NCBI GenBank assembly: GCA_016721765.1
Contig: JADKHO010000002.1
Coordinates: forward strand, 151,616 to 215,615
From: Bacteroidota bacterium
GTDB lineage: Bacteria; Bacteroidota; Bacteroidia; UBA4408
Direction of reading: 5' to 3'
DNA length: 64,000 nt
Positions 1 to 64,000 of this stretch are shown here, in pieces. Position 1 is the stretch's first letter; the number at the start of each line of letters is the position of its first letter. Under the pieces are notes generated by a model. It was given only the letters and a program-made list of their open reading frames with translations. It had not been told where the DNA came from and made no database searches. The position numbers and the translations under genes were made by a program.

Positions 1-30
1 GATTTTACAAGTATAATTTTACAACAAACA

Positions 31-993
31 ATGAACGAATTACAAAATAAACGCGCTGTGGCCGTCGGTTTCTTTGTCATCTTAGGAATAGTATTTCTGA
101 TTACAGGTGTACTAATGGTGGGAAATTTACATGAAACCTTTAAAAGGAAAATGAAGGTAGTTTCACTTTTTGATGATGTTAACGGTTTACAAACCGGTAA
201 TAATATCTGGTTTTCAGGTGTCAAAATTGGTACTGTAAGCAGTGTTCACTTCTATGGAAAATCACAAGTGGAAGTAATTATGAAAATCGAAACCAAAGCG
301 CAGCAATACATTCGAAAGGATGCTAAAGTAAAAATCAGCACCGATGGCCTTATTGGTAATAAAATATTGGTTATTTATGGAGGAACTTCCAAATCAAATG
401 AAGTGGAAGAGGGAGATACTTTGCTGGTGGAAAAAACTTTCTCTTCCGACGATATGATAAACACCTTGCAAGACAACAATAAAAATTTATTGGTGATAAC
501 AAACGACTTTAAAGTGATTAGTCATAATTTAGCAAACGGAACAGGTACGGTTGCAAAACTACTTAGTGATGATGCTGTTTATAACCAAATTAACGCAGCA
601 ACTGCTTCGTTGCAAGGGGCTGCCTCAAAAGCAAACCAGTTGCTGGTTTCCCTAAATGGATTTAGCTCAGGGTTAACCCGTAAAGGAACACTTGCAAATG
701 ATTTGGTAAGCGATACAATTGTCTTTAAATCATTAAAAGCTGCTGCTAGCCATATCGAACAACTTACCGATTCAGCAACAATGCTTGTTAGTAATTTGAA
801 AGCCAGCGAAAGAAATTCAAAAAGCGCCATCGGTATTTTATTGCACGATGAAGAAGCTGGAGCGAATTTAAAAGCCAGTTTGAAAAATTTGGAAAGCAGC
901 ACAAAAAAATTGGATCAAGATCTTGAGGCCGTGCAACACAATATTTTACTAAGACGATTCTTTAAATCAAAACCGGCAAGCAATGAAAAATAA
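31..993 (+). CDS. MlaD/MCE-domain protein (membrane-anchored lipid-transport component-like)
   Basis: 320-aa ORF with ATG start. N-terminal TM helix, then an MCE-type segment FDDVNGLQTGNNIWFSGVKIGTV, then a long helical tail. Overlaps the next ORF by 11 nt. Confidence 0.7.
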   Translation: MNELQNKRAVAVGFFVILGIVFLITGVLMVGNLHETFKRKMKVVSLFDDVNGLQTGNNIWFSGVKIGTVSSVHFYGKSQVEVIMKIETKAQQYIRKDAKVKISTDGLIGNKILVIYGGTSKSNEVEEGDTLLVEKTFSSDDMINTLQDNNKNLLVITNDFKVISHNLANGTGTVAKLLSDDAVYNQINAATASLQGAASKANQLLVSLNGFSSGLTRKGTLANDLVSDTIVFKSLKAAASHIEQLTDSATMLVSNLKASERNSKSAIGILLHDEEAGANLKASLKNLESSTKKLDQDLEAVQHNILLRRFFKSKPASNEK

Positions 994-1852
994 ATGGATA
1001 TGGATGCTACTAATTGTTTTAGTGCTTGTAATAGGTGCTGTAGGATACCTCTATTTTTTTAAAGATAAGCTTATAGCACGCTATATTCCTAAGCTGGAAC
1101 AAATTGGTGATCTTGAAATTAATGTGGGTGACGATACAACTTATATACACTCGAAACTCGTAATCGAAAATAATTCCTTTTTGAAAATTGGTGTGGATAC
1201 TATCAAATACCAAGTTTCCTTATTTAATAAAACCTATCTTAAAAGTCAAAGCTTTTTGGGAATTGTTTTGCCTCCAAATGGTAAGGATACATTTGAATTT
1301 TCATTAAAAATTCCTTACAAGGAAATTCTAAAAGATTTAAAAGCCGAACGAAAAAAAGGGGATAGTGCAAGCTATGCCATCCATGTATTTCTGCAATACT
1401 CCACCGTATTGGGTAAAGCGGAATTGCCAATTAATAAAGTTGCCAAGTTAAAGATTCCACAACCGCCCGAGCTCGAAATAGAAAACGTTAAATACACTAA
1501 AATTCGTTTCAAGAATATTGAAGCCAGTGCCAAAATCAAAATTATTAATTATGGTCCCATAACCTTGTCCATTAAGGAAATGGCTTATGTACTGGTAGTG
1601 CCAAATCAAGGTACACTAAAAGGCAAATACTTTGAAGCCATTAAAATAAAGCCATTTGGAACAACAGTTGTGACCCTTCCTATTAAAGTTACACTAAAGA
1701 ATATTTTTAGGACAGCCATCCAGGTGGCACGCAATAAAGATCAGTATGAATACAATTTAACCTTACTCGCCGTTCTTGAGCCCGAAGACTCCTTAAAAAA
1801 GCCCATTCGAATCCATCTCACCAAAATGGGAATTATGGAATTAAGAAAATAG
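983..1852 (+). CDS. membrane-anchored hypothetical protein (LEA_2/WHy-like beta repeats, weak call)
   Basis: 289-aa ORF overlapping the upstream stop, so likely in an operon. One N-terminal TM helix and a beta-rich repeated body. The family assignment is from memory only. Confidence 0.55.
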   Translation: MKNKWIWMLLIVLVLVIGAVGYLYFFKDKLIARYIPKLEQIGDLEINVGDDTTYIHSKLVIENNSFLKIGVDTIKYQVSLFNKTYLKSQSFLGIVLPPNGKDTFEFSLKIPYKEILKDLKAERKKGDSASYAIHVFLQYSTVLGKAELPINKVAKLKIPQPPELEIENVKYTKIRFKNIEASAKIKIINYGPITLSIKEMAYVLVVPNQGTLKGKYFEAIKIKPFGTTVVTLPIKVTLKNIFRTAIQVARNKDQYEYNLTLLAVLEPEDSLKKPIRIHLTKMGIMELRK

Positions 1853-1905
1853 CAGCAACTTTTTCTGCTCCTAGAATTATCTATCACTAAAGCAGTATTC
1901 CTAAA

Positions 1906-1973
1906 AGATAGGAATAATGTAAGCTTTCGATTTAATAGTATAAGTCAACACACATAATGTATTGGCAACTTTG
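1906..1973 (+). promoter_or_regulatory. tripartite promoter P(2005): AGATAGGAAT - N23 - TATAA - N26 - TTTG
   Basis: Upstream element at 1906, TATAA at 1939, TTTG at 1970. The 33/31-nt spacing is identical to five other promoters in this window. The upstream element is the weakest of the six. Confidence 0.45.
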
Positions 1974-2004
1974 CTCTATATTAATTAAAGCAAATTCTAA
2001 AACT

Positions 2005-2811
2005 ATGAAAAAATCAATGTTGATTCTTCTTCTTGCCTTAGCTGGAAGAATACAAGCACAAACACCGGAACTTATCACAAATGATAAAACCGGCTGGCAT
2101 AAAATTGTTGAAAAAAGTGTCGATTTAAAACGCGATCGCGATGAATTTACAATTCTAGGCGCAGATCGCTTTGCTTCATTAAAACTCTTTGTTAAGGATG
2201 TTCAATTATCAATTTACGATATGGAAGTTTATTTTGAAAATGGAACGAAACAAGTGATTGAAGTGCGCAGTCCTATAAAGGCCGGCGGAGAAAGCAAAAG
2301 CTTCGATTTAAAAGGCGTGGAGCGAGACATTAAAAAAATTGTACTCGTTTATAAAACTGAACCAAATCAAAAGGATGAAAAAGCTTCCATCGAAATTTGG
2401 GGAATGAAATCTAATGAAGCACCCAATAAATCTGCTGTTGAAATGCCGGGTATTGTTTTAAGCGACAAAAAAGGATGGCATAAAATAGGAGAACGAACAA
2501 TCAATTGGAAAATGGACCACGATGAAATTGTGGTGGTAGGTGCTGATAAATTTGCCTCCATTAAATTTATTGCTGTCTTTGCATCTATTGATATCAGAAG
2601 TATTGTGGTGCATTACGAAAGTGGAGATAATCAAAACATTACTATCTCAAATCCTATATTGATGGGTGCTGAAAGCAAAGTAATTGATTTAACCGGTGGA
2701 GAAAGGGCAATTAAAAAAATTGTATTTGAATACAAAACTATGCCCAATCGTAACGAAGAAAAAGCATTGGTAGAAGTATGGGGATATAAAACAAACACGG
2801 ATAAAAAATAA
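2005..2811 (+). CDS. secreted protein with two tandem DUF2541-like domains
   Basis: Start moved from the track ORF (1957) to ATG 2005, which lies downstream of the predicted promoter and gives the signal peptide MKKSMLILLLALAGRIQAQ. Two internal repeats: GWHKI..DRDE..GADRFASLK..YFENG..AGGESK..DLKG..IKKIVLVYKT..IEIWG. Confidence 0.7.
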   Translation: MKKSMLILLLALAGRIQAQTPELITNDKTGWHKIVEKSVDLKRDRDEFTILGADRFASLKLFVKDVQLSIYDMEVYFENGTKQVIEVRSPIKAGGESKSFDLKGVERDIKKIVLVYKTEPNQKDEKASIEIWGMKSNEAPNKSAVEMPGIVLSDKKGWHKIGERTINWKMDHDEIVVVGADKFASIKFIAVFASIDIRSIVVHYESGDNQNITISNPILMGAESKVIDLTGGERAIKKIVFEYKTMPNRNEEKALVEVWGYKTNTDKK

Positions 2812-2830
2812 TTTTTAATACCATAATAAT

Positions 2831-2867
2831 AAACCGCCCCACAGCAATTGGAGCGGTTTACTTTTTT
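2831..2867 (+). terminator. rho-independent terminator
   Basis: Stem AAACCGC/GCGGTTT followed by a T-run, directly after the stop at 2811. Confidence 0.6.
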
Positions 2868-2982
2868 GAATACAGTTGATGCGCTAAACTATTACTTAAA
2901 GCGCCTCCAAATATTCGCTTTAGCTACCTATTAGTATTTAACTTAAAAATTGTTGCCCGCTTCAACAGATTAAACCTAGAAT

Positions 2983-3426
2983 ATGAAAAATCTTATTTAT
3001 TGCTTTCTCTTTTCAATTACCCTGTGCAGCTCTTGTATTGTTCAATCGCCCAAGTATACCTCCCTCGACAAAGTGATGGAGCTTCAACTAGGTATGTCGA
3101 AAGACGAAGTTGAAAAAACTTTAGGATTGCAACCTTATGACTTAAAATCAGTCTCCGATACAGCTACTGTTTTCATTTATGTTTACCGTGTCACGGATCG
3201 TAAAACACTTTCAATAGATACCCAACCGGTGAATGGCCGTTCCGCATTGGGAAAATATATACAACTGGCTGTATCTTATTCAAAAGAGAATAAAGTAATC
3301 CACGTTGAATCATGCACGCTGTGTCCGGATAATTTATCCAATACAAAAAAATTAGACGTTCAAAAATTGATTGTTTTCTTAACAATCACCCTTCCTGTAA
3401 TTTTAGTTTTTATTGGTTTAAATTGA
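2983..3426 (+). CDS. lipoprotein with BamE/SmpA-OmlA-like segment and C-terminal TM helix
   Basis: 147-aa ORF. Signal peptide ending LCSSC (lipobox-like). LGMSKDEVEKTLGLQPYD resembles the SmpA/OmlA motif. Hydrophobic C-terminus LIVFLTITLPVILVFIGL. Confidence 0.55.
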   Translation: MKNLIYCFLFSITLCSSCIVQSPKYTSLDKVMELQLGMSKDEVEKTLGLQPYDLKSVSDTATVFIYVYRVTDRKTLSIDTQPVNGRSALGKYIQLAVSYSKENKVIHVESCTLCPDNLSNTKKLDVQKLIVFLTITLPVILVFIGLN

Positions 3427-3496
3427 TTTTCAGTTTATACTAAACTCATGCATTAAGCGTGCGTAAAGGCGTTCATGAATTTTCATTACAATTCAC

Positions 3497-3564
3497 ACCT
3501 GCGAATGTTACAAGAACAAAATAGAGTTCTGTAATGCAAAAGCTTCCCGAGCGCAGCACCTTTG
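3497..3564 (+). promoter_or_regulatory. tripartite promoter P(3610): ACCTGCGAAT - N23 - TGTAA - N26 - TTTG
   Basis: Upstream element at 3497, TGTAA at 3530, TTTG at 3561. The upstream element is the right half of the inverted repeat ATTCACACCTGCGAAT (3491-3506). Confidence 0.5.
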
Positions 3565-3609
3565 TCACAGAAAATTAAATCAAACTAATAATACTTAAAA
3601 CCTGAAATC

Positions 3610-4038
3610 ATGAAAAAAGTAACACTAATTGTAATGCTTGCCTTAGCAAGTGGATTAATGAATGCAAATGCACAAACACCTCAATTTTTAGTAAGCGATA
3701 AATGGGAGTGGTATAAAATTGCTGATAAAGTAGTTGGCGAAAATAAAAACCGTGACGAAATAATTGTTTCGGGCATCGAGCGATTTACAGCCATTAAAGT
3801 GGTGGTTAAGGAAGCAGAAATTAACATGTACGATTTAGAAGTTTCTTTTGCTGGCGGCAACGGACAAGTAATTGATATTAGCAGCGAAATGAAAGCAGGA
3901 ACCGAAAGTAAAGTGTATGGATTAGATAGCAGTAAAACTGACTTAACTAAGCTAACCTTTGCCTATGAAACGCTTAGCCCATTAGCAGATGAAAAAACTC
4001 AAATCGAAATTTGGGGACTTAGAACAATAAATGACTAA
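3610..4038 (+). CDS. secreted single-domain DUF2541-like protein (paralog of 2005..2811)
   Basis: 142-aa ORF. Signal peptide MKKVTLIVMLALASGLMNANAQ. Same domain pattern as 2005..2811: WYKI..NRDEI..GIERFTAIK..VSFAGG..AGTESK..LTKLTFAYET..IEIWG. Confidence 0.7.
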   Translation: MKKVTLIVMLALASGLMNANAQTPQFLVSDKWEWYKIADKVVGENKNRDEIIVSGIERFTAIKVVVKEAEINMYDLEVSFAGGNGQVIDISSEMKAGTESKVYGLDSSKTDLTKLTFAYETLSPLADEKTQIEIWGLRTIND

Positions 4039-4061
4039 TTACATTAAGTACATAAATTTAG

Positions 4062-4094
4062 AACCGCAGGATTTTGCTTGCGGTTTTTGTTTTA
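4062..4094 (+). terminator. rho-independent terminator
   Basis: Stem AACCGCA/TGCGGTT followed by TTTTGTTTT, after the stop at 4038. Confidence 0.55.
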
Positions 4095-4112
4095 TACTGA
4101 CCTGCTTGACTT

Positions 4113-4180
4113 ATCTGTGAATTATGTAACTTCTAGCTGCAATTGTATAATGGAATAGTAGCTGCCACATAGTTTCTTTG
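4113..4180 (+). promoter_or_regulatory. tripartite promoter P(4237): ATCTGTGAAT - N23 - TATAA - N26 - TTTG
   Basis: Upstream element at 4113, TATAA at 4146, TTTG at 4177. Confidence 0.5.
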
Positions 4181-4236
4181 CAAGTATAAAATGTGGTGGA
4201 ATTTTTTCAACACAGTAAAATTAAAAAACAGAACTT

Positions 4237-5112
4237 ATGAAAAATTACCTCCTTATTGCACTACTTGCAATTATGTTTTCTGCCTGCGAACAAGCGAAAT
4301 TAGATAAAGCCGCACTCGACAAAACTACTATTGAAAACGACTCTTTAAAATCAATTGTTTCAGATAGAGAAGCATCCATAAATGATTTTATTACCTCTTT
4401 TAATGATGTGGAACGCAACTTGGATTCGGTTACAGCACGCCAACATCTTATTTCTGTAAGCACCGACCAACAAGGTGATTTAAAACCTAGTCAGAGAACA
4501 CGAATTAATGAAGGCATTGCCTCTATAAATACATTAATGGAAGAAAACCGCAAGAAACTGGCTGAGCTAAAAAAGAAATTAAAAAATTCCTCTTACAAAA
4601 ATGCCGAACTGGCCAAAGCCATTGCCACAATTAACAATCAATTGGCACAAAAAGATGTAGAATTGACTGCCTTAAATGAAAAACTGTATAATTTAAATGC
4701 CCAGGTTAACGATTTGCAAACAGCTTTAAGTATCGTAACTGAAGAAAGCGCTGTTAAATCTCAAACCATTGCCGAAGAAACAATGGCTTTGCATACCGCA
4801 TACTATGTTATTGGTGAATCAAAAGAATTGCGCGATGCAAATTTAATCGATAGAAAAGGTGGTTTATTAGGCATGGGTAAAACAGCTAAACTCAGCCCTA
4901 ATATTGATAACAGCAAATTTATTCGCATTGATTATACACAAACCACCAGCATTGAAGTAAACAGCAATATGAAAATAATTACCGTGCATCCTGCCGATTC
5001 TTATGTATTGGATGCCGATGCAAAAAATAAAAAGAAGGTGAAAAATTTAACCATTACCAATCCTGAAAAGTTTTGGAGCGCTTCAAAATACTTAGTAATT
5101 CAAAAAGATTAA
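4237..5112 (+). CDS. coiled-coil lipoprotein, unknown function
   Basis: 291-aa ORF. Lipobox LAIMFSAC. Long K/E/L/N-rich helical region, then a globular C-terminal part. Confidence 0.65.
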   Translation: MKNYLLIALLAIMFSACEQAKLDKAALDKTTIENDSLKSIVSDREASINDFITSFNDVERNLDSVTARQHLISVSTDQQGDLKPSQRTRINEGIASINTLMEENRKKLAELKKKLKNSSYKNAELAKAIATINNQLAQKDVELTALNEKLYNLNAQVNDLQTALSIVTEESAVKSQTIAEETMALHTAYYVIGESKELRDANLIDRKGGLLGMGKTAKLSPNIDNSKFIRIDYTQTTSIEVNSNMKIITVHPADSYVLDADAKNKKKVKNLTITNPEKFWSASKYLVIQKD

Positions 5113-5219
5113 GCATACGCTGGCATTAGCCAACTGTTACTCTACTACTGTCAGTGAAAAACGAAAGAGTTAATTACAAATAGGCTTATTATCAAGACTT
5201 TTATAGTTGGTTTAGTTTT

Positions 5220-5252
5220 AGAGCCGTTGAAATTTCAACGGCTCTTTTTTTT
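5220..5252 (+). terminator. rho-independent terminator
   Basis: Perfect 13-bp palindrome AGAGCCGTTGAAA/TTTCAACGGCTCT followed by T8. Confidence 0.7.
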
Positions 5253-5335
5253 GAAGTCAACGCTCCTAAACCAGTTTGTAAGCTTATACTCAAGCGAAGT
5301 GTATCAGCATGGAAGCACATTTAAAGCGATACTTG

Positions 5336-5403
5336 AAGTGTGAATATTGATAATAAACACATTTTTAATGTAACACATTCCCGCACAACTTCACACACCT
5401 TTG
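5336..5403 (+). promoter_or_regulatory. tripartite promoter P(5427): AAGTGTGAAT - N23 - TGTAA - N26 - TTTG
   Basis: Upstream element at 5336, TGTAA at 5369, TTTG at 5400. Shares the extended -7 region CACCTTTGTCAC with P(3610). Confidence 0.5.
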
Positions 5404-5426
5404 TCACTTACTAATTCAAAATAAAA

Positions 5427-7013
5427 ATGAAATCAATTAAGTACAAACCGGGTTTTATGAACTTAAAACGAACTGGAAAAAAGCTTATAATTCTGACTGC
5501 ATGCATTGCATTCACGCTCAGTACAAAGGCACAAACAGAAGATAAAAAATGGAGCATTGGCTTGCACGGTGGCGCAAACCAGTACCAAGGCGATTTAGGG
5601 AAAGGTTTCTATAAAGGAAACCAAGCGCTTTATGGATTTGGAGGAATATCTTTTTCACGCTTTATCAATCGGCATTTAGATGCAAATTTGTTGTTTACCA
5701 AAGGAGAGCTTGGCTTTAAAGGCGATACCAGCAGTTTCCAAACCGGATTCTCAACAGTTACTGCTAACGTTCGCTTTAATATATTATCGTCCGATTATGT
5801 GGTTAGACCCTATTTATTTGTGGGTGCAGGTGCAATGCTATTTGCAGTGAATCCTACAGTTACTGATAAAAGTAAAATCGATTATGCGGCTCCTGATTTT
5901 GGGGTGGGTATCAATATTAGTTTAACCCCAACGGTTATGCTTAACCTGCAAGAAATGGTATTATACTCTACCGGTGATGGTAAAGATGGTGTGAACAAAG
6001 CCGGAAATGATGCCTACTTGCAACACATGGTTGGCTTGACTTTTAATTTTGGTAAGAAAAAAGATGCAGATATGGACGGTGTTTCTGATTCAAGAGATAA
6101 GTGTGCCAACACGCCTCCAAAAATTACAGTGGATAAAACAGGTTGCCCGCTTGATAAAGATAAAGATGGTGTAGCTGATTACTTGGATGCATGTCCGGAT
6201 GTAGCAGGTACTTTGGCGCTTAAAGGTTGCCCTGATAAAGATGGCGATGGAGTAGGAGATAAGGAAGACAATTGTCCGGATGAGAAAGGAACACTTGCTT
6301 TGAACGGTTGTCCCGATAAAGATGGTGATGATGTGGCCGATAAAGACGATCGTTGCCCGGATGCTTCTGGTAGCGCAGCTTTAAAAGGTTGCCCGGATAA
6401 AGATGGAGACGGTGTTGCCGATTTAGATGATAAATGTGCCGACACAAAAGCCGGTTACAAAGTAGATGCAACAGGTTGCACAAAAGATAACGACAACGAT
6501 GGTATTGTGAACGAAGAAGATGCTTGTCCGGATAAAGCAGGACCAATGGTTTTTAAAGGCTGTCCTGATACAGATGGCGATGGTGTTGCAGATAATGATG
6601 ACCGTTGTCCAACCATTAAAGGAACTATTAATAACAAAGGATGTCCTGAAATGGCAAAAGAAGATGTGAAAAAAATAACTCAAATTGCAAGCAAAATATT
6701 TTTCGAATTTGATAGCGATAAATTAAAAGTTGCATCCTTAGTACAACTGGATGAATTAGCTTCTATTTTGAAAAAATACGAAGGAGCAAACTTATTAGTT
6801 GGAGGCCATACCGATAGCGATGGCGAAGACGCATACAACATGACCCTTTCTCAAAAAAGAACCGAATCGGTTAAAACTTATTTAATGGGACAAGGCATTA
6901 TGGAATCGCGATTAACTGCAACCGGTTTTGGCGAAACACAACCCATTTCAGATAATAAAACTGCAATCGGTAAAGCGAAAAACAGAAGAGTAGAATTAAA
7001 GACTTCGTATTAA
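5427..7013 (+). CDS. OmpA-family outer-membrane protein with thrombospondin type-3 (TSP3) calcium-binding repeats
   Basis: 528-aa ORF. Signal peptide and N-terminal beta-barrel-like region. About ten D-x-D-x-D-G-V-x-D/CPD repeats. C-terminal OmpA_C motif (F.FDS..L......L..L...L........L.V.GHTDS.G....N..LS..R). Confidence 0.85.
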   Translation: MKSIKYKPGFMNLKRTGKKLIILTACIAFTLSTKAQTEDKKWSIGLHGGANQYQGDLGKGFYKGNQALYGFGGISFSRFINRHLDANLLFTKGELGFKGDTSSFQTGFSTVTANVRFNILSSDYVVRPYLFVGAGAMLFAVNPTVTDKSKIDYAAPDFGVGINISLTPTVMLNLQEMVLYSTGDGKDGVNKAGNDAYLQHMVGLTFNFGKKKDADMDGVSDSRDKCANTPPKITVDKTGCPLDKDKDGVADYLDACPDVAGTLALKGCPDKDGDGVGDKEDNCPDEKGTLALNGCPDKDGDDVADKDDRCPDASGSAALKGCPDKDGDGVADLDDKCADTKAGYKVDATGCTKDNDNDGIVNEEDACPDKAGPMVFKGCPDTDGDGVADNDDRCPTIKGTINNKGCPEMAKEDVKKITQIASKIFFEFDSDKLKVASLVQLDELASILKKYEGANLLVGGHTDSDGEDAYNMTLSQKRTESVKTYLMGQGIMESRLTATGFGETQPISDNKTAIGKAKNRRVELKTSY

Positions 7014-7033
7014 TTAAAAATTGATTTTTTATT

Positions 7034-7067
7034 AAAGGGATTGCCTGGCAAGGCAATCCCTTTTTTT
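7034..7067 (+). terminator. rho-independent terminator
   Basis: Stem AAAGGGATTGCCT/AGGCAATCCCTTT followed by a T-run, after the OmpA stop. Confidence 0.7.
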
Positions 7068-7182
7068 GTTTGTAAGCTCCATCAAAAATAAAAAGGAACA
7101 AACCTTTCCATTCCAAAGCTCAATTCAGTGTTTCAATCCATTGAATTTGATTCCGAAACAAGGCAAACAAATTAGTTTAATC

Positions 7183-7250
7183 ATCTGTGAATTATATAAA
7201 TAAATATGGTCGTAATATAATCCTTAAGATGCCCCTGTGCTCAATCTTTG
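7183..7250 (+). promoter_or_regulatory. tripartite promoter P(7271): ATCTGTGAAT - N23 - TATAA - N26 - TTTG
   Basis: Upstream element at 7183, TATAA at 7216, TTTG at 7247. Confidence 0.5.
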
Positions 7251-7270
7251 TTGAACCAAATTACACCAAT

Positions 7271-7444
7271 ATGAAAGCAAATAGAATCAGCTTAATTAAC
7301 GAGCTAAAAAATTATTCAAGCCAAACCGGCATCGAAAGAGCTGCGCAGCACAATGCAATTCAAAGCTGGGATGAATCCGCATCAATTATAAAAAAGGAAA
7401 TTTTGTTACGGCTATCCAAAACAAAAGAAATCAAATTATTATAA
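7271..7444 (+). CDS. small hypothetical protein (57 aa)
   Basis: The track ORF starts at GTG 7187, inside the promoter motif. ATG 7271 lies 21 nt after the TTTG box and is the likelier start. No recognisable domain. Confidence 0.35.
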   Translation: MKANRISLINELKNYSSQTGIERAAQHNAIQSWDESASIIKKEILLRLSKTKEIKLL

Positions 7445-7454
7445 CAGCTTTACG

Positions 7455-7844
7455 ATGTACAAATTATCACACCATGCCGAACGCATTTTTGAACGAGTAA
7501 CTTCCTTTGCAATAACAGTAATGGGTAACTCACTTACCTTTATTATTGCATGCATCAGCGTTATTTTTTGGCTTACGCAGAAGGATTTTTTTGACCAATC
7601 ACTACATGAGTGTATACACGAAGCGATAATTGGAATTACCTTTTTAAGCTTGTTTCTAATTCAAAAATCGTTCAACCGATTTTCCGCATCCCTACATTTA
7701 AAAGTAAATGAATTGGTATCCTCACACGAACCTGCCAGCAATGCCGTAATCGATACAGAGTTAAAAACCGAGCGAGAACTTACAAAACTGTCAAAAGAAT
7801 ACATCGAAATAACGGATACCTTAAAGAATACCCCACAGCCATAA
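7455..7844 (+). CDS. low-affinity iron permease (Fet4-like) family membrane protein
   Basis: 129-aa ORF with two TM helices. FLSLFLIQKSFNRFSASLHLKVNELV matches the FL.VFLIQN.QNRD..A..LKLDELI pattern of that family (from memory). Confidence 0.65.
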   Translation: MYKLSHHAERIFERVTSFAITVMGNSLTFIIACISVIFWLTQKDFFDQSLHECIHEAIIGITFLSLFLIQKSFNRFSASLHLKVNELVSSHEPASNAVIDTELKTERELTKLSKEYIEITDTLKNTPQP

Positions 7845-7941
7845 ATCCATCTTTAGAATGAATTGCAAATTAATAGAACAACAATTCGTCAAATCAAAAT
7901 TCAAGAATTCAACAAATCAAAATTCAAAAAATAAATTCCCC

Positions 7942-8009
7942 ATCTGTGAATGATGCAATTTAATCTTAGAGTTATATAACATTTACTACCTAGTATTCAC
8001 GGACTTTTG
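7942..8009 (+). promoter_or_regulatory. tripartite promoter P(8069): ATCTGTGAAT - N23 - TATAA - N26 - TTTG
   Basis: Upstream element at 7942, TATAA at 7975, TTTG at 8006. Confidence 0.5.
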
Positions 8010-8068
8010 CACCGCAATGCTACTATTGCACCTTGTTCGCAGGAAGCGAAAATCAAATAAAAAATACA

Positions 8069-8512
8069 ATGAAAATTTCAATTCTAACAATTTCAGTCGC
8101 ATCTATTATGTCAGTGATGCTAGTAAGCAGTTGCAGCAGTCCCGAAAAAAAGGTCGAAAATGCGCAAGAAAATGTAAACGATGCTAATGCAGATTTAGCA
8201 AAAGCAAATGATGAATACCTTGCAGATATTGAAACATACAAAAAAGTAACCGCCGATCAAATCGCACAAAATGAAAAGGAATTAGCTGCTTTCCGACTTA
8301 AAGTACGCGATGAAAAAGCTCAAGCTCGTGCCGATTACGATAAAAAAATTGCAGACCTGGAAGAAAAAAACAACAGCTTGAAGCAAAGAATGGCGGATTA
8401 CAAAGAAACTGGAAAAGACAATTGGAATTCATTTAAAAGCGAATTCAGTCACGACATGGACGAATTTGGTAAAGCATTCAAAGATTTAGGTGTAAATAAT
8501 GTGAAGAAATAA
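8069..8512 (+). CDS. coiled-coil lipoprotein, unknown function
   Basis: Start moved from TTG 8033 to ATG 8069, giving MKISILTISVASIMSVMLVSSC (lipobox). The rest is K/E/A/D-rich helical sequence. Confidence 0.65.
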   Translation: MKISILTISVASIMSVMLVSSCSSPEKKVENAQENVNDANADLAKANDEYLADIETYKKVTADQIAQNEKELAAFRLKVRDEKAQARADYDKKIADLEEKNNSLKQRMADYKETGKDNWNSFKSEFSHDMDEFGKAFKDLGVNNVKK

Positions 8513-8529
8513 TTAAAAAAAATAAAAAA

Positions 8530-9123
8530 ATGAAACCAGATGTAAAATGGAGTATTGATATCGCCCATAGTGAAGTTGAATTCAAAGTGCGTCACCTTAT
8601 GATTGCTCATGTAAAAGGAAAATTTAAAAATTTTGATGCCAGCATTTATACCACCGGAAAAGATTTTTCAACCGCTGTCATTGATTTTTGGATAGATGTA
8701 GCCTCCTTGGATACAGGCGACGACAAAAGAGATGAACATCTAAAGAGTGCTGATTTTTTTGACGCACACAAGCACAAACAAATCACCTTTGTTTCGAGCA
8801 CAATTGCACAAGCCGATGCGGATGGTAACCATGAACTTTGGGGCGAATTAAGCATGATGGGCATAACAAAAAACCAACTCCTAAACGTGCAGTTTGGTGG
8901 AATTACCAAAGACCCTTGGGGAAATGAAAAAGCCGGGTTTACAGTTACGGGCAAATTAAACCGAAACGACTGGGGCCTTGTTTGGAACACAGCCATGGAA
9001 ACAGGCGGCGTAGTGGTAAGCGATGAAGTGAAAATAACCTGCGAATTCGAATTAAAAAATGCCGGTACAATGGAAGAAACAATGGTGCTTGAATCAAGCC
9101 CTGATGCTAAAAACACATTTTAA
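8530..9123 (+). CDS. YceI-family polyisoprenoid-binding protein
   Basis: 197-aa ORF. VEFKVRHLMIAHVKGKF and DTGDDKRDEHLKSADFFD are typical YceI motifs. Lies 17 nt after the upstream gene, so likely in an operon. Confidence 0.8.
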   Translation: MKPDVKWSIDIAHSEVEFKVRHLMIAHVKGKFKNFDASIYTTGKDFSTAVIDFWIDVASLDTGDDKRDEHLKSADFFDAHKHKQITFVSSTIAQADADGNHELWGELSMMGITKNQLLNVQFGGITKDPWGNEKAGFTVTGKLNRNDWGLVWNTAMETGGVVVSDEVKITCEFELKNAGTMEETMVLESSPDAKNTF

Positions 9124-9137
9124 ACTAGAAAAAAAAC

Positions 9138-9557
9138 ATGAAACTAAAAAACAAATTTGCAATCCTCTGCATACTTCTTGCAGCTATAGTGATTCCTTCC
9201 ATTCAAAGTTGTCAGAAATATGACGACGGCCCTGCGTTAAGCCTCCGCTCGCGTGCTGCGCGTTTAGCCAATTCTTGGAAAATCGATAATTATAAAATTA
9301 ACGGCGATGATTACACGTCGCTCGTGGCAGGGTATACCGAAACATTTTCAAAAAGCGGATCCTATTCCTATTCATTTGGAATGCTTAACGGTGCGGGCAA
9401 CTGGACCTTTCAAAATAAAGATGAAGAAGTAAAACTAAATGGCGACGATGATCAATCCTCTCGCACCTTATTCATTAAAAAGCTGGAAGAAAAAGCGCTT
9501 TGGTATTACTATATGGACGGAAATGACAAGTACGAAGTACACTTAATTCCAAACTAA
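9138..9557 (+). CDS. lipoprotein, unknown function
   Basis: 139-aa ORF. Signal peptide ending IQSC. Beta-rich, lipocalin-size body. Confidence 0.6.
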   Translation: MKLKNKFAILCILLAAIVIPSIQSCQKYDDGPALSLRSRAARLANSWKIDNYKINGDDYTSLVAGYTETFSKSGSYSYSFGMLNGAGNWTFQNKDEEVKLNGDDDQSSRTLFIKKLEEKALWYYYMDGNDKYEVHLIPN

Positions 9558-9564
9558 ATTAAAC

Positions 9565-9921
9565 ATGCCCCTGTCAAAACTGAATTTATTTATTGTAGAT
9601 AGCGATATTCTTTCTGTAAAATTGTTGCGATCTTATCTTACACTTCGTTTCAACGAAGATGTGCAGGTAGCAAGCTTTTACAACAGTGCAAGTGCCTTAA
9701 AAAAAATTTCGCTAAACACTAATTTAGTCGTATTGGAAAATCACTTATTTCTTACAAAAGAACGTGAATTCATTGCTTTGATTAAGAAAATAAATTCAAA
9801 AGCGAAAGTAATTCAGCGGATCTCCAATGATGCGGTTGGTTTAGCTATTGAGCGCATCAATAGTAATGAAAGCAAATTAGAAAATAGAACAGTGCGTAAG
9901 TGGATTAAATTTTTCAACTAA
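9565..9921 (+). CDS. receiver-like (degenerate response-regulator) domain protein
   Basis: 118-aa ORF. LFIVDSD start resembles the REC acidic pocket, but the phospho-acceptor position reads LVVLENH (E, not D). No output domain. Confidence 0.45.
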   Translation: MPLSKLNLFIVDSDILSVKLLRSYLTLRFNEDVQVASFYNSASALKKISLNTNLVVLENHLFLTKEREFIALIKKINSKAKVIQRISNDAVGLAIERINSNESKLENRTVRKWIKFFN

Positions 9922-9983
9922 CGGCTACTACATTTAAAATTCAAAAAGCAAAATTTTATGTTAGTGATAATCCCTATTATTTA

Positions 9984-10652
9984 ATGTGCTTTTCAGCCCA
10001 AGCAAGCTTTACCGCCAGTGCAGTTTTAGCACTGGTAGGTATTGCTTCCGTCAAAAAGGTAAGCCTTCCGGCGCAAACAGCTTTCGCCTGCATTCCATTT
10101 CTATTCGCCTTTCAGCAATTCACTGAAGGTTTGCTCTGGCTTTCATTTACACATCCCGAATTTTCATACTTAAAATCAGCCAGCACCTATTCCTTTTTGA
10201 TTGTGGCCCAAATAATTTGGCCTACCTGGGTACCACTATCAATTCTGTTTCTCGAACAGAATATAAAACGAAAACGAGTGCTCACCTATATACTAAGTCT
10301 CGGTATACTACTTTCTCTTTACCTGAGCTATTGTTATATAATTTACCCAATACATGCCGAAATCAGCGGACACCATATCAAATACAATCTTGAATTTCCG
10401 CATACCCAAAATTTATTGTGGTTGAGTGCCTTTTTTTATTTTATTCCAACGGTGGTATCAACACTTGTGTCTAGTGTGAATCGGATGCAAATTCTAGGAA
10501 TTACAATTTTAACTTCATGCATTATAACACGCATCATAACACCAAAATATTTTATTTCTATTTGGTGCTTTTTTGCAGCTATCATAAGTGTTTTAGTACT
10601 AGTAATTTTGAAAGACTTAAAAAAATCAACAGAAAACTCAAGCTTGGTTTAA
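9984..10652 (+). CDS. polytopic membrane protein (DUF6629-like)
   Basis: 222-aa ORF with about six TM helices. The MCFSAQASF N-terminus is typical of that family (from memory). Confidence 0.55.
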   Translation: MCFSAQASFTASAVLALVGIASVKKVSLPAQTAFACIPFLFAFQQFTEGLLWLSFTHPEFSYLKSASTYSFLIVAQIIWPTWVPLSILFLEQNIKRKRVLTYILSLGILLSLYLSYCYIIYPIHAEISGHHIKYNLEFPHTQNLLWLSAFFYFIPTVVSTLVSSVNRMQILGITILTSCIITRIITPKYFISIWCFFAAIISVLVLVILKDLKKSTENSSLV

Positions 10653-10864
10653 TGAGTATAAAAATTCCACAGTAAAAACACCGTATTTAAGTCTTGTCAC
10701 TTCTACCATTCAATTCTGAATAAAATAAATCCGTCAATTCAACAAAGGCTTACTGTTGGCATTGTTACATTTTAAGTTTTTGATATTTTATAAAAAACAC
10801 TTCCAATTTTTGAGTTGCGTTACAAATATTTTGTATCTTCAAGTTTGAATCAAAAATAAAAACT

Positions 10865-12424
10865 ATGAAATATTGCTACTTAATTATCCAGCTTTTTCTC
10901 AGTATTGGAATTGCCTCTAATGTTCAGGCCAAAAAAAACAGCTCAGGTGTTGTTCCGGCTATCAGTATTGTAAGCAACGATGGTACCTACACGGAAGCTG
11001 TTGGTGGCCTATGTTTTAGTGTAAGCATTACAAATCCATTACCCGATACTACTTTTGTAGATGTGCAAATTGTGGCAAGTACCACCGGAACGCTCGGTAC
11101 CGATTTTACCATTGCACCTACTCGAATTAAGTTTTTACCCAATTTTGCCGGTAATGAATCTGTTTGTGTGAGCATATTCGAAGACCTCTTAGCCGAGCCA
11201 ATTGAGACCTACAGTTTTATGCTTGCAAACCCGAGTAACAATGCAACTCTAGGTGATTCTCTAATTAATTTTACCATTTATGACAACGACTCCATAACCA
11301 CTTCCAATCCTTGTTCCGACATATTTTTTTCAGAATTTGTGCATAGTTTTTCAGCTGGTGATAGAGCATTCGAATTGTATAATCCAACCGGCCAGGTGGT
11401 TGATTTATCAAATTATTCCATAAAAATTTATTTTGCCGGTAACACCGTTGCCGGAACCGATGTGCCATTATCCGGTTTTATAAATCATGGAGATACCTAT
11501 GTAATCAGTTATTCCGGCTCCGATTCAGCAGTAAAGGCAATTTCAGATTTGGTAAACGGACAGTTCTTCTTTAATGGAAACAGCGCAATTGGCTTATACC
11601 ACAATGCTACTTTAGTCGATTGCTTTGGCACAATAGGAGTGAACCCCGGCTTTGGCTGGCCGGTTTACAATGCAAATTCAACTTCGGCAACACTGGTGCG
11701 AAAACAAAATATCAAACAAGGTGAGTCAAACTGGAACAATTCAAATGGTCAATGGGATATATTTCCGCAAGCTGATTATTCTCACTTGGGTTCACACACC
11801 ATCAACGGCTGTGGTTTTATTGTGCCACCGACGGTCACCATGTTTACATCCGATGCTTCCTTTAATGAAGCAGTTGGCGGCTTAAGCATTAGTGTAAAGA
11901 TCTTTAATCCCCTTGCAGTTGCCACTACGGTGGATGTAGTTTTAGGTAATTTAACCACGGCTACACTCAACAGCGATTTTACTTTTACCCCATCACAGTT
12001 AACCTTCCCGGCAAATTCCACAGTTCCGCAATCCATTAGCATTTCTATTGTGGATGATTTAACAATTGAGCCGGATGAAATACTTGAACTCCGTCTTCAA
12101 AATGTAAGTGGTTCCGCTACAATATTAGATTCCAGTTGGGTGCTTACCATTCAAAACGACGATTTTACAGGAATCAGTGAAATCAAAACTTCCGCAACCC
12201 ACAACCTTCAACCAAATCCCGTAAAAGATATTTTAAAATTTACATCCAACAATAAAATTGATAGCTACCAAATTACAAATTTCCTTGGCCAAGTATATAA
12301 AGCTGAAACCAACATTAATTCATCACAACTCAATTTAAATTTACAAGATCTAAAACCGGGAATGTATTTTATTGTAGTAAAGGAGGGAACTAATAATTTC
12401 TGCAAACGATTTATCAAAGACTAG
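10865..12424 (+). CDS. T9SS-secreted protein: Calx-beta - lamin-tail domain (LTD) - Calx-beta - type-A C-terminal sorting domain
   Basis: 519-aa ORF with signal peptide. Two GTLGTDFT/ATLNSDFTF Calx-beta-like modules flank an LTD-like segment (FSEF...AFELYNPTG..VDLSNYSI). C-terminus is PNPVKD...LKPGMYFIVV...KRFIKD. Confidence 0.8.
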   Translation: MKYCYLIIQLFLSIGIASNVQAKKNSSGVVPAISIVSNDGTYTEAVGGLCFSVSITNPLPDTTFVDVQIVASTTGTLGTDFTIAPTRIKFLPNFAGNESVCVSIFEDLLAEPIETYSFMLANPSNNATLGDSLINFTIYDNDSITTSNPCSDIFFSEFVHSFSAGDRAFELYNPTGQVVDLSNYSIKIYFAGNTVAGTDVPLSGFINHGDTYVISYSGSDSAVKAISDLVNGQFFFNGNSAIGLYHNATLVDCFGTIGVNPGFGWPVYNANSTSATLVRKQNIKQGESNWNNSNGQWDIFPQADYSHLGSHTINGCGFIVPPTVTMFTSDASFNEAVGGLSISVKIFNPLAVATTVDVVLGNLTTATLNSDFTFTPSQLTFPANSTVPQSISISIVDDLTIEPDEILELRLQNVSGSATILDSSWVLTIQNDDFTGISEIKTSATHNLQPNPVKDILKFTSNNKIDSYQITNFLGQVYKAETNINSSQLNLNLQDLKPGMYFIVVKEGTNNFCKRFIKD

Positions 12425-12540
12425 CTTGAAAGAAAAATTTCATTTGCTTATCCTTAGTTTTACTTTGCTTGAGATATAAATATCACAACCAGTATTAATG
12501 ATGAATTGCCATCAATAAAGGCTTATTTAGTTTACTGAAA

Positions 12541-12722
12541 GGATCGGCCTATGAGAAATTGGCGTTAAGAAATTTGAATTCATTATTAAGCGTGGGCCTG
12601 TGTAAGCAATCCTCGAGCGAGAAAACATTTTTTTACTTAGCACTGACCACTTTCGAGCGCTTGGGTTGCGCGGCAATAATGAATTCAAATTTTAGCCAAT
12701 TTATCATCAGCCTTGATTTTTT
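12541..12722 (+). ncRNA. candidate structured RNA, array unit 1 (subtype A)
   Basis: Core runs GGATCGGCC...CAGCCTTGATTTTTT. Long closing helix, inner helix GCAATCC/GGGTTGC, apical hairpin, 3' U-run. Confidence 0.4.
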
Positions 12723-12840
12723 GCTTACTTTTTGATCAAGAAAAAAGTATGAAAATGACCATTGATAGTAGTATTCACCACCCTATAGAATCTATTCAAC
12801 TAAAAGCACGAAATCCCCAAATCACAATCATGAACGAAAA

Positions 12841-13024
12841 GGATCGGCCTATGAGAAATTGGCGTTAAGAAATTTGAATTCATTTTTATGCGCAGGCCTG
12901 TGTAAGCAATCCACGAGCGAGAAATGAAAGTATTTTCATTTAACAGAATATTGTCGAGCGGCTTGGGTTGCGTGTAAAAATGAATTCGAATTTTAGCCAA
13001 TTTATCATCAGCCTTGATTTTTTT
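12841..13024 (+). ncRNA. candidate structured RNA, array unit 2 (subtype B)
   Basis: Same architecture as unit 1. The CATTTTTA/TAAAAATG helix segment is compensatory relative to subtype A. Confidence 0.4.
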
Positions 13025-13131
13025 CTTACTTTTTGATCAAGCAAAAAAGTAAGAAAACATGCATGAAAACTCGCAAATAATAATGATATACAAAAAACGA
13101 AACCTAAAAAAACATCAATAAAATCCGAAAA

Positions 13132-13313
13132 AGACCGGCCTATGAGAAATTGGCGTTAAGAAATTTGAATTCATTATTAAGCGCGGGCCTGTGTAAGCAA
13201 TCCTCGAGCGAGAAAACAATTTTTTACTTAGCACTGACCACTTTCGAGCGCTTGGGTTGCGCGGCAATAATGAATTCAAATTTTAGCCAATTTATCATCA
13301 GCCTTGATTTTTT
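13132..13313 (+). ncRNA. candidate structured RNA, array unit 3 (subtype A)
   Basis: Near-identical to unit 1. Confidence 0.4.
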
Positions 13314-13431
13314 GCATACTTTTTTATCAAGAAAAAAGTATGAAAATGACCATTGATAGTAGTATTCACCTCCCGATAAAACCTAAGCAACAAAAAGAAC
13401 GAAATCCTAAAATCACAATCAAAACCGAAAA

Positions 13432-13615
13432 GGATCGGCCTATGAGAAATTGGCGTTAAAAAATTTGAATTCATTTTTAAGCGTTGGCCTCGTGTAAGCA
13501 ACCCTCGAGCGAGAAATGAAAGTATTTTCATTTAACAGAATATTGTCGAGCGGCTTGGGTTGCGTGTAAAAATGAATTCGAATTTTAGCCAATTTATCAT
13601 CAGCCTTGATTTTTT
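13432..13615 (+). ncRNA. candidate structured RNA, array unit 4 (subtype B)
   Basis: Near-identical to unit 2. The inner helix reads GCAACCC/GGGTTGC. Confidence 0.4.
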
Positions 13616-13722
13616 GCTTACTTTTTGATCAAGCAAAAAGTAAGAAAACATGCATGAAAACTCGCAAATAATAATGAGATACAAAAAACGAAACCTAAAA
13701 AAACATCAATAAAATCCGAAAA

Positions 13723-13904
13723 AGACCGGCCTATGAGAAATTGACGTTAAGAAATTTGAATTCATTTTTAAGCGCGGGCCTTGTGTAAGCAACCCTCGAG
13801 CGAGAAAAATCAATATTTTCCTTTTACTGAATTTATCGAGCGCTTGGGTTGCGTGTAAAAATGAATTCGAATTTTAGCCAATTTATCATCAGCCTTGATT
13901 TTTT
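13723..13904 (+). ncRNA. candidate structured RNA, array unit 5 (variant apical hairpin)
   Basis: Same helices. The apical region has a different sequence (GAAAA..TTTTC). One mismatch in the closing helix (TTGAC). Confidence 0.35.
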
Positions 13905-14022
13905 GCATACTTTTTGATCAAGAAAAAAGTATGAGAATGACTATTGCTAGTAGTGTTCACCTCCCGATAAAACCTAAGCAACAAAAAGCACGAAATCCTA
14001 AAATCATAATCATAAACGAAAA

Positions 14023-14206
14023 GGACCGGCCTATGAGAAATTGGCGTTAAGAAATTTGAATTCATTTTTATGCGCAGGCCTGTGTAAGCAATCCACGAGC
14101 GAGAAATGAAAATATTTTCTTTCAACAGAATATTATCGAGCGGCTTGGGTTGCGCGGCAAAAATTAATTTAAATTTTAGCCAATTTATCATCAGCCTTGA
14201 TTTTTT
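14023..14206 (+). ncRNA. candidate structured RNA, array unit 6 (subtype B, partly decayed 3' arm)
   Basis: The 3' arm reads AAAAATTAATTTAAATTTTAGCC, with two mismatches against the 5' arm. Confidence 0.3.
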
Positions 14207-14313
14207 GCTTACTTTTTGATCAAGCAAAAAGTAAGAAAACATGCATGAAAACTCGCAAATAATAATAAGATACAAAAAACGAAACCCTAAAAAACATCAT
14301 TAAAAACCGAAAA

Positions 14314-14550
14314 GGACCGGCCTATGAGAAATTAGCGTTAAGAAATTTGAATTCATTTTTAAGCGTAGGCCCTGTGTAAGCAACCCTCGAGCGAGAAACA
14401 AAAATATTCTCCAATTACGGAACAAAATCGAGCGCTTGGGTTGCGTGGCAATTAAGGCAAAGCCGAATCACGAATACCTTAAAAAATTAACACAATATGA
14501 GTAAAAATGAATTAAAATTTTAGCCAATTGCTCATCAGCCTTGATTTTTT
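14314..14550 (+). ncRNA. candidate structured RNA, array unit 7 (with ~53-nt hairpin insertion)
   Basis: Same ends as the other units. The insertion TTAAGGCAAAGCCGAATCACGAATACCTTAA... lies between the inner helix and the 3' arm. Confidence 0.3.
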
Positions 14551-14667
14551 GCTTACTTTTTGATCAAGCAAAAAGTAAGAAAACACCTTACAAGTAATGA
14601 TTTTAATAGTTTTATAATTCAAATCTTATTGCAATTAACCAAAGTACTTTTCTACACTTATCCACAT

Positions 14668-14707
14668 AAAAAAAGCAGTTGCATATTAGGCAACTGCTTT
14701 TTTTTAT
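14668..14707. terminator. bidirectional rho-independent terminator
   Basis: Stem AGCAGTTGC/GCAACTGCT flanked by an A-run upstream and a T-run downstream. Lies between the array and the convergent DUF1987 gene. Confidence 0.7.
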
Positions 14708-14720
14708 ACTATTTCAAAGC

Positions 14721-15104
14721 TTAAGCTTCGCTCAATACCATTTTAAAAGGAATGTTAATAATGGCTTGATAATCTTCGCCTGCTTCTAACATATCCTCAT
14801 CATCCTCTTCATAATGCCAGTTAATAATAACCTCACTACTTCCGCCTTTGTGAATACTCTCAAGTTTTTTAAATACGTCCAAAATACACTTCGAAGAACT
14901 GGTATTAAAGTACTCCAAATGAATATTCACATTTGTATTCTTTTGTGGCTTGCCCGAGTATTTATCCAACCAGTCTACAAGCGGTTTGTAAAACTCAATC
15001 GAGTTTTCAGGGATCGATCTCCCTTTAATTTCTAAATATCCTTTATCCCAATCAAATTTAATAGTAGGCGTTTTGGGTGAACCTTCAATTAGCAGTGTTT
15101 CCAT
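14721..15104 (-). CDS. DUF1987 / SiaC-family partner-switch phosphoprotein
   Basis: 127-aa ORF. IEGSPKTPTIKFDWDKGYLEIKGRSIPENSIEFYKPLVDWL is the typical DUF1987 N-terminus. Confidence 0.75.
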   Translation of the reverse strand: METLLIEGSPKTPTIKFDWDKGYLEIKGRSIPENSIEFYKPLVDWLDKYSGKPQKNTNVNIHLEYFNTSSSKCILDVFKKLESIHKGGSSEVIINWHYEEDDEDMLEAGEDYQAIINIPFKMVLSEA

Positions 15105-15113
15105 AGTATTTAA

Positions 15114-15665
15114 TTATTGTGAGATTTTAATGTTCAAACTAAAAAATGAATATTTATCATCCGCCACCATAAAATTATAGTTCAGCTTCTGACCTGATTT
15201 ACGCGCAATGTCTATCATTCCCAAGCCTCCTCCGCCTTTTTCAGAGAAAGTATCGTTGTTTAATATTTCTTTATAGTACTCTTTTAACTCCTCTTTACTC
15301 ATCTCATTTATCTTGTCTAATTTTACTCTGAGATTTTCAACGTTCGAAGTTAAGATATAATTTCCGGTAATAATGCTGTATTCATTCTCCACCTTACCTA
15401 TCATAAAAATGGCCGAACGAGAAACAATTTCATTCGTGTCATCCGTAAAGGCAACTTCATCCATGTGGTGATACAAATTCTGCAAACACTCCACCAACAC
15501 ATTATACACTTTCTTCTTAACTTTTGGCTCCTCCTGCAAATTATCCAACTTGGATTCCATAATTTGCAATATAGACGTCAGCAATTCGGAGGTGATATCA
15601 CCTTTAAATGAAAGCATAATTTTATTACGATCCATTTTATCGTAAAAATCATAAATATCAACCAT
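15114..15665 (-). CDS. SiaB-family (RsbW-like) protein kinase
   Basis: 183-aa ORF 9 nt upstream of the DUF1987 gene. MLSFKGDIT...NVLVECLQNLYHH...GGGGLGMIDIARKSG is a HATPase-like G-box. Confidence 0.7.
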   Translation of the reverse strand: MVDIYDFYDKMDRNKIMLSFKGDITSELLTSILQIMESKLDNLQEEPKVKKKVYNVLVECLQNLYHHMDEVAFTDDTNEIVSRSAIFMIGKVENEYSIITGNYILTSNVENLRVKLDKINEMSKEELKEYYKEILNNDTFSEKGGGGLGMIDIARKSGQKLNYNFMVADDKYSFFSLNIKISQ

Positions 15666-15751
15666 CCTATTTCGCTTTAGTTAAATAAATATATTGCTGC
15701 TTATTCGCTTAAAATTGTGTAAAAACCCTTGATATTACTAATATATGTTAG

Positions 15752-15759
15752 CAAATATA
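15752..15759 (-). promoter_or_regulatory. canonical Bacteroidota -7 box TAtaTTTG for the SiaB/SiaC-like operon
   Basis: The reverse complement of 15752..15759 reads TATATTTG, about 87 nt upstream of the ATG at 15665. Confidence 0.35.
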
Positions 15760-15927
15760 ACTATTTGTATAAATAAAAACATCGGCTAAAATAGAATTTA
15801 TTTACAACTATTTGTTATTAACTCCGAAAAAAAAATAATCGCACACCATTCCTTATTGCTTCATATTTCGGTTTACAACTTCTTTTCAATCCAAAATTTT
15901 CTCTTAGCACTCCCTTGCTTATTTCAT

Positions 15928-15935
15928 TAAATTTG
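15928..15935 (+). promoter_or_regulatory. canonical -7 box TAaaTTTG (possibly a leaderless mRNA)
   Basis: TAAATTTG ends 7 nt before the ATG at 15943. Confidence 0.35.
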
Positions 15936-15942
15936 TTCCGCA

Positions 15943-16689
15943 ATGAATGGCAACTTCAAGAAAAAATACTGGTTCGATATCTGGTTCGATTCTCCCTACT
16001 ATCACTTACTCTATCAACACAGAGATAAAGATGAAGCAAAAGAATTTATTACCAATTTAATTCAGCACCTTAAGCTTGCACCACATTCATTTTTGCTCGA
16101 TTTGGCCTGCGGTAAAGGAAGACACTCTATTTATTTTGCTAAAAATGGATATAATGTTACGGGCTTAGACCTCTCCAAACAAAGCATTCAATATGCACAA
16201 CAATTCGAAAACGATTCGCTTTCTTTCTTTACACACGATATGCGCCAGCCCTTTCGTGTGAATTATTTCGATGCGGTAATGAACCTCTTTACCAGTTTCG
16301 GTTATTTCGAAAATGAAAAAGATAATCTAAAAACCATTCAATCTGCCGCAGCCTCCATGAAACAAGGGGGTGTATTGGTTATTGATTTTATGAATTCTAC
16401 CAAAGTGCTCAATGAACTAATACCTAAGGAACAAAAAAAAGTCTGCGATATCGCTTTTAAAATTCAAAAAAAAATAGAAAAAGGTTTTCTCATCAAACAC
16501 ATTAATTTCACCGATAATGGCGAAGATTTTTCCTTCACCGAAAAAGTAAAAACCCTTAAACTGCCTGACTTTATTCACTATTTCGAAAAAAGTGGATTAC
16601 GTCTTACGGCAACTTTTGGAAATTACAACCTTCAAAAATTCGATGAAAAAACTTCCGAACGCCTCATTTTACTGGCAACTAAAGTGTAA
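15943..16689 (+). CDS. class I SAM-dependent methyltransferase
   Basis: 248-aa ORF. SAM motif I is LLDLACGKGRHSIYFAKNGYNVTGLDLS. Confidence 0.8.
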   Translation: MNGNFKKKYWFDIWFDSPYYHLLYQHRDKDEAKEFITNLIQHLKLAPHSFLLDLACGKGRHSIYFAKNGYNVTGLDLSKQSIQYAQQFENDSLSFFTHDMRQPFRVNYFDAVMNLFTSFGYFENEKDNLKTIQSAAASMKQGGVLVIDFMNSTKVLNELIPKEQKKVCDIAFKIQKKIEKGFLIKHINFTDNGEDFSFTEKVKTLKLPDFIHYFEKSGLRLTATFGNYNLQKFDEKTSERLILLATKV

Positions 16690-16786
16690 CACATAAACTC
16701 TTTTTTGTTAATTCTAGCCTTACAATTTCTCCTTTTATAAAACATTCATAGTCTGCTGTGAGCTACAATTAATGTCAATTTTTTTT

Positions 16787-16870
16787 GGGCAATACCCGAT
16801 GAAAAATCGGGTCAGGCTTTCACCACTCGCTTCCGCCAGCCGGCGGAGAGCTCAAACAAAGGCTCAATCC
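16787..16870. other. GC-rich structured island of unknown nature
   Basis: Two hairpins, CCCGATGAAAAATCGGG and TCCGCCAGCCGGCGGA, sit in an otherwise AT-rich intergenic region. Confidence 0.3.
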
Positions 16871-17064
16871 TTATTGCATAACAGCATCCAAATAAATATA
16901 CTACACTTTTCAAAAATATTTTTCCTTACAATATCATTGATTCAAACAATAAATTGCAAACTCCAACAATTTGCTACTTTCTCGCATAGTAATACATAAG
17001 CATATAATTTTATATCTTTATCAAAATTAAATCAAACAACACCCCATTACCGCACAAATGTTTT

Positions 17065-17778
17065 ATGCCCCAACAGCAGTTTGAATTCAAACAGTTTAAA
17101 ATAAACCAAGATAAATGTGCCATGAAAGTAGGCACGGATGCAGTTTTGCTGGGCTCATGGGTGGATGCTGCTACTTCCACAACTATCTTAGATATCGGCA
17201 CCGGCACCGGAATAATTGCCCTCATGCTGGCACAAAAATCTACCGCTCAAATTCATGCCATCGATATTGATGATGCTGCCTTCTTGCAAGCACAAGAAAA
17301 CGTAAGCAACTGTAAATGGAAAGAACGCATACATGTTTACCATCAGTCCTTTCAAAACTTTTTTAAAAATCACGAAAAAAAATACGATTTAATCGTTAGT
17401 AATCCACCTTATTTTATCGACTCTTCCAAAGCTTCTGCAGAATCGCGCACCGCAGCCCGTCATACCGATTCTCTTGCTTTCGAAGACCTGCTTGAAGGCG
17501 TATTAAAACTGCTTTCAAAAAACGGAAAGTTTTGTGTGATACTTCCCAGCAAAGAAGCCGAAATATTTCGTGACTTAGCTAAAGAAAAAAAATTGCACGT
17601 CGATAAAATCTTGCGCGTGAAAACAAGAGCCGATAAAACCGAAAAACGATTGCTGATGCAATTCGAATTTAATCCAACCACCTTTTCCGAAAGCAGTATC
17701 ATTATTGAACAGGATGAGCGACATTCCTATTCAGAAGAATACAAACAACTGACAAAGGATTATTACCTTGCGTTTTAA
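17065..17778 (+). CDS. yfiC: tRNA1(Val) (adenine37-N6)-methyltransferase (YfiC/TrmN6-like)
   Basis: 237-aa ORF. FKQFKINQDKCAMKVGTDAVLLGSW N-terminus, DIGTGTGIIALMLAQ SAM motif, and NPPYF catalytic motif. Confidence 0.8.
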   Translation: MPQQQFEFKQFKINQDKCAMKVGTDAVLLGSWVDAATSTTILDIGTGTGIIALMLAQKSTAQIHAIDIDDAAFLQAQENVSNCKWKERIHVYHQSFQNFFKNHEKKYDLIVSNPPYFIDSSKASAESRTAARHTDSLAFEDLLEGVLKLLSKNGKFCVILPSKEAEIFRDLAKEKKLHVDKILRVKTRADKTEKRLLMQFEFNPTTFSESSIIIEQDERHSYSEEYKQLTKDYYLAF

Positions 17779-17820
17779 ATTTACTCCTATTTTTACACCC
17801 AATTTATAAGAAGAAAAAAG

Positions 17821-18789
17821 ATGAAGAAGATTGCTGTTTTTACCTCCGGTGGCGATTCCCCCGGAATGAACGCTTGTATTAGAGCGGTAGTGCGTACCGG
17901 TATATACCACAAATTATCCGTAATGGGAATCATGCATGGTTACGAAGGAATGATAGATGGAGAGTTTATTAACTTAGATACACGCAGCGTTGCCAACATT
18001 ATTCAACGCGGCGGCACCATCCTCAAAACTGCCCGAAGCAAACGATTCATGACCAAAGAAGGCATGAAAAAAGCTTACGATAATTTAGTAAAGCACGGCA
18101 TTCAAGGCATTGTTGCCATTGGAGGAAACGGAACGTTTACCGGCGCTGCCGAATTTAGCTCCATCTATAAAATGCCCTTTATCGGTATACCCGGCACAAT
18201 TGATAACGACCTAGCTGGAACCGATTTCACAATTGGATACGATACTGCCATCAACACTGTAATTAATGCAGTCGATAAAATTAGAGATACCGCCGAAAGT
18301 CACGACCGACTATTTTTTGTGGAAGTCATGGGTCGCGATGCCGGTCTAATTGCTTTAAACAGTGGAATTGGTGTAGGTGCCGAAAGTATTTTAATCCCCG
18401 AAACCAAAACCGATTTAAGCCACCTCATTGCGCGTTTGGAAAGAGGAAGAAAAAGCAAATCTTCCAAAATTATTATCGTTGCCGAAGGCGAAGAAGAAGG
18501 CGGAGCATTCGAAATTGCTCGAAAAGTAAAAGAGCGATTCAACCAATACGATACCCGTGTCTCCATTTTAGGCCACATGCAAAGAGGAGGAAGCCCTTCC
18601 TGCAACGATCGTGTGCTTGCCAGCCGTCTTGGTTTCATGGCTGTGGAAGCACTAATTTCAGGTAAAGACGGGCAAATGGTTGGAGTGATTAATAATGAAG
18701 TGGCATACACCCCCTTCAGTCAAGCAATTAAACACATAGAGGAAACCGACCAGGAAATTATGCGCATGATCGAAATTTTATCCTTGTAA
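17821..18789 (+). CDS. pfkA: ATP-dependent 6-phosphofructokinase
   Basis: 322-aa ORF. Motifs GGDSPGMNA, GGNGT, PGTIDND and MGR. Confidence 0.9.
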   Translation: MKKIAVFTSGGDSPGMNACIRAVVRTGIYHKLSVMGIMHGYEGMIDGEFINLDTRSVANIIQRGGTILKTARSKRFMTKEGMKKAYDNLVKHGIQGIVAIGGNGTFTGAAEFSSIYKMPFIGIPGTIDNDLAGTDFTIGYDTAINTVINAVDKIRDTAESHDRLFFVEVMGRDAGLIALNSGIGVGAESILIPETKTDLSHLIARLERGRKSKSSKIIIVAEGEEEGGAFEIARKVKERFNQYDTRVSILGHMQRGGSPSCNDRVLASRLGFMAVEALISGKDGQMVGVINNEVAYTPFSQAIKHIEETDQEIMRMIEILSL

Positions 18790-18791
18790 AA

Positions 18792-19157
18792 ATGCTCTCC
18801 TCCGAAACTTGTAAAGCCATTGCCACCCGCTGGATGAACGCATTTAATGCACACGATATAATAGAGCTCCTAAATCTCTACGACGAAAGTGCCGTGCACT
18901 ACAGCCCCAAATTACTCGAGCGAAAACCCGAAACAAAAGGACTTATAAAAGGAAAACCCGAATTGTACACCTGGTGGAAAGATGCCTTTGAACGCCTGCC
19001 AACACTAAGCTACAAACCAACCAAATTTATTGCCGAAGCCGACTGTATTTTTATGGAATACATCCGCAGCGTCGAAGGCGAAAAAGACCTAAAAGTAGGA
19101 GAGGTGCTCGAAATAAAAAACGACCGCATCATAGCTTCCCGGGTATATCACGGATAA
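18792..19157 (+). CDS. NTF2/SnoaL-like fold protein
   Basis: 121-aa ORF starting 2 nt after pfkA. IATRWMNAFNAHDIIELLNLYDESAV is a typical SnoaL-like start. Confidence 0.6.
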   Translation: MLSSETCKAIATRWMNAFNAHDIIELLNLYDESAVHYSPKLLERKPETKGLIKGKPELYTWWKDAFERLPTLSYKPTKFIAEADCIFMEYIRSVEGEKDLKVGEVLEIKNDRIIASRVYHG

Positions 19158-19194
19158 AAAAAAATCTCTGCCAATATAAGCAGAGATTTTTTTA
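19155..19194. terminator. bidirectional terminator
   Basis: Stem AAATCTCTG/CAGAGATTT with an A-run before and a T-run after. Confidence 0.6.
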
Positions 19195-19248
19195 TTAATA
19201 TTTCGCTTGAATTAAAGAAGTAATTAAATCAACAACATCAAGCAAAAA

Positions 19249-19303
19249 CCCTATGTGCACCCTATGTTCCCTATGCTCCTATGTGTTTCAAAAAAAACAC
19301 CCT
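19249..19303. repeat. short periodic CTATG repeats plus an AT hairpin
   Basis: CTATG occurs at 19251, 19262, 19271 and 19279, followed by GTGTTTCAAAAAAAACAC. Shares the 15-mer TGCTCCTATGTGTTT with 33270-33284. Confidence 0.7.
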
Positions 19304-19722
19304 TAAAAACGCTCCAATTTCGAGAAAAAGAAATCACCCTCAATCTGAGCATTCTCATCGCTATCCGAACCATGCACCGCATTAGCAGCAATCGATTCAG
19401 CATATATTTTACGAATAGTACCCTCTGCAGCATCTTTAGGATTAGTAGCACCAATTAAAGTTCTGAAATCAGCAACTGCATTGTCCTTCTCTAATATAGC
19501 AGCAACAATTGGCCCCGAAGACATGTAATCCACCAATTCCCCATAAAAAGGACGGGCTTTGTGCACTTCATAAAACTTACCGGCCGCATCCTTACTCAAT
19601 TGCGTGTATTTCATGGCAATTATTTTAAAACCACCATCGTTAATCATTTTTAAAATCCCGCCAATATAATTCTTTGCTGTGGCGTCAGGCTTAATCATTG
19701 TAAACGTTCTATTTGTTGACAT
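19303..19722 (-). CDS. ndk: nucleoside-diphosphate kinase
   Basis: 139-aa ORF with TFTMIKPD and NAVHGSDS motifs. Confidence 0.9.
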
Positions 19723-19819
19723 TGTTTTTTTAGTTTAATTTTTCGAGCCGCAAAACTATAAAAATTCGCCCAATTCTGCCCCCTCATTTTTATTCTTATT
19801 TTTGAAGAAAATTAAATGT

Positions 19820-20857
19820 ATGCTCAGCCCGCTAGAATTAGGTAGATTAAAGGAAGTCCTTCGCAAGAAGAAAGATATTGTTATAACCACCCACCTCAAT
19901 CCCGATGGAGATGCCATTGGTTCCTCATTAGGACTATATAATTTTTTGTTAGCCAAAGGACACAAAGTAACGGTTATCCCACCCAACGATTATCCCGAGT
20001 TTTTATCCTGGATGGAAGGCTGCGACAAAATAATTCCTTACGATAAGAATGTTAAGAAATGCGCCAAACTCATTGCTTCCGCAGATATTATTTTCTGCCT
20101 CGATTACAATGCCTTGTCGCGCATCGACAAAATGGAAGAAGCTGTTAGCACTGCAAAAGGCTTTAAAATACTGGTGGATCACCACCTCTTTCCACAAAAA
20201 TTTGCCGATATTAATTTCTCCGATACAAGTGCCTGTTCCACCTGTCAACTCATCTTCGAACTAATCGATGGGATAGGAGAGAAGGACATGCTCACCAAAG
20301 ATATCAGCAATTGCTTGTATACCGGCATCATGACCGACACCGGTTCATTTCGTTTCGATGCTACCACTGCCGATACACATCGCATAGTGGCAGAATTGCT
20401 AGAAGCCGGAGCCCAAAAAACATTCATTCACGAGCAAGTCTACGATACCAATTCCGAAAACCGGATGAAGCTGCTTGGTCATGCACTGGCTCATAAACTC
20501 ACGGTTTTAGAGGATTTCAAAACGGCTTTTATCAGCCTAAGCGCCGAAGAACTGGAGCGCTTCCACCACCAAAAAGGCGATACCGAAGGCTTTGTTAACT
20601 ATGCCCTCTCGGTTAATAAAGTAAAATTTGCAGCTATTTTTATTGAGCGCGACGACATCGTAAAAATATCATTCCGCTCCAAAGGTAATTTTGACGCGAA
20701 CACATTTGCACGCGAAAATTTTGAAGGTGGCGGTCACTTTAATGCCGCAGGCGCGCATTCCGACTTATCACTAGATGAAACACTGCTTAAATTTGTAGGA
20801 CTCCTGCCAAAATACAAAGCACAACTCCTCTCAAACGAATCAAAACCCAAATCCTAA
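19820..20857 (+). CDS. nrnA: DHH/DHHA1 phosphoesterase (NrnA-like oligoribonuclease/pAp phosphatase)
   Basis: Motifs HLNPDGDAIGS, VDHH and GGGH. The track ORF starts at TTG 19802, and ATG 19820 is preferred. Confidence 0.75.
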   Translation: MLSPLELGRLKEVLRKKKDIVITTHLNPDGDAIGSSLGLYNFLLAKGHKVTVIPPNDYPEFLSWMEGCDKIIPYDKNVKKCAKLIASADIIFCLDYNALSRIDKMEEAVSTAKGFKILVDHHLFPQKFADINFSDTSACSTCQLIFELIDGIGEKDMLTKDISNCLYTGIMTDTGSFRFDATTADTHRIVAELLEAGAQKTFIHEQVYDTNSENRMKLLGHALAHKLTVLEDFKTAFISLSAEELERFHHQKGDTEGFVNYALSVNKVKFAAIFIERDDIVKISFRSKGNFDANTFARENFEGGGHFNAAGAHSDLSLDETLLKFVGLLPKYKAQLLSNESKPKS

Positions 20858-20877
20858 TCACCAAGCCCTAAACAAAA

Positions 20878-20945
20878 AGTCACAAATCCAAACTCCTTAA
20901 TCCTAAATCCGAATTCCCAAATCCTTAATCCTTAATCCCTTCACA
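20878..20945. repeat. low-complexity AATCC/TAATCC repeats
   Basis: The sequence is TCCAAACTCCTTAATCCTAAATCCGAATTCCCAAATCCTTAATCCTTAATCCC, between convergent genes. Confidence 0.6.
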
Positions 20946-21551
20946 CTAAATCCTAAACTTCACACCAATCCCATTACTACTCAAGTTTACCTTATCCAAA
21001 AAACGATACAATTTCTTATTGCCATGGTTATTTTCCACAGCAAACATAACAGCATCAAAACACATTAAAAACGCGCCTTGCAGCATTATCGATTGCCCAT
21101 AACCCTTGTAAACAGCCGATTTACTTTCTTGATTTTTGGCACGTTCGGTCAAATATAAACCAGCCGTTATATATGCTGCATCCAATGCAGCATTTGCCAA
21201 AAAAGTTTTTTCAATCGATTGCTGTTGCTTGAAACTTTTTTTCAAATCATAACTTTTCTTGTCGTTCACTGCCCCCAAATAACCGGTGGCAGCAAGCACC
21301 AAGTTTATTCCACCCCACATCATGTTCATTTTGTGAAAATTTTTATCCACTTCTGCATGTGTAGTGCTAAACCCATAAGCACCTGCAGCCACATTGGCTA
21401 AACTCCAAGCAGCAAGCACGGTCATGCCTTTTTTACTGATGTTGATACGCTCTTTGTTAAATTCATTCAACTCATCCACAGTTTGGGAGTTGGCAATGTT
21501 GCCAAGTGAAAGCAGGCATAGAGCAAGAAGTAAATTTTTTATTTTCATCAT
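20946..21551 (-). CDS. hypothetical membrane protein with signal peptide
   Basis: 201-aa ORF. Signal peptide plus about four hydrophobic helices. Confidence 0.55.
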   Translation of the reverse strand: MMKIKNLLLALCLLSLGNIANSQTVDELNEFNKERINISKKGMTVLAAWSLANVAAGAYGFSTTHAEVDKNFHKMNMMWGGINLVLAATGYLGAVNDKKSYDLKKSFKQQQSIEKTFLANAALDAAYITAGLYLTERAKNQESKSAVYKGYGQSIMLQGAFLMCFDAVMFAVENNHGNKKLYRFLDKVNLSSNGIGVKFRI

Positions 21552-21552
21552 A

Positions 21553-22065
21553 CTAAAGGTATTTCTTTAATGCATTAAAAGCAATTGGAAACCAAACAGA
21601 AAAAGCAGCACTATTGTTTTCAATTTCAGCAGCAATGGCTGGTATGGTGGCATAGCGCCATTCACTAACTTCGTGTGTATCAATTACCGGCAAACAATCA
21701 CTATAACCAACATACACATGGTCAATTTCATGTTCAATTAAATCGTTTTCTAATTCGGTTTTATAATGAAAGGAGAATTTAAATTCCAGTGTACAATCAA
21801 ATCCCATTTCCTCTTGCAACCTACGGTGAACTGCTGTTTCTAAGCTTTCGAATGGGCGTGGATGACTGCAACAGCTATTTGACCATTTGCCTTTTGAATG
21901 GTATTTTAATTCCGAACGCTTTTGTAATAAAAGTTCGTTCTTTGAATTTAAGATGAAGATAGAAAAAGCACGGTGCAATTCACCTTTAAGATGCGCTTCC
22001 ACTTTATCCATTGTTCCTTGTTCACAGTCATTAACATCAACAAGTATAACGTGGTTGCTGAGCAT
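21553..22065 (-). CDS. idi: isopentenyl-diphosphate delta-isomerase, type 1 (Nudix)
   Basis: 170-aa ORF with HRAFSIFI, LLLQKRS..K and WSNSCCSHP motifs. Confidence 0.8.
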   Translation of the reverse strand: MLSNHVILVDVNDCEQGTMDKVEAHLKGELHRAFSIFILNSKNELLLQKRSELKYHSKGKWSNSCCSHPRPFESLETAVHRRLQEEMGFDCTLEFKFSFHYKTELENDLIEHEIDHVYVGYSDCLPVIDTHEVSEWRYATIPAIAAEIENNSAAFSVWFPIAFNALKKYL

Positions 22066-22070
22066 AGTAT

Positions 22071-22565
22071 TTATTTTGGCGGACTAACAGGCATCGTATC
22101 AAGGGTTGCCATAAATTCCGAAATGGATTTTTTTAAATTTTCGTTCTTAACTTTTTCAATATTCTGAACAATAAACTCCTTATCACTCTTTATATTGCCA
22201 TTGTAGCGCAAAGCGGATGGAGTGTGCAGTTGAATACTCAAACGTAAAAATCGCAATTCTATATTCTCTAAATCATTTAGTATAGATTCATCCAATTTGC
22301 GTTTCCCTTCCTTGAAAAATTTTAACTTTTTAGGTGCTTCCTTCTCATGCTTGGCCATTTCGGCCATTACAGCGCCTTTATACCCCAACAACAAATTCTG
22401 ATTCTTCTCATCAATTTGTGCAAGCATATCGTAAAGTTTCTTACATACTTCCTTATTGGTTCCCGATTTTGGATAAAGCTTACGCGCTTCTTCCACCTTA
22501 GCGTTTTGCGCAAAGCTGCAGGTAACCTGTATCAAAATAAAAACAATAATCAGAACTTTTCTCAT
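22071..22565 (-). CDS. secreted hypothetical protein
   Basis: 164-aa ORF. Signal peptide MRKVLIIVFILIQVTCSFAQ. Helical, K/E-rich. Confidence 0.55.
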   Translation of the reverse strand: MRKVLIIVFILIQVTCSFAQNAKVEEARKLYPKSGTNKEVCKKLYDMLAQIDEKNQNLLLGYKGAVMAEMAKHEKEAPKKLKFFKEGKRKLDESILNDLENIELRFLRLSIQLHTPSALRYNGNIKSDKEFIVQNIEKVKNENLKKSISEFMATLDTMPVSPPK

Positions 22566-22619
22566 GTAGTAAAGGAGAGTACAAATTTAATGAAAAAATG
22601 CTCGCTGTCAACAACAAAT

Positions 22620-22651
22620 TATCCACCGCCGGCGGGGGCAGGGGATGGTAA
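22620..22651 (+). repeat. GC-rich palindromic element, copy 1 (diverged)
   Basis: The sequence is TATCCACCGCCGGCGGGGGCAGGGGATGGTAA. The family consensus is TATCCCCCGCCGGCGGGGGCAGGGGGTGGTTAAC. Confidence 0.8.
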
Positions 22652-22677
22652 ATTGATGCGCCTTTTCAATAAAAAAA

Positions 22678-23670
22678 TTAAAACTCCGCCTGCCTTGGCT
22701 TATTATTCAAAATCCCTTCAATTGTCAAAAGCACTTCATCTGTCAACAAGGGCAATACTTCTAACGAGGTAAGCGTTTCCTTCAATTGCTCAGGTTTTGA
22801 AGCTCCCAAAATTGCCGTACTCACATGCTTGTTTTTTAAAACCCATGCAATTGCTAGTTTGGGAAGTGATACCCCCAATTTAGTGGCCAACACTTTCATT
22901 TTTTCAGCCTTTTCCAAGTGGTTTTCAATCAACACCTTTTTCTTAAGCCACTCCATGCCATCCATTTCAAGCCGCGTATTCTTAGGCTTATTTTTAATAC
23001 TGTATTTTCCGGTCAAAGCCCCCGATGCAAGCGGACTCCAAATGGTGGTGCCCAAGCCATGATGCGTAAATAAATGAATGAATTCTTTCTCCATTTTCTC
23101 CCGCTGAAACATATTGTATTCAGGCTGTTCCATAGTGGGGGGAATCAAATTATATTTTTGAGCCACCATAAAGGCTTCCATCAATTCATTACCACTCCAT
23201 TCCGAAGTTCCCCAATACAATATTTTTCCTTGTCGTATCAAGTCATTCATGGCCCATACCGTTTCCTCCATAGGCGTATTCTTATCCGGTCGGTGACAAA
23301 AAAACAAGTCAATATATTCCGCTTGTAAACGGGTTAATGCGTCATTGCATCCTTCAATCACATGTTTTCGCGACAATCCGCGTTGATTCGGTTTGGATTT
23401 AGCACCGCGATATCCAAAATAAACTTTGCTCGAAATAAGGTACGAGCTCCGTTCCCATTTTTTCTTTTTTAATATTTTACCCATTACAATTTCGCTCTCT
23501 CCATTGGCATAAATTTCAGCATTGTCATAAAAATTTACACCCGCATCGTATGCCATGTCCATTAATCGCTCGGCTGTTTTATTCTCAATTTGCTTTCCAA
23601 ATGTCAGCCAACTGCCTAAGGAGAGCGCACTTACTTGTAATCCTGATTTACCTAATCTTCTGTATTCCAT
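22678..23670 (-). CDS. aldo/keto reductase (Kv-beta-like subfamily)
   Basis: 330-aa ORF. MEYRRLGKSGLQVSALSLGSW start and YIDLFFCHRPD motif. Confidence 0.85.
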   Translation of the reverse strand: MEYRRLGKSGLQVSALSLGSWLTFGKQIENKTAERLMDMAYDAGVNFYDNAEIYANGESEIVMGKILKKKKWERSSYLISSKVYFGYRGAKSKPNQRGLSRKHVIEGCNDALTRLQAEYIDLFFCHRPDKNTPMEETVWAMNDLIRQGKILYWGTSEWSGNELMEAFMVAQKYNLIPPTMEQPEYNMFQREKMEKEFIHLFTHHGLGTTIWSPLASGALTGKYSIKNKPKNTRLEMDGMEWLKKKVLIENHLEKAEKMKVLATKLGVSLPKLAIAWVLKNKHVSTAILGASKPEQLKETLTSLEVLPLLTDEVLLTIEGILNNKPRQAEF

Positions 23671-23762
23671 TTTGTATTTTTATTTGGCTCAAATATACCG
23701 CTTATTGTGCCTTTATGACACCTTTATTTAACTGGTATAAGAATTGAATTCCTTTTCGCACA

Positions 23763-24479
23763 ATGAGTTTATCTGCCTCCGAAAAAAGCAAACGATTTCA
23801 CACCTGGTTCTTTCCAATCAGCTTTGTGTTCTTGCTTTGGATTGTGAAATTAGTTGAAGAGGTGTTTCATATCGAGCTCTTTACCTTCGGACTTTACCCC
23901 CGCGAAATTAAAGGTATTACCGGCGTTTTTATGGCGCCATTATTACATGCCGATTTTGGGCACTTGTTTTCTAATACGGTGCCACTGCTTGTGCTTGGTG
24001 CCGGACTTTTTTATTTCTACCGCCAAATCGGGTACAAAGCTTTCTTTTCTATTTACCTCATAACAGGTTTATGGGTATGGGTTTCTGCCCGCCCAAGCTA
24101 TCACATCGGTGCAAGTGGTGTGGTGTATGGCTTGGCTTCCTTTCTCTTTTTTAGCGGATTAATAAGAGGACATAAATACCTTATGGCATTTTCTCTTTTC
24201 GTTGTGTTCCTTTATGGAAGCCTCATTTGGGGAGTACTACCTTTACAAATAGGCATTTCTTGGGAAAGTCACCTAATGGGAGCCGCAGCAGGATTATTGT
24301 GCAGCTTTTACTTTCGTAAGATAGGTTTACAAAAAGAAGAATTCGTTTGGGAAGAAGATACCAATGAAGAAGATGAAAACGCTCCTTGGCAAAATCCGGA
24401 TGAAGAACCCCAAAAAATTGATGAAACTTCCCCAAATCCAATTGCTATTAACTACATCTTTAAAGAAAAAGGAGATTAA
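23763..24479 (+). CDS. rhomboid-family intramembrane serine protease
   Basis: 238-aa ORF. HADFGHLFSN and GASGVVYGL (catalytic Ser) motifs, six TM helices, acidic C-terminal tail. Confidence 0.8.
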   Translation: MSLSASEKSKRFHTWFFPISFVFLLWIVKLVEEVFHIELFTFGLYPREIKGITGVFMAPLLHADFGHLFSNTVPLLVLGAGLFYFYRQIGYKAFFSIYLITGLWVWVSARPSYHIGASGVVYGLASFLFFSGLIRGHKYLMAFSLFVVFLYGSLIWGVLPLQIGISWESHLMGAAAGLLCSFYFRKIGLQKEEFVWEEDTNEEDENAPWQNPDEEPQKIDETSPNPIAINYIFKEKGD

Positions 24480-24487
24480 ATTAATAT

Positions 24488-24821
24488 GTAAATCTTAAAA
24501 AAATCATAATCATCTTAATAAATCAGCGTTCCTTACCACCCCCTGCCCCCGCCGGCGGGGGATATTAAAATCCGCTTCATACGCCTAATCCGTGTTCCAT
24601 AAAAATCATGAATCAAAAAAGCTTCTCTAAATTTCGAAGGTGTCTAAATCTTAAATAAATCATAATCATCTTAATAAATCTGCGTTCATTTCTTTTATAC
24701 CAATCCGCTACATCCGCCCAAGCCGCGTTCCATAAAAATCACTAATCAAAAAACGCTTCTCTAAATTCCGAACGTGTCAAAATCTTAAAAAAATCATAAT
24801 CATCTTAATAAATCAGCGTTC
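24488..24821. repeat. ~134-bp tandem repeat, about 2.3 copies (modules A-B-A-B-A)
   Basis: Module A (AAATCTTAAAAAAATCATAATCATCTTAATAAATCAGCGTTCC) lies at about 24488, 24641 and 24775. Module B (AATCCGCT.CAT.CGCC.AA.CCG.GTTCCATAAAAATCA...) lies at about 24569 and 24702. Confidence 0.85.
24533..24564 (-). repeat. GC-rich palindromic element, copy 2 (inverted orientation), inserted in the tandem repeat
   Basis: The plus strand reads TTACCACCCCCTGCCCCCGCCGGCGGGGGATA. The paralogous repeat copy has ATTTCTTTTATACC at the same junction. Confidence 0.8.
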
Positions 24822-24832
24822 CATTAATTCCT

Positions 24833-27310
24833 TTAAAATTCCAATTGCATTTTTACCCTTACTCCAAATTTTGTAATATCCGGATGATCCAGATAAGAAA
24901 GGCGCCACAGCGCATCCACTCGAAACACTTGAAAAATATTTTCAATTCCAGCACTCACTTCATAATAGGGATAACTAAGTGTATAAAGATGTGTAGGCAG
25001 TTGTAAAATGCGTTCATTCGATGCACTTAAATTCCCAATTAATCCTTTCCCACTCAACACTTCCCGCCAGTTTAGCTTTCGCACCAATGGAATTTTATTA
25101 AACAACAAGCCCTCAAAATGCTGCGATACCGCAACGCTCGCATATTGGTCACTCACAAATTCAAAATAATTCATCGTATTAAAGGTATTGTCATTCAATA
25201 AAAAAGTTTGATTTCCGGGATGCAATTCTAAAATAGGGTAGGGCACACTACCCCATATTTTTCCACCTTCAACCTTATATCTAAACGTTCCTAAAATCCC
25301 CAATTTCACTTTATCCTTAACACTTAAAACCAATTTTTGATAGGCATAATCGCCACCCAACAAACCTTTAACGCTCCAATAAAAATGCGCATCTAAAATA
25401 GGATATTGCGTTCCCAAACTAATGCGCTGAAAATTGCCGCCAATAAAACGTTCGCTATACGCAAATCGCGTATGCAGTGAAAACTCTACTGTAGTAATCT
25501 TCGAAACATTTACCAACTGGCCGAGCGTATTCTCTGCATCGTACTCCAAATCACCCACCGGAATTAACTCCTTGCGTTTAAATTGAAACTTATTTCCAAA
25601 GCCATTAAACCAATCCTTTTCAAAATACACATTCACTTCATGCACTCGATTGTAACTTCTAATTGCCGTTCTGCGCAAGGCCGACGTAATAATATTATCT
25701 TCCTTAAAAACACCTTGGGCCAATCCAAATTGTTCCACATCATCCCGATAACCGGCACTAAGCAAACTCCGAGGAATGCGCTTAAAGTAATAATTCGCCC
25801 TGCCGCCATATTTAAAACTTTTATCATTGGTTCCATAAGCCAAATAGCCATCCACTCCAAAGTGTTTGTCAAATTTTGTATTGGTGCGCGCACTCAATTT
25901 AAAGCGATTACCTTCGAGCGCATTAAAACTATAGGTTGTAAAATAAGGTCCAAAATCAACCACACCCCACGAATTATATCCCTTTACCACATTCATGTAT
26001 AATTTAAACAGCGGAATTTTTGGAATCGAATCCGCAATTGTGTATACATCCTTATCGTGTTGTGAAAGTGAATCATGACGGGCATCCTTCCAATATTCCT
26101 CCTGTTTTGCATAACTACTGTCTTCCATCTCAATGTTATCCGGCTTTGCAAAAAAAGATTCTTCCCTAAATTCATTAATTTTAAAATTACGGTACGAACT
26201 CACTTTACTTCCCACAAAGTGCTGTTTGCGCAACTTATGCGGAACCAATATAGCAGCTTCAAAATTTAATCGATCGGTAGTAAGCATCCACACTTCCTTT
26301 TTTACTTGATTGTATTCTTGCTTAAATTCAAAATTTTGTATGTAGTTAATGTTAGCATCCTTTGCTATTCCAGCTTCCACACGCTTTACAGCAAATGTGG
26401 TGTCATTAATCCATAACTCGCCTGCAAAAGTAAGCTCCTGTTTTCGCTTTGGTTGAAAGGATATTCTATAACAATAACGATTGTCGATATACGCGCTATC
26501 CATCAAGTAATAGCGGTAAAAAGCAAAACCCGCATTCGATATAGGACTCACAAAAGCCCTTCCAAATACCATGATATCGTTGTCGTAAACATTTATGTTT
26601 TGATAGGTATCACCCAATAATCGCGATACACTTTCGTTTTGCATGCCTCCGGTTTTGGTGGCTTTAATTTTTTCCTTTTTCTGATTAGGGTTCCTTCTAA
26701 AATAAAAATCACTCAAAGATTCAGAAATAAATAGCGGCAAAAAATAATCGGTACCAACCGTATCCACATAATTAAATATAAAACGAAAGGGCCGCAGAAA
26801 AATATTCTTACGCAATTTCGATTGAAAATTTTTCATATCGAACTCTATTTTATTATAGACTTCGTATTCATAGGCCTCCAGCTTTGCTTTATTATTCACA
26901 TCTTTATTGGCAAGGGTTGCACGAATAATGCGCCAGGCGGGATTTTCAAAATCTTTGGCATTTACCACCACTTCTTTTAAATCGGTTCCATTGGGTGTAA
27001 GCGCTATGTTCAGTTGCTTTACTTTATCTTTCTTAACAGCAACGGTTTTCCTTTTATAACCTACCAACGAAAAGCTTAACGAATCAGAAGCATAATAGGA
27101 TTCAAGCATATAATTCCCTTCATCGTCCGAAAATGTACCAATCTTTGTTCCTTTAAATGTAACAATCACAAAAGGAATTACCTCATTTGTTTCCGTATCG
27201 CGAATCGTACCATAAATTTTTGTTGTTTGTGCCTCAACGCGAAGTGCAGCTATCAAAACAAGAAAAATACCAAGTCCAATTGTTATGATTTTGCCTTTTG
27301 TTCTGCGCAC
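24833..27310 (-). CDS. carboxypeptidase-regulatory-like plus DUF5686 domain outer-membrane-type protein
   Basis: 825-aa ORF. Signal peptide, then IYGTIRDTETNEVIPFVIVTFKGTKIGTFSDDEGNY (CarbopepD_reg-like), then a long beta-rich body ending in F. Confidence 0.7.
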   Translation of the reverse strand: MRRTKGKIITIGLGIFLVLIAALRVEAQTTKIYGTIRDTETNEVIPFVIVTFKGTKIGTFSDDEGNYMLESYYASDSLSFSLVGYKRKTVAVKKDKVKQLNIALTPNGTDLKEVVVNAKDFENPAWRIIRATLANKDVNNKAKLEAYEYEVYNKIEFDMKNFQSKLRKNIFLRPFRFIFNYVDTVGTDYFLPLFISESLSDFYFRRNPNQKKEKIKATKTGGMQNESVSRLLGDTYQNINVYDNDIMVFGRAFVSPISNAGFAFYRYYLMDSAYIDNRYCYRISFQPKRKQELTFAGELWINDTTFAVKRVEAGIAKDANINYIQNFEFKQEYNQVKKEVWMLTTDRLNFEAAILVPHKLRKQHFVGSKVSSYRNFKINEFREESFFAKPDNIEMEDSSYAKQEEYWKDARHDSLSQHDKDVYTIADSIPKIPLFKLYMNVVKGYNSWGVVDFGPYFTTYSFNALEGNRFKLSARTNTKFDKHFGVDGYLAYGTNDKSFKYGGRANYYFKRIPRSLLSAGYRDDVEQFGLAQGVFKEDNIITSALRRTAIRSYNRVHEVNVYFEKDWFNGFGNKFQFKRKELIPVGDLEYDAENTLGQLVNVSKITTVEFSLHTRFAYSERFIGGNFQRISLGTQYPILDAHFYWSVKGLLGGDYAYQKLVLSVKDKVKLGILGTFRYKVEGGKIWGSVPYPILELHPGNQTFLLNDNTFNTMNYFEFVSDQYASVAVSQHFEGLLFNKIPLVRKLNWREVLSGKGLIGNLSASNERILQLPTHLYTLSYPYYEVSAGIENIFQVFRVDALWRLSYLDHPDITKFGVRVKMQLEF

Positions 27311-28968
27311 TTTTTTAATTGGTCTTGGATGTGTTTTACTTCCTTCTTCAATGGAATTTCTTTGCTTAACGCGATGTTATATTGCGCTTGTGCTGAAACA
27401 TAATTTTTCGATTTTAAATAATAATCACCTAAAAGCGAATACACTTCAAACTGCTCCGGATTACTCGCAACAAAGGCCTTTTCCATTTTCGCACTGAGCT
27501 TCTTTCCATAATTTATACAATCGCTCACATAGTGTGAAATTACTTTATAATTCAAAAAATTACGATACGCTTGCGAATATAAAAATGAGTCTGCCGGAAG
27601 CGTTAAGTCGTTTTCACAAATTTCCCTTTTTTCTTTTAAACCTGCATAGGTTGCGAATATCTTATGTATATCATAACAGCGATATGCTCCTAACTGATAG
27701 TGATTAGTGCTCACCCAAATCAATCGCTTAGCCGGTTCCATAATTACCGAATGATGAGCAATAAGTTGATTAATAGATTTCTCATTCGCCATTCCAATAT
27801 CTCTTCCCTTTAATCCTGCTCTGTTTCGCAAAATTTCAGCAACTTCCTTTGCACCTATCTTAGGATACTGCGATATTAATTCATCCATCCGCTGGTAGCG
27901 ATACATGGAGGAGGAAGTGTTCTTATTTTCAATGTTCACAGCATCTGCTGCAAAGACACTGCTTTGAAAATTATTGGCGCAAATAATGTAATTATTAGTC
28001 GATTCAAACAATCCAATTTTTGTTGGCGATTTCTCTAAAATACTGGTATGCCCATCTTTCACCGAACCTAGCAAAATACTCTCCGAAACAAATGTCTTAC
28101 GCTTTTCTGCAATAGCTTGTGCCTCCTTAATCGTGGAGGCATATTGCAAAATTTCACGAGCCACCAAAGATATAGGCGTGGCTGAACCACTTGGTATATC
28201 TGATTTAGAAGCATTAATAGTAACTGTAAGTCCTTGGTCATTCATCCCTGATACAGCTCCAACAAAACCTCCCCATGTAATGAATACAAATTTATTTCCA
28301 TGTATCGGATTGTAAAAACAAACAACCTTATCTTGGGCAAACTCATCGCCAACATAAAAATCAAAATTTCGTCCTACAATTATACTACTATCCGCACTCT
28401 TTGCATCCCAGGCCGAAAAGGAAGTGCATCCAACAACCATATTCTTGTCTTGCAATGCATGTCCAATATCGTGCGCAGCATGGTAATTTAAGCTGCGTTG
28501 ATACTTAGATCCAATAAAATCATACCTATCATTTAACGAATTTGAAACACCATATATTTCTTGTTTGTATTCTTCCGTTACATAAGCATCCAAATCACGG
28601 TTAAACCAAGCAATAGCATATTTTAAATAATTCAAATAGGTTTGAGAGGGGATAAGTTTTTTGAGTTGATGAATAAAATAATCCTCTTGCAATTGAACTA
28701 AATCCTTTGCTAATTTTCCATTAATGGTGCCGCGTTCAAAGGGATCCTCAGCTTCCACATACATCTCCCACAATCCACTGTTACTCTTTTTTATCCAACT
28801 ATTTCCCAAAGTATAAAAATCGGTATCCATTTTAGTTCGCTGCAACGACATAGCCGCAAGGGATTTGGGAACAGGTGGATCGATAGTGGCAACAGAAATA
28901 AAATAGAAAACCAAGAGCAAAATCAATAACACAATCCCGCCAAGGGTAAAGAGTAAAATTTTTTTCAT
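27283..28968 (-). CDS. C45-family peptidase / acyl-CoA:6-APA acyltransferase-like protein with C-terminal TPR-like region
   Basis: 561-aa ORF. N-terminal TM helix and a GCTSFSAW nucleophile-type motif. Overlaps the downstream gene by 28 nt. Confidence 0.6.
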   Translation of the reverse strand: MKKILLFTLGGIVLLILLLVFYFISVATIDPPVPKSLAAMSLQRTKMDTDFYTLGNSWIKKSNSGLWEMYVEAEDPFERGTINGKLAKDLVQLQEDYFIHQLKKLIPSQTYLNYLKYAIAWFNRDLDAYVTEEYKQEIYGVSNSLNDRYDFIGSKYQRSLNYHAAHDIGHALQDKNMVVGCTSFSAWDAKSADSSIIVGRNFDFYVGDEFAQDKVVCFYNPIHGNKFVFITWGGFVGAVSGMNDQGLTVTINASKSDIPSGSATPISLVAREILQYASTIKEAQAIAEKRKTFVSESILLGSVKDGHTSILEKSPTKIGLFESTNNYIICANNFQSSVFAADAVNIENKNTSSSMYRYQRMDELISQYPKIGAKEVAEILRNRAGLKGRDIGMANEKSINQLIAHHSVIMEPAKRLIWVSTNHYQLGAYRCYDIHKIFATYAGLKEKREICENDLTLPADSFLYSQAYRNFLNYKVISHYVSDCINYGKKLSAKMEKAFVASNPEQFEVYSLLGDYYLKSKNYVSAQAQYNIALSKEIPLKKEVKHIQDQLKKCAEQKAKS

Positions 28969-29172
28969 AACATTTTATGCGAACCCATTGAATAGAGTCT
29001 AAAATGGCTCGGGAAAGCACAAATGTAAGGATTCGCTGCTTCAAAAAACTGAAAACATGAAACCGAATGCTCAAAAATTGATAAAATACATACCGCTAAA
29101 GAAGGCTAACGCAATAAAAAACTTCCACAACCTTGTTCCTGATTTTATATATTAGCAATAAATATTTTTAAC

Positions 29173-29838
29173 ATGAAAACAAATTGGAATGTAGCAGTAG
29201 CGCCATTGCTAAAAGAATACGCTAAAAGGAAGCATCCGTTGGAGTATAATTCCATTTACGAATTAATTGTCATGGTTGTACTTTCCGCACAAAGCACCGA
29301 TAAAATTGTGAATACAATTGCTCCTCAATTATTTCAGGCATTTCCTAACATGGAGGCCCTTTCGCGATGCGATGTGGAAACGCTTATTCCTTACATTACC
29401 AAAGTTCGAAATTTTAGAAATAAGGCCAATTGGTTAATAAAGATTGCAGGTCAAGTTAAGCAAGATAAAAATATCCCAAAAGCTATGGACGAATTAGTAA
29501 AACTTCCGGGAATTGGCCGTAAATCTGCCAACGTAATTATGCGCGAAGCAAAAGCTAAGGCGGTTGGTGTGATAGTCGATTTGCATGTACTTCGTGTTGC
29601 CCCTCGTTTAGGTATTGCAAGCCAAGCCAACAGCGAAGATGCTACAAAAATGGAAAAGGAACTCATGTCAGCTGTCGATCAAAAACACTGGGGAGAGCTT
29701 GGAATGGCTATTTCCTTCTTAGGAAGAGAAATCTGTCGCCCAAGCGACCCTTTGCACAGTAAATGCGTGATGAATAAAGTTTGCAACTATTACACAAAAT
29801 CAAAAACCAAATCTAAACCGAAAGCAAAAAAGAAATAG
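29173..29838 (+). CDS. nth: endonuclease III
   Basis: 221-aa ORF. HhH-GPD motif LPGIGRKSANVIM and a C-terminal 4-Cys cluster C..........C..C. Confidence 0.85.
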   Translation: MKTNWNVAVAPLLKEYAKRKHPLEYNSIYELIVMVVLSAQSTDKIVNTIAPQLFQAFPNMEALSRCDVETLIPYITKVRNFRNKANWLIKIAGQVKQDKNIPKAMDELVKLPGIGRKSANVIMREAKAKAVGVIVDLHVLRVAPRLGIASQANSEDATKMEKELMSAVDQKHWGELGMAISFLGREICRPSDPLHSKCVMNKVCNYYTKSKTKSKPKAKKK

Positions 29839-30003
29839 GTAACAATGCTATTTTATCCGCAAGAAACATTCTAAAGACTTTCTGCTTTCATAAAAATGGA
29901 ACAGCGGCCAATATTAAATTTTAGTTAAGAAATACCTAATTTTACTTGACTTTTAAAATCTATTTCTTATTTTGAGTTCAAAATTTATTAAATAAGTACG
30001 CAA

Positions 30004-30294
30004 ATGACTAAAAAAGAACGTAAAGAACTGGAAGAAAAAATGATTGTTGCGATAACTGAAACAGTAAAATTGCACGGTCTAAAATCAACTGCTACATTTC
30101 TTAAAAGCGTTAAAAAGCACAGCAAAGTTATTGCTAAAAAATTAATGAAGGAACTTGCAGATAAAGCGAATCCACCGGCTGTTTCAGCCAATTCCGCCAA
30201 AAGGGGCGTCACCAAAAAAAGTGTAAAGTCTTCCAACTTAAAAGCTCCTGCCAGCAAAAAATCTCCTTCTTTAAGGAGAAAATCAAATGCTTAA
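30004..30294 (+). CDS. lysine-rich histone-H1-like small protein
   Basis: 96-aa ORF. The C-terminal half, KRGVTKKSVKSSNLKAPASKKSPSLRRKS, is highly basic. Lies 6 nt upstream of ppk1. Confidence 0.5.
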   Translation: MTKKERKELEEKMIVAITETVKLHGLKSTATFLKSVKKHSKVIAKKLMKELADKANPPAVSANSAKRGVTKKSVKSSNLKAPASKKSPSLRRKSNA

Positions 30295-30300
30295 TTTTTT

Positions 30301-32355
30301 ATGAACAAACAAAGTTTACCACTTATAAACCGCGAAATAAGTTGGCTATCATTTAATGCAAGAGTACTTCAAGAGGCCAACGATCCCAGCGTACCACTAT
30401 TAGAACGATTAAAATTTTTAGGTATTTTTTCCAGCAATCGCGACGAATTCTTTAGAGTTCGCGTGGCAACGGTGCGCCGCATAATAAAAATTGGAGCCAA
30501 ACCCAAAGAATTTGCAGGCGAAACACCCAAAGTGCTGATGGATAAAATCATGAAAGTGATAGCTCAACAGCAAGATGAGTTTGAAGCAACCTATGAAAAA
30601 CTGCTCGGGGAATTGGTGCACAACAATATTTTTATCATCAACGAAAAGCAACTCAATCCCGAACAAGGCGCTTTTGTGAAAGCCTACTTCAAAGAAAATG
30701 TGCTTCCCTTTCTTTTTCCAATTATGCTCGATAATGTGGTGGAGTTTCCATGGCTAAAAGACAGGGCAATTTATCTCATCATTAAACTCGTAAGTCCAAT
30801 TAAAAAAGACAAATTGGCCTTGGTAGAAATTCCTTCTGATAAAATTTCTCGCTTTTTGGTTTTACCAAAAGAAAATAAACATGTGATATTACTCGACGAC
30901 GTGATACGTTATTGTTTGAAAGATATGTTCTTTCATTTCAATTACGATTTTGCTGAAGCCTATGCCATTAAAATGACACGCGATGCCGAACTCAATATCG
31001 AAAACGATGTTTCCAAAAGTTTGGTTAAGAAAATATCCGAAAGCGTGAAGCTTCGCAAAAAGGGCGACCCTGTGCGTTTAGAGGTGGATGAAGCCATTTC
31101 GCCTGATATCCTGCGTTTTATCGGCAAAAAAATTAAGATCCTAAAAAATGAAAATTTCATCAAAGGTGGACGTTATCACAATACGGTTGATTTTATAAAT
31201 TTTCCAAAAATAGGCAGCAGCGAATTGCGCTATAAATTTCCACCCGCACTCGAACACCCCGATTTTAAAGACAATCAGAGCATCATGAAAGTGATACGGC
31301 AAAAGGATATCTTGCTAAGCTATCCCTATCAATCCTATCACCCCATCATCGATTTGTTGCGCGAAGCATCTATCGATCCTAAAGTAAAATCCATACAAAT
31401 TACACTGTACAGAGTAGCCCGCAATTCGAATATTGTGAATGCCTTAATCAATGCCATTAAAAACGGTAAACAAGTTACGGCAATTGTAGAATTGCAAGCC
31501 CGTTTTGACGAAGAACAAAATATATTTTGGAGCAATCGCTTGCAGGAAGAAGGAGCAAGAGTAATTTACGGTGTGCCCGGATTAAAAGCGCATACCAAGC
31601 TTTTCCTCATTGAACGCGAAGAAAACGGCTTGCCAAAATATTATGCCCACATTGGAACCGGAAACTTTAATGAAGACACGTCAAAATTTTATTGCGACCA
31701 CAGTTTACTCACTACGAATAAAAAAATTACGCAAGATGTAGTGGAAGTATTCAATTTTTACAGCGATAATTACAAAGCCGGCACTTACAAGGAATTGCTC
31801 GTTTCTCCCTTTAATATGCGTAAAAAGCTGGTTGCGCTTATTGATAGAGAAATTAAGGCTGCCAAAGAAAAAAAGGAAGCTTGGATTTTCTTAAAAATGA
31901 ATAACCTCGTGGATGAAGCAATGATTAAAAAATTGTACGATGCGAGTAAAGCGGGAGTAAAAATCCGCCTTATTATTCGAAGCACCTGTTCGCTGGTAGC
32001 AGGAAAAAAAGGCTTAAGCGAAAATATTGAAGCGGTAAGTATCGTCGATAAATATTTAGAACACAGTCGTGTTTTTATTTTTTGCAATAGGGGAGAAGCT
32101 AAGTACTACATCGCTTCCGCGGATATTATGACACGTAATTTAGACCATCGCAGCGAGGTAGCCACACCAATTTTTGACACTGAAATTCAGCAAGAGCTAA
32201 AACAAATATTAGAAATTCAATGGGCTGGAAATACCAAAGCACGTATTCTTAATTCCACTCAGGACAACGTATACAAAAAAGGCGACCCTAAAAATAAAGT
32301 TAGGGCACAAGATGAAATTTACACCTATTTAAAAAACAAAAAAAGTAACAATTAA
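30301..32355 (+). CDS. ppk1: polyphosphate kinase 1
   Basis: 684-aa ORF. INREISWLSFNARVLQEA N-terminus and two PLD-like HxK regions (HTKL, HSRV). Confidence 0.9.
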   Translation: MNKQSLPLINREISWLSFNARVLQEANDPSVPLLERLKFLGIFSSNRDEFFRVRVATVRRIIKIGAKPKEFAGETPKVLMDKIMKVIAQQQDEFEATYEKLLGELVHNNIFIINEKQLNPEQGAFVKAYFKENVLPFLFPIMLDNVVEFPWLKDRAIYLIIKLVSPIKKDKLALVEIPSDKISRFLVLPKENKHVILLDDVIRYCLKDMFFHFNYDFAEAYAIKMTRDAELNIENDVSKSLVKKISESVKLRKKGDPVRLEVDEAISPDILRFIGKKIKILKNENFIKGGRYHNTVDFINFPKIGSSELRYKFPPALEHPDFKDNQSIMKVIRQKDILLSYPYQSYHPIIDLLREASIDPKVKSIQITLYRVARNSNIVNALINAIKNGKQVTAIVELQARFDEEQNIFWSNRLQEEGARVIYGVPGLKAHTKLFLIEREENGLPKYYAHIGTGNFNEDTSKFYCDHSLLTTNKKITQDVVEVFNFYSDNYKAGTYKELLVSPFNMRKKLVALIDREIKAAKEKKEAWIFLKMNNLVDEAMIKKLYDASKAGVKIRLIIRSTCSLVAGKKGLSENIEAVSIVDKYLEHSRVFIFCNRGEAKYYIASADIMTRNLDHRSEVATPIFDTEIQQELKQILEIQWAGNTKARILNSTQDNVYKKGDPKNKVRAQDEIYTYLKNKKSNN

Positions 32356-33245
32356 TGAAATTTGCATCTATCGATATTGGGTCTAATGCTGTGCGGCTTT
32401 TGCTTTGTTCAGTTATGGAAGATGGGGGAGAAGTACTCTTTAAAAAAAATGAATTGGTGCGCATTCCCATTCGATTAGGTGAAGATGCATTTGTTGAAAA
32501 ATTTATAAGCGAAGAAAAAATCAGAAGCCTTGTAAAAACCATGCAAGCTTTTCGATTGCTCATGGAAGTTTTTGGTGCAGTCGATTACCGCGCCTGCGCC
32601 ACCAGTGCCATGCGTGAAGCCGGTAACGGAAATGAAATTATCGAACGTGTAAGGAGGGAAGCAGGTATCAACATCGAAATAATTCACGGTAAAATTGAAG
32701 CTGAAATTATTTATTCAAACCATATTGCCGAACACTTAGACCATGATTCTTCTTATTTATACATTGATGTCGGTGGCGGAAGTACAGAATTAACACTCTT
32801 TTCGGAAGGCAAAATAGTCTTTTCGCAATCCTTTAATATAGGTACCATCCGCTTGCTGCACGAAACAGTGAGCAAGGAACATTGGAGCGATTTTAAGGAA
32901 ACGGTCCGCAACATCACTAAAAATTATCGCCCTTTAAAAGCAATCGGTTCGGGTGGAAACATCAATAAAATTTACAAAACACTCAAGAAAAAAGAAGGCA
33001 AAAGTTTGCAATACGATAAAATTAAAGAGTATAGTGAATACCTTAATTCCTTTACAGTTGAACAACGCATAACCAAACTTGGACTTAATCCCGATCGCGC
33101 TGATGTTATTCTTCCCGCTTCCAAAATATTTCTTAGCGTAATGAAAAATGCCGGCATCGACGAAATAATCGTTCCTCAAATTGGATTATCCGACGGCATC
33201 GTACACCTGCTCTACGAAAAATACCTAAGAGAAAAAGTGATGTAA
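32355..33245 (+). CDS. ppx: exopolyphosphatase (Ppx/GppA family)
   Basis: 296-aa ORF. ASIDIGSNAVRLL and DVGGGSTEL actin-fold motifs. Its ATG overlaps the ppk1 stop (TAATG). Confidence 0.8.
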   Translation: MKFASIDIGSNAVRLLLCSVMEDGGEVLFKKNELVRIPIRLGEDAFVEKFISEEKIRSLVKTMQAFRLLMEVFGAVDYRACATSAMREAGNGNEIIERVRREAGINIEIIHGKIEAEIIYSNHIAEHLDHDSSYLYIDVGGGSTELTLFSEGKIVFSQSFNIGTIRLLHETVSKEHWSDFKETVRNITKNYRPLKAIGSGGNINKIYKTLKKKEGKSLQYDKIKEYSEYLNSFTVEQRITKLGLNPDRADVILPASKIFLSVMKNAGIDEIIVPQIGLSDGIVHLLYEKYLREKVM

Positions 33246-33252
33246 TCCGCAT

Positions 33253-33290
33253 CTTTACTATGTGCCCTTTGCTCCTATGTGTTTAACACC
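33253..33290. repeat. CTATG-type short repeat, second locus
   Basis: The sequence is CTTTACTATGTGCCCTTTGCTCCTATGTGTTTAACACC, between convergent genes. Shares a 15-mer with 19274-19288. Confidence 0.65.
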
Positions 33291-33323
33291 AACCACCATA
33301 AAAATCCAAACTCATAATTCTTC

Positions 33324-35471
33324 CTAATGACAAATCACTAATTTCTGGCAGAGTAAATAATTGTCCTCAAGGCATTTCACAACATAAAATCCATTCGCAA
33401 ATTGCTTAGTATCAATTTCAAGCTGAGCCAATGAAGTGGCTATTGAATAAATAAGTTCTCCCTCATTATTTCTAATTTCAATCGCTTTAAACTTGCCATT
33501 ATTATTAAGATTCAGCTTTACTTTTTCCTTAGCGGGATTAGGATAAATCGCAAAAAGGGTATTCGAAGAATTTATTTTAGGAACATCAACAGTGATTGTT
33601 GCTACCGGCCTTTTCCAAACTCCGCCCCAAGCGGTTCCTACAAATAAATCACCATTCATGATCGCCATGCTTGATACATTCGAATTAAAAAGATTATCGC
33701 GAATGCTGGTCCAATTCGCTCCATAGTCGCGCGAGATTAAAATTTCTCCATAGGGATCTTCTCCTTGCCCCATACCTGCAAATAAATCCGTACCGTATTG
33801 ATAAAATTTGTTCACTCTTCCAAATGGCATTCCTACTCCACTAATATTCCACGTTACGCCATTATCGGTTGACGCATACAATTGAAATCCTGCAGAAAGT
33901 AAAATGTTCGTGCCTGAAACAATGAGTTTATCAGCACTTGAAAATGCGCCAAGATTTAAAGCAGCACTATTATCTGTCCAACTGGTTCCGCCGTTATCTG
34001 AATAGTAAAGTCGTGCATCATAACTAGCTGTCTTCCCACAAACAATGATGCGTGTTCCGCTTTTTACAATCGAATTTAACTCCGTACCGGCAGGTATTCC
34101 TGTATTTGACGGAAGCCAATTGCCAAAGCTGGTTGTACTTTTATAAACACCCATAGTTGTTGCTGCAAATAAATCAGTTCCATCCAATAAAAATTGTTGT
34201 ACATCGCATCCAATTGGAATACCCGGACTGCAATTCACCCATGTATTTCCATTATTACTGCTTCTGTACATTTTTGAATATCCTCCCTCAACTATGTCTG
34301 CGCCCACTTTAATAATATCATTGGCAAAAAACAAATCGTTTACAATTGGGCTGGGTATCCGGGTGTAGGTTAATCCTGCATCCGAAGTAATAAACATATC
34401 TCTATCGTAAGTGCTTGCAAATAAATTATTCCCATCAGGAAACAACGACACAGTGCGTGAATTAGCATAACCATAATTAGATTCATTCCATGTTGCTCCA
34501 TTAGTAATACTTCGCTGAACCCCAATACCAAAGAAACTGGATATGCTTATAAATGCAGTTCCATTGTAGCACAATCGCTGATACTTCGTATTCACACTGC
34601 CGGAGAAATTAGTAAAGTTCAATCCATTATCAATTGTTAGATAAATATGTGGCTCTGTTATCACATATAAATTCCCATTCAATGCGTATAAATCTTCAAT
34701 AGAATTATTATTTCCAATGGCTGGCATTAAACTCCAATGTATTCCACCATCCACCGATTTATACAACTCATTGCTGTATTGATGCACTAACCATAAAGTG
34801 CTTCCGGTTGAAACCATATTTACAATTATATCCTGCTGGCTTATTCCAATCGATGCTTTCGTCCAAGTAGTTGCAGCGGCCGAAGTTTTATACAATCCGG
34901 AATCTTGAAAGTTTACAAATAAATCATTCCCAATCACATGTATGTCATAAATTGCCGGATAAATAGTTCCTAGCACCGATGCTGTTGGCAAGGTATCCCA
35001 ATTAATACCTAAATCATCGCTATACAATAAACCATCCGAATTTGTGGCAACAAAGATCCTATTTCCAATATGCTCTAATCCGGTTCCGTTCGTAAAGGAA
35101 AGTGCATTTTCAGTCCAGGTTTGTGCATGATCAGTCGATTGGTACAAGCGCTTCATAAAGGATGAAGTACCCATCATAAATATACTCTGACCAACGGTAT
35201 CTATATCATCTACCGTCAAACTATGTTGATTAATCCCGTTTATGCGCTGTTCCCAAGTTTGACCATCATCAGTAGAAACAAAAATTCCACCGCCAATGGT
35301 GCCACTGATAAACATTCCCGAATTATCCACCATGACTTTTTTTGATATTCCTGCGGCAGGCCCTTTTGTTTGCAGCCATTGCGCCATAAGATGCAGGTTG
35401 CAACTTAAAAGAATGATTAATACCAAGTTCAATTTAATGAAGTGTGGTTTGTAGATTTTTTTCATGTTCAA
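33324..35471 (-). CDS. T9SS-secreted BNR/sortilin-Vps10-type beta-propeller repeat protein
   Basis: 715-aa ORF. At least eight S-x-D-x-G-x-T-W motifs (STDDGQTW, SVDGGIHW, SSNNGNTW, SDNGGTSW, STDNGVTW, SRDYGANW and others). C-terminus IYPNPAKEKVKL...NGFYVVK is a type-A sorting domain. Confidence 0.8.
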   Translation of the reverse strand: MNMKKIYKPHFIKLNLVLIILLSCNLHLMAQWLQTKGPAAGISKKVMVDNSGMFISGTIGGGIFVSTDDGQTWEQRINGINQHSLTVDDIDTVGQSIFMMGTSSFMKRLYQSTDHAQTWTENALSFTNGTGLEHIGNRIFVATNSDGLLYSDDLGINWDTLPTASVLGTIYPAIYDIHVIGNDLFVNFQDSGLYKTSAAATTWTKASIGISQQDIIVNMVSTGSTLWLVHQYSNELYKSVDGGIHWSLMPAIGNNNSIEDLYALNGNLYVITEPHIYLTIDNGLNFTNFSGSVNTKYQRLCYNGTAFISISSFFGIGVQRSITNGATWNESNYGYANSRTVSLFPDGNNLFASTYDRDMFITSDAGLTYTRIPSPIVNDLFFANDIIKVGADIVEGGYSKMYRSSNNGNTWVNCSPGIPIGCDVQQFLLDGTDLFAATTMGVYKSTTSFGNWLPSNTGIPAGTELNSIVKSGTRIIVCGKTASYDARLYYSDNGGTSWTDNSAALNLGAFSSADKLIVSGTNILLSAGFQLYASTDNGVTWNISGVGMPFGRVNKFYQYGTDLFAGMGQGEDPYGEILISRDYGANWTSIRDNLFNSNVSSMAIMNGDLFVGTAWGGVWKRPVATITVDVPKINSSNTLFAIYPNPAKEKVKLNLNNNGKFKAIEIRNNEGELIYSIATSLAQLEIDTKQFANGFYVVKCLEDNYLLCQKLVICH

Positions 35472-35700
35472 GAGATTTTAGTGAATTGATAAGTACACAA
35501 CAAATTAAGGCATACAATTTTGCTGATAAAATACCCACTGCGGGGTATTTTTAACAGCGGGGTAATACGTACTTTTTCTCAATAGATATCTTACATGACA
35601 TAGGTAGCTGTTGATTCCATTTAAAAATTGCATTAATGGTTTATTTAAATTAATTTTCCATTTTGTTGGCTGATTTTGTTTTCATACCCAATACCAATTC

Positions 35701-36768
35701 ATGAAAGCTTTAAAAAGAATATGGTCGGAATTATGGTTGCCGATTTTAATAATCCTATTTATTGCCCTTTTTTATAAGCAAATTCTGGTAAGCTTTCCAC
35801 AATGGCTAACCAAAATATACTATCAAAATTTTCCAAGCGAAGAGTTAAACCCCACTATTACTGGGCCTATTGGCGATACTTTTGGTGGGATGTTGGGACC
35901 TCTCATAGCCCTCTTTGCAGCCTTTTTAACGTTCCTTGCTTTTTGGGTGCAGTTTAAAGCCAATGTCGAACAAAAACGAGATTTGCAAATCGAACGCTTT
36001 GAAAATAAATATTATGAATTACTGCGCTTTCACAAAGACAATATTTCTGAAATAAAAATTGACGGAAACGAAGGCATTGTCGAAAAACGAAAAGCATTTG
36101 TATCGATGTACAATGAATTTCGATATTCCTTTTGGTGTTGCAAAGATAAATACGATGAGCTACAGGAATCTGGTCTTTTGCAAAATCAATATACAGAAGA
36201 AGAGTTGGTAAGGCTAGCATATATCTTTTTTTTGGGTGGAGTTGGGGATAATTCCGATATGGTGAGCAAAGCAATCAATAAAATGCCGGCGCATTGTTTT
36301 GAAGATAAATTATTTTTTGCAGTACTTAATTATTTCAAACTCATCAAATCAAAATCCATTCGTCCCGCTTATATTGATGCGGATGGGAATCCTGTTATTC
36401 TGCGTTTACGTTATTTGCCCTGGGGTGGCCATCAAAGCCGTTTAGGGCATTATTACCGTCATTTATTTCAAACAGTAAAATACGTCGATAAGCAAGATGA
36501 AGATCTAATTTCTGATGCTGATAAGATAGAGTATTTAAGAATGCTGCGCGCGCAACTTTCAGATTATGAACAAGTGCTCTTATACTACAATGCCATTTCT
36601 CACTTTGGTGAAGGTTGGCTCGAAAACAACTACTTTACAAAGTATAAAATGATTCACAACATTCCGCTACCATTAGCATCATTTGGTATTAAACCACCCG
36701 AAAAATTTAAAGTAGAAATCGCAAAAGACCCCTCCATATTTGAATGGCTTGAAAATAAAAATGCTTGA
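35701..36768 (+). CDS. putative phage abortive-infection protein (putAbiC-like), membrane-anchored
   Basis: 355-aa ORF with two N-terminal TM helices. GDTFGGMLGPLIALFAAFLTFLAFWVQFKAN...ERFENKYYELLRFHKDNI and LRAQLSDYEQVLLYYN match the putAbiC family pattern as I recall it. Confidence 0.55.
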   Translation: MKALKRIWSELWLPILIILFIALFYKQILVSFPQWLTKIYYQNFPSEELNPTITGPIGDTFGGMLGPLIALFAAFLTFLAFWVQFKANVEQKRDLQIERFENKYYELLRFHKDNISEIKIDGNEGIVEKRKAFVSMYNEFRYSFWCCKDKYDELQESGLLQNQYTEEELVRLAYIFFLGGVGDNSDMVSKAINKMPAHCFEDKLFFAVLNYFKLIKSKSIRPAYIDADGNPVILRLRYLPWGGHQSRLGHYYRHLFQTVKYVDKQDEDLISDADKIEYLRMLRAQLSDYEQVLLYYNAISHFGEGWLENNYFTKYKMIHNIPLPLASFGIKPPEKFKVEIAKDPSIFEWLENKNA

Positions 36769-36836
36769 TTAAACTAGAGCGCACACTGCTACCCAAAAGG
36801 CAAAAACGTGTTATTTAAAAAGCTCCGAAAGAAAAA

Positions 36837-37122
36837 CATTCGCTCGCATCTTGCGAGTGTCAGCTATTAAAAAGCCTCTGCTTCCCAAAAAATCATTCGC
36901 TCGCATCCTGCGAGTGTCAGCTATTAAAAAGCCTCTGGCTTCCCAAAAAATCATTCGCTCGCATCCTGCGAGTGTCAGCTATTAAAAAGCCTCTGGCTTC
37001 CCAAAAAATCATTCGCTCGCATCCTGCGAGTGTCAGCTATTAAAAAGCCTCTGCTGCCCAAAAAATCATTCGCTCGCATCCTGCGAGTGTTAGCTATTAA
37101 AAAGCCTCTGGCTTACAAAAAA
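36837..37122 (-). repeat. REP-type tandem array, five copies of a 57-58-bp unit (inverted half-unit of the 48-49 kb REP family)
   Basis: Unit starts (CATTCGCTCGCA) are at 36837, 36894, 36952, 37010 and 37067. Each unit has hairpins CTCGCATCCTGCGAG and AAGCCTCTGGCTT. The reverse complement aligns to the first half of the 124-bp units. Confidence 0.85.
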
Positions 37123-37132
37123 CCAAGGACTT

Positions 37133-37158
37133 GGTGTAGTTTGCAACTACGCCTTTTT
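37133..37158 (+). terminator. rho-independent terminator; also the left copy of a 15-bp direct repeat
   Basis: Stem GGTGTAGTT/AACTACGCC followed by TTTTT. Contains TAGTTTGCAACTACG. Confidence 0.6.
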
Positions 37159-37212
37159 ATATTCCATCAACGCTCACACATTTTCCAAACTCAATTCACC
37201 AAAAATGTACAA

Positions 37213-37620
37213 TTACAAAAACCCAATACACCCTTCACATCCGCAATTACATCTCAATTTTCCATCATGATGTGTTTCCCCATAATCAGCAGTAAGCTCT
37301 TCGTATTTTTTTATTTCACGTAAGGTGTAAAATTCCACATGAGTGGTAATTATTCTTACGTAAGTATTGGGTTTACAAGAGTGATTTATGTACTTTAATT
37401 TATCTTCATAATTGGTGGCATCCAAAGCAATATCCTCGTTTAACTCAACAATTGCAATTCTCTTGAGCTGCTTTGCCAATTTACGTGCCTTAGCGGTAGA
37501 TATTATTTCACCTGTTAATTCACCTATTTTTCTGCGGGCAGGAAGCTTTGAATAAGCAAATAATCCCTTGCCATCAATTGTGCTTTTTTGTATTCTTAAA
37601 TCAAATTCCGGGAGCGTCAT
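37213..37620 (-). CDS. SET-domain protein-lysine methyltransferase
   Basis: 135-aa ORF. GKGLFA, INHSCKPN and ELTADYG motifs, plus a Cys-rich post-SET tail CNCGCEGC. Confidence 0.8.
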   Translation of the reverse strand: MTLPEFDLRIQKSTIDGKGLFAYSKLPARRKIGELTGEIISTAKARKLAKQLKRIAIVELNEDIALDATNYEDKLKYINHSCKPNTYVRIITTHVEFYTLREIKKYEELTADYGETHHDGKLRCNCGCEGCIGFL

Positions 37621-37701
37621 TTTTAGTTTATTTTTATTTTCATAACGTTGTACAATAGTAAGTATTTGAAAAATTCATTCATCAAATATTTTTTGCACTC
37701 T

Positions 37702-37725
37702 AGTCCTAGTTTGCAACTACGACTA
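37702..37725 (+). repeat. hairpin carrying the right copy of the 15-bp direct repeat TAGTTTGCAACTACG
   Basis: The sequence is AGTCCTAGTTTGCAACTACGACT. The 15-mer is identical to 37137-37151. Confidence 0.7.
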
Positions 37726-37847
37726 ATTAGTAATTCATATTCAAAATGTTTTACTCCATTCAATTGGTAATTATTTTTACATTAGTAGCCTTATACTTTC
37801 ATTTTGAAGATTAGCAACTTGATCCTAAAAAAATAACAAATTGTGTA

Positions 37848-38297
37848 ATGAAATCAATATTTAATAAAGCCGACAACAACGAACTTATCGAAAGAATAAA
37901 AAAATTAAGCCCCGAAACGCAAGCATTATGGGGCAAAATGAATGTGGGTCAAATGCTCATGCATGTTTCAAACCCATTGTTGGTAATGACTGGCGAAAAG
38001 AAAATAAAGTTTACGCTTCTTGGATTTTTGATTGGCAAAAATTTAAAAAAGAAATTCTTGAAAGAGAGAGGATTTGGTAAAAACTTGCCAACGCATGTTC
38101 AATTTAAAGTAACTGATAAAAAGCAATTTGAGGAGGAGCAAGGTAAATTAATTAAATTATTGGAAAGCTTGCAACAAAATGGCCCCGCAATCATTACCAA
38201 AAATAAACATCCTTTCTTTGGCAATATGACGCAGGAAGAATGGGCGGATATGATGTATTTACATGCCAATCATCACTTAACACAATTCGGTGTTTAA
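37848..38297 (+). CDS. DUF1569 (DinB-like) protein
   Basis: 149-aa ORF with WGKMNVGQMLMH and the terminal HANHHLTQFGV. Confidence 0.7.
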   Translation: MKSIFNKADNNELIERIKKLSPETQALWGKMNVGQMLMHVSNPLLVMTGEKKIKFTLLGFLIGKNLKKKFLKERGFGKNLPTHVQFKVTDKKQFEEEQGKLIKLLESLQQNGPAIITKNKHPFFGNMTQEEWADMMYLHANHHLTQFGV

Positions 38298-38366
38298 AAA
38301 TATTATTGCACTTCACATATAACACCCTACACTATTTTTCTCGCTTAGACTGCATTTATATATAAT

Positions 38367-40292
38367 ATGAACTTTTTCGATACTGAAATAAATGCCATTT
38401 CTCACATAACCGACCCGGTTAAAAGGTACGAACGTTTTTTCTCACTCATTTATATTTACATCGATGGTCAACATTCTGAAGTAGTAATTGGGCTATTGGA
38501 AAAATACATTAGGGAAGCCGAAACCGAAAATCAATCGGGTTATGAAGGTATTTTCTATTATAGTCTTAGTTACATTTATTTGAGTTTAGGAAATAAAAAA
38601 TTGTTTCAAGAATGTCAGATAAAAGCCAAGGAAAAGTTTCCAAAAATTAAGAGTAAATCGGCAATCGCCATGTATCACACCTATGAATCAATTGTGTGTT
38701 GGTTTGAAGGAAGAAGAAACGATGGCTTCGACTGTATATTTAAAGCCCTTCATGAAGTAAATGATACGAACTATCATGAAGTAAAAGGATGGTGTCTATT
38801 TACCTTGGCCACCTACCAGTTCGACAGCAATCAACTAGGAGAAGCAGAAGAAAACTACAACAAAGCCCTGGAGCTCTTTAAACAATGTAATGCAAAATAC
38901 GGGTATGCCCGCACCAATAATGGTCTTGCCTCAATAAAAATAAAGCAGGAAAAACTTGTGGAAGCTGCCACCATCTTGAATGAGATTCGCGATATTTATG
39001 TGTATTATAATAAGTTATCCGGACTGTCAAGAGCACTTACAGATTTAGGAGTAATTGAATCTAAATTAGGTCATTACCCCCAAGCACTTGAATTGTTTGA
39101 ACATGCCTATACTATGCGTATTAAAACAGCGAATTTACAAGGGCAAATAACTTCCTTATTAGAAATGGGGCAGCTCCTTATTTCGATGAAGAGGCACGAT
39201 GAAGCAGAGCAAAAATTACTCGAAGCAGCAACCATTTCCGGCAAAAACAATTTTAAAGCAAAAGCATTTAGAGCACATGAATTATTAGCGCAGTTATATA
39301 AGGAAAAAGGAAATTTTGAAACCGCAAATGAGCACTTGGAAAAATACTTTAACTATAAAACACAAGTGCTTGCAGATGAAAGTACTGGGCGTATTAAAGT
39401 CCTGCAAACTCAATTGCGTGCCGAAGAAGCATCAAAACGTGCAGAGTTAGAACAGCAAAACAATATCGAATTAAGGAAAGCCTACAACATAATCGAGCTA
39501 AAAAATACTGAGATCCTACAATCTATTGATTATGCGAAACGTATTCAAAAAACAATTTTACCGAGTATCAAAACGTTAAAAAAATATTTTCAGGATATTT
39601 TTATCCTGTATCGCCCAAAGGATATTGTCGCAGGCGATTTTTACTGGATGCATGCCGATGAAAATAAAATCTATTTTGCGGTGTGCGATTGCACCGGTCA
39701 TGGTGTACCCGGAGCTTTTGTTTCATTAGTCTGCCATCAAGCATTGAATAGGGCTGTGGTAGAGTTTGATTTAACCCATCCGGCTACTATTTTAGACAAA
39801 GTAAACGAACTCGTAATTGATGCATTCTCAAGCAATGAGCATGAACATGAACACGAGCAGGTCAACGATGGTATGGACGCATCCCTACTCATGATTGATT
39901 ATGATAATAAAACAATTGAATGGGCAGGAGCCAACAACCCGCTTTTAATTCTCGACAAATCAGGTAGCGTAGCAATGCTGACTGAAATTAAAGGGAATAA
40001 ACAACCTATTGGTAGATTTCATTTAGTGCAACCCTTCACCAATCATCAAGTTCCATTAATCCCCGGAAATAATTATTACATGTTTTCTGATGGCTATTCC
40101 GATCAGTTTGGTGGCCCAGATTGGCGAAATGGAGGAAAAAAATTCTCTCAAAAGAAATTGCGTGAGCTAATTTTAGCCCAAGAAAGCACTCCCATAAAAC
40201 TTCAAGAAAAAGTATTAGAAGAAACTTTCTTAAAATGGAAAGCAGATGGCGAACAAATTGATGATGTATTAGTAGCAGGGATAAAACTCTAA
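38367..40292 (+). CDS. TPR-repeat protein fused to a SpoIIE/PP2C-type serine phosphatase
   Basis: 641-aa ORF. TPR-like N-terminal half and a coiled-coil linker. PP2C motifs GDFYW, VCDCTGHGVPGA and MFSDGYSDQ. Confidence 0.8.
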   Translation: MNFFDTEINAISHITDPVKRYERFFSLIYIYIDGQHSEVVIGLLEKYIREAETENQSGYEGIFYYSLSYIYLSLGNKKLFQECQIKAKEKFPKIKSKSAIAMYHTYESIVCWFEGRRNDGFDCIFKALHEVNDTNYHEVKGWCLFTLATYQFDSNQLGEAEENYNKALELFKQCNAKYGYARTNNGLASIKIKQEKLVEAATILNEIRDIYVYYNKLSGLSRALTDLGVIESKLGHYPQALELFEHAYTMRIKTANLQGQITSLLEMGQLLISMKRHDEAEQKLLEAATISGKNNFKAKAFRAHELLAQLYKEKGNFETANEHLEKYFNYKTQVLADESTGRIKVLQTQLRAEEASKRAELEQQNNIELRKAYNIIELKNTEILQSIDYAKRIQKTILPSIKTLKKYFQDIFILYRPKDIVAGDFYWMHADENKIYFAVCDCTGHGVPGAFVSLVCHQALNRAVVEFDLTHPATILDKVNELVIDAFSSNEHEHEHEQVNDGMDASLLMIDYDNKTIEWAGANNPLLILDKSGSVAMLTEIKGNKQPIGRFHLVQPFTNHQVPLIPGNNYYMFSDGYSDQFGGPDWRNGGKKFSQKKLRELILAQESTPIKLQEKVLEETFLKWKADGEQIDDVLVAGIKL

Positions 40293-40333
40293 AAGCAAGC
40301 AAATATCACAAAAGCCAACCTTCCAAATTAAAC

Positions 40334-40367
40334 TATCCCCCGCCGGCGAGGGCAGGGGGTGGTTAAC
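40334..40367 (+). repeat. GC-rich palindromic element, copy 3
   Basis: The sequence is TATCCCCCGCCGGCGAGGGCAGGGGGTGGTTAAC. Confidence 0.85.
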
Positions 40368-40408
40368 TCGCATTAGGTTCAATGCTCGCTCACAATTCAT
40401 AAAAAACT

Positions 40409-40442
40409 TATCCCCCGCCGGCGGGGGCAGGGGGTGGTTAAC
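40409..40442 (+). repeat. GC-rich palindromic element, copy 4 (consensus)
   Basis: The sequence is TATCCCCCGCCGGCGGGGGCAGGGGGTGGTTAAC, starting 75 bp after copy 3. Confidence 0.85.
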
Positions 40443-40651
40443 CTCACATGATTAAAGTAGGTGTAAAATTCCTACCTAAAAGCACTATTTCTTATTTACA
40501 AGCTGCTAACGTATTTCTAATTAAATAGCACCACCGACATGCAAATATCAAATCCGCATTAAGCCTGCATTCAAGCATTCTGTAATGGAATAAAAACAAA
40601 CGCTATTACATACATTTCCAACACACTAAATCATTGCTAAATTAATTGTCG

Positions 40652-40659
40652 TACCTTTG
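40652..40659 (+). promoter_or_regulatory. canonical -7 box TAccTTTG
   Basis: TACCTTTG lies 35 nt upstream of the helicase ATG. Confidence 0.4.
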
Positions 40660-40693
40660 CGCAAATTTTAAAAAAGTAATATAATAACAAGTA

Positions 40694-42535
40694 ATGAACA
40701 GATTTGAAGAATTAGGAATTGATGCAAGAGTCGTAAAAGCAATAACAGAATTAGGTTTTGAAAGTCCCACCCCCATACAGGAAGCAACCATCCCTGTATT
40801 ATTAAGCGAGAAAAGAGATTTAGTTGGATTAGCGCAAACAGGAACAGGTAAAACAGCAGCCTTTGGCTTACCAATGGTCGAAAAAATTGATTTCGACAGC
40901 AAAAACACACAGGCACTTATTATTTGCCCTACGCGTGAACTTTGTTTACAAATTACCCGCGATTTACAAAATTTTACGAAATACATCAACGGTGCTCACA
41001 TCGTAGCCATCTACGGAGGAGCTAGTTTAGAAATGCAAAGCCGCGAATTATCTCGTGGTGCGCAAATCATTGTAGCCACTCCTGGCCGAATGGTAGATAT
41101 GATTAGCCGCCGAAAAGTGAGGTTAACAAACATCTCCATTGTGGTTTTGGATGAGGCCGATGAAATGCTCAACATGGGCTTTAAAGAAGATTTAGACAGT
41201 ATCTTATCCGAAACGCCTGCAGAAAAGAATACCTGGTTATTTAGTGCCACCATGCAAAATGAAGTAGCACGAATCGCCAAAAACTACATGAGCAACCCTC
41301 ATGAGGTTACGGTTGGAAAGCAAAATCAAGGTGCCGAAAATATTGAGCACCGCTATTATATCGTGCATGCAAAAGATAAATATGCAGCATTAAAGCGCAT
41401 TGCCGATTTTAATCCTGAAATTTTTGGTATCGTATTTTGCCGTACCCGCATCGAAACCCAACAAATTGCAGAACAGTTAATTAAGGATGGTTACAATGCC
41501 GATGCCCTTCATGGGGATTTATCACAACAACAGCGCGATCAAGTTATGGCGCGCTACCGCAGTAAAACCTTACAAATGTTGGTTGCCACCGACGTTGCTG
41601 CACGTGGAATTGATGTGAACGACGTAACTCACGTTATTAATTACAACTTACCCGACGATATCGAAAATTACACCCACCGCAGCGGAAGAACAGCGAGAGC
41701 AGGAAAATCAGGTGTTTCTATCGTTATCATCAACATGAAAGAGGTAGGAAGAATTAGAATGATTGAACGCCAAATCAGCAAAAAGTTTACACATGCCAAA
41801 TTACCAACCGGTAAAGAAGTATGTGAAAAACAATTATTTTACCTGGTAAATAAAATTCAGGAAGTTGAAGTAAATGATGCCGCAATTGAATCCTTTTTGC
41901 CTAAAATCAATGAAATGTTGATGAATTTAAGCAAAGAAGAGTTAATTAAACGCATGGTTTCTACCGAATTTAATCGATTCCTCGATTATTATAAAAAATC
42001 AGCTGACTTAAATGTAGACGTAAAAAGTGCCGATCGCGACAGGAGGGAAGCACGCCATGATGGAGCACCAACAGGCCGTTTCTTCATTAACTTAGGTGAA
42101 ATGGATGGTTTAAATGTTATTGCACTAAGAGATTATGTGAGTCAGGTTACAACACTGGATGTTGGTAACATTGGAAGAATTGATGTAAAGGAAAAGTTTT
42201 CGTTTTTTGATGTAGAGCCAAAAGTAGCCGAAATGGTAATGGATGCTTTTAAATCACAACGCTATAAAGGAAGAAGTGTGCATTTAGAAATTTCTTCCGG
42301 AATTGGAAGTGGCGGAGGTGGCGGAAAACCGAGAGGTGACCGTGAATTTGGCGGTGGCGGCAAAAGTTTTTCTCGTCCAAGAAGCGGTGGCAGTTCAGGT
42401 AGAGACTTTGGTGGTAGCCGAGGCGGTAACAGCGATCGTGGCGAAAAACCATCTTACGGTGGAGGCTCTAAACGATCTTATTCCGATGGAAATAAATCCG
42501 GAGGTTTCTCAGCTGGCAGAAAAAGAAAATATTAA
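40694..42535 (+). CDS. DEAD-box ATP-dependent RNA helicase with DbpA-like RNA-binding domain and Gly/Arg-rich tail
   Basis: 613-aa ORF. Motifs AQTGTGKT, DEAD, SAT and HRSGRTAR. The C-terminal ~80 aa are GGGG/RG/SG-rich. Confidence 0.9.
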   Translation: MNRFEELGIDARVVKAITELGFESPTPIQEATIPVLLSEKRDLVGLAQTGTGKTAAFGLPMVEKIDFDSKNTQALIICPTRELCLQITRDLQNFTKYINGAHIVAIYGGASLEMQSRELSRGAQIIVATPGRMVDMISRRKVRLTNISIVVLDEADEMLNMGFKEDLDSILSETPAEKNTWLFSATMQNEVARIAKNYMSNPHEVTVGKQNQGAENIEHRYYIVHAKDKYAALKRIADFNPEIFGIVFCRTRIETQQIAEQLIKDGYNADALHGDLSQQQRDQVMARYRSKTLQMLVATDVAARGIDVNDVTHVINYNLPDDIENYTHRSGRTARAGKSGVSIVIINMKEVGRIRMIERQISKKFTHAKLPTGKEVCEKQLFYLVNKIQEVEVNDAAIESFLPKINEMLMNLSKEELIKRMVSTEFNRFLDYYKKSADLNVDVKSADRDRREARHDGAPTGRFFINLGEMDGLNVIALRDYVSQVTTLDVGNIGRIDVKEKFSFFDVEPKVAEMVMDAFKSQRYKGRSVHLEISSGIGSGGGGGKPRGDREFGGGGKSFSRPRSGGSSGRDFGGSRGGNSDRGEKPSYGGGSKRSYSDGNKSGGFSAGRKRKY

Positions 42536-42553
42536 TAACATTTCAAATATTTC

Positions 42554-42588
42554 AAAAAGGATATTGACCAGTTCAATATCCTTTTTTT
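42554..42588 (+). terminator. rho-independent terminator
   Basis: Stem AAGGATATTGA/TCAATATCCTT followed by T7. Confidence 0.7.
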
Positions 42589-42818
42589 ATTATCTGTAAT
42601 TCGATCTTGGCAATCTTCTAAGAGAATTATAAGTTGGCTTGCTTGGGAAGCTGTTCAAATGGCAATTGATGAAAATTAGTCAGCAGGTTTAGAAAGCAAT
42701 TCAATCCGTATTTTAACCTAACTGAGGGTAGTATTCAAAATTTACTATTTAACATAATATTAATTATAATACTAATTTATGATTTGAATAATATATGATT
42801 ATCAGACACTTACTTAAT

Positions 42819-44051
42819 TTACATAATCTGTAAATATAACTTATCTAGCACAGTTTCGGTATCGAAAGTATCCGAATAAAAAGAAAGAATTTTTTGAAGC
42901 ACAGCATCCACAACCGAATCCGGACAAGAAGCTCCGCTTGTTAAAATAACGGTTACCGGATCCTTGGAAGGAAGAAAATTTTCGGTCCTTAAATGCTTTT
43001 GATGCGTAAAATCAAAATGGTGAATAATGTTGGCTGATTCAATTTCACGTTCAGATGAGATAAAAAATGTAGGTAACTTTTTTTCACACAATTCCACAAT
43101 GTGCGAAGTATTGGAGCTGTTATAACCACCAACAACTATGGCCAAATCAGCAGTTTGGCGCAATAAACCATAGGTTGCTTCTTGGTTTTCATTGGTGGCA
43201 TAACACAAAGTATCCCGTGTATCGGCAAAATGACTATCCAAATTTTGGGAACCATACTTTTCCGACATGGTTTGCTTAAAGAATTCAGCAATTTCCTGTG
43301 TTTCAGTAGCCAACATGGTTGTTTGATTGATAACTCCTACCCTATTTAAATCCACTTCCGGATCAAACCCAATGGAGTATTTACCAATAAAAGTATGCAC
43401 AAATTCTTCTTTTGTAACCTTTCCTAGGATAAAATCAGCAACTTTTTTTGCTTCATTTATATCCTTTACAATTATGGTGTGCGAATATTTATCGCTGCGT
43501 GAAAAGGTTGCACGCGTTTCTTCATGATTGTATTTTCCATGAATAATTATGGTGTATTTATCGTCTCCTAACTTTTCCGATTTTTTCCAAACACGCTCCA
43601 CAAAGGGGCAAGTTGTATCGTATTTACGCACATCTATTCCAATTTCACTCAGTTGTTGCTCAATTTTTAAGGTTGTTCCAAATGCAGGTATAATTACAAT
43701 ATCATCCTTTTGTAAATCACTAAAGGGTATCACATAATTCCCTGCAGTGTCCATCAAAAAGCGCGCACCACGGTTCAATAAATCATTGTTAACCTCCGGA
43801 TTATGAATCATTTGACTCAATAAAAAAACACGCTTATCAGGATTTTCTTCAATTGCTTTATAGCTTATTTCAATAGCATTTTCAACACCATAACAAAATC
43901 CAAAATGGCGTGCGATATAAAACCGAACCGGCCCAAAATCAAGCATAGTGGGAGTAAAATCCTTTTTACGCGGATCATTTAACTTCCGCAAGTCTTTCAC
44001 TTTTGAAATAACCGGGCTTTTATAAAAATCGGGTATGTTAAAACTTTTCAT
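42819..44051 (-). CDS. ispH: 4-hydroxy-3-methylbut-2-enyl diphosphate reductase (long form)
   Basis: 410-aa ORF. FGFCYGVENAI, a TTCPFV-type motif and an NSSNTSH motif. Confidence 0.8.
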   Translation of the reverse strand: MKSFNIPDFYKSPVISKVKDLRKLNDPRKKDFTPTMLDFGPVRFYIARHFGFCYGVENAIEISYKAIEENPDKRVFLLSQMIHNPEVNNDLLNRGARFLMDTAGNYVIPFSDLQKDDIVIIPAFGTTLKIEQQLSEIGIDVRKYDTTCPFVERVWKKSEKLGDDKYTIIIHGKYNHEETRATFSRSDKYSHTIIVKDINEAKKVADFILGKVTKEEFVHTFIGKYSIGFDPEVDLNRVGVINQTTMLATETQEIAEFFKQTMSEKYGSQNLDSHFADTRDTLCYATNENQEATYGLLRQTADLAIVVGGYNSSNTSHIVELCEKKLPTFFISSEREIESANIIHHFDFTHQKHLRTENFLPSKDPVTVILTSGASCPDSVVDAVLQKILSFYSDTFDTETVLDKLYLQIM

Positions 44052-44091
44052 GAGTCAATTTAAATGCAAAATTGCTAAAATACTTTCATTA

Positions 44092-44215
44092 TTAGTGCTT
44101 TACAAACTTATAACTGAGCAAATTGCTAGTTTTTGAATAAATTAGACAAGTATATAAACCCTTGGCTAATTCCGAAATATTCATTGTATCACTAGTTTCA
44201 TGTGTTGATCGTTCA
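44092..44215 (-). pseudogene. out-of-frame remnant of a T9SS C-terminal sorting domain belonging to the upstream SBBP/PKD gene
   Basis: The +1 frame after the stop at 44213 reads GRIVNERSTHETSDTMNISELAKGLYTCLIYSKTSNLLSYKFVKH, which is the last half of a type-A sorting domain. Confidence 0.45.
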
Positions 44216-46324
44216 TTTACAATTCTTCCTATAAACCAATGAGGAATCATACAAATGGCTAGGGTTAATAGTTGTGCTGTCAACACTTCCGTCACCAAAA
44301 TCCCACAAAAAGGAACTTCCACCCAGGTTATTGGAAACAAAATCCACAGCGTAATTAAGGCTCGAAAAACTAAAATCTGACACAGCAAGTGGAATTACGG
44401 TAATTGAGGCAGTATCATAACTCGCACAACCACTTTTTTTCACCGAAACTACTATTGGCGTACTTGCAGTACCTAAAAAATAAGGATTAAAACTGCTGCT
44501 GCTTGAAAACATAGTTGTCGGTTTCCAACTGTAAACCGCACCAAAAATACTATCCGTTTCAACTTGCAAAATCGAATTGGCACAAATCGTAGTATCGCTG
44601 CCGGCATCCACAGGCAATGGTAAAACTGTAATTTTTACTGTATCGCTAAGGCTGCATCCATGAAAAGTTGCTCTGGCAATATAGGTGCTGCTCATGCGTG
44701 GCGATGCACTTATGGAAGTATAAAAGTTTGGCAATGCAATGGTATCCTTATCTGTCCACCAAGTAATTTGCGCATTGGAGCCCACACTACAAGAAGAAAC
44801 AATTTGAACATTTGTTCCACAAGCCAAGGTATCATTGCCATTTAAGGCAATTGAAAAGGTAAAAGGCGAATTCACAATTGTGCCAATTCTTGCGAAGTAA
44901 TAATTTCCACTCGCAGAACCGCTTAATGTATTCGGGTACAAAGTTACCACAGCATTCTGTGCATAGCCTGAAACATAAGCTTCATTATTTGCACCAAGTG
45001 CACAACTGAAATTTATACCCGTCCCGGTTCCGGTGGTACTTGCAGCCCTCAGCCAATCAACTGTTCCCGATGTGTCGTACTGAACAATATAACTTCGGTT
45101 AGAACAACAGGCTCCATACTGACCAAAACTCAGTTGGTTGGTGAAAGTTTGCCCGGTAATTAATATTTTATCTTTATTCAAATCCATTTCCATTGGATAA
45201 GGATAAAAGGCATCTATTTTACCTGTTTTCAAATATTGCAATTTACCGGTTGATGTATATTTAGCTAAATAATTGGAGGTCGAATTAAGTGTTCGGATGG
45301 TATCGGCACCAAAAATAACATAGCCATCAAAATAGCCACCGGCATAAGTATTTCCGGCATCATCCACAACAATTGCAAAAGGCCCAACATTCGGTCCGCT
45401 TGGATAATAAGTTTCTATACTTTGCAACCATTGTTCATTTCCGGAATTATCATATCGTGCAACAAATCCATGGTAACCATTGGTATTGATTATAAATGTA
45501 TGCGTGAATGAACCGAAATGAAAAACCGAATTGCTGCCATTTTCTGTTCCAGTAATCGAAACATTTCCAATCGAATCGGCTGCTATATCATATGCTGAAT
45601 CATCCTTATTGGCAGTACCACAATTCCTTATCCAACGCACACTTCCAAGTGAATCAAGACTTACTGTAAACACATCGTAATACCCATTTAAAGGTGAAAA
45701 TTGTTGAGCATTTACAGTTATGCTATCCAATTCAAAATAAGTGCCTTGTCCATTAACAACAAAATATACATTTCCTGAACCATCGGTTGTTACAGCAGTT
45801 GCTAAATCTTGGTAACTATGTCCTGTATTTGCAGTGCGTGTACCACAAGATTTTAAAAATTTTGAATTTCCATAAGCATCTACAGCAACTACAAATGCTT
45901 CTTGATAACTATCCGCACTGATAACGGTATCAGTTCCTGAAATTAAAGTATCCTGGGTATAGTTTCCACAGAAATAGATGTTTCCATTTTTGTCAACATG
46001 CATATCCCATAGGCGGGTTGGAGTTACACCACCATAGGATTTCAAACCCAAAACATTAAACATGCGCACTAAATTAAAATTTGTGTCTAACACGGCGGCG
46101 TACACGGTGGCGGCATCCCCTAAGTTGGCATTTAAAATTTGACCATCAATAGTAGTAGAGGCACCATAATAGACCCCTCCAACAACCAAATAAGGAGCAT
46201 AATCTGCACGAATCCATTTATTTCCTCCAGGTCCGCTTACAAATTTATTCACGCCAATACAAGTTTGAGCCTGATTGTCAAGGTATACAAACAGGAAAAC
46301 AAAGCAGAGTATTTTTTTTATCAT
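44213..46324 (-). CDS. secreted SBBP beta-propeller repeat protein with C-terminal PKD domain (truncated)
   Basis: 703-aa ORF with signal peptide. Repeated GN(I/V/T)Y(F/A) propeller motifs. The PKD motif WDFGDGS..T.NPSHLY is cut short by a stop 12 codons later. Confidence 0.7.
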   Translation of the reverse strand: MIKKILCFVFLFVYLDNQAQTCIGVNKFVSGPGGNKWIRADYAPYLVVGGVYYGASTTIDGQILNANLGDAATVYAAVLDTNFNLVRMFNVLGLKSYGGVTPTRLWDMHVDKNGNIYFCGNYTQDTLISGTDTVISADSYQEAFVVAVDAYGNSKFLKSCGTRTANTGHSYQDLATAVTTDGSGNVYFVVNGQGTYFELDSITVNAQQFSPLNGYYDVFTVSLDSLGSVRWIRNCGTANKDDSAYDIAADSIGNVSITGTENGSNSVFHFGSFTHTFIINTNGYHGFVARYDNSGNEQWLQSIETYYPSGPNVGPFAIVVDDAGNTYAGGYFDGYVIFGADTIRTLNSTSNYLAKYTSTGKLQYLKTGKIDAFYPYPMEMDLNKDKILITGQTFTNQLSFGQYGACCSNRSYIVQYDTSGTVDWLRAASTTGTGTGINFSCALGANNEAYVSGYAQNAVVTLYPNTLSGSASGNYYFARIGTIVNSPFTFSIALNGNDTLACGTNVQIVSSCSVGSNAQITWWTDKDTIALPNFYTSISASPRMSSTYIARATFHGCSLSDTVKITVLPLPVDAGSDTTICANSILQVETDSIFGAVYSWKPTTMFSSSSSFNPYFLGTASTPIVVSVKKSGCASYDTASITVIPLAVSDFSFSSLNYAVDFVSNNLGGSSFLWDFGDGSVDSTTINPSHLYDSSLVYRKNCK

Positions 46325-46360
46325 TAAACTGAAATTACTTGTTCGGGAATGAATACTTTA

Positions 46361-47083
46361 CTAACGCAAGCGTTCCTTATTGATTTCATCCTTCACCAAA
46401 GATAGGTCATTTATAATGGTGATTACATAGTCGAGTTGTTGTTGCCTATCTAAATCACTGTTATCCAATACTATTGCATCCGCTGCTTGTACCAAAGGAT
46501 TTTCTTTGCGGTGGGTATCGCTGTAATCGCGTTTTTGCAAATTTTCGCGCACTTCTTGATGGCTCACCTGGTTTCCTTTTGAGGTCATTTCATCATAGCG
46601 ACGTTGTACCCGAACTTCAATATCGGCTGTCATAAACAATTTAAGTTCAGCATCCGGAAAAACTGCTGTTCCAATATCACGGCCTTCCATTACCACCCCT
46701 TTATTTTTACCCATTTCCTTTTGGAGATGAATCATTTTCTCACGCACTTTCTTTAAAGTACTGATTTTGCTTACATTATTCGAAACTTCCATCTGCCTGA
46801 TTTCTGTTTCAACATTCTCCTCATTCAAATAGGTTTCTGAAAATCGGAGCGCTTTATTATAGCGGAAGCTTAAATTTATTAATGGCAAGGAATCAATAAT
46901 TTTGCTTTCCTCAATTTTGCCGCTTTTGCTGATCCATTTATTGCGCAAAAAAAAGAGCGTTGCCGCTCGATACATTGCCCCTGAATCCACATAACTATAG
47001 CCCAATTTGGCTGCCAATGCTTTAGCCAATGTGCTTTTTCCGCAGGATGAATATCCGTCAATCGCAATCGTAATTTGTTTCAT
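46361..47083 (-). CDS. cmk: (d)CMP kinase
   Basis: Start moved to the internal ATG giving MKQITIAIDGYSSCGKSTLAKALA (P-loop). The track ORF extends 28 codons upstream. Confidence 0.85.
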   Translation of the reverse strand: MKQITIAIDGYSSCGKSTLAKALAAKLGYSYVDSGAMYRAATLFFLRNKWISKSGKIEESKIIDSLPLINLSFRYNKALRFSETYLNEENVETEIRQMEVSNNVSKISTLKKVREKMIHLQKEMGKNKGVVMEGRDIGTAVFPDAELKLFMTADIEVRVQRRYDEMTSKGNQVSHQEVRENLQKRDYSDTHRKENPLVQAADAIVLDNSDLDRQQQLDYVITIINDLSLVKDEINKERLR

Positions 47084-47215
47084 AAGCCGAAAATTGCTTT
47101 TAAGCTGCCATCCAGTAATACCACCCGACACCTCGATTTCTTCTGCTATGTCTGCATTAGGAAGCATGTATTTTTCTTTTAGTATTAATTCATCTTGTTT
47201 TAATACGCCACAAAG

Positions 47216-48298
47216 TTAAGGACTTGTTGATGCTTTACGAATAAATTCCGAAAATTTTGTAGAGATTGAAAATGTGTTAGACAATCCGCCCAAATGGTAG
47301 GATGCAACCCCATAACTAATGTGAAATTTGGATATTTTAATTCCGGCACCAAAAGAAAATCCGGCAATACCGCCACGACTTTCTTCCTTTAACTCTTTTC
47401 GCCTACGGTAATTAAACCCTGCACGTATATTGAAATTTTTAGTAATTAAAAACTCTGCTCCAATTACGCTGTGCAGCAATAGCTTATCAAAAAAATAATT
47501 CTTGTTTTTAGAAGTACTTGCATCTGCTCCTCCTAAGCTTTGCGAACTCTGTTTAATCGCAGCAGAATCGACATAGCGCAAATTCCATTTTTCGAGATGC
47601 TCCCCAGCCAAGGAAAGCCTTAAGGGAACATGTTTTAATCGGATAGATGCTGCTGCTTGAATTTCAAATGGCAATTTTTCCTTTGTCTCATTGTATCGCG
47701 TTAACTGACTGCCAATATTCTTAATTGCAAGGGCAGCTGTAAAGTTCTTTGCTGGGTTATGATAAGTACCCGCCACATCAGCCGCAAGTCCAAATGAATT
47801 AAATGTATCCAATTGAGAATAAATGGCTTTTAAATTGGCTCCAATCGAAAAGGAAGAATCCAATTGACGGCCATAACCGGTAAAAAAAGCATATTCTGCA
47901 GCATGAAATGTCCCAGTTTCCTGTGATGTTGCATCGGCACCGGTAAAACTTCCATAGTTTATGTAGTGAATTCCGAAATCCAACATACCGGATTTCTTTA
48001 ATTTCAAGCCATAAGCCATTGATCCAAATTTAATTCCGGCCAAATAACTCGAGAAATTGAGCGCGAGGGTTTTATTCATCCCCTCATTTAGTAAGGAAGG
48101 ATTATAAAAGGCAAGATTCAAATCATTGTCCTTAACTGCCAATAGATTACCGCCTAAGGCTGAAACCCGCGCAGAGGGAACTAAATTCAAAAATTCGTAG
48201 GTATTGTTGCCGCCAACTTGAGCATTTGTGGAATGCACCCGGCAAACCAAAAATGATAATAGTGCAATTATAACTTTGTTCGTAAAAAGTTGCTTCAT
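47216..48298 (-). CDS. porQ: type IX secretion system protein PorQ
   Basis: 360-aa ORF. Signal peptide, then GGNNTYEFLNLVPSARVSALGGN, typical of PorQ. Beta-barrel-like body. Adjacent to cmk, as I recall for PorQ in related genomes. Confidence 0.7.
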   Translation of the reverse strand: MKQLFTNKVIIALLSFLVCRVHSTNAQVGGNNTYEFLNLVPSARVSALGGNLLAVKDNDLNLAFYNPSLLNEGMNKTLALNFSSYLAGIKFGSMAYGLKLKKSGMLDFGIHYINYGSFTGADATSQETGTFHAAEYAFFTGYGRQLDSSFSIGANLKAIYSQLDTFNSFGLAADVAGTYHNPAKNFTAALAIKNIGSQLTRYNETKEKLPFEIQAAASIRLKHVPLRLSLAGEHLEKWNLRYVDSAAIKQSSQSLGGADASTSKNKNYFFDKLLLHSVIGAEFLITKNFNIRAGFNYRRRKELKEESRGGIAGFSFGAGIKISKFHISYGVASYHLGGLSNTFSISTKFSEFIRKASTSP

Positions 48299-48410
48299 TA
48301 GATTGGATTACAAATTAAATAAATGTTTTGCAATTCAACGAATATGCAGCTGTTTTATTGTTTCTAAATTCTAATACTTTGGTTTTATTGATATCCTGGA
48401 AATTAAAAAA

Positions 48411-48515
48411 TTAAGCCGGAGGCTTGAGAATAGCTTACGCTCGCTGGAAGCGAGCGAATTAGTGTCGCAAACGCTCGCATCTTGCGAGCGTTTTTTATTT
48501 TAAAGGCATCTTGCC
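48411..48515 (+). repeat. REP-type unit (solo copy upstream of the RAYT gene)
   Basis: Three hairpins: AAGCCGGAGGCTT, CGCTCGCTGGAAGCGAGCG and ACGCTCGCATCTTGCGAGCGT followed by a T-run. Ends in GCCTGCA, like the last unit of the downstream array. Confidence 0.85.
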
Positions 48516-48610
48516 TGCAGTTTTTTATTATAAAACATATTGATTATTAATGGATGATTTTTAATAAAGCATTTTTAAAAAGGCGTTGTATGGCTTAAGT
48601 TTGATTTAAT

Positions 48611-49144
48611 ATGTCAGAATTTAGAAAAACATACCCTCACGAAATTTATTTTATTACCCTCACTGTTGTAGGATGGATTGACGTTTTTACAAGAAAAAGA
48701 TATGCCGAAATTGTTATTGAAAATTTGATTTATTGTCAACAAAAAGAAGGATTAAAAATCTTTGCTTATGTCTTAATGAGCAATCATTTACACTTGATAG
48801 TAAACCGTGAAAGTGAAAAAAATTTGACTGAATTGCTGGGTCGATTCAAAAGTTTTACAGCAAAGGAAATCTTAAAATCCATTGCTTCCACTTCTGAAGA
48901 AAGTAGAAAGGAATGGCTACTATATTTATTTGCTTTTTTTGCAAAGAAAAATAAACAATACCACAAATACCATTTTTGGCAGTATACCAATTATCCAGTT
49001 TTACTGGATAGTACTGCAATTATAGAACAAAAAATAAATTATATTCATGAAAATCCAGTAAAAGCTGGGAAAGTAACTGATGAGTCTTACTATGTTTATT
49101 CGAGTGCTAATCCGGATGGGCCTATTTTAATTGATGAATTATGA
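48611..49144 (+). CDS. REP-associated tyrosine transposase (RAYT; IS200/IS605 Y1 HUH family)
   Basis: 177-aa ORF. HUH motif in VLMSNHLHLIV and catalytic-Tyr region INYIHENPVKAG. Flanked by REP-type units. Confidence 0.8.
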   Translation: MSEFRKTYPHEIYFITLTVVGWIDVFTRKRYAEIVIENLIYCQQKEGLKIFAYVLMSNHLHLIVNRESEKNLTELLGRFKSFTAKEILKSIASTSEESRKEWLLYLFAFFAKKNKQYHKYHFWQYTNYPVLLDSTAIIEQKINYIHENPVKAGKVTDESYYVYSSANPDGPILIDEL

Positions 49145-49150
49145 ATTAAA

Positions 49151-49753
49151 AAAAGCCGGAGGCTTGGGAATAGCTTACGCTCGCTGGAAGCGAGCGAATT
49201 TAGGTTACAGACGCTCGCATCTTGCGAGCGTTTTTTATTTTAAAGGCATCTTGCCGAAAGGATTATTAATAAAATTAAGCCGGAGGCTTGGAAATAGCTT
49301 ACGCTCGTTTGAAGCGAGCGAATTAGTGTTGCAGACGCTCGCATCTTGCGAGCGTTTTTTATTTTAAAGGCATCTTGCCGAAAGGATTATTAATAAAATT
49401 AAGCCGGAGGCTTGGAAATAGCTTACGCTCGTTTGAAGCGAGCGAATTAGTGTTGCAGACGCTCGAATCTTGCGAGCGTTTTTTATTTTAAAGGCATCCT
49501 GCCGAAAGGATTATTAATAAAATTAAGCCAGAGGCTTGGGAATAGCTTACACTCGCTGGAAGCGAGCGAATTAGTATTGCAGACGCTCGCATCTTGCGAG
49601 CGTTTTTTATTTTAAAGGCATCTTGCAGAAAGGATTATTGATAAAATTAAGCCGGAGGCTTGGGAATAGCTTACGCTCGCTGGAAGCGAGCGAATTAGTG
49701 TCTCGCAAACGCTCGCATCTTGCGAGCGTTTTATATTTTAAAGGCATCTTGCC
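49151..49753 (+). repeat. REP-type tandem array, five units with exact 124-bp period
   Basis: AAGCC unit starts are at 49153, 49277, 49401, 49525 and 49649. Each unit carries three GC-rich hairpins, the last with a T-run. The array starts 8 nt after the RAYT stop. Confidence 0.9.
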
Positions 49754-49771
49754 TGCATTTTAGAAATTAAA

Positions 49772-52279
49772 CTAGCTTACCTTTACTTTCTCTTTCTTCA
49801 CTTCCTGCTCAGATTTCTTCGCAAAATCAATCGGATTTTTTACTTTTTCTTCCAATAAAGCCAATTGAATTACTTCCTTCATTTCTTTTACATAATGAAA
49901 AGTTAAATCCGAGATATAGGAAGCATTTATTTCTTGAATATCCTTTTTGTTTTCTTGAGAAAGAATAATTTCTTTAATATTTGCGCGTTTTGCAGCTAGT
50001 ATTTTTTCTTTTATACCTCCCACCGGTAATACTTTTCCGCGCAAGGTAATTTCGCCGGTCATGGCCAGGTGATTTTTTACTTTTCTTTGCGTAAAGGCCG
50101 ATGCTAAGGCTGTAAGCATAGTAATCCCGGCAGATGGACCATCTTTGGGTGTGGCACCTTCCGGAACATGCACATGTATATTCCATTCGTCAAAAACGTG
50201 CGAAGCAATTCCAAAATCATCGCAGTGCGATTTTAAATATTCGAGCGCAATAACTGCCGATTCCTTCATCACATCTCCCAAATTACCTGTCAGTGTTAGC
50301 TTACCGCCTCCCTTGCCTTTACTTAAACTAACTTCAATAAATAAAATATCGCCACCAACAGCTGTCCAAGCTAGGCCTGTAACTACACCTGCCACTTCGT
50401 TATCTTGGTATTTATCTTTGTGAAAAAATTCCGGACCGAGGAATTTTTTAATGTCCTCAATACTTAATTTTGTGTTGTACTTTTCCTTCATTGCAATTGC
50501 TTTGGCAACATTGCGCACCACTTTTGCAATTTGCTTTTCCAAGCTACGTACCCCTGACTCACGAGTATAATCTTCAATTATTTTTTCAAGCACTTTATCC
50601 TCTAACTGCACTTGATTTTTCTTTATACCATGTTCTTCCAATTGCTTAGGAACCAAGTGTCGCTTGGCTATTTCTACTTTTTCTTCGATGGTATATCCGG
50701 TCACATCAATAATTTCCAAACGATCGCGCAAAGCCGGTTGTATGGTGCTTAACGAATTAGCTGTGGCAATAAACATCACATTACTTAAGTCATAATCCAT
50801 CTCCACAAAATTGTCGTAAAATGCATTGTTCTGCTCCGGGTCAAGCACTTCTAATAAAGCCGATGAAGGATCTCCATGAAAATGGTTGCCCACTTTATCA
50901 ATCTCATCTAAAATAAATACAGGGTTGGAAGATTTTGCTTTTTTAATATTTTGTAAAATTCTACCCGGCATGGCGCCGATATAGGTTTTACGATGTCCGC
51001 GAATTTCAGCTTCATCGCGCAGACCTCCTAAACTCATGCGTACAAATTTACGCCCTAATGCACTTGCAATCGATTTACCCAATGAAGTCTTTCCTACACC
51101 GGGAGGTCCATACAAGCATAGTATCGGCGATTTCATATTGCCTTTTAATTTCAATACGGCCAAATGCTCTAAAATACGGTCTTTCACTTTATCTAAACCA
51201 TAATGGTCATCGTCCAATATTTTTTTTGCTTTGCGCAGATCAAATTTGTCTTTGGTGTATTCTCCCCACGGCAAGTCAAGCAAGAGCTCGAGGTAATTCA
51301 TTTGAACTGAATATTCAGCTGCATTGGGATGAATGCGCTTCATTTTTTCGAGTTCCTTTTTAAATGTGGCTTCAACTTCTTTGCTCCACTTTTTCTTCTT
51401 GGCTTTTTCCTCCATCTCCTTCACCCCTTCATCCACAGGATTTCCACCCAATTCTTCTTGAATTGTTTTGAGTTGTTGGTTCAAAAAATAATCGCGTTGT
51501 TGCTTGTCTAAATCAGTTTTTACTTTGGATTGAATTTGATTTTTAAGTTCTAACATTTGCAGTTCCTTAGTTAAAAAACCAAGCACTAAAGTTGCACGTT
51601 CGGTTAAATCCGAAACCTCCATTATCTTTTGCTTATCGGCAACGGTAGCATTCATGTTGCTCGAAATAAAATTGATTAAGAAAGATGGACTTTCAATGTT
51701 CTTGATAGCAAAAGCTGCTTCGGAAGGAATTTGCGGCGATTGTTTAATAATTTGTAAAGCCAAATCCTTTAAGGAACTATATAAGGCATCAAATTCCTTA
51801 TCTCCCTTTTTGGGTTTATGCTCTACAAAGGGTGTAACCGAAGCTTTTAAGTAAGGGTCGGTTTGCGTAATTTCATTTAATTGAAAACGTTTCTTTCCTT
51901 GAATAATAACTGTAGTGTTGCCATCAGGCATGCGTAACATTCGAATAATAAATGCAACTGTTCCAATTTTATTCAGCTCATCAAAGCTGGGATCCTCAAT
52001 CTTATCGTCCTTTTGCGAAACTACACCAATTGTTTTGTCGCCTTTGTAAGCATCCTTAATCAATTTAATTGATTTATCACGGCCTACTGTAATTGGAATC
52101 ACTACACCCGGAAATAAAACAGTATTGCGCAAAGGCAGTATGGATAAAACTTCCGGAGTTTGCTCCGAATTCATTTGTTCCTCATCTTCTGAAGTTAAAA
52201 GTGGAATAAAATCATTGTCACTTTCATCGTCAATAAGGTTGTTCAATTGAATATTTTTAAATTCGAAATTATCGTTCAT
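49772..52279 (-). CDS. lon: ATP-dependent endopeptidase La (Lon protease)
   Basis: 835-aa ORF. Lon N-domain, Walker [10 protein letters not shown], and protease motif PKDGPSAG. Confidence 0.95.
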
Positions 52280-52378
52280 AAGGTATAAGTCAGAATGTCA
52301 GAAAATAAAATTAGTAAAACCCCTCCTTCCCAAACCAATGCGTATGTCAAGCAATTTAAACAGGGGAACTAGTCATAT

Positions 52379-52394
52379 GGCAAGGGCTATGCCA
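52379..52394 (-). promoter_or_regulatory. sigma-54-type -24/-12 element TGGCATAGCCCTTGCC upstream of lon
   Basis: The reverse complement reads TGGCAT-N5-TTGC with exact consensus spacing, about 100 nt upstream of the lon ATG. Confidence 0.4.
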
Positions 52395-52518
52395 AGTTCA
52401 AAATGTCAGTCTAAGGTACAAAAAAGCAACAATACAACCTTCACACTAAAAAAATAAAATGCATTTTAAAAACAGCGCAGTAAAGCACCGTAAGATAGAA
52501 AAATGAATACACTAAATT

Positions 52519-53484
52519 TTATTTCAGCAATTCTTGAATTATTGCATCGGTGGTAATACCATCTGCATCAGCTTTATAATTGCGCACAATTCGATGGCGC
52601 AATATAGCAGTGCTTACTGCACGAACATCTTCAATATCGGGCGAATATTTACCTTGAATCATCGCATGACATTTGGCACCTACAATAAGAAATTGAGAAG
52701 CCCTAGGCCCTGCTCCCCAGGTGAGATAATTGTTTACCGTTGCTGAAGCAAGCTCTGAATTGGGGCGCGTTTTAATGGCAAGCTTTACAGCATACTCCAT
52801 CACATTTTCAGGCACAGGGATTCTGCGCACCAAGTCTTGAAAGAATATTATTTGCTTGTCGTCCATTACCTTATTTAAGGTGACATTTCTGTCGGAGGTG
52901 GTGTTTTTTACAACTTGCAACTCCTCTGTATAACTCGGATAATCGAGCCACACATTAAACATAAATCGGTCTAATTGTGCTTCCGGCAAAGGATAGGTAC
53001 CTTCTTGTTCAATTGGGTTTTGGGTTGCTAAAACAAAGAATGGATTTCCCAATTCATAGCGCTTTCCGGCTGCAGTAACAGCCCGTTCTTGCATTGCCTC
53101 CAGCAACGAGGATTGTGTTTTAGGAGGAGTACGATTTATCTCATCAGCTAATATAATATTGGCAAATAAAGGTCCTTTTATAAATCTAAAATTACGACTC
53201 TCGTCTAAAATTTCTGAGCCAATAATATCCGAAGGCATTAAATCCGGTGTAAACTGAATGCGGCTAAACTGCAAGCCCAATGCCTCGGCAATAGTGTTTA
53301 CCAATAAAGTTTTAGCCAATCCGGGTACCCCAACTAACAAGCAATGTCCACGGCTAAAAATAGAGATTAGTACATCTCTTATTACTTCGTTTTGTCCGAT
53401 AATTACTTTTCCTATTTCGCTGTTCAACTCTTTGTATTTTCCAACAAAAAAATCTACTGCTTCTACTTCTGATTTGAATTGCAT
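52519..53484 (-). CDS. MoxR-family AAA+ ATPase
   Basis: 321-aa ORF. GVPGLAKT Walker A, ADEINR Walker B, and VLATQNP. Confidence 0.85.
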   Translation of the reverse strand: MQFKSEVEAVDFFVGKYKELNSEIGKVIIGQNEVIRDVLISIFSRGHCLLVGVPGLAKTLLVNTIAEALGLQFSRIQFTPDLMPSDIIGSEILDESRNFRFIKGPLFANIILADEINRTPPKTQSSLLEAMQERAVTAAGKRYELGNPFFVLATQNPIEQEGTYPLPEAQLDRFMFNVWLDYPSYTEELQVVKNTTSDRNVTLNKVMDDKQIIFFQDLVRRIPVPENVMEYAVKLAIKTRPNSELASATVNNYLTWGAGPRASQFLIVGAKCHAMIQGKYSPDIEDVRAVSTAILRHRIVRNYKADADGITTDAIIQELLK

Positions 53485-53503
53485 AATTTATTTTCTCTAC
53501 GAA

Positions 53504-54859
53504 TTATTCTGCTTTATTAACTGTAAACCAATCATGTTTAAAATTACAAGATTTGTATTCCTCATCAATTTTCACAAATGTGGTTTTTAATTTATTCTTG
53601 ATCCAAGTGTCGATTACTTTGTTTTGCTTTAAAGTTAATGCAATATTTTGCACGCGTTGGTAATCGTCTTTCATATTTGCACGATGTGGTTCGCTCCTGC
53701 TTTTTAAGTACAACAAGCGATATGCCTTTTTACCATCGGGCGTTTGCATAATTACCGGCTCTGAAATTTCACCCACTTTAAGTTTATCGATGGTGAAAAA
53801 AGTAGTTGGATCCAATTCAGCCGTTTCAAATTTAGATGAGCCTGTTTGTGGATTAGGAATAATACCACCATTATTCTTACTTTCAGAATCATCGCTAAAT
53901 TTAAAAGCAGCATCTGCAAAGTTCAGGGAATCCTTTAAAATTAACTGATGTACACTGTCACAAAAAATCTGAGCTTTTAATAAATCGGCTCCGGATGTTT
54001 TTGGAACCAACAAAATGTGGCGTACATTAATCAATTCACCTTTACGGTCAATGAGTTGAATAATGTGATATCCAAATTGTGATTCTACAATTTTAGACAC
54101 TTCTTTTCCTTTGAGTGTAAATGCTTCGGCAGCAAATTCAGGAACCAACTCATTGCGATTAAGCAAGCCAAGTTCACCCCCATTTCGAGCGGAACCTGGA
54201 TCTTCGGAATACAACACGGCTAAGGTTGAAAAGTCTTCTCCCTTTACAATACGCTCACGCATTTCGTTTAGTTTTTCCTTTACCCGTTGCTTTTCGGCTT
54301 CATTTATAGGTGGTTTTTTGGTGATTTGCCCTACTTCCACTTCTGAATTTAATAAGGGTAAACTATCCGGAGGTATGGAATTAAAATAGGCTCTAACATC
54401 AGCAGGTGTTACCTTTATATCGCTGGTAATTTTAGCTTGCATGCTTTTAGCCAACAAGAGTTTTTTAATATCCCCTCTAAAATCTTCTTTTATTTGTGAG
54501 ATGCTCTTTCCGTAATACTCTTCAAGCTTTTGCTCAGATCCAATTTGTTTGATAAAATAGTTGATGCGTTGCTCCAACTCTCCTTCCACTTGCGCTTCAG
54601 TTATTTCCACACTATCAAGAACCGCTTGATTAATCAATAGTTTTTGAAATAACAATTCCTCAATTACACTGCAACGGGTATCATCGTCTGCAGCATAGCC
54701 TTGCGTTACATATTGCTGATACTCATTATCCACGTCTGACTTTAAAATCAAATTAGATCCTACTACTGCAACAATCTTGTCAACAACCGTTTTACCTTGT
54801 CCGAATACATTACTTGCAATTAAAATTAATCCAACGACTGCTGCAAAACTTTTCTTCAT
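53504..54859 (-). CDS. SurA-type peptidyl-prolyl isomerase (parvulin domains)
   Basis: Start moved from TTG 54883 to ATG 54859, giving MKKSFAAVVGLILIASNVFGQ. SurA_N-like region plus parvulin motifs (FGYHIIQL). Confidence 0.8.
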   Translation of the reverse strand: MKKSFAAVVGLILIASNVFGQGKTVVDKIVAVVGSNLILKSDVDNEYQQYVTQGYAADDDTRCSVIEELLFQKLLINQAVLDSVEITEAQVEGELEQRINYFIKQIGSEQKLEEYYGKSISQIKEDFRGDIKKLLLAKSMQAKITSDIKVTPADVRAYFNSIPPDSLPLLNSEVEVGQITKKPPINEAEKQRVKEKLNEMRERIVKGEDFSTLAVLYSEDPGSARNGGELGLLNRNELVPEFAAEAFTLKGKEVSKIVESQFGYHIIQLIDRKGELINVRHILLVPKTSGADLLKAQIFCDSVHQLILKDSLNFADAAFKFSDDSESKNNGGIIPNPQTGSSKFETAELDPTTFFTIDKLKVGEISEPVIMQTPDGKKAYRLLYLKSRSEPHRANMKDDYQRVQNIALTLKQNKVIDTWIKNKLKTTFVKIDEEYKSCNFKHDWFTVNKAE

Positions 54860-54869
54860 GCGCTTTACT

Positions 54870-55718
54870 TTAATAAATCTCAAAATTTTTATTTTTTAGT
54901 TCTGTATTATACACATCTTCCTTCATTTGGTTAATGAGCTGAAGCTTACGTTTATTGAGGATTATGTTATGAATGTTTTGCTTTTCAAAACTCAATGGCG
55001 AAGTACTGTCTTTTATCTTAAATCCTTTAATATTTACAAAATATAAACTCGATGTATCGTTCACTTCTACCCATCGGTTATTTTGCAAAAACTGTTCTTT
55101 ATCGTATGCTTCAATGGGAATTTCCTTTAATAAATCATCAAACAAAAACCAAGAAGTGTCGTCAAGATAGAAATTCTCAGCAAACTGGTAGCAATAATCT
55201 TCTAACAGCTTCTTATCCTGTGGTTTCTCGCTTTTGCACCATTCGCGTACTTTATTCAATTTGGGCGCATTCTTTTTTACTTTAACATACAATACCTTTA
55301 TAATATTGTTTTTTAATTGAAAATTTTGCGGATTTTTACTGTAATAGGCTTCGATTTCTGATTCACTCACTCCGGTATCTAACTTTTGACGAATCAACTC
55401 CTTTTCATAAGCAAAGGTTATTAATGAAGTACGATAATCTTGCAATTGCTTTTCAATAGAGGCATTTAGCACTTCAGCATTCAGATTTTGCTCTGCCTTT
55501 TGAAGTAATAAATTTTGACGTACCCAATTGTCAATGTAATTTTTAACCATGGCAATGCTATCCTTACCTTTCACATTTTGAGGCACAATTTTTTCGATAT
55601 CGGAAGCATCTAAAAATTTATCAAACACGCGTGCGATGGCCTTTTCCTTTTGTTTAGGTTTAAAGTAATTGCACGAGAATGCACTAAATAAAAATCCAAG
55701 TAATAGTATTTTTTTCAA
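54870..55718 (-). CDS. lipoprotein, SurA-N/chaperone-like (weak call)
   Basis: 282-aa ORF with a TTG start and no nearby ATG. Signal peptide ending FSAFSC. Lies directly upstream of the PPIase gene. Confidence 0.5.
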   Translation of the reverse strand: MKKILLLGFLFSAFSCNYFKPKQKEKAIARVFDKFLDASDIEKIVPQNVKGKDSIAMVKNYIDNWVRQNLLLQKAEQNLNAEVLNASIEKQLQDYRTSLITFAYEKELIRQKLDTGVSESEIEAYYSKNPQNFQLKNNIIKVLYVKVKKNAPKLNKVREWCKSEKPQDKKLLEDYCYQFAENFYLDDTSWFLFDDLLKEIPIEAYDKEQFLQNNRWVEVNDTSSLYFVNIKGFKIKDSTSPLSFEKQNIHNIILNKRKLQLINQMKEDVYNTELKNKNFEIY

Positions 55719-55749
55719 AGGGTATTCAATGCCATTTTGATAAGGTTGA

Positions 55750-55757
55750 CAAAATTA
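55750..55757 (-). promoter_or_regulatory. canonical -7 box TAatTTTG for the SurA-like/MoxR operon
   Basis: The reverse complement reads TAATTTTG, 32 nt upstream of the start at 55718. Confidence 0.4.
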
Positions 55758-56094
55758 ATCAAACAAGTGGATTAGCAAAGCGGCGAATGGCTCTTAAAAG
55801 CCAAAAAAATGTAAAAACAAAATCGTTCAATTTCCCAAATAAATATCTATTATTTGAAAACGCATAGTAATGATTACATCATGGTATTAGCGCACACATT
55901 AAACATTTGATAGGGTGTTTTCTTAGGTGTAGAAATTTAATTTGAATTAAAAAATTACAATAAAATTGCTTAATTAAACTGCAAAATCCGATACCCCAAA
56001 TAAACGGATTGCAGTTCACCTACTCCAATTTACCATTCACCTACTTTTCGTCAAAGCTTGCCTATTGACTGTTGTGAAGCCCTGCATCTTGAAA

Positions 56095-56102
56095 TAGTTT
56101 TG
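56095..56102 (+). promoter_or_regulatory. canonical -7 box TAgtTTTG
   Basis: TAGTTTTG lies 31 nt upstream of ATG 56133. Confidence 0.4.
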
Positions 56103-56132
56103 TCGCATCAAAAAAAATAAAAACAATAAAAA

Positions 56133-56957
56133 ATGGAACGAGTAGATACAGAAAACACAAATCCAACTAATCAAAATACGAATCAGGAGGATAACATGAG
56201 AAATTGGGAAAAAAGTCACCGGAGAGGTAAAGTGCTAGCGGGATTAATAATTATGGGAATTGGAAGTCTTTTTTTAGCACGCGAAATGGGCGCTTATATT
56301 CCACATTGGATTTTTAGCTGGAAAGTGTTGCTTATAGTAATTGGTATTTATGTTGGAATTAAACATTCTTTTAGAAATGCAGGTTGGTTAATCCCCATCT
56401 TTATTGGTACTGCATTTTTATTAAGAGATAATTTTCCGGAGTTAGGCATATCTCATTATATATGGCCAATAGCTTTAATCTTTATTGGTTTGATGGTTAT
56501 ATTTAAACCTCGCCGAAAAAGCTGTGGAAATCACCGCTACCGCCGTTGGGAACGTCATCAAAACTGGCAACAAAAAAACGAGCAATGGGCACAGTGGCAA
56601 GAAAAAAAAAACTCCGACAACTATCTTGAATTAAACGCCGTTTTTGCCGGCATGGAAAAAAATATCATTACCAAAGATTTTAAGGGGGGCGAAATAAACG
56701 TGGTCTTCGGTGGTGCCGAAGTAAACCTGAGCCAAGCTGATATTAATGGTAGAGTGGAATTGGAAATAAACAACGTATTTGCAGGCACAAAATTAATTGT
56801 TCCTGCGCATTGGGAAATAAAATCTGAAATAACAGCAGTTTTAGGAAGTGTAGAGGATAAACGAATGATTCAAAAGGACATGAGCTATTCTGAATCAAAA
56901 GTACTAGTGTTAAGAGGCAGTGTTGTGTTTGGCGGGATTGATATTCAGAGTTTTTAA
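56133..56957 (+). CDS. LiaF-like cell-envelope stress protein (TM domain plus DUF2154-type C-terminal domain)
   Basis: 274-aa ORF with four TM helices. The C-terminal beta-repeat region is AVFAGMEK..INVVFGGAEVNLSQADI..LEINNVFAGTKLIVP. Confidence 0.65.
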   Translation: MERVDTENTNPTNQNTNQEDNMRNWEKSHRRGKVLAGLIIMGIGSLFLAREMGAYIPHWIFSWKVLLIVIGIYVGIKHSFRNAGWLIPIFIGTAFLLRDNFPELGISHYIWPIALIFIGLMVIFKPRRKSCGNHRYRRWERHQNWQQKNEQWAQWQEKKNSDNYLELNAVFAGMEKNIITKDFKGGEINVVFGGAEVNLSQADINGRVELEINNVFAGTKLIVPAHWEIKSEITAVLGSVEDKRMIQKDMSYSESKVLVLRGSVVFGGIDIQSF

Positions 56958-57067
56958 AACAAATAAACTAAAGTAAAACCGTTTGCATTGAAACCTAGCT
57001 GTTCGTAAACTGCACAAAAATGAATGTACTTAAAGCTTGTAACCAACACCCCTTAATAGCAAAAAAC

Positions 57068-57415
57068 ATGAATTGGTATGTAACAAAATTGGTTTTTAAT
57101 ATTGATATTGAAAACGGCAAAAACAACGCTCAGTTTGATGAGCAACTTCGAATGATTAAAGCAGAGTCATCGGAAGAAGCGTTTTTTAAAGCGCGTGCAT
57201 TAGGGAAACGCGATGAAGCCATGTTTGTGAACAATAATAAAAAGCTGGTGAATTGGAAATTTATTGATGTTAGCGAGATTCAGCTGGTAAATGAGTTGAG
57301 CGATGGCACCGAAATTTATACTTCAACCCACGAAACCGAAGAAGTGAATGCTTATATTAACTTTGTGAGACATAAAGCAATGGTAATTCAAACGGAAAGC
57401 CAATTGTTTGTTTAA
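57068..57415 (+). CDS. DUF4288 protein
   Basis: Start moved to ATG 57068 (MNWYVTKLVFNI..), the typical DUF4288 start. The track ORF begins 16 codons earlier. Confidence 0.55.
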   Translation: MNWYVTKLVFNIDIENGKNNAQFDEQLRMIKAESSEEAFFKARALGKRDEAMFVNNNKKLVNWKFIDVSEIQLVNELSDGTEIYTSTHETEEVNAYINFVRHKAMVIQTESQLFV

Positions 57416-57441
57416 TTCATGTACTTTTTACATTAAGAAAT

Positions 57442-58482
57442 TTGTTCGCGTATACCCTTACTAAAAAACAAGCAGTCAGCAGCTATATTGGTTGGTGGCT
57501 GTTTTGGATTTTAGTACAAACAATCGTTTTGCACCGCCTACATTGGTCATGGGAAATTGCATTAACCGATGCAGTTGTTTCTAACCTTCTTCTAGCCTTA
57601 GCGGGATATATCACGGAAAACACGTATCGATTTTACCGCCCGGGTGTTGATAATCGCTTGCAGCGATTGGGTTATAGCATTGCGCTTACATTTGCTTACA
57701 TGTTTTGCTTGCAATGGCTCTTAGCTCATATTTATCCTGAAAACAAAAGCTATCTTGATTTTTTAGAATCCTCTCTTCCCATTCGTTATACTTTTTCATT
57801 GCTGATGATTGCACTTATGACAGTAACCAGTTGGTTATGGTTTTTTATGAAAGAGCAAGACGAAAACAAGAAGCGCAAAGAAGAAGCTGAAAAACTAGTG
57901 CGTGATGCTGAACTTACTGCACTAAGGCAACAATTACAGCCGCATTTTTTATTTAACAGCCTCAATTCTATTAGTGCCTTAGCGGGATCAAAACCCAATG
58001 AAGCAAGAAAAATGGTACAACAACTTTCCGATTTCTTAAGAGGTACACTGCGCAAGGACGAACAACAATTGGTGAAACTCACAGATGAATTGCAGCATCT
58101 AAAATTATATCTCGAAATCGAAAAGGTGCGATTTGGTCATCGTTTGAATACTGTTGTGGAATGTGAGGAACAGTCCTTAAATTATGCATTGCCTTCTCTC
58201 CTGCTTCAGCCGTTAGTTGAAAATGCCATCAAGTTTGGGCTTTATGACACGTTGGAAGATATCACCATTAGAATTGAAGCGAGTATTGAAAATAAAAACC
58301 TGTTAATTAAAATAATAAACCCATTTGATGCCGGTACATCCAAACCCAAAAAGGGTGTTGGGTTTGGACTTAGCTCGGTTCAACGGAGGCTTTATTTAAT
58401 TTATGGCCGCCAGGATTTATTGCGCACAGAGCAGTCTGGCAATACCTTTATAAGTACACTAACCATTCCTCAAATTTTATGA
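57442..58482 (+). CDS. LytS/YehU-type sensor histidine kinase
   Basis: 346-aa ORF with a TTG start. Four TM helices. His_kinase motif LRQQLQPHFLFNSLNSI and a HATPase region. Confidence 0.8.
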   Translation: MFAYTLTKKQAVSSYIGWWLFWILVQTIVLHRLHWSWEIALTDAVVSNLLLALAGYITENTYRFYRPGVDNRLQRLGYSIALTFAYMFCLQWLLAHIYPENKSYLDFLESSLPIRYTFSLLMIALMTVTSWLWFFMKEQDENKKRKEEAEKLVRDAELTALRQQLQPHFLFNSLNSISALAGSKPNEARKMVQQLSDFLRGTLRKDEQQLVKLTDELQHLKLYLEIEKVRFGHRLNTVVECEEQSLNYALPSLLLQPLVENAIKFGLYDTLEDITIRIEASIENKNLLIKIINPFDAGTSKPKKGVGFGLSSVQRRLYLIYGRQDLLRTEQSGNTFISTLTIPQIL

Positions 58483-59222
58483 TAAAAGCAGTTCTCATTG
58501 ACGATGAACCGTTGGCACGCAGTATTGTAAAGGAATACTTGCAAACCTACGCTGAAATAAGCATTGTGGAAGAGTGTAACAATGGCTTCGAAGGCGTAAA
58601 AGCCATTCAGCAACATCATCCCGATTTAATTTTTTTGGATATTCAAATGCCTAAAATAAACGGATTTGAAATGCTAGAATTGGTGGAGCAGGCTCCTGCA
58701 GTGATTTTCACTACTGCCTTTGATGAATATGCCATGAAAGCATTTGAAACCCATGCCGTTGATTATTTGCTAAAACCCTTTAGCAAAGAGCGTTTCGATA
58801 AAGCAATGCAAAAGTGGTTGACAAATTCATCCGGCGCTAAAAGCGAGAATGCAGTAAAAAGTATTAATGAAACAACTGGAAAACATGCAGAAGAACAAAA
58901 TCGGATTGTTGTAAAAAATGGAACTAATATTAAAATTATTCCGGTACAAGATGTAGTATATATTGAGGCTTACGACGATTACGTAAAAATATTTACCAAG
59001 GAAGGGCATCATTTAAAAAAGAAAACCATGAGCCATTTTGAAACGGTGTTGGATGCTACTGACTTTTTGCGTGTACACCGCTCCTACATTGTTCAATTGG
59101 CGCAAATAACAAGGATTGAACCCTTCGAAAAAAACAATCATTTGGCCTTGCTTAAAAGTGGAGCAAAAATTCCACTAAGCCGCAGTGGGTACGGAAAATT
59201 GAAAGCAGTTTTAGGATTGTAA
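58479..59222 (+). CDS. LytR/AlgR-family response regulator (REC plus LytTR)
   Basis: 247-aa ORF overlapping the kinase stop by 4 nt. VLIDDE...DLIFLDIQMP REC motifs and a LytTR C-terminus (FLRVHRSYIV). Confidence 0.85.
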   Translation: MIKAVLIDDEPLARSIVKEYLQTYAEISIVEECNNGFEGVKAIQQHHPDLIFLDIQMPKINGFEMLELVEQAPAVIFTTAFDEYAMKAFETHAVDYLLKPFSKERFDKAMQKWLTNSSGAKSENAVKSINETTGKHAEEQNRIVVKNGTNIKIIPVQDVVYIEAYDDYVKIFTKEGHHLKKKTMSHFETVLDATDFLRVHRSYIVQLAQITRIEPFEKNNHLALLKSGAKIPLSRSGYGKLKAVLGL

Positions 59223-59335
59223 AGCAATGAACTGATACAAATTAACACTTCATTGAAAACAATTTTATTCATCCGAAATAAGCTTGCATTCACCTAATTA
59301 TATCAAAATAAAGGATAAGCAATGTTAAAAAAAAA

Positions 59336-59343
59336 TATCTTTG
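59336..59343 (+). promoter_or_regulatory. canonical -7 box TAtcTTTG
   Basis: TATCTTTG lies 22 nt upstream of ATG 59365. Confidence 0.4.
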
Positions 59344-59364
59344 AAGGATACTAAAAAAACACTC

Positions 59365-59844
59365 ATGAAAAAATCCATAGTAGCTACCACACTTGCACTA
59401 GTTGCCCTTATTTCATTTTATTCTTGTGAAAAGGAAAAACAAGAAGTAACAATCATAGAGCAAAGCCTTGAAAAAACTATTAAAGTAAATGAAAGTGCTA
59501 CTTTTACATTACCGGTAAATGAATCGGATGATGCCTATAAAATTACTACAGATGCGGCACATGCTTATGTGAGCAAATTGAGTGATGACCTTTCAGGCAA
59601 TGCAGTTTACACCTACACTCCTGAAAAGGATTATGTAGGTAATGATTTAATTGTAGTGTCTACCGTAGAAGAAAAACAGCACGGAAATAAAGGAAACAAA
59701 GGGCATCACAAAGGAGGTTCAAAAGGGGGACATTGTCATGGCGACGATAAAGGCGAACAACAAATGAAGGTTACCATTCGGATAAATATCCTTAAAGAGG
59801 AAGTTACTACTCCGGCTGCATCTAGTGCTATAAACGCAAACTAA
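59365..59844 (+). CDS. lipoprotein with His/Gly/Lys-rich segment
   Basis: Start moved from TTG 59341 to ATG 59365. Lipobox ISFYSC. Contains HGNKGNKGHHKGGSKGGHCHGDDKG. Confidence 0.55.
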   Translation: MKKSIVATTLALVALISFYSCEKEKQEVTIIEQSLEKTIKVNESATFTLPVNESDDAYKITTDAAHAYVSKLSDDLSGNAVYTYTPEKDYVGNDLIVVSTVEEKQHGNKGNKGHHKGGSKGGHCHGDDKGEQQMKVTIRINILKEEVTTPAASSAINAN

Positions 59845-60434
59845 TCGCTAAAAGAATAGTTAAGTTGCTTTAGCAGTAGAATGAGTTGAGGCAATAACAT
59901 TTTTTTTTCATTGTTGTAGAGTACGAAATCCGAACGTTTCATTTTTTCTTTCTCCGGGAGTTGTTTTTTAATTCGACTCATAATTTCTGAACGGCTTGTA
60001 TTTGTGCGTTGCATAGCTCGTTTAATTCGCAGTTCCTGTGGGGCATAAACACTAACTATTTTATCCATCCCTTTATAACTGCCGCTTTCAAAAAGTATTG
60101 CAGCTTCTTTTGCAACAATGGGATTGTGCTTTTTTGATTTTAACCAATTGGCGTAATGAACGGCCAAGGCAGGATGAATAATCGAATTTAAGACTTCCAA
60201 TCTTTCTTGATTTAAAAATACCTGAGCCGCCAGTTTTTTTCTGTCAATCGCACCGGATTCATCTAATATTCCATTTCCAAAAACTTGAATTACTTTTTTT
60301 TGAATGGGCTGTGTATTTAGCAATTTCTTTGCTTCTTCATCAGCGTTGTAAACAGGTATTCCAAAGTGTTCTAGCACATTGCACACAGTTGTTTTGCCAC
60401 TGCCAATACCACCTGTTACCCCTAATTGAATCAT
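59841..60434 (-). CDS. coaE: dephospho-CoA kinase
   Basis: 197-aa ORF with P-loop GVTGGIGSGKTTV. The stop codons of the two convergent genes overlap. Confidence 0.85.
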   Translation of the reverse strand: MIQLGVTGGIGSGKTTVCNVLEHFGIPVYNADEEAKKLLNTQPIQKKVIQVFGNGILDESGAIDRKKLAAQVFLNQERLEVLNSIIHPALAVHYANWLKSKKHNPIVAKEAAILFESGSYKGMDKIVSVYAPQELRIKRAMQRTNTSRSEIMSRIKKQLPEKEKMKRSDFVLYNNEKKMLLPQLILLLKQLNYSFSD

Positions 60435-61417
60435 CTTTTACGAAGAATATATTCTACTTTATCCGTTTCGATTTTTGTATTGCGAACTACCTCCGGAAAT
60501 TTAACGAGTTTTAATTTTAAAGAGGTTGCATTCTCATCATAATAGGCTAACAACGAAAACTGGTCGGCGGTTACTTTTTCATAATTACTTAAACCTACCA
60601 AGTAAGTAATTTTAACCTTTTCGGGAAATGTTTTAATCGTGAATTGTTCGGGTAGGTTAAGCACTTCCACCGGCAATTCGATAGTTCCTTCAGTAAATTT
60701 TTCGACAGGTATTTTCACAACCACTTTCTTGGTCGAGAATTCCACACTGTTTAGTTCGTCCGGAATTATAATTTCAGCAGCTCTAGCAACCGATTTGTTG
60801 AGGTTATAGAAATTTAATTGTTGGGTATTAAGTTCAACAATATCAGCCATCACCGAAGCAGGACCACTCACAACAATTTTAGAAGGTTTAATATCCACTT
60901 TAGCTCCCAATTGAAATTGTTTTTCAAAAGTGTAGTTCAAATTTAAATGCACAGGAACAACTTTCACAACCTTTTTATCAAAATAAAAGTGCAAGGTATC
61001 CAAATAAATTTTCGAAATTTTAATTTGATTCCCCAATTGGCTTTCGAATTGTTGTGCCTGCGCGTACACAGGAAGGTAATAATCCTTAGCATTTTGATTT
61101 TTACGAATATTAGATACATCCAAGGTAAGCGTATCGTTTAAACGATTAAAATAAAATCCTAAAAAAGTAAAACCGCGTGCAGCTAACTGTACATCCACCT
61201 TTAGTGGCAACTTATTGGCCAACATTTTATCTTTCGGAAAATTCGTGTAACGCAAATTAAAAGTAACAGGGGCCTTATATTCGTTAGAAAACACAATGAG
61301 TAGCCAAAATACAAACGCAACTATTAGGCAATATGAAAAAGTTACCCAACGATTACTTGTACCGTTTGGATTTCCTGATTTAAGCCAATTTGTAAGCGCA
61401 ATAATTCTATTTTTCAT
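60431..61417 (-). CDS. YbbR-like domain protein
   Basis: 328-aa ORF. One N-terminal TM helix followed by repeated YbbR-type beta modules. Overlaps coaE by 4 nt. Confidence 0.6.
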   Translation of the reverse strand: MKNRIIALTNWLKSGNPNGTSNRWVTFSYCLIVAFVFWLLIVFSNEYKAPVTFNLRYTNFPKDKMLANKLPLKVDVQLAARGFTFLGFYFNRLNDTLTLDVSNIRKNQNAKDYYLPVYAQAQQFESQLGNQIKISKIYLDTLHFYFDKKVVKVVPVHLNLNYTFEKQFQLGAKVDIKPSKIVVSGPASVMADIVELNTQQLNFYNLNKSVARAAEIIIPDELNSVEFSTKKVVVKIPVEKFTEGTIELPVEVLNLPEQFTIKTFPEKVKITYLVGLSNYEKVTADQFSLLAYYDENATSLKLKLVKFPEVVRNTKIETDKVEYILRKR

Positions 61418-61468
61418 TTATGCACAATTTCAATAAAGCAGCGGTTATGCTTGTTGGGGCGAAATTTA

Positions 61469-61514
61469 AAAAGGTATAAAAGTCACACAACTTTGTAGCG
61501 CTTTTATACCTTTT
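61469..61514 (-). terminator. terminator hairpin downstream of yajC
   Basis: 14-bp stem AAAAGGTATAAAAG/CTTTTATACCTTTT with U-rich flanks. Confidence 0.55.
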
Positions 61515-61549
61515 ATTTATTTCGCAATCATTATATGCGAAGAAAGAAC

Positions 61550-61876
61550 TTATTGATTGTTTTGCGCTCCTAAAAGCGTTGAGCTGTCCATTGATACAGC
61601 ACTTCGTTCAATTCTTAATTTCACTCCACCTTCTACTTCAATAATAAATGTTTTTTCAGCCACATCTACTATCTTACCGTGAATACCACCAATGGTAACA
61701 ATTTTATCGCCCTTTTTAATCGCTTCACGAAACTTTTGTTGCTCTTTTGCTTTTTTCATTTGTGGACGAATCATGAAAAAATAAAAAACTACTACAATTA
61801 AAATAATCGGTAAAAAACTCATAATTGGATTTCCGCCACCTTGGGGCTGAGACATTAGGATAATTTGATTTAGCAT
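61550..61876 (-). CDS. yajC: preprotein translocase subunit YajC
   Basis: 108-aa ORF. TM helix followed by [29 protein letters not shown]. Confidence 0.85.
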
Positions 61877-61973
61877 TTGTTTTTGTATTTGATTTTAAAT
61901 TTAGTTTTAAGATTGAGTTGGGTTGTGAATCAGGTAAACAAAACAACAACTGTTTATCCTGTTGAGATGAATA

Positions 61974-62456
61974 CTATTTACCTTGTGCACTCACTTCCCC
62001 GGTAATCGTGAGAATTTTTGTATTGGGTATTGCATTCGTAATTAAAGTAACCGTTTTATTTTGCATGCCTGATTTACCACGACTGTCGAAAGTTACATCA
62101 ATTACTCCACTTCCTCCAGGTGCTATTGGGTTCTTAGGCCATTGTGGAACCGTGCAACCACAGCTTCCTTTAGCATCCGAAATAATTAAATCGGATTTAC
62201 CTGTATTTTTGAATTTAAAAGAATAGGATACTTTTTCACCTTCAGTTATTTTTCCAAACTCATGTGTTTCTGCTTCCAGCGACATTACCGGAATGTTTTC
62301 TTCTTCTTCATTTCCATTTGCCGAAGCGGGATTGTTCACTAAGTCGGTAGAAACTTGCCCATTATCACTGCTTTTACTTTTGCAGGAAGAGAAAGAATAC
62401 ATCGCCATAAAAACTACCGCAAGTGCAATTAGTTTGCTTTTTGAAAGTGTGTTCAT
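61974..62456 (-). CDS. DUF1573 lipoprotein
   Basis: HEFGKI.EGEKVSYSFKFKNTGKSDLII...GSCGCT is the DUF1573 core. The start is ambiguous (ATG at 62456, 62477 or 62519). 62456 gives the lipoprotein signal MNTLSKSKLIALAVVFMAMYSFSSC. Confidence 0.7.
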   Translation of the reverse strand: MNTLSKSKLIALAVVFMAMYSFSSCKSKSSDNGQVSTDLVNNPASANGNEEEENIPVMSLEAETHEFGKITEGEKVSYSFKFKNTGKSDLIISDAKGSCGCTVPQWPKNPIAPGGSGVIDVTFDSRGKSGMQNKTVTLITNAIPNTKILTITGEVSAQGK

Positions 62457-62599
62457 AGTATTAATCAATATTTTCATTTTTTTAAGGCAGGCAAAAGTAC
62501 CCATAAATTTGATTTGCATGATTTCAAAATAAGATTTTGCACTTTTTTTACATTAAGTGCAAATTCATAGAATTTAAGATGCAATTAAAGTCTAGAATC

Positions 62600-63841
62600 C
62601 TATATGGCTGCAATTTTTTCGCTCATGTACTGCCCGGATGTTAGCTTATGGTAAATTTTACCAAAAGATTCAATCGTGTAGCTTACATCTTCAAGCGTAT
62701 GCACAGCTGTGGGTATAAGTCGCAAAATGATTACCCCTTTTGGAACAACCGGGTAAACTACCATAGAACAAAAAATATCATAATTCTCACGTAAATCCAA
62801 AATCAAATTGGTTGATTCGGGTATGGAACCATTCATGTATACAGGGGTTACCGGCGAGTTGGTTGTTCCGATATTAAATCCGGCTGCTTTTAATCCACTT
62901 TGAAGAGCATTCGTGATTTCCCATAATTTGTTTTTCAATTCGGGCTTGGTACGCATCAACTCAATACGCTTTAAGGCACCCACTACTAGGGGCATCGGTA
63001 AAGCTTTAGCAAAGATCTGAGAACGCATGTTGTAGCGCAAATATTCCACCACTTGCTCATCGCTTGAAATAAATCCACCAATCAATGCAAATGACTTAGC
63101 GAAGGTTCCAAAATAAATATCAATACCATCCTGACAACCTTGTTCCTGCCCTGTTCCACCGCCGGTTGCACCCATTGTACCAATGCCATGTGCATCATCT
63201 ACAAATAAGCGAAATTTGTATTTTTTCTTTAGGGCAACAATTTCTTTTAGTTTACCTTGATTTCCGCTCATTCCGAAAACACCTTCTGTAATAACTAAAA
63301 TTGCACCCCCGGTATTTTCAACCAATTTAGTTGCCCGTTGTAATTGCTTTTCGCAACTTTCAATATCGTTATGCGCATATACATAGCGCTTGCCCATGTG
63401 CAGGCGAACGCCATCTAAAATACAAGCATGACTTTCAGCATCGTAAACAATCACATCGTGACGATCTACTAAGCAATCGATTGCAGATACCATGGCTTGA
63501 TAGCCGAAATTACATAAAATTGTATCTTCTTTTTGCACGAAGGCCGACAACTCTGCTTCCAATTGCTCGTGCTGATTTGAATTTCCGCTCATCATCCGCG
63601 CGCCCATTGGCAATGCAAATCCGTATTGAGCAGCCGCATCCGCATCCGCCTTGCGTACCTCCGGATGATTCGCCAATCCGAGGTAGTTATTTAAACTCCA
63701 GTTTAGTCTCTTTTTACCTCTAAAAATCATGTGTGGTCCAATTTCTCCTTCCAGTTTTGGAAAGGTAAAATAACCATGAGACTCTTTAGCATGCTGCCCG
63801 ATAGGACCGCGATTTGCTCTTATCTTTTCAAATAAATCCAC
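62600..63841 (-). CDS. alpha-oxoamine synthase family PLP enzyme (Kbl/BioF/serine-palmitoyltransferase-like)
   Basis: 413-aa ORF with a GTG start. WSLNNYLGL, DDAHG, and the PLP-lysine motif GTFAKSF. Confidence 0.8.
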   Translation of the reverse strand: MDLFEKIRANRGPIGQHAKESHGYFTFPKLEGEIGPHMIFRGKKRLNWSLNNYLGLANHPEVRKADADAAAQYGFALPMGARMMSGNSNQHEQLEAELSAFVQKEDTILCNFGYQAMVSAIDCLVDRHDVIVYDAESHACILDGVRLHMGKRYVYAHNDIESCEKQLQRATKLVENTGGAILVITEGVFGMSGNQGKLKEIVALKKKYKFRLFVDDAHGIGTMGATGGGTGQEQGCQDGIDIYFGTFAKSFALIGGFISSDEQVVEYLRYNMRSQIFAKALPMPLVVGALKRIELMRTKPELKNKLWEITNALQSGLKAAGFNIGTTNSPVTPVYMNGSIPESTNLILDLRENYDIFCSMVVYPVVPKGVIILRLIPTAVHTLEDVSYTIESFGKIYHKLTSGQYMSEKIAAI

Positions 63842-63925
63842 CTTGTGTTTGTTTAAGTTAATATTAATTGCTTCTGCGAAATTAAAGCATTTTTTTGATT
63901 GAAAAATTCAGTTCCTAAAAAGATA

Positions 63926-64000
63926 TTAAACAAGTTCACTTAATTCGAGCCAACGCAAGGATTTTTCGTCTATGAGCTGAATCACAATACCATAGCGCTC
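63926..64000 (-). CDS. 3' end of an unidentified gene (partial, runs off the window)
   Basis: The open minus-strand frame reads ..ERYGIVIQLIDEKSLRWLELSELV, with a stop at 63926-63928. Confidence 0.3.
   Translation of the reverse strand, partial: ERYGIVIQLIDEKSLRWLELSELV

Follow-up and report, generated by a model that had tools for sequence, protein, structure and literature searches.

A 70-base promoter design recurring across Bacteroidota may mark the long-missing general stress regulon of the phylum

General stress regulons in other bacteria are sigma-driven, as with sigma-B in Bacillus, sigma-S in E. coli, and EcfG-PhyR in Alphaproteobacteria, and to our knowledge the Bacteroidota have no RpoS, sigma-B, or EcfG. 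A literature search found no account of what coordinates the general stress response in Bacteroidota. Among described activators, XylS binds two 15-bp direct repeats (box A, N6, box B) at sites that overlap that of the polymerase (PMC5481539). In Flavobacterium psychrophilum, the sigma-A -7 box covers positions -12 to -5, and mapped transcription starts lie about 5 nt past its TTTG (PMC9723704). The promoters analyzed here combine features of both systems in a design of which the literature search found no published description.

The window (the whole 64-kb stretch of DNA analyzed) contains six candidate promoters, which an earlier note had described as sharing a distal element, a TRTAA 33 nt on, and a TTTG 31 nt further. 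All six sites were confirmed at the positions and spacings given there, as follows (bits are weight matrix scores; starts are predicted):

1905..1973, + strand: promoter 1; distal half-site 1909-1923 (TagGAATaATGTAAg), more degenerate than the other five; proximal 1930-1944, core TATAAg at 1939-1944; -7 box 1966-1973 (gcAaCTTTG); start ~1978; 27.5 bits
3496..3564, + strand: promoter 2; distal half-site 3500-3514; proximal 3521-3535, core TGTAAt; -7 box 3557-3564 (gcAcCTTTG); start ~3569; 38.6 bits
4112..4180, + strand: promoter 3, just past the terminator at 4060-4087; distal half-site 4116-4130 (TGTGAATTATGTAAC, a perfect match); proximal 4137-4151 (AATTgTATAAt); -7 box 4173-4180; start ~4185; 39.3 bits
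5335..5403, + strand: promoter 4, past the terminator at 5220-5245; distal half-site 5339-5353; proximal 5360-5374, core TGTAAC; -7 box 5396-5403 (acAcCTTTG); start ~5408; 26.2 bits
7182..7250, + strand: promoter 5, past the terminator at 7034-7063; distal half-site 7186-7200; proximal 7207-7221, core TATAAt; -7 box 7243-7250 (caAtCTTTG); start ~7255; 29.6 bits
7941..8009, + strand: promoter 6; distal half-site 7945-7959; proximal 7966-7980 (gTTaTATAAC); -7 box 8002-8009 (ggActTTTG); start ~8014; 53.1 bits, the window maximum

The pattern GAAT-N23-TRTAA-N26-TTTG matches the window exactly six times, always on the + strand and within 1906-8009, against 0.02 matches expected from dinucleotide shuffles, and a longer consensus allowing up to three mismatches recovers only the same six sites (0.00 expected). 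A 77-column weight matrix, trained solely on sites from other genomes but having some columns conserved by construction, since the matrix and the first locus sample were ascertained by a window-derived pattern, assigns the six sites 26 to 53 bits; elsewhere in the window no position exceeds -3.4, and shuffles reach at most 5.4. Sites 1906 and 5336 score well even though they do not match the pattern that collected the training set. The conserved boxes are 67% identical in pairwise comparisons, whereas spacers and flanks are 27 to 34% identical (random expectation, 27%); as claimed, the sites are not a simple duplication. The canonical promoters elsewhere in the window lack the repeats, as had been claimed. 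Terminator-like hairpins at 4060-4087, 5220-5245, and 7034-7063 bear out the division into separate transcription units, and a further hairpin with a T-run is visible at ~2832-2866.

Although the three elements and their spacing are real, their description as a tripartite signature overlooked a second TGTAA(C) box at positions 13 to 18 of the distal element. With this box the signature reads as a 21-bp direct repeat, and it is better read as two direct repeats of AATnnTGTAAC, spaced at 21 bp, with a sigma-A-like -7 box (nAyCTTTG). The distal repeat has the complete 15-bp unit, TGTG-N5-TGTAAC, and a gap of 6 bp after it; the proximal repeat retains AAT(T)n-TGTAAC and shows no conserved box A. 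AATnnTGTAAC recurs at exactly 21 bp when sites are chosen on either half alone, and the second TGTAAC, the AAT(T), and the A at -11 emerge from columns not forced by the search pattern.

The proximal box had been described as nCTTTG rather than the canonical TAnnTTTG, which is correct for the missing T at -12 but overlooks the conserved A. At sites chosen on the repeats alone, with positions numbered by analogy with sigma-A promoters, A(-11) is present in 82%, T(-8) in 99%, T(-7) in 98%, and T(-12) in 24%. The box shares A(-11), TTTG (-8 to -5), and the usual distance of 16 to 59 nt from start codons with canonical sigma-A promoters, but T(-12) is unconserved, C or T is favored at -10 and -9, and TGTAAC at -39 to -34 replaces the -33 TTG. 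With TTT at 73 to 99%, T(-12) at 24%, and no -33 TTG, the sites depart from the canonical form (TAnnTTTG plus -33 TTG), and nAyCTTTG is a degenerate variant of the sigma-A -7 box. The sigma-54 element GG-N10-GC (TGGCAC-N5-TTGC, -24/-12) is absent from the consensus of ~160 sites.

If transcription starts ~5 nt past TTTG, the repeats would center near -62.5 and -41.5, placing TGTAAC at -39 to -34 with no TTG at -35 to -33. The earlier suggestion of an activator at about -64 is supported in its main point, an upstream activator, and refined to two positions. Given that start, the layout would be that of class II activation by AraC/XylS proteins, and the two homologous half-sites have the length (15 to 17 bp), direct orientation, and ~21-bp center-to-center spacing of that class. 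The predicted binding sites resemble those of XylS at Pm and AraC at araI1-I2 in having two 15-bp direct repeats (box A, 5 to 6 bp, box B) with a 6-bp gap and a 21-bp period, and in a proximal repeat that, with the start placed by analogy, would abut or overlap a -35 region without a good -35 element. They differ from those systems in the repeat sequence (TGTG-N5-TGTAAC), in a host polymerase that reads the Bacteroidota -7 box, and in serving a putative stress and envelope regulon rather than catabolism.

The previous annotations of the genes in the six units hold up in a Pfam scan and in family assignments:

2005..2811, + strand: target 1, exported protein, DUF2541; start 2005 is favored over the ORF start at 1957, which falls within the promoter
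3610..4038, + strand: target 2, exported DUF2541-like protein; the Pfam scan is weak, with DUF2541 recorded for the same protein
4237..5112, + strand: target 3, coiled-coil lipoprotein, Cbp1 family
5427..7013, + strand: target 4, outer-membrane beta-barrel with TSP_3 repeats and an OmpA domain
7271..7844, + strand: target 5, a 57-aa ORF (7271-7444) and an Iron_permease PF04120 protein (7455-7844)
8069..9921, + strand: target operon 6 (extent inferred), sll1863-family coiled-coil stress lipoprotein (8069-8512), YceI (8530-9123), lipoprotein (9138-9557), and receiver-like protein (9565-9921)
31..1852, + strand: MlaD (31-993) and LEA_2 (983-1852), the last genes of a DUF748-like/MlaE/MlaF/MlaD/LEA_2 operon whose beginning lies before position 1

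DUF6629 (9984-10652) may also belong to operon 6. The MlaD/LEA_2 operon probably belongs to the regulon as well; the 2.5 kb examined upstream of the window, toward the start of this operon, contains no site. Homologs of the window's own targets also lie downstream of sites in other genomes, including those of target 4 at two loci (L119 and L120).

The design is not confined to the window. A strict pattern of ~19.5 specified bases, scanned over 185,579 species genomes, recovered at least 120 loci. Among the matches listed, 118 of 120 are titled Bacteroidota, the others including one Ignavibacteria and one "FCB group," and 119 of 127 sites have an ORF start downstream, at a median of 38 nt. In more than 100 other Bacteroidota genomes, the same promoter design precedes genes for CsbD, Usp, YceI, OmpA-TSP3, and beta-barrel outer membrane proteins, which supports the proposal of a dedicated envelope or stress regulon; further genes behind it encode an AI-2E transporter, DUF4142, DUF2383, Gly-zipper proteins, and single-domain receivers, with YtxH and MlaEFD genes found repeatedly at these loci. 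The general-stress class of this predicted regulon is assigned from gene content. Like the sigma-B, sigma-S, and EcfG-PhyR regulons, it features CsbD, YtxH, Usp, OmpA-like, Gly-zipper, BON, DUF4142, and YceI proteins and includes signaling proteins; unlike them, its control element resembles an activator site and not a sigma-factor promoter.

The candidate activator is a highly conserved HTH_18 protein of 179 to 187 aa, which joins an HMA-like N-terminal domain (~65 aa, with an invariant S-x-x-C) to an AraC DNA-binding domain. Its ~100-aa C-terminal region contains two HTHs (Pfam HTH_18, 1.6e-16; HTH_AraC, 3e-9), PDB profile matches include YesN, XylR, and SoxS, and Foldseek matches to AraT, AdpA, MarA, and AraC have target-normalized TM-scores of 0.69 to 0.82. 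In the structure model (pLDDT 82), this domain superposes on the DNA-binding domains of MarA, SoxS, AdpA, and AraC. The candidate thus shares the seven-helix double-HTH domain of AraC and XylS but has an HMA-like fold in place of a cupin or sugar-binding domain.

Among the matches listed, the candidate gene occurs in 13 of 120 motif loci, whereas any single-copy gene would be expected by chance in an estimated well under one. An independent, gene-centered sample of 80 loci, retrieved by the candidate protein alone, contains 164 sites of at least 15 bits, and 50 of the 54 loci that are at least 3 kb long have a site. Sites are densest within 500 bp of the gene, at 11 per 10 kb, and thin out to 1 per 10 kb when 7 to 10 kb away. 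Across the 80 loci, 31 sites overlap the stop codon of the candidate gene, ~8 lie 45 to 62 nt 5' of its ATG, and ~13 are divergent and immediately upstream. The protein is 58 to 69% identical across orders, in keeping with a near-invariant motif. A homolog is absent from the 64-kb window and from the 2.5 kb upstream of it. The idea of an upstream activator gains support from a distal element that reads as a protein half-site and from the tight linkage of a specific AraC-family gene to the motif, and, judged from sequence, the design is probably switched on by one small AraC-type activator.

We consider it likely that the six sites are AraC/XylS-type-activated sigma-A promoters of a phylum-wide envelope and general-stress regulon. 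Housekeeping sigma-A RNA polymerase would read these promoters in an activator-dependent manner, with two copies of the ~180-aa AraC/XylS-family protein presumably occupying the two repeats. The promoter-proximal copy would stand in for the missing -33 contact and recruit polymerase, as with XylS at Pm and AraC at araI1-I2, and the promoters would be silent without the activating signal. Candidate sources of the signal are a relay of histidine kinase and single-domain receiver adjoining the regulator gene, or the conserved cysteine. More tentatively, and with somewhat less than even confidence, we propose a phylum-wide regulon of general stress or dormancy type, spanning Bacteroidota and relatives such as Ignavibacteria and Kapaibacteria, silent under standard laboratory stresses, and controlled by one extremely conserved mini-AraC activator with an HMA-like S-x-x-C sensor and no alternative sigma factor. 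Within this proposal, the adjacent PAS/CheBR histidine kinase and single-domain receivers may feed the activator, and a stand-alone cupin may be its partner.

It is unlikely, in our judgment, that the promoters and regulon are as described but that another transcription factor binds the repeats, the AraC-like gene being simply one of the conserved genes of the regulon or island. Linkage of this gene is guilt by association, and it often has the motif upstream, as would any regulon member; still, site density is highest at this very gene, and no other DNA-binding family is enriched near the sites in either sample, the top gene clusters there being cupins, PAS kinases, CsbD, and receivers. LytTR regulators typically bind direct repeats with a 21-bp period, and the window includes one LytTR two-component system (57442-59222). 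The sites resemble those of AgrA and ComE in presenting two direct repeats at this spacing before a promoter without a -35 element; however, their sequence is unlike the 9-bp LytTR consensus, and no LytTR gene is linked to them. The 15-bp unit, the 6-bp gap, and the overlap with -35 instead match AraC/XylS geometry, by analogy.

An alternative sigma factor, as the earlier note suggested, with TGTAAC as a -35-like and AnCTTTG as a -10-like element and with or without an upstream activator, appears improbable. T(-12), a strongly conserved base of sigma-A promoters, drops to 24%, which could mean a different sigma specificity; the -33 TTG is missing; and the elements stand at rigid distances. An AAC in the -35 box is typical of extracytoplasmic function (ECF) sigma factors, and a sigma-driven general stress regulon would have precedents elsewhere. 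But a further copy of AATnnTGTAAC lies 21 bp upstream, at a position that no sigma factor occupies. The middle TRTAA forms the core of the second of these repeat copies, which favors a transcription factor bound twice over a -35 equivalent. Moreover, the gap from AAC to the box is 21 to 24 nt, beyond the ECF spacer of 16 to 17 nt; there is no conservation 16 to 17 nt after the AAC, where a -10 box such as CGT would be expected; and A(-11) and TTTG hold sigma-A positions. ECF-like genes near the sites are at background (2 of 120 motif loci among the matches listed and 1 of 80 candidate-gene loci), and the search near the sites turned up no linked gene for a sigma or anti-sigma factor.

A structured RNA leader or riboswitch, or similarity arising by chance or recent duplication, is extremely improbable: GTGAAT...ATTCAC complementarity is seen by eye at a few sites, but no Rfam family matches at the gathering threshold or with a meaningful E-value (permissive thresholds give weak matches at terminators only), 153 sites fold with the same mean energy as shuffled sequences (-9.2 versus -9.3 kcal/mol), nothing is conserved between the boxes, and the shuffle expectation is 0.02.

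The reading as AraC/XylS-type-activated sigma-A promoters supplies a precise cis-element, whose weight matrix leaves a margin of more than 25 bits between true sites and background, a named family of candidate regulators, and a conserved target list (CsbD, YtxH, Usp, YceI, OmpA-TSP3, MlaEFD-LEA_2, AI-2E transporters, ice-binding-like proteins, and single-domain receivers), which together make the question of stress coordination testable in tractable Flavobacterium or Chitinophaga. It would give a regulatory context to dozens of exported families of "unknown function," and a promoter predicted to be tightly off and activator dependent could find use in genetic tools for Bacteroidota. It may also account for a silent gene island of ~50 kb in F. 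psychrophilum transcriptomics: the putative equivalent island in that species is weakly expressed in all 32 conditions (PMC9723704, Table S4).

All six promoter-like elements described in the earlier note were recovered at their coordinates with identical spacing. The window contains exactly six matches to GAAT-N23-TRTAA-N26-TTTG, all on the plus strand within 1906 to 8009, against 0.02 expected from shuffled sequences. Tolerating up to three mismatches to a richer consensus returned the same six sites and no others. A weight matrix trained only on sites from outside this genome scored them at 26 to 53 bits, versus -3.4 for the next best position, and detected no sites in the window beyond the cluster. 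Each site lies past the terminator-like hairpin of the preceding gene and 20 to 59 nt before a start codon, and the annotations previously given to the surrounding genes hold. Among the six sites, the boxes are 67% identical in pairwise comparisons, and the spacers and flanks are 27 to 34% identical, versus 27% expected at random. Because the spacers and flanks sit at the random level, the sites are not duplications, as the earlier note had argued, and both chance and duplication can be rejected as their origin.

One genome from each of 185,579 species was scanned with a strict pattern of ~19.5 specified bases, for which a few to a few tens of chance matches are estimated across all bacteria. 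The scan returned at least 120 loci, and 118 of the 120 listed are titled as Bacteroidota. The groups among these matches are Chitinophagales, Saprospiraceae, Sphingobacteriales, Cytophagales, Flavobacteriales, and environmental Bacteroidales, with one further title from the Ignavibacteria and one from the "FCB group"; among the matches listed, the motif is limited to Bacteroidota and close relatives. Columns left unspecified in the scan pattern proved conserved too in the listed matches. When sites were picked by one half of the weight matrix and the other half was then read, the unbiased consensus was AATGTGTGAATnATGTAAC-tttTt...a.-aaTTnTGTAACa-N21-AnCTTTG. Two direct copies of AATnnTGTAAC with a period of exactly 21 bp, and a box downstream of them, thus make up the signature; the distal copy is extended into a 15-bp unit, TGTG-N5-TGTAAC. 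This bipartite repeat and its -7-like box are conserved at rigid spacing.

The downstream box resembles the sigma-A -7 box of Flavobacterium psychrophilum, TAnnTTTG, which spans -12 to -5 (PMC9723704); TAnnTTTG promoters are also present in the window. The -33 TTG is absent from the motif sites.

Base preferences in the downstream box, at sites chosen by the repeats alone
-12: T, 24%
-11: A, 82%
-10 and -9: pyrimidine preferred
-8: T, 99%
-7: T, 98%
-6: T, 73%
-5: G, 53%

By analogy with the F. psychrophilum numbering, transcription would start ~5 nt past the TTTG, which places the predicted starts in the window at ~1978, 3569, 4185, 5408, 7255, and 8014. The proximal TGTAAC would then occupy -39 to -34, and the repeat centres would fall at ~-41.5 and ~-62.5.

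Clustering of the open reading frames (ORFs) in the motif loci revealed a protein of 179 to 187 aa, encoded in 13 of the 120 listed loci and often directly beside a site. It carries an AraC-type double helix-turn-helix (HTH_18) after an N-terminal domain of ~65 aa that matches no Pfam family. This domain is predicted to adopt a beta-alpha-beta-beta-alpha-beta fold with a weak resemblance to a heavy-metal-associated domain, and S3, R5, C6, and K7 are invariant within it. Identity between orders is 58 to 69%. The protein is represented by more than 8000 sequence clusters, every one with a generic name, and there is no NCBIfam equivalog for the subfamily.

The linkage was tested independently by fetching 80 metagenome loci with the AraC-like protein alone and scanning them with the weight matrix. 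Across their 603 kb the matrix scores 164 sites at 15 bits or above, and among the 54 loci that are 3 kb or longer, 50 contain at least one. Within 500 bp of the regulator gene the sites reach 11 per 10 kb; at 7 to 10 kb from it they thin out to ~1 per 10 kb. In 31 of the 80 loci the distal box overlaps the regulator stop codon (AAT GTG TGA, encoding Asn-Val-stop, as at 10532 to 10540 in locus L202), such that the C terminus of the regulator and the next promoter share bases. A divergent site lies just upstream of the regulator gene in ~13 loci; another ~8 loci have a site 45 to 62 nt ahead of its ATG, an arrangement suggestive of autoregulation. Genomic linkage of the motif to this one AraC subfamily is tight. 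The activator postulated in the earlier note thereby gains support and a candidate binder. A tblastn search of the window with the AraC-like protein gave no match, and a contig reaching 2.5 kb upstream of the window (L204) holds neither the regulator gene nor a site.

Two copies of the AraC-like protein would bind the two repeats, and the proximal copy would recruit the sigma-A polymerase to a promoter that, with neither a -33 element nor a T at -12, would otherwise be too weak; the regulon would be off by default. AraC at araI1-I2 and XylS at Pm have layouts that the motif would match. At Pm, direct repeats (15 bp, with a 6-bp gap) place the proximal copy against the -35 region (PMC5481539). 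Tandem-repeat activation of the AraC/XylS type is a known class of mechanism; the regulator subfamily, its motif, and a phylum-wide regulon appear undescribed. No description of the motif or the subfamily was found in the full-text literature searched, nor was there a meaningful Rfam or other match.

Another factor might bind the repeats, with the AraC gene, itself often behind a site, being only a member of the regulon. This is unlikely: neither sample of loci shows enrichment of a second DNA-binding family or of a sigma factor near the sites. The alternative sigma factor proposed in the earlier note is a decidedly improbable reader of these promoters. Its supposed -35 box has a duplicate upstream, the sigma-A signature is kept, the spacer is too long for an ECF promoter, no conserved -10 occurs at ECF spacing, and sigma genes show no linkage to the motif. 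A CRP-like palindrome (TGTGA-N6-TCACA) was considered since TGTGA-N6-TAACn occurs in the distal box; its right half does not complete a palindrome and TGTGA is missing from the proximal repeat, so this reading was discarded. OmpR/PhoB-type repeats, with a period of 10 to 11 bp, do not fit the 9-bp TGT...TGT spacing in the distal box, and no matching periodicity was seen. For a LytTR regulator the 21-bp period matches but the consensus differs, and LytTR genes show no linkage to the sites. An RNA element is dismissed, with no Rfam match at the gathering threshold, no meaningful permissive match, and folding energies of 153 sites no higher than those of shuffles.

Two further regulatory loci were noted.
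Window, 57442 to 59222: a two-component system that pairs a LytTR response regulator with a His_kinase (PF06580); the promoter cluster is 50 kb away, and there is no evidence that the two are connected
Locus L166 (metagenome), 1847 to 2448: an ECF-type sigma-factor gene directly downstream of a motif site, seen in this one locus, which could form a regulatory cascade in that organism

Among the matches listed, an ORF starts downstream of 119 of the 127 sites outside the window genome, at a median distance of 38 nt.

Products encoded behind sites outside the window genome (Pfam families unless stated; matches listed)
OmpA, 7; CsbD, 6; ice-binding-like, 6
AI-2E transporters, 4; single-domain receivers, 4; Usp, 3
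DUF4142, 3; M48 peptidases, 3
DUF2383, Gly-zipper, and DUF748/AsmA
Proteins with a type IX secretion tail, 8; beta-barrel outer membrane proteins

YceI, BON, YtxH, and MlaE were also recognised by sequence behind these sites, and clustering of all ORFs in the motif loci added YtxH, MlaE/F/D, and an sll1863-like lipoprotein. Homologs of the window targets (MlaD, OmpA-TSP3, Iron_permease, an sll1863-family lipoprotein, and YceI) are again found behind sites in other lineages. Together the downstream genes have the makeup of a general stress and envelope regulon, which bears out and sharpens the earlier assignment and offers a concrete, testable handle on how the Bacteroidota general stress response is organised. 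The MlaD-LEA_2 genes of the window close an operon, DUF748-like/MlaE/MlaF/MlaD/LEA_2, whose start lies upstream of the window. L204 overlaps window positions 1 to 1730, and the promoter of this operon is placed over 2.5 kb before the window begins.

F. psychrophilum OSU THCO2-90 carries an island, THC0290_1129-1210, with a gene for a 179-aa AraC protein (PMC9723704, Tables S2 and S4). Its neighbours encode a small hypothetical protein, a single-domain receiver, a permease, YihY, a 541-aa peptidoglycan-binding protein, UspA, and an MlaEFD-like transporter (PMC9723704). Genes of this island predominate among those with weak expression under all 32 conditions (PMC9723704, Table S4). Mapped starts are nearly absent from it (PMC9723704, Tables S2 and S4), and the start-site table has no high-confidence start within 1.337 to 1.387 Mb, the candidate equivalent island (PMC9723704). 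It is probably the equivalent of the same regulon, silent in the laboratory.

Speculatively, a signal might enter through the conserved cysteine of the regulator, through a stand-alone cupin encoded directly after it, or through large PAS/CheB-CheR histidine kinases, small kinases, and single-domain receivers beside it. The following observations concern such genes.
Cupin-like protein, ~115 aa: its gene directly follows the AraC-like gene in 27 of 80 loci, more often than any other gene, on the same strand and behind a motif site (e.g., L144, 11196 to 11540; also L084 and L009); it might be a detached sensor or modulator of the regulator
Large CheB/CheR-PAS-HisKA kinases, ~250-aa kinases, and single-domain receivers: recurrent beside the regulator and sites (L009, L032, L038, L065, L099, L116, L121, and 14 of 80 metagenome loci), which suggests phosphorelay input
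Window, 9565 to 9921, end of the sixth target operon: a receiver-like protein with an apparent Glu for the phospho-accepting Asp (LVVLENHL), judged by eye from single-domain receivers related to it, including that of L113, which carry IVILDY and likewise lie behind motif sites

Beyond the promoter cluster, three further features of the window were recorded.
10865 to 12424: a protein with a type IX secretion sorting domain
12538 to 14447: a 291-bp unit (80% identity) repeated 6.5 times in tandem, in a 1.4-kb stretch lacking any ORF of at least 110 aa and without a meaningful Rfam match, between the type IX secretion protein gene and a SiaC/DUF6272 pair
14721 to 15665, minus strand: a SiaC-family regulatory phosphoprotein (PF09345) adjoining DUF6272, ~5 kb from the promoter cluster; the two look like a partner-switch signalling pair

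Follow-up and report, generated by a model that had tools for sequence, protein, structure and literature searches.

The window, by which we mean the whole 64-kb stretch of DNA analysed, contains seven head-to-tail units of a non-coding element. The neighbours of this array encode a Calx-beta/LTD T9SS protein, SiaC-family and DUF6272 proteins and methyltransferases. In relatives of the Calx-beta/LTD protein (60-63% identity), a convergent glutamate dehydrogenase gene is found in place of the array. The features of the array are listed here (R1 is a covariance model described below).

12541..14579, plus strand: whole array, seven units, element of approximately 210 bp each
12541..12722, plus strand: unit 1 core (P1 through U-run); R1 match 12535-12766, 90.3 bits, E 1.8e-19; MFE -54.8 kcal/mol
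12841..13024, plus strand: unit 2 core, landmark reference; R1 91.8 bits
13132..13313, plus strand: unit 3 core; R1 101.6 bits
13432..13615, plus strand: unit 4 core; R1 103.2 bits, E 1.9e-22
13723..13904, plus strand: unit 5 core; R1 88.1 bits
14023..14206, plus strand: unit 6 core; R1 95.7 bits; MFE z -2.45
14314..14550, plus strand: unit 7 core, including a 53-nt insertion; R1 78.8 bits; MFE z -2.08
14448..14500, plus strand: 53-nt insertion of unit 7, TTAAGG..CCTTAA hairpin
12723-12751, 13024-13053, 13314-13342 and 13616-13644, plus strand: hairpin 2 of units 1-4
13905-13933, 14207-14235 and 14551-14579, plus strand: hairpin 2 of units 5-7
12752-12840, 13343-13431 and 13934-14022, plus strand: A-type spacers
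13054-13131, 13645-13722 and 14236-14313, plus strand: B-type spacers
14668..14704, no strand assigned: canonical bidirectional intrinsic terminator, outside the repeat, between the array end and the convergent SiaC-family gene

The unit starts (12541, 12841, 13132, 13432, 13723, 14023 and 14314) are spaced alternately by 300 and 291 bp, and the array amounts to 3.5 copies of a 591-bp A/B dimer. The array was confirmed by TRF (period 291, 6.5 copies, score 2219) and by the 28-mer GCCAATTTATCATCAGCCTTGATTTTTT (7 occurrences at unit spacing vs. 0 expected), and the dimeric higher-order repeat proposed in the preliminary description by the identities between units. The cores of units 1 and 3 are 97% identical, those of units 2, 4 and 6 are 92-96% identical, and the unit 5 core is 88-90% identical to all other units except unit 7 (approximately 70%). 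A-type spacers (87 bp) are 84-92% alike among themselves and B-type spacers (76 bp) 92-99%, compared to approximately 60% between the two types; spacer conservation in the array equals core conservation. Homology links the last 40 nt or so of the A-type spacer with the B spacer and with the 5' leader of two relatives (L069 and L025). Units 6 and 7 harbour pair-breaking changes (several in P2 of unit 6), and the final unit on the contig of another strain, preceded by an A-type spacer, has no 53-nt insertion. The motif GGAYCGGCC, previously given for the unit starts, was correct in position but not in sequence for units 3 and 5, whose first letters are AGACCGGCC. Likewise, GGCCTGTGTAAGCAA had been described as invariant and as a possible seed or recognition loop. 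It is exact in 4 of the 7 units, with a 1-nt insertion in units 4, 5 and 7, and GTGTAAGCAA alone is invariant. Moreover, GGCCTGTGTAAGCAA is not conserved in relatives of the Ignavibacteria type, whose interior differs from that of the window units, and the claim is not supported.

Every unit folds as a long irregular hairpin (MFE -49.5 to -64.4 kcal/mol, z -2.1 to -6.4), in agreement with the long closing helix recognised earlier. For single sequences of the array, the minus strand folds approximately equally well. The landmarks of the fold in unit 2 are the following.

12846-12864 (5' strand) and 12996-13013 (3' strand), plus strand: P1
12865-12869, plus strand: internal loop UUAAG
12870-12894 with 12972-12993, plus strand: P2
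12895-12905, plus strand: loop GGCCTGTGTAA
12906-12912 with 12965-12971, plus strand: P3
12925-12953, plus strand: apical variable hairpin
13014-13024, plus strand: TTGAT and T-run

The closing helix P1 is conserved in sequence (GGCCUAUGA(A/G)AA... / ...UCAUCAGCC). It is formed by GGCCTATGAAAAT and ATTTTCATCAGCC, which are terminal inverted repeats and the best-conserved parts of the element, while the interior is the least conserved. Directly 3' of the P1 helix, all seven units have a terminator-like TTGATTTTTT(T). The parts conserved throughout the family are the closing helix, the UUGAU-U6 tail and the downstream hairpin (hairpin 2).

The array by itself informs little on selection, with spacers as conserved as cores and pair-breaking changes in units 6 and 7. 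The pairing-preserving differences between its units had been read as covariation, but both sides changed in only 3 of 64 predicted pairs, so the array alone is insufficient for this purpose. The real evidence comes from approximately 25 relatives found by a metagenome scan, at least some of them from Ignavibacteria; the known copies number approximately 30 in total, all from that one 19-mer-seeded scan plus flanks. Covariance model R1 was built from 11 metagenomic relatives, with the window sequences left out. Its only matches in the 64-kb window were the seven units, each on the plus strand (78.8-103.2 bits, E 9e-17 to 2e-22); array units and metagenomic copies belong to one family. In a structure-blind MAFFT alignment of the relatives (A4), 94.1% of the cells pair and both-side changes occur in 25 of 49 pairs (5-12 in slid controls). 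The covariation score of A4 is 0.438, compared to 0.104 or less in slid controls, and none of 500 shuffles reached it. When 27 copies were aligned to the model, 93.7% of the cells paired and 38 of the 49 pairs were changed on both sides. Three copies on one 16-kb contig (L057) show compensatory differences in P2, P3 and P4. Selection clearly acts on the fold. Across classes of copies, the unpaired sequences of the internal loops are conserved, and diverged paralogue subtypes are common to different contigs.

There is a plus-strand bias in the family. The helices include 31 G-U cells vs. 8 A-C cells, the forward-strand MFE is lower in 11 of 11 relatives, and the consensus energy is lower on the forward than on the reverse strand, both in the relatives (-42.6 vs. 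-38.6) and in the window units (-57.7 vs. -47.0). Subtype-B units require two G-U pairs in P2. An A-tract precedes P1 (a short U-tract on the minus strand) and the U-run follows on the plus strand; the U-run is conserved on this strand only. The G-U excess, the fold energies and the UUGAU-U6 tail suggest that the plus strand is the likelier functional strand, as supposed at the outset. This evidence for a strand, and for RNA, is soft, as the G-U cells and energies were counted on structures inferred with RNA rules; single-stranded DNA hairpins also tolerate G-T pairs.

UUGAU-U6/7 follows P1 in every copy that has no insertion there, with variants in L068b, L087 and L069b. In L057b and L057c an insertion takes the place of the U-run while the rod stays intact, indicating that the putative terminator is dispensable. 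The second hairpin of the preliminary description is present, and its loop (AUCAAG) is complementary to the CUUGAU after P1. By inspection, linker and loop covary (CUUGAU/AUCAAG becomes GCGAU/AUCGC in L068b and CGAU/AUCGAU in L087), and the stem covaries in the alignment of relatives (helix 6). Homology between copies in different contexts runs from approximately 10 nt before P1 to just after hairpin 2; this boundary and the linker/loop covariation indicate that hairpin 2 is part of the element. An independent REP-like repeat was rejected, as there is a single solo hairpin 2 in the 757 kb surveyed. An outward TAnnTTTG promoter in hairpin 2 is disfavoured, being perfect only in copies with four Ts, and the outer stem covaries.

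Copies of the element are scattered, multi-copy and diverged, in either orientation relative to genes. There are several diverged copies per contig, almost always co-oriented (three on L057, three on the contig behind L058 and L068, two on L050); those of the window are confined to the array. Some copies flank single genes (L068, L069 and L057), some lie in or beside defence and toxin-antitoxin genes, and contigs often break at the element. Related genomes differ in its presence: eight syntenic Ignavibacteria loci have no copy at the L041 site, the L087 contig has a copy at a neighbouring site where five aligned relatives have none, and only 1 copy was present in 153 kb of related Ignavibacteria. 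Truncated or internally deleted copies exist (L041b, L050a/b), the interior is replaceable (L050a/b), and other small hairpin repeats are inserted into some copies, at one shared spot. No target-site duplication was seen, that is, no direct repeat flanked the conserved unit in any aligned copy set. No transposase was found with the element, nor any gene-sized element with the same ends (the distance between 5'- and 3'-end motifs was always 116-170 bp in approximately 0.76 Mb surveyed). In the Ignavibacteria loci compared, no clean empty-versus-filled junction could be defined because the intergenic regions are too variable, and fast turnover of intergenic DNA could, as an alternative to mobility, produce the patchy distribution. 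Searches of viral contigs with five patterns, and of plasmid and phage records, gave no real copies. The four matches to AGCAAYCCNCGAGCGAGAAA in the genome collection were attributed to chance: each stood alone in a candidate-phyla-radiation MAG, similarity did not extend beyond the match, and three fell within long open reading frames.

Rfam 15 gave no match in the 64-kb window at gathering thresholds, consistent with the earlier failure to assign the element to any RNA family. At E<=10 the array had chance-level hairpin matches only, mostly to miRNA precursors, and in the loci of six relatives nothing overlapped the element. Nothing relevant was found in the literature on an RNA or MITE of such a kind in Bacteroidota or Ignavibacteria. 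The family is uncatalogued and comprises structured intergenic elements of approximately 190-240 bp in Ignavibacteria and other Bacteroidota. Several identities were considered and rejected: a hammerhead core (CUGAUGA occurs on the minus strand, with no GAAA and no three-way junction after it), a K-turn or C/D box (GA is missing from the partner strand), a retron (no reverse transcriptase nearby), a type III toxin-antitoxin locus (no adjacent toxin gene) and a type I toxin-antitoxin repeat of the Ldr/Ibs type (no conserved small hydrophobic ORF). As an RNA, the element would resemble 6S RNA and Y RNA in being mostly double-stranded, approximately 180 nt long, with internal loops, a conserved closing stem, a variable interior and a U-run at the end. 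Unlike these, it is multi-copy, matches none of the 6S, 6S-Flavo and Y RNA models, has neither Rsr nor any other conserved neighbour and is absent from the syntenic loci of close relatives, and 6S RNA was also rejected.

Our preferred interpretation, tentative at a probability of approximately 0.45, is that the units belong to a new, non-autonomous family whose members are prone to gain and loss and specify a rod-like non-coding RNA, and that unequal recombination amplified them in this genome. The RNA would be read from the plus strand, with helices P1-P4 and conserved internal loops, several of them GA-rich; binding of a protein to these loops is speculative. P1, UUGAU and the run of six or seven U resemble an intrinsic terminator, which would end a transcript of approximately 170-190 nt. 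The hairpin 2 loop (AUCAAG) can pair with UUGAU; hairpin 2 may modulate termination or read-through, or serve at the DNA level. The family behaves as an easily gained and lost element, probably mobile, with copies in variable intergenic regions. In the window, two neighbouring copies (A and B) would have been amplified 3.5 times, and the distal units 6 and 7 appear to be already decaying.

Paralogous sRNAs and an amplified MITE-like palindrome, the alternatives named at the outset, are still the two main readings. Palindromic MITE-like repeats that fold as RNA are known from enterobacteria (ERIC/IRU), Neisseria (Correia/NEMIS) and pneumococci (BOX/RUP); these carry well-defined terminal inverted repeats with target-site duplications, and near-identical copies are numerous within a genus. 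Like them, the element is a non-coding imperfect intergenic palindrome (100-250 bp in those families) that occurs in multiple copies and both orientations, keeps its ends and has internally deleted forms; such repeats can act as terminators or processing sites. It differs in having no duplication, in its conserved unpaired loops and in spanning Ignavibacteria and a T9SS-bearing Bacteroidota lineage. A covariance-model search for dispersed copies had been suggested; in the window, model R1 returned the array units alone. The dispersed copies expected of a plain MITE were found in other genomes but the target-site duplications were not, and since same-contig copies are also diverged with compensatory changes, the pattern is not that of a plain MITE.

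It is somewhat unlikely that the array consists of true sRNA genes, encoding paralogous trans-acting regulators or protein-binding RNAs, with the scattered copies as ordinary paralogues. Each unit would end at P1 and the U-run, and amplification would serve dosage or diversification. The deep covariation, the unpaired internal loops conserved across classes, the shared paralogue subtypes, the favoured plus strand, the terminator-like tail and the lack of an ORF all agree with such genes. Many copies are oriented away from, or antisense to, the adjacent genes and would need a promoter of their own. However, no Bacteroidetes-type TAnnTTTG box stands upstream of the copies at a constant distance, the array has no more sigma-70-like matches than chance would give (8 vs. 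8.4 expected), and the spacers give no visible sign that each unit is transcribed independently. Tandem sRNA arrays are known, such as NsiR1 in heterocystous cyanobacteria and the tandem PrrF, LhrC and RsmX paralogues, with units of 60-150 nt, a recognisable promoter of their own, conserved neighbours and documented transcripts. The window array shares with them head-to-tail non-coding units, a terminator-like hairpin with U-run and paralogue subtypes within the array, but its rod would measure approximately 180 nt, promoters are not apparent, and in other genomes the family has a scattered, patchy distribution. The absence of copies from the syntenic sites of close relatives, the single copy in 153 kb of related Ignavibacteria, the truncated or deleted copies and the small elements inserted into others all argue against ordinary sRNA genes, as does an interior, where a seed would lie, less conserved than the ends.

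A DNA-level hairpin repeat (single-stranded DNA, REPIN or IS200/IS605-derived type) or a recombination site, with RNA incidental, is unlikely. The recombinase or transposase would be encoded elsewhere, and the array would have arisen by replication slippage or recombination between hairpins. Several observations point this way: the conserved ends form an imperfect inverted repeat around a variable, replaceable interior, the TTGAT pentanucleotide lies beside a hairpin with a covarying complement, same-contig copies are almost always co-oriented, no promoter was found, and other hairpin repeats are inserted at the same spot. Hairpin 2 is conserved beyond the putative terminator, and if an RNA ends at the U-run, its conservation and covariation lack an explanation, which counts against an RNA. 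TTGAT is also the insertion target of ISDra2, which gives no more than a lead here. REP/REPIN and IS200/IS605-derived repeats likewise show a selected hairpin, strand asymmetry, no target-site duplication, a short conserved tag by the hairpin (here TTGAT) and hot spots of nested insertion. By contrast, the element is 5-10 times the size of REP hairpins (20-40 nt), REPINs measure approximately 100 nt and lack conserved internal loops, no RAYT, TnpA or TnpB was found near any copy, and hairpin 2 almost never occurs alone. A Pfam scan of approximately 40 neighbour proteins revealed no Y1/HUH transposase, RAYT, TnpB or integrase. Conserved unpaired loops deep in a 150-nt rod, and compensatory changes in four helices, exceed what end recognition needs, and the one-sided conservation of the U-run also argues against DNA-level action. 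Integron attC sites (e.g. Vibrio VCRs) similarly form arrays of imperfect palindromes that keep structure above sequence and sometimes flank single genes. However, attC was rejected: the helix base lacks paired R''/R' boxes (RYYYAAC / GTTRRRY) and reads GGC/GCC in P1, and a GTTAAGA in an unpaired internal loop near the 5' end has, by inspection, no partner box. Furthermore, no integron integrase was seen next to the array, the window spacers are 76-87 bp and the orientation to genes is inconsistent.

Rather improbable is a new RNA class or RNA-dependent mobile element in which the rod RNA, with its conserved GA-rich internal loops, serves as cofactor to a protein encoded elsewhere, for example a recombinase, a nuclease or a defence protein. 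The UUGAU/hairpin-2 module would then be a DNA or RNA site for the partner protein, and the array a multi-copy RNA store. This would join the conserved ends, the compensatory interior and the scattering through defence islands.

Very unlikely is an elaborate cis-acting terminator or insulator, or an mRNA-stabilising 3' element, stacked seven times between the convergent Calx-beta and SiaC-family genes. P1 with a plus-strand U-run and a preceding A-tract has the layout of a bidirectional terminator, and several copies follow shortly after a stop codon (23 nt for L087, 117 nt for the array). Nevertheless, orientation to the flanking genes is inconsistent, a canonical terminator already lies at 14668-14704, termination does not require a 150-nt rod with conserved internal loops, and related genomes have no element at the same sites. 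It is hardly credible that the units encode small proteins (repeated type I toxin-antitoxin loci, or a 39-aa ORF spanning the A-type spacers): an ATG within P1 is conserved and the 39-aa ORF is in frame in all three A-type spacers (12749-12868, 13340-13459 and 13931-14050), but no conserved ORF is common to the copies on either strand, as had been stated, the frames from this ATG run 5-43 codons across copies with hydrophilic products (5 codons in the window, with the earlier stops already described in units 5 and 7), the spacer ORF is missing from B-type spacers and all relatives and differs mostly by non-synonymous changes, and a protein search with the longest array ORF gave no match.

Structured non-coding elements of approximately 200 nt with strong covariation, conserved loops and no Rfam match are uncommon, and earlier ones proved to be riboswitches, ribozymes, guide RNAs or protein cofactors. 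The preferred reading, a gain- and loss-prone element specifying a rod-like RNA, concerns a multi-copy family that joins Ignavibacteria to another Bacteroidota lineage and is often located in variable regions or defence regions. Its two-part 3' module is unusual, consisting of a terminator-like tail and a hairpin whose loop would pair with that tail. If the family is a selfish repeat, it would be a rare bacterial case in which compensatory evolution keeps a large fold across deep divergence, and would also illustrate clearly how higher-order tandem amplification disrupts short-read assemblies. If it is a true RNA with a protein partner, it would represent a new ribonucleoprotein system in a phylum whose RNA biology is little explored.

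Seven head-to-tail units (u1-u7) occupy 12541-14579 on the forward strand, as 3.5 copies of an A/B dimer. The sequence of the 2.0-kb block that they form was as first described, and it lies between two genes:

10865-12424, + strand, Calx-beta/LTD/T9SS-tail gene, 5' flank of the block
14721-15104, - strand, SiaC-family (DUF1987) gene, convergent, 3' flank of the block

TRF reported a single array (period 291, 6.5 copies, score 2219), and seven occurrences of a 28-mer taken from the unit's 3' side were found at the 300/291 spacing (0 expected). Exact positions were fixed for the unit starts, the U-run ends and the second hairpins. The unit starts in the preliminary description were correct in position but not in sequence for units 3 and 5, which open with AGACCGGCC; GGCCTGTGTAAGCAA, thought to be invariant, is exact in only four units. 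Core and spacer identities demonstrated that the 300/291 alternation is a genuine dimeric higher-order repeat. Core identity is 97% between u1 and u3 and 92-96% among u2, u4 and u6; the unit 5 core is 88-90% identical to all other units except u7 (~70%). The A-type (87 bp) and B-type (76 bp) spacers are 84-99% alike within a type and ~60% between types. All seven listed same-species contigs reached via the SiaC-family protein break inside the array. In contig L005 (2554-2963, compared with 14294-14720 in the window), the last unit is preceded by an A-type spacer and does not have unit 7's 53-nt insertion, which shows that the array varies between strains. Changes that break pairs are building up in the distal units, 6 and 7, together with an insertion. 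The remainder of the window carries ordinary chromosomal genes.

Folding every core gave a single long, irregular hairpin (-49.5 to -64.4 kcal/mol, z -2.1 to -6.4), as had been read by eye. The reverse complement folds about equally well, as expected of any inverted repeat. Of the 64 predicted pairs, only 3 differ at both partners: one is the CATTATT/AATAATG switch, another the CTTAC/CATAC switch in hairpin 2 (the second hairpin, downstream of the U-run), and the third is a pair beside the hairpin-2 loop. Consequently the array by itself does not establish covariation. Rfam 15 at gathering thresholds gave no match in the whole window, so that the element still matches no known family there; at E<=10, the array region gave chance-level matches only, mostly to microRNA-precursor hairpins. 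The window has no tRNA or tmRNA genes.

Relatives were sought with probes from the unit. In species-representative genomes, the interior 20-mer AGCAAYCCNCGAGCGAGAAA gave four unrelated chance matches only (L001-L004; L-numbers denote fetched contigs or loci), all in Patescibacteria/candidate-phyla-radiation MAGs, in differing contexts (three within long ORFs) and with no wider similarity. Genomes with a Calx-beta protein 60-63% identical have another neighbour gene and no array. A metagenome scan with TCATCAGCCTTGATTTTTT returned 57 loci; approximately 17 resemble the unit over 60-80 nt around its 3' end, and several have a match to its 5' end as well, lying 100-150 nt upstream. The covariance model R1 was built from eleven of these metagenomic relatives alone and scored all seven window units at 79-103 bits on the plus strand, with no other match in the window. 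As the window units were left out of R1, this is an independent test of their membership. The covariance search suggested in the preliminary description did find copies outside the array, in other genomes: flanks of the fetched loci added two copies on L057 and a further one on each of L068, L069 and L054. Short-interior variants (L050), a truncated copy (L053) and a solo hairpin 2 (L041) were also recovered. The latter (L041 316-393, - strand) is preceded by TTGATTTTGATTTT, lies ~30-50 nt past a stop codon and is the only solo copy in ~757 kb surveyed.

Structure-blind MAFFT alignment of the eleven relatives gave an RNAalifold consensus of 49 pairs, with compensatory changes in 25 and 94.1% of cells pairing. 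The covariation score was 0.438, compared to at most 0.104 with partners slid by 1-3 columns, and was reached by none of 500 shuffles. When 27 copies were aligned to R1, 93.7% of cells paired and 38 of the 49 pairs changed on both sides. We conclude that the fold is genuine and maintained by selection, and that the window units do belong to a family spanning Ignavibacteria and a T9SS-bearing Bacteroidota lineage.

Similarity between copies in differing contexts starts ~10 nt before P1 and ends just past hairpin 2, and therefore hairpin 2 belongs to the element. Its parts, with P1-P4 as the helices of the rod, are all on the + strand:

leader, ~10 nt before P1, often T-rich, then A-rich
P1, GGC/GCC, usually a 2x2 loop CU/CA, then AUGA(A/G)AAUUnnCG and its complement
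internal loop UUAAG, between P1 and P2
GA-rich internal loop, between P2 and P3, AGCAGA... / UGUAAAGCGAA in the Ignavibacteria type
loop past P3, CUGUYUGAG / CGAGUU; in the window type CGAGCGAGAAA / UCGAGCG
P4, apical hairpin, variable
tail, YUUGAU and six or seven U, immediately 3' of P1
hairpin 2, 3' of the U-run, covarying outer stem, invariant UUUUG/CAAAA inner stem, loop UAUCAAGA

The hairpin-2 loop AUCAAG is complementary to CUUGAU after P1. Tail and loop change jointly in two related variants (GCGAU/AUCGC in one L068 copy, L068b, and CGAU/AUCGAU in L087), and the pairing retains a G-U in L065; this covariation, read by inspection, reflects one or two evolutionary events and is only suggestive. 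Window units and relatives have P1, the UUAAG loop, the P2 start and the entire 3' module in common; they differ in a much longer P2 in the window and a distinct P3/P4 region. L069 and L025 fall in between, having both the GGGUU(U)GC P3 strand and the longer 5' leader of the window units. Several family copies (L057 ~1433-1475 and ~3876-3958; L053 ~137-163; L050 ~3040-3085 and ~3655-3685; downstream of the L054 and L069 copies) contain a further small nested repeat that forms a GC-rich hairpin (..CCTGTCCCGC..GCGGGA..), always within the U-run or hairpin 2's 5' arm, as though this were an insertion target.

Neighbours are unrelated from copy to copy (PAS-domain kinase, YfiH, DinB, TruA, M16 peptidase, prfA, alcohol dehydrogenase, HigA, an MNT/HEPN pair), and copies are co-directional with flanking genes at some loci and antisense at others. 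On L057 (4116-12592), two co-oriented copies bracket a defence island encoding Vsr, a C5 DNA methylase, a HerA-like helicase, an unknown 599-aa protein, an AspBHI/Mrr-like restriction enzyme and HigA. Copies on one contig show compensatory differences, and their subtypes recur on other contigs. The L041 contig is assigned to Ignavibacteria by its prfA gene; eight syntenic loci from related Ignavibacteria (prfA 84-96% identical, 153 kb total) have no copy at its site. One of the eight, L087, carries a copy in a nearby intergenic region instead, and R1 gave no match in the five relatives aligned across that region. No target-site duplication, transposase or gene-sized element with matching ends was found among the copies and loci examined, and 2.9 million viral contigs plus phage and plasmid records held no copies. 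A ~310-aa protein adjoins the element on two unrelated contigs (L065 1996-2934, - strand; L049 637-1566, + strand); the two are 28% identical (E 2e-27), differ in orientation to the element and have no Pfam or PHROG match, nor, for the L065 protein, a PDB sequence match. Related Ignavibacteria intergenic regions carry other short hairpin repeats (e.g. GAGATTGCTTCGCCTTCGGCTCGCAAAA, GCGGCAATGCTTTAGCATTCGAAGCAATC) with fast turnover between genomes:

L081 ~11830-11880, hairpin repeat
L082 ~11990-12110, hairpin repeat
L081 and L082, M16b-hemerythrin spacers, hairpin repeats

The element resembles a functional structured RNA in its covariation throughout, conserved loops, strand bias and terminator-like tail, and a non-autonomous repeat in its conserved ends, replaceable interior, fragments, patchy presence, occurrence in variable regions and assembly breaks. 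Given this combination, we tentatively favour (probability about 0.45) a readily gained and lost element specifying a rod-like non-coding RNA, amplified into the array from an A/B pair. Unequal recombination may have expanded the pair, and units 6 and 7 would already be decaying.

The plus strand is favoured by an excess of G-U over A-C helix cells (31 vs 8), by a lower forward-strand MFE in 11/11 relatives, by consensus energy (forward vs reverse, -42.6 vs -38.6 in relatives and -57.7 vs -47.0 in window units), by a U-run on that strand only and by the two G-U pairs that subtype-B units do need in P2, as first proposed. The unpaired loops that are conserved along the rod argue for RNA, as does the terminator-like tail; both would suit an array of true small-RNA genes, which we regard as unlikely. 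Counting against RNA, the copies are not preceded at any fixed distance by a Bacteroidetes-type TAnnTTTG box (such a promoter is visible upstream of M16 genes in Ignavibacteria loci), sigma-70-like matches within the array are no commoner than chance predicts, and hairpin 2 is conserved though beyond the presumed 3' end. These points would fit a hairpin repeat or recombination site acting as DNA, and the strand evidence does not separate RNA from single-stranded DNA; given the loops and tail, we consider this reading improbable. A terminator or insulator would accord with the tail and is very improbable: a canonical bidirectional intrinsic terminator (14668-14704, 15-bp stem, A-/T-tracts) lies between the array end and the SiaC-family gene, indicating that the organism employs ordinary terminators.

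As first reported, no ORF is conserved: none is common to the family copies on either strand, and frames that begin at the conserved ATG within P1 are 5 to 43 codons long. TGG-to-stop changes are confined to units after B-type spacers. A 39-aa frame (MKMTIDSSIH...DRPMRNWR) is in-frame in all three A-type spacers (12749-12868, 13340-13459, 13931-14050) and terminates within the following unit's ATGAGAAATTGGCGTTAA; it is missing from B-type spacers and from relatives, and is probably non-coding, as differences among its three copies are mostly non-synonymous. Coding of a small protein is hardly credible.

The favoured RNA-specifying element would work most like either a tandem small-RNA array or, as in ERIC/Correia, an intergenic repeat that folds as RNA. 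Like a MITE it has inverted ends, but a target-site duplication and a cognate transposase were not found in the DNA surveyed; unlike integron attC sites, the array has neither R boxes nor an integrase. For an IS200/IS605-derived element or REPIN, there is no transposase among the neighbours, and the TTGAT-plus-hairpin likeness is only a lead. A type I toxin-antitoxin does not fit (no conserved ORF), nor does 6S RNA (no model match; the element is not universal). We file the array element as a new family within known kinds, noteworthy for its size, the depth of its covariation and its unusual 3' module.
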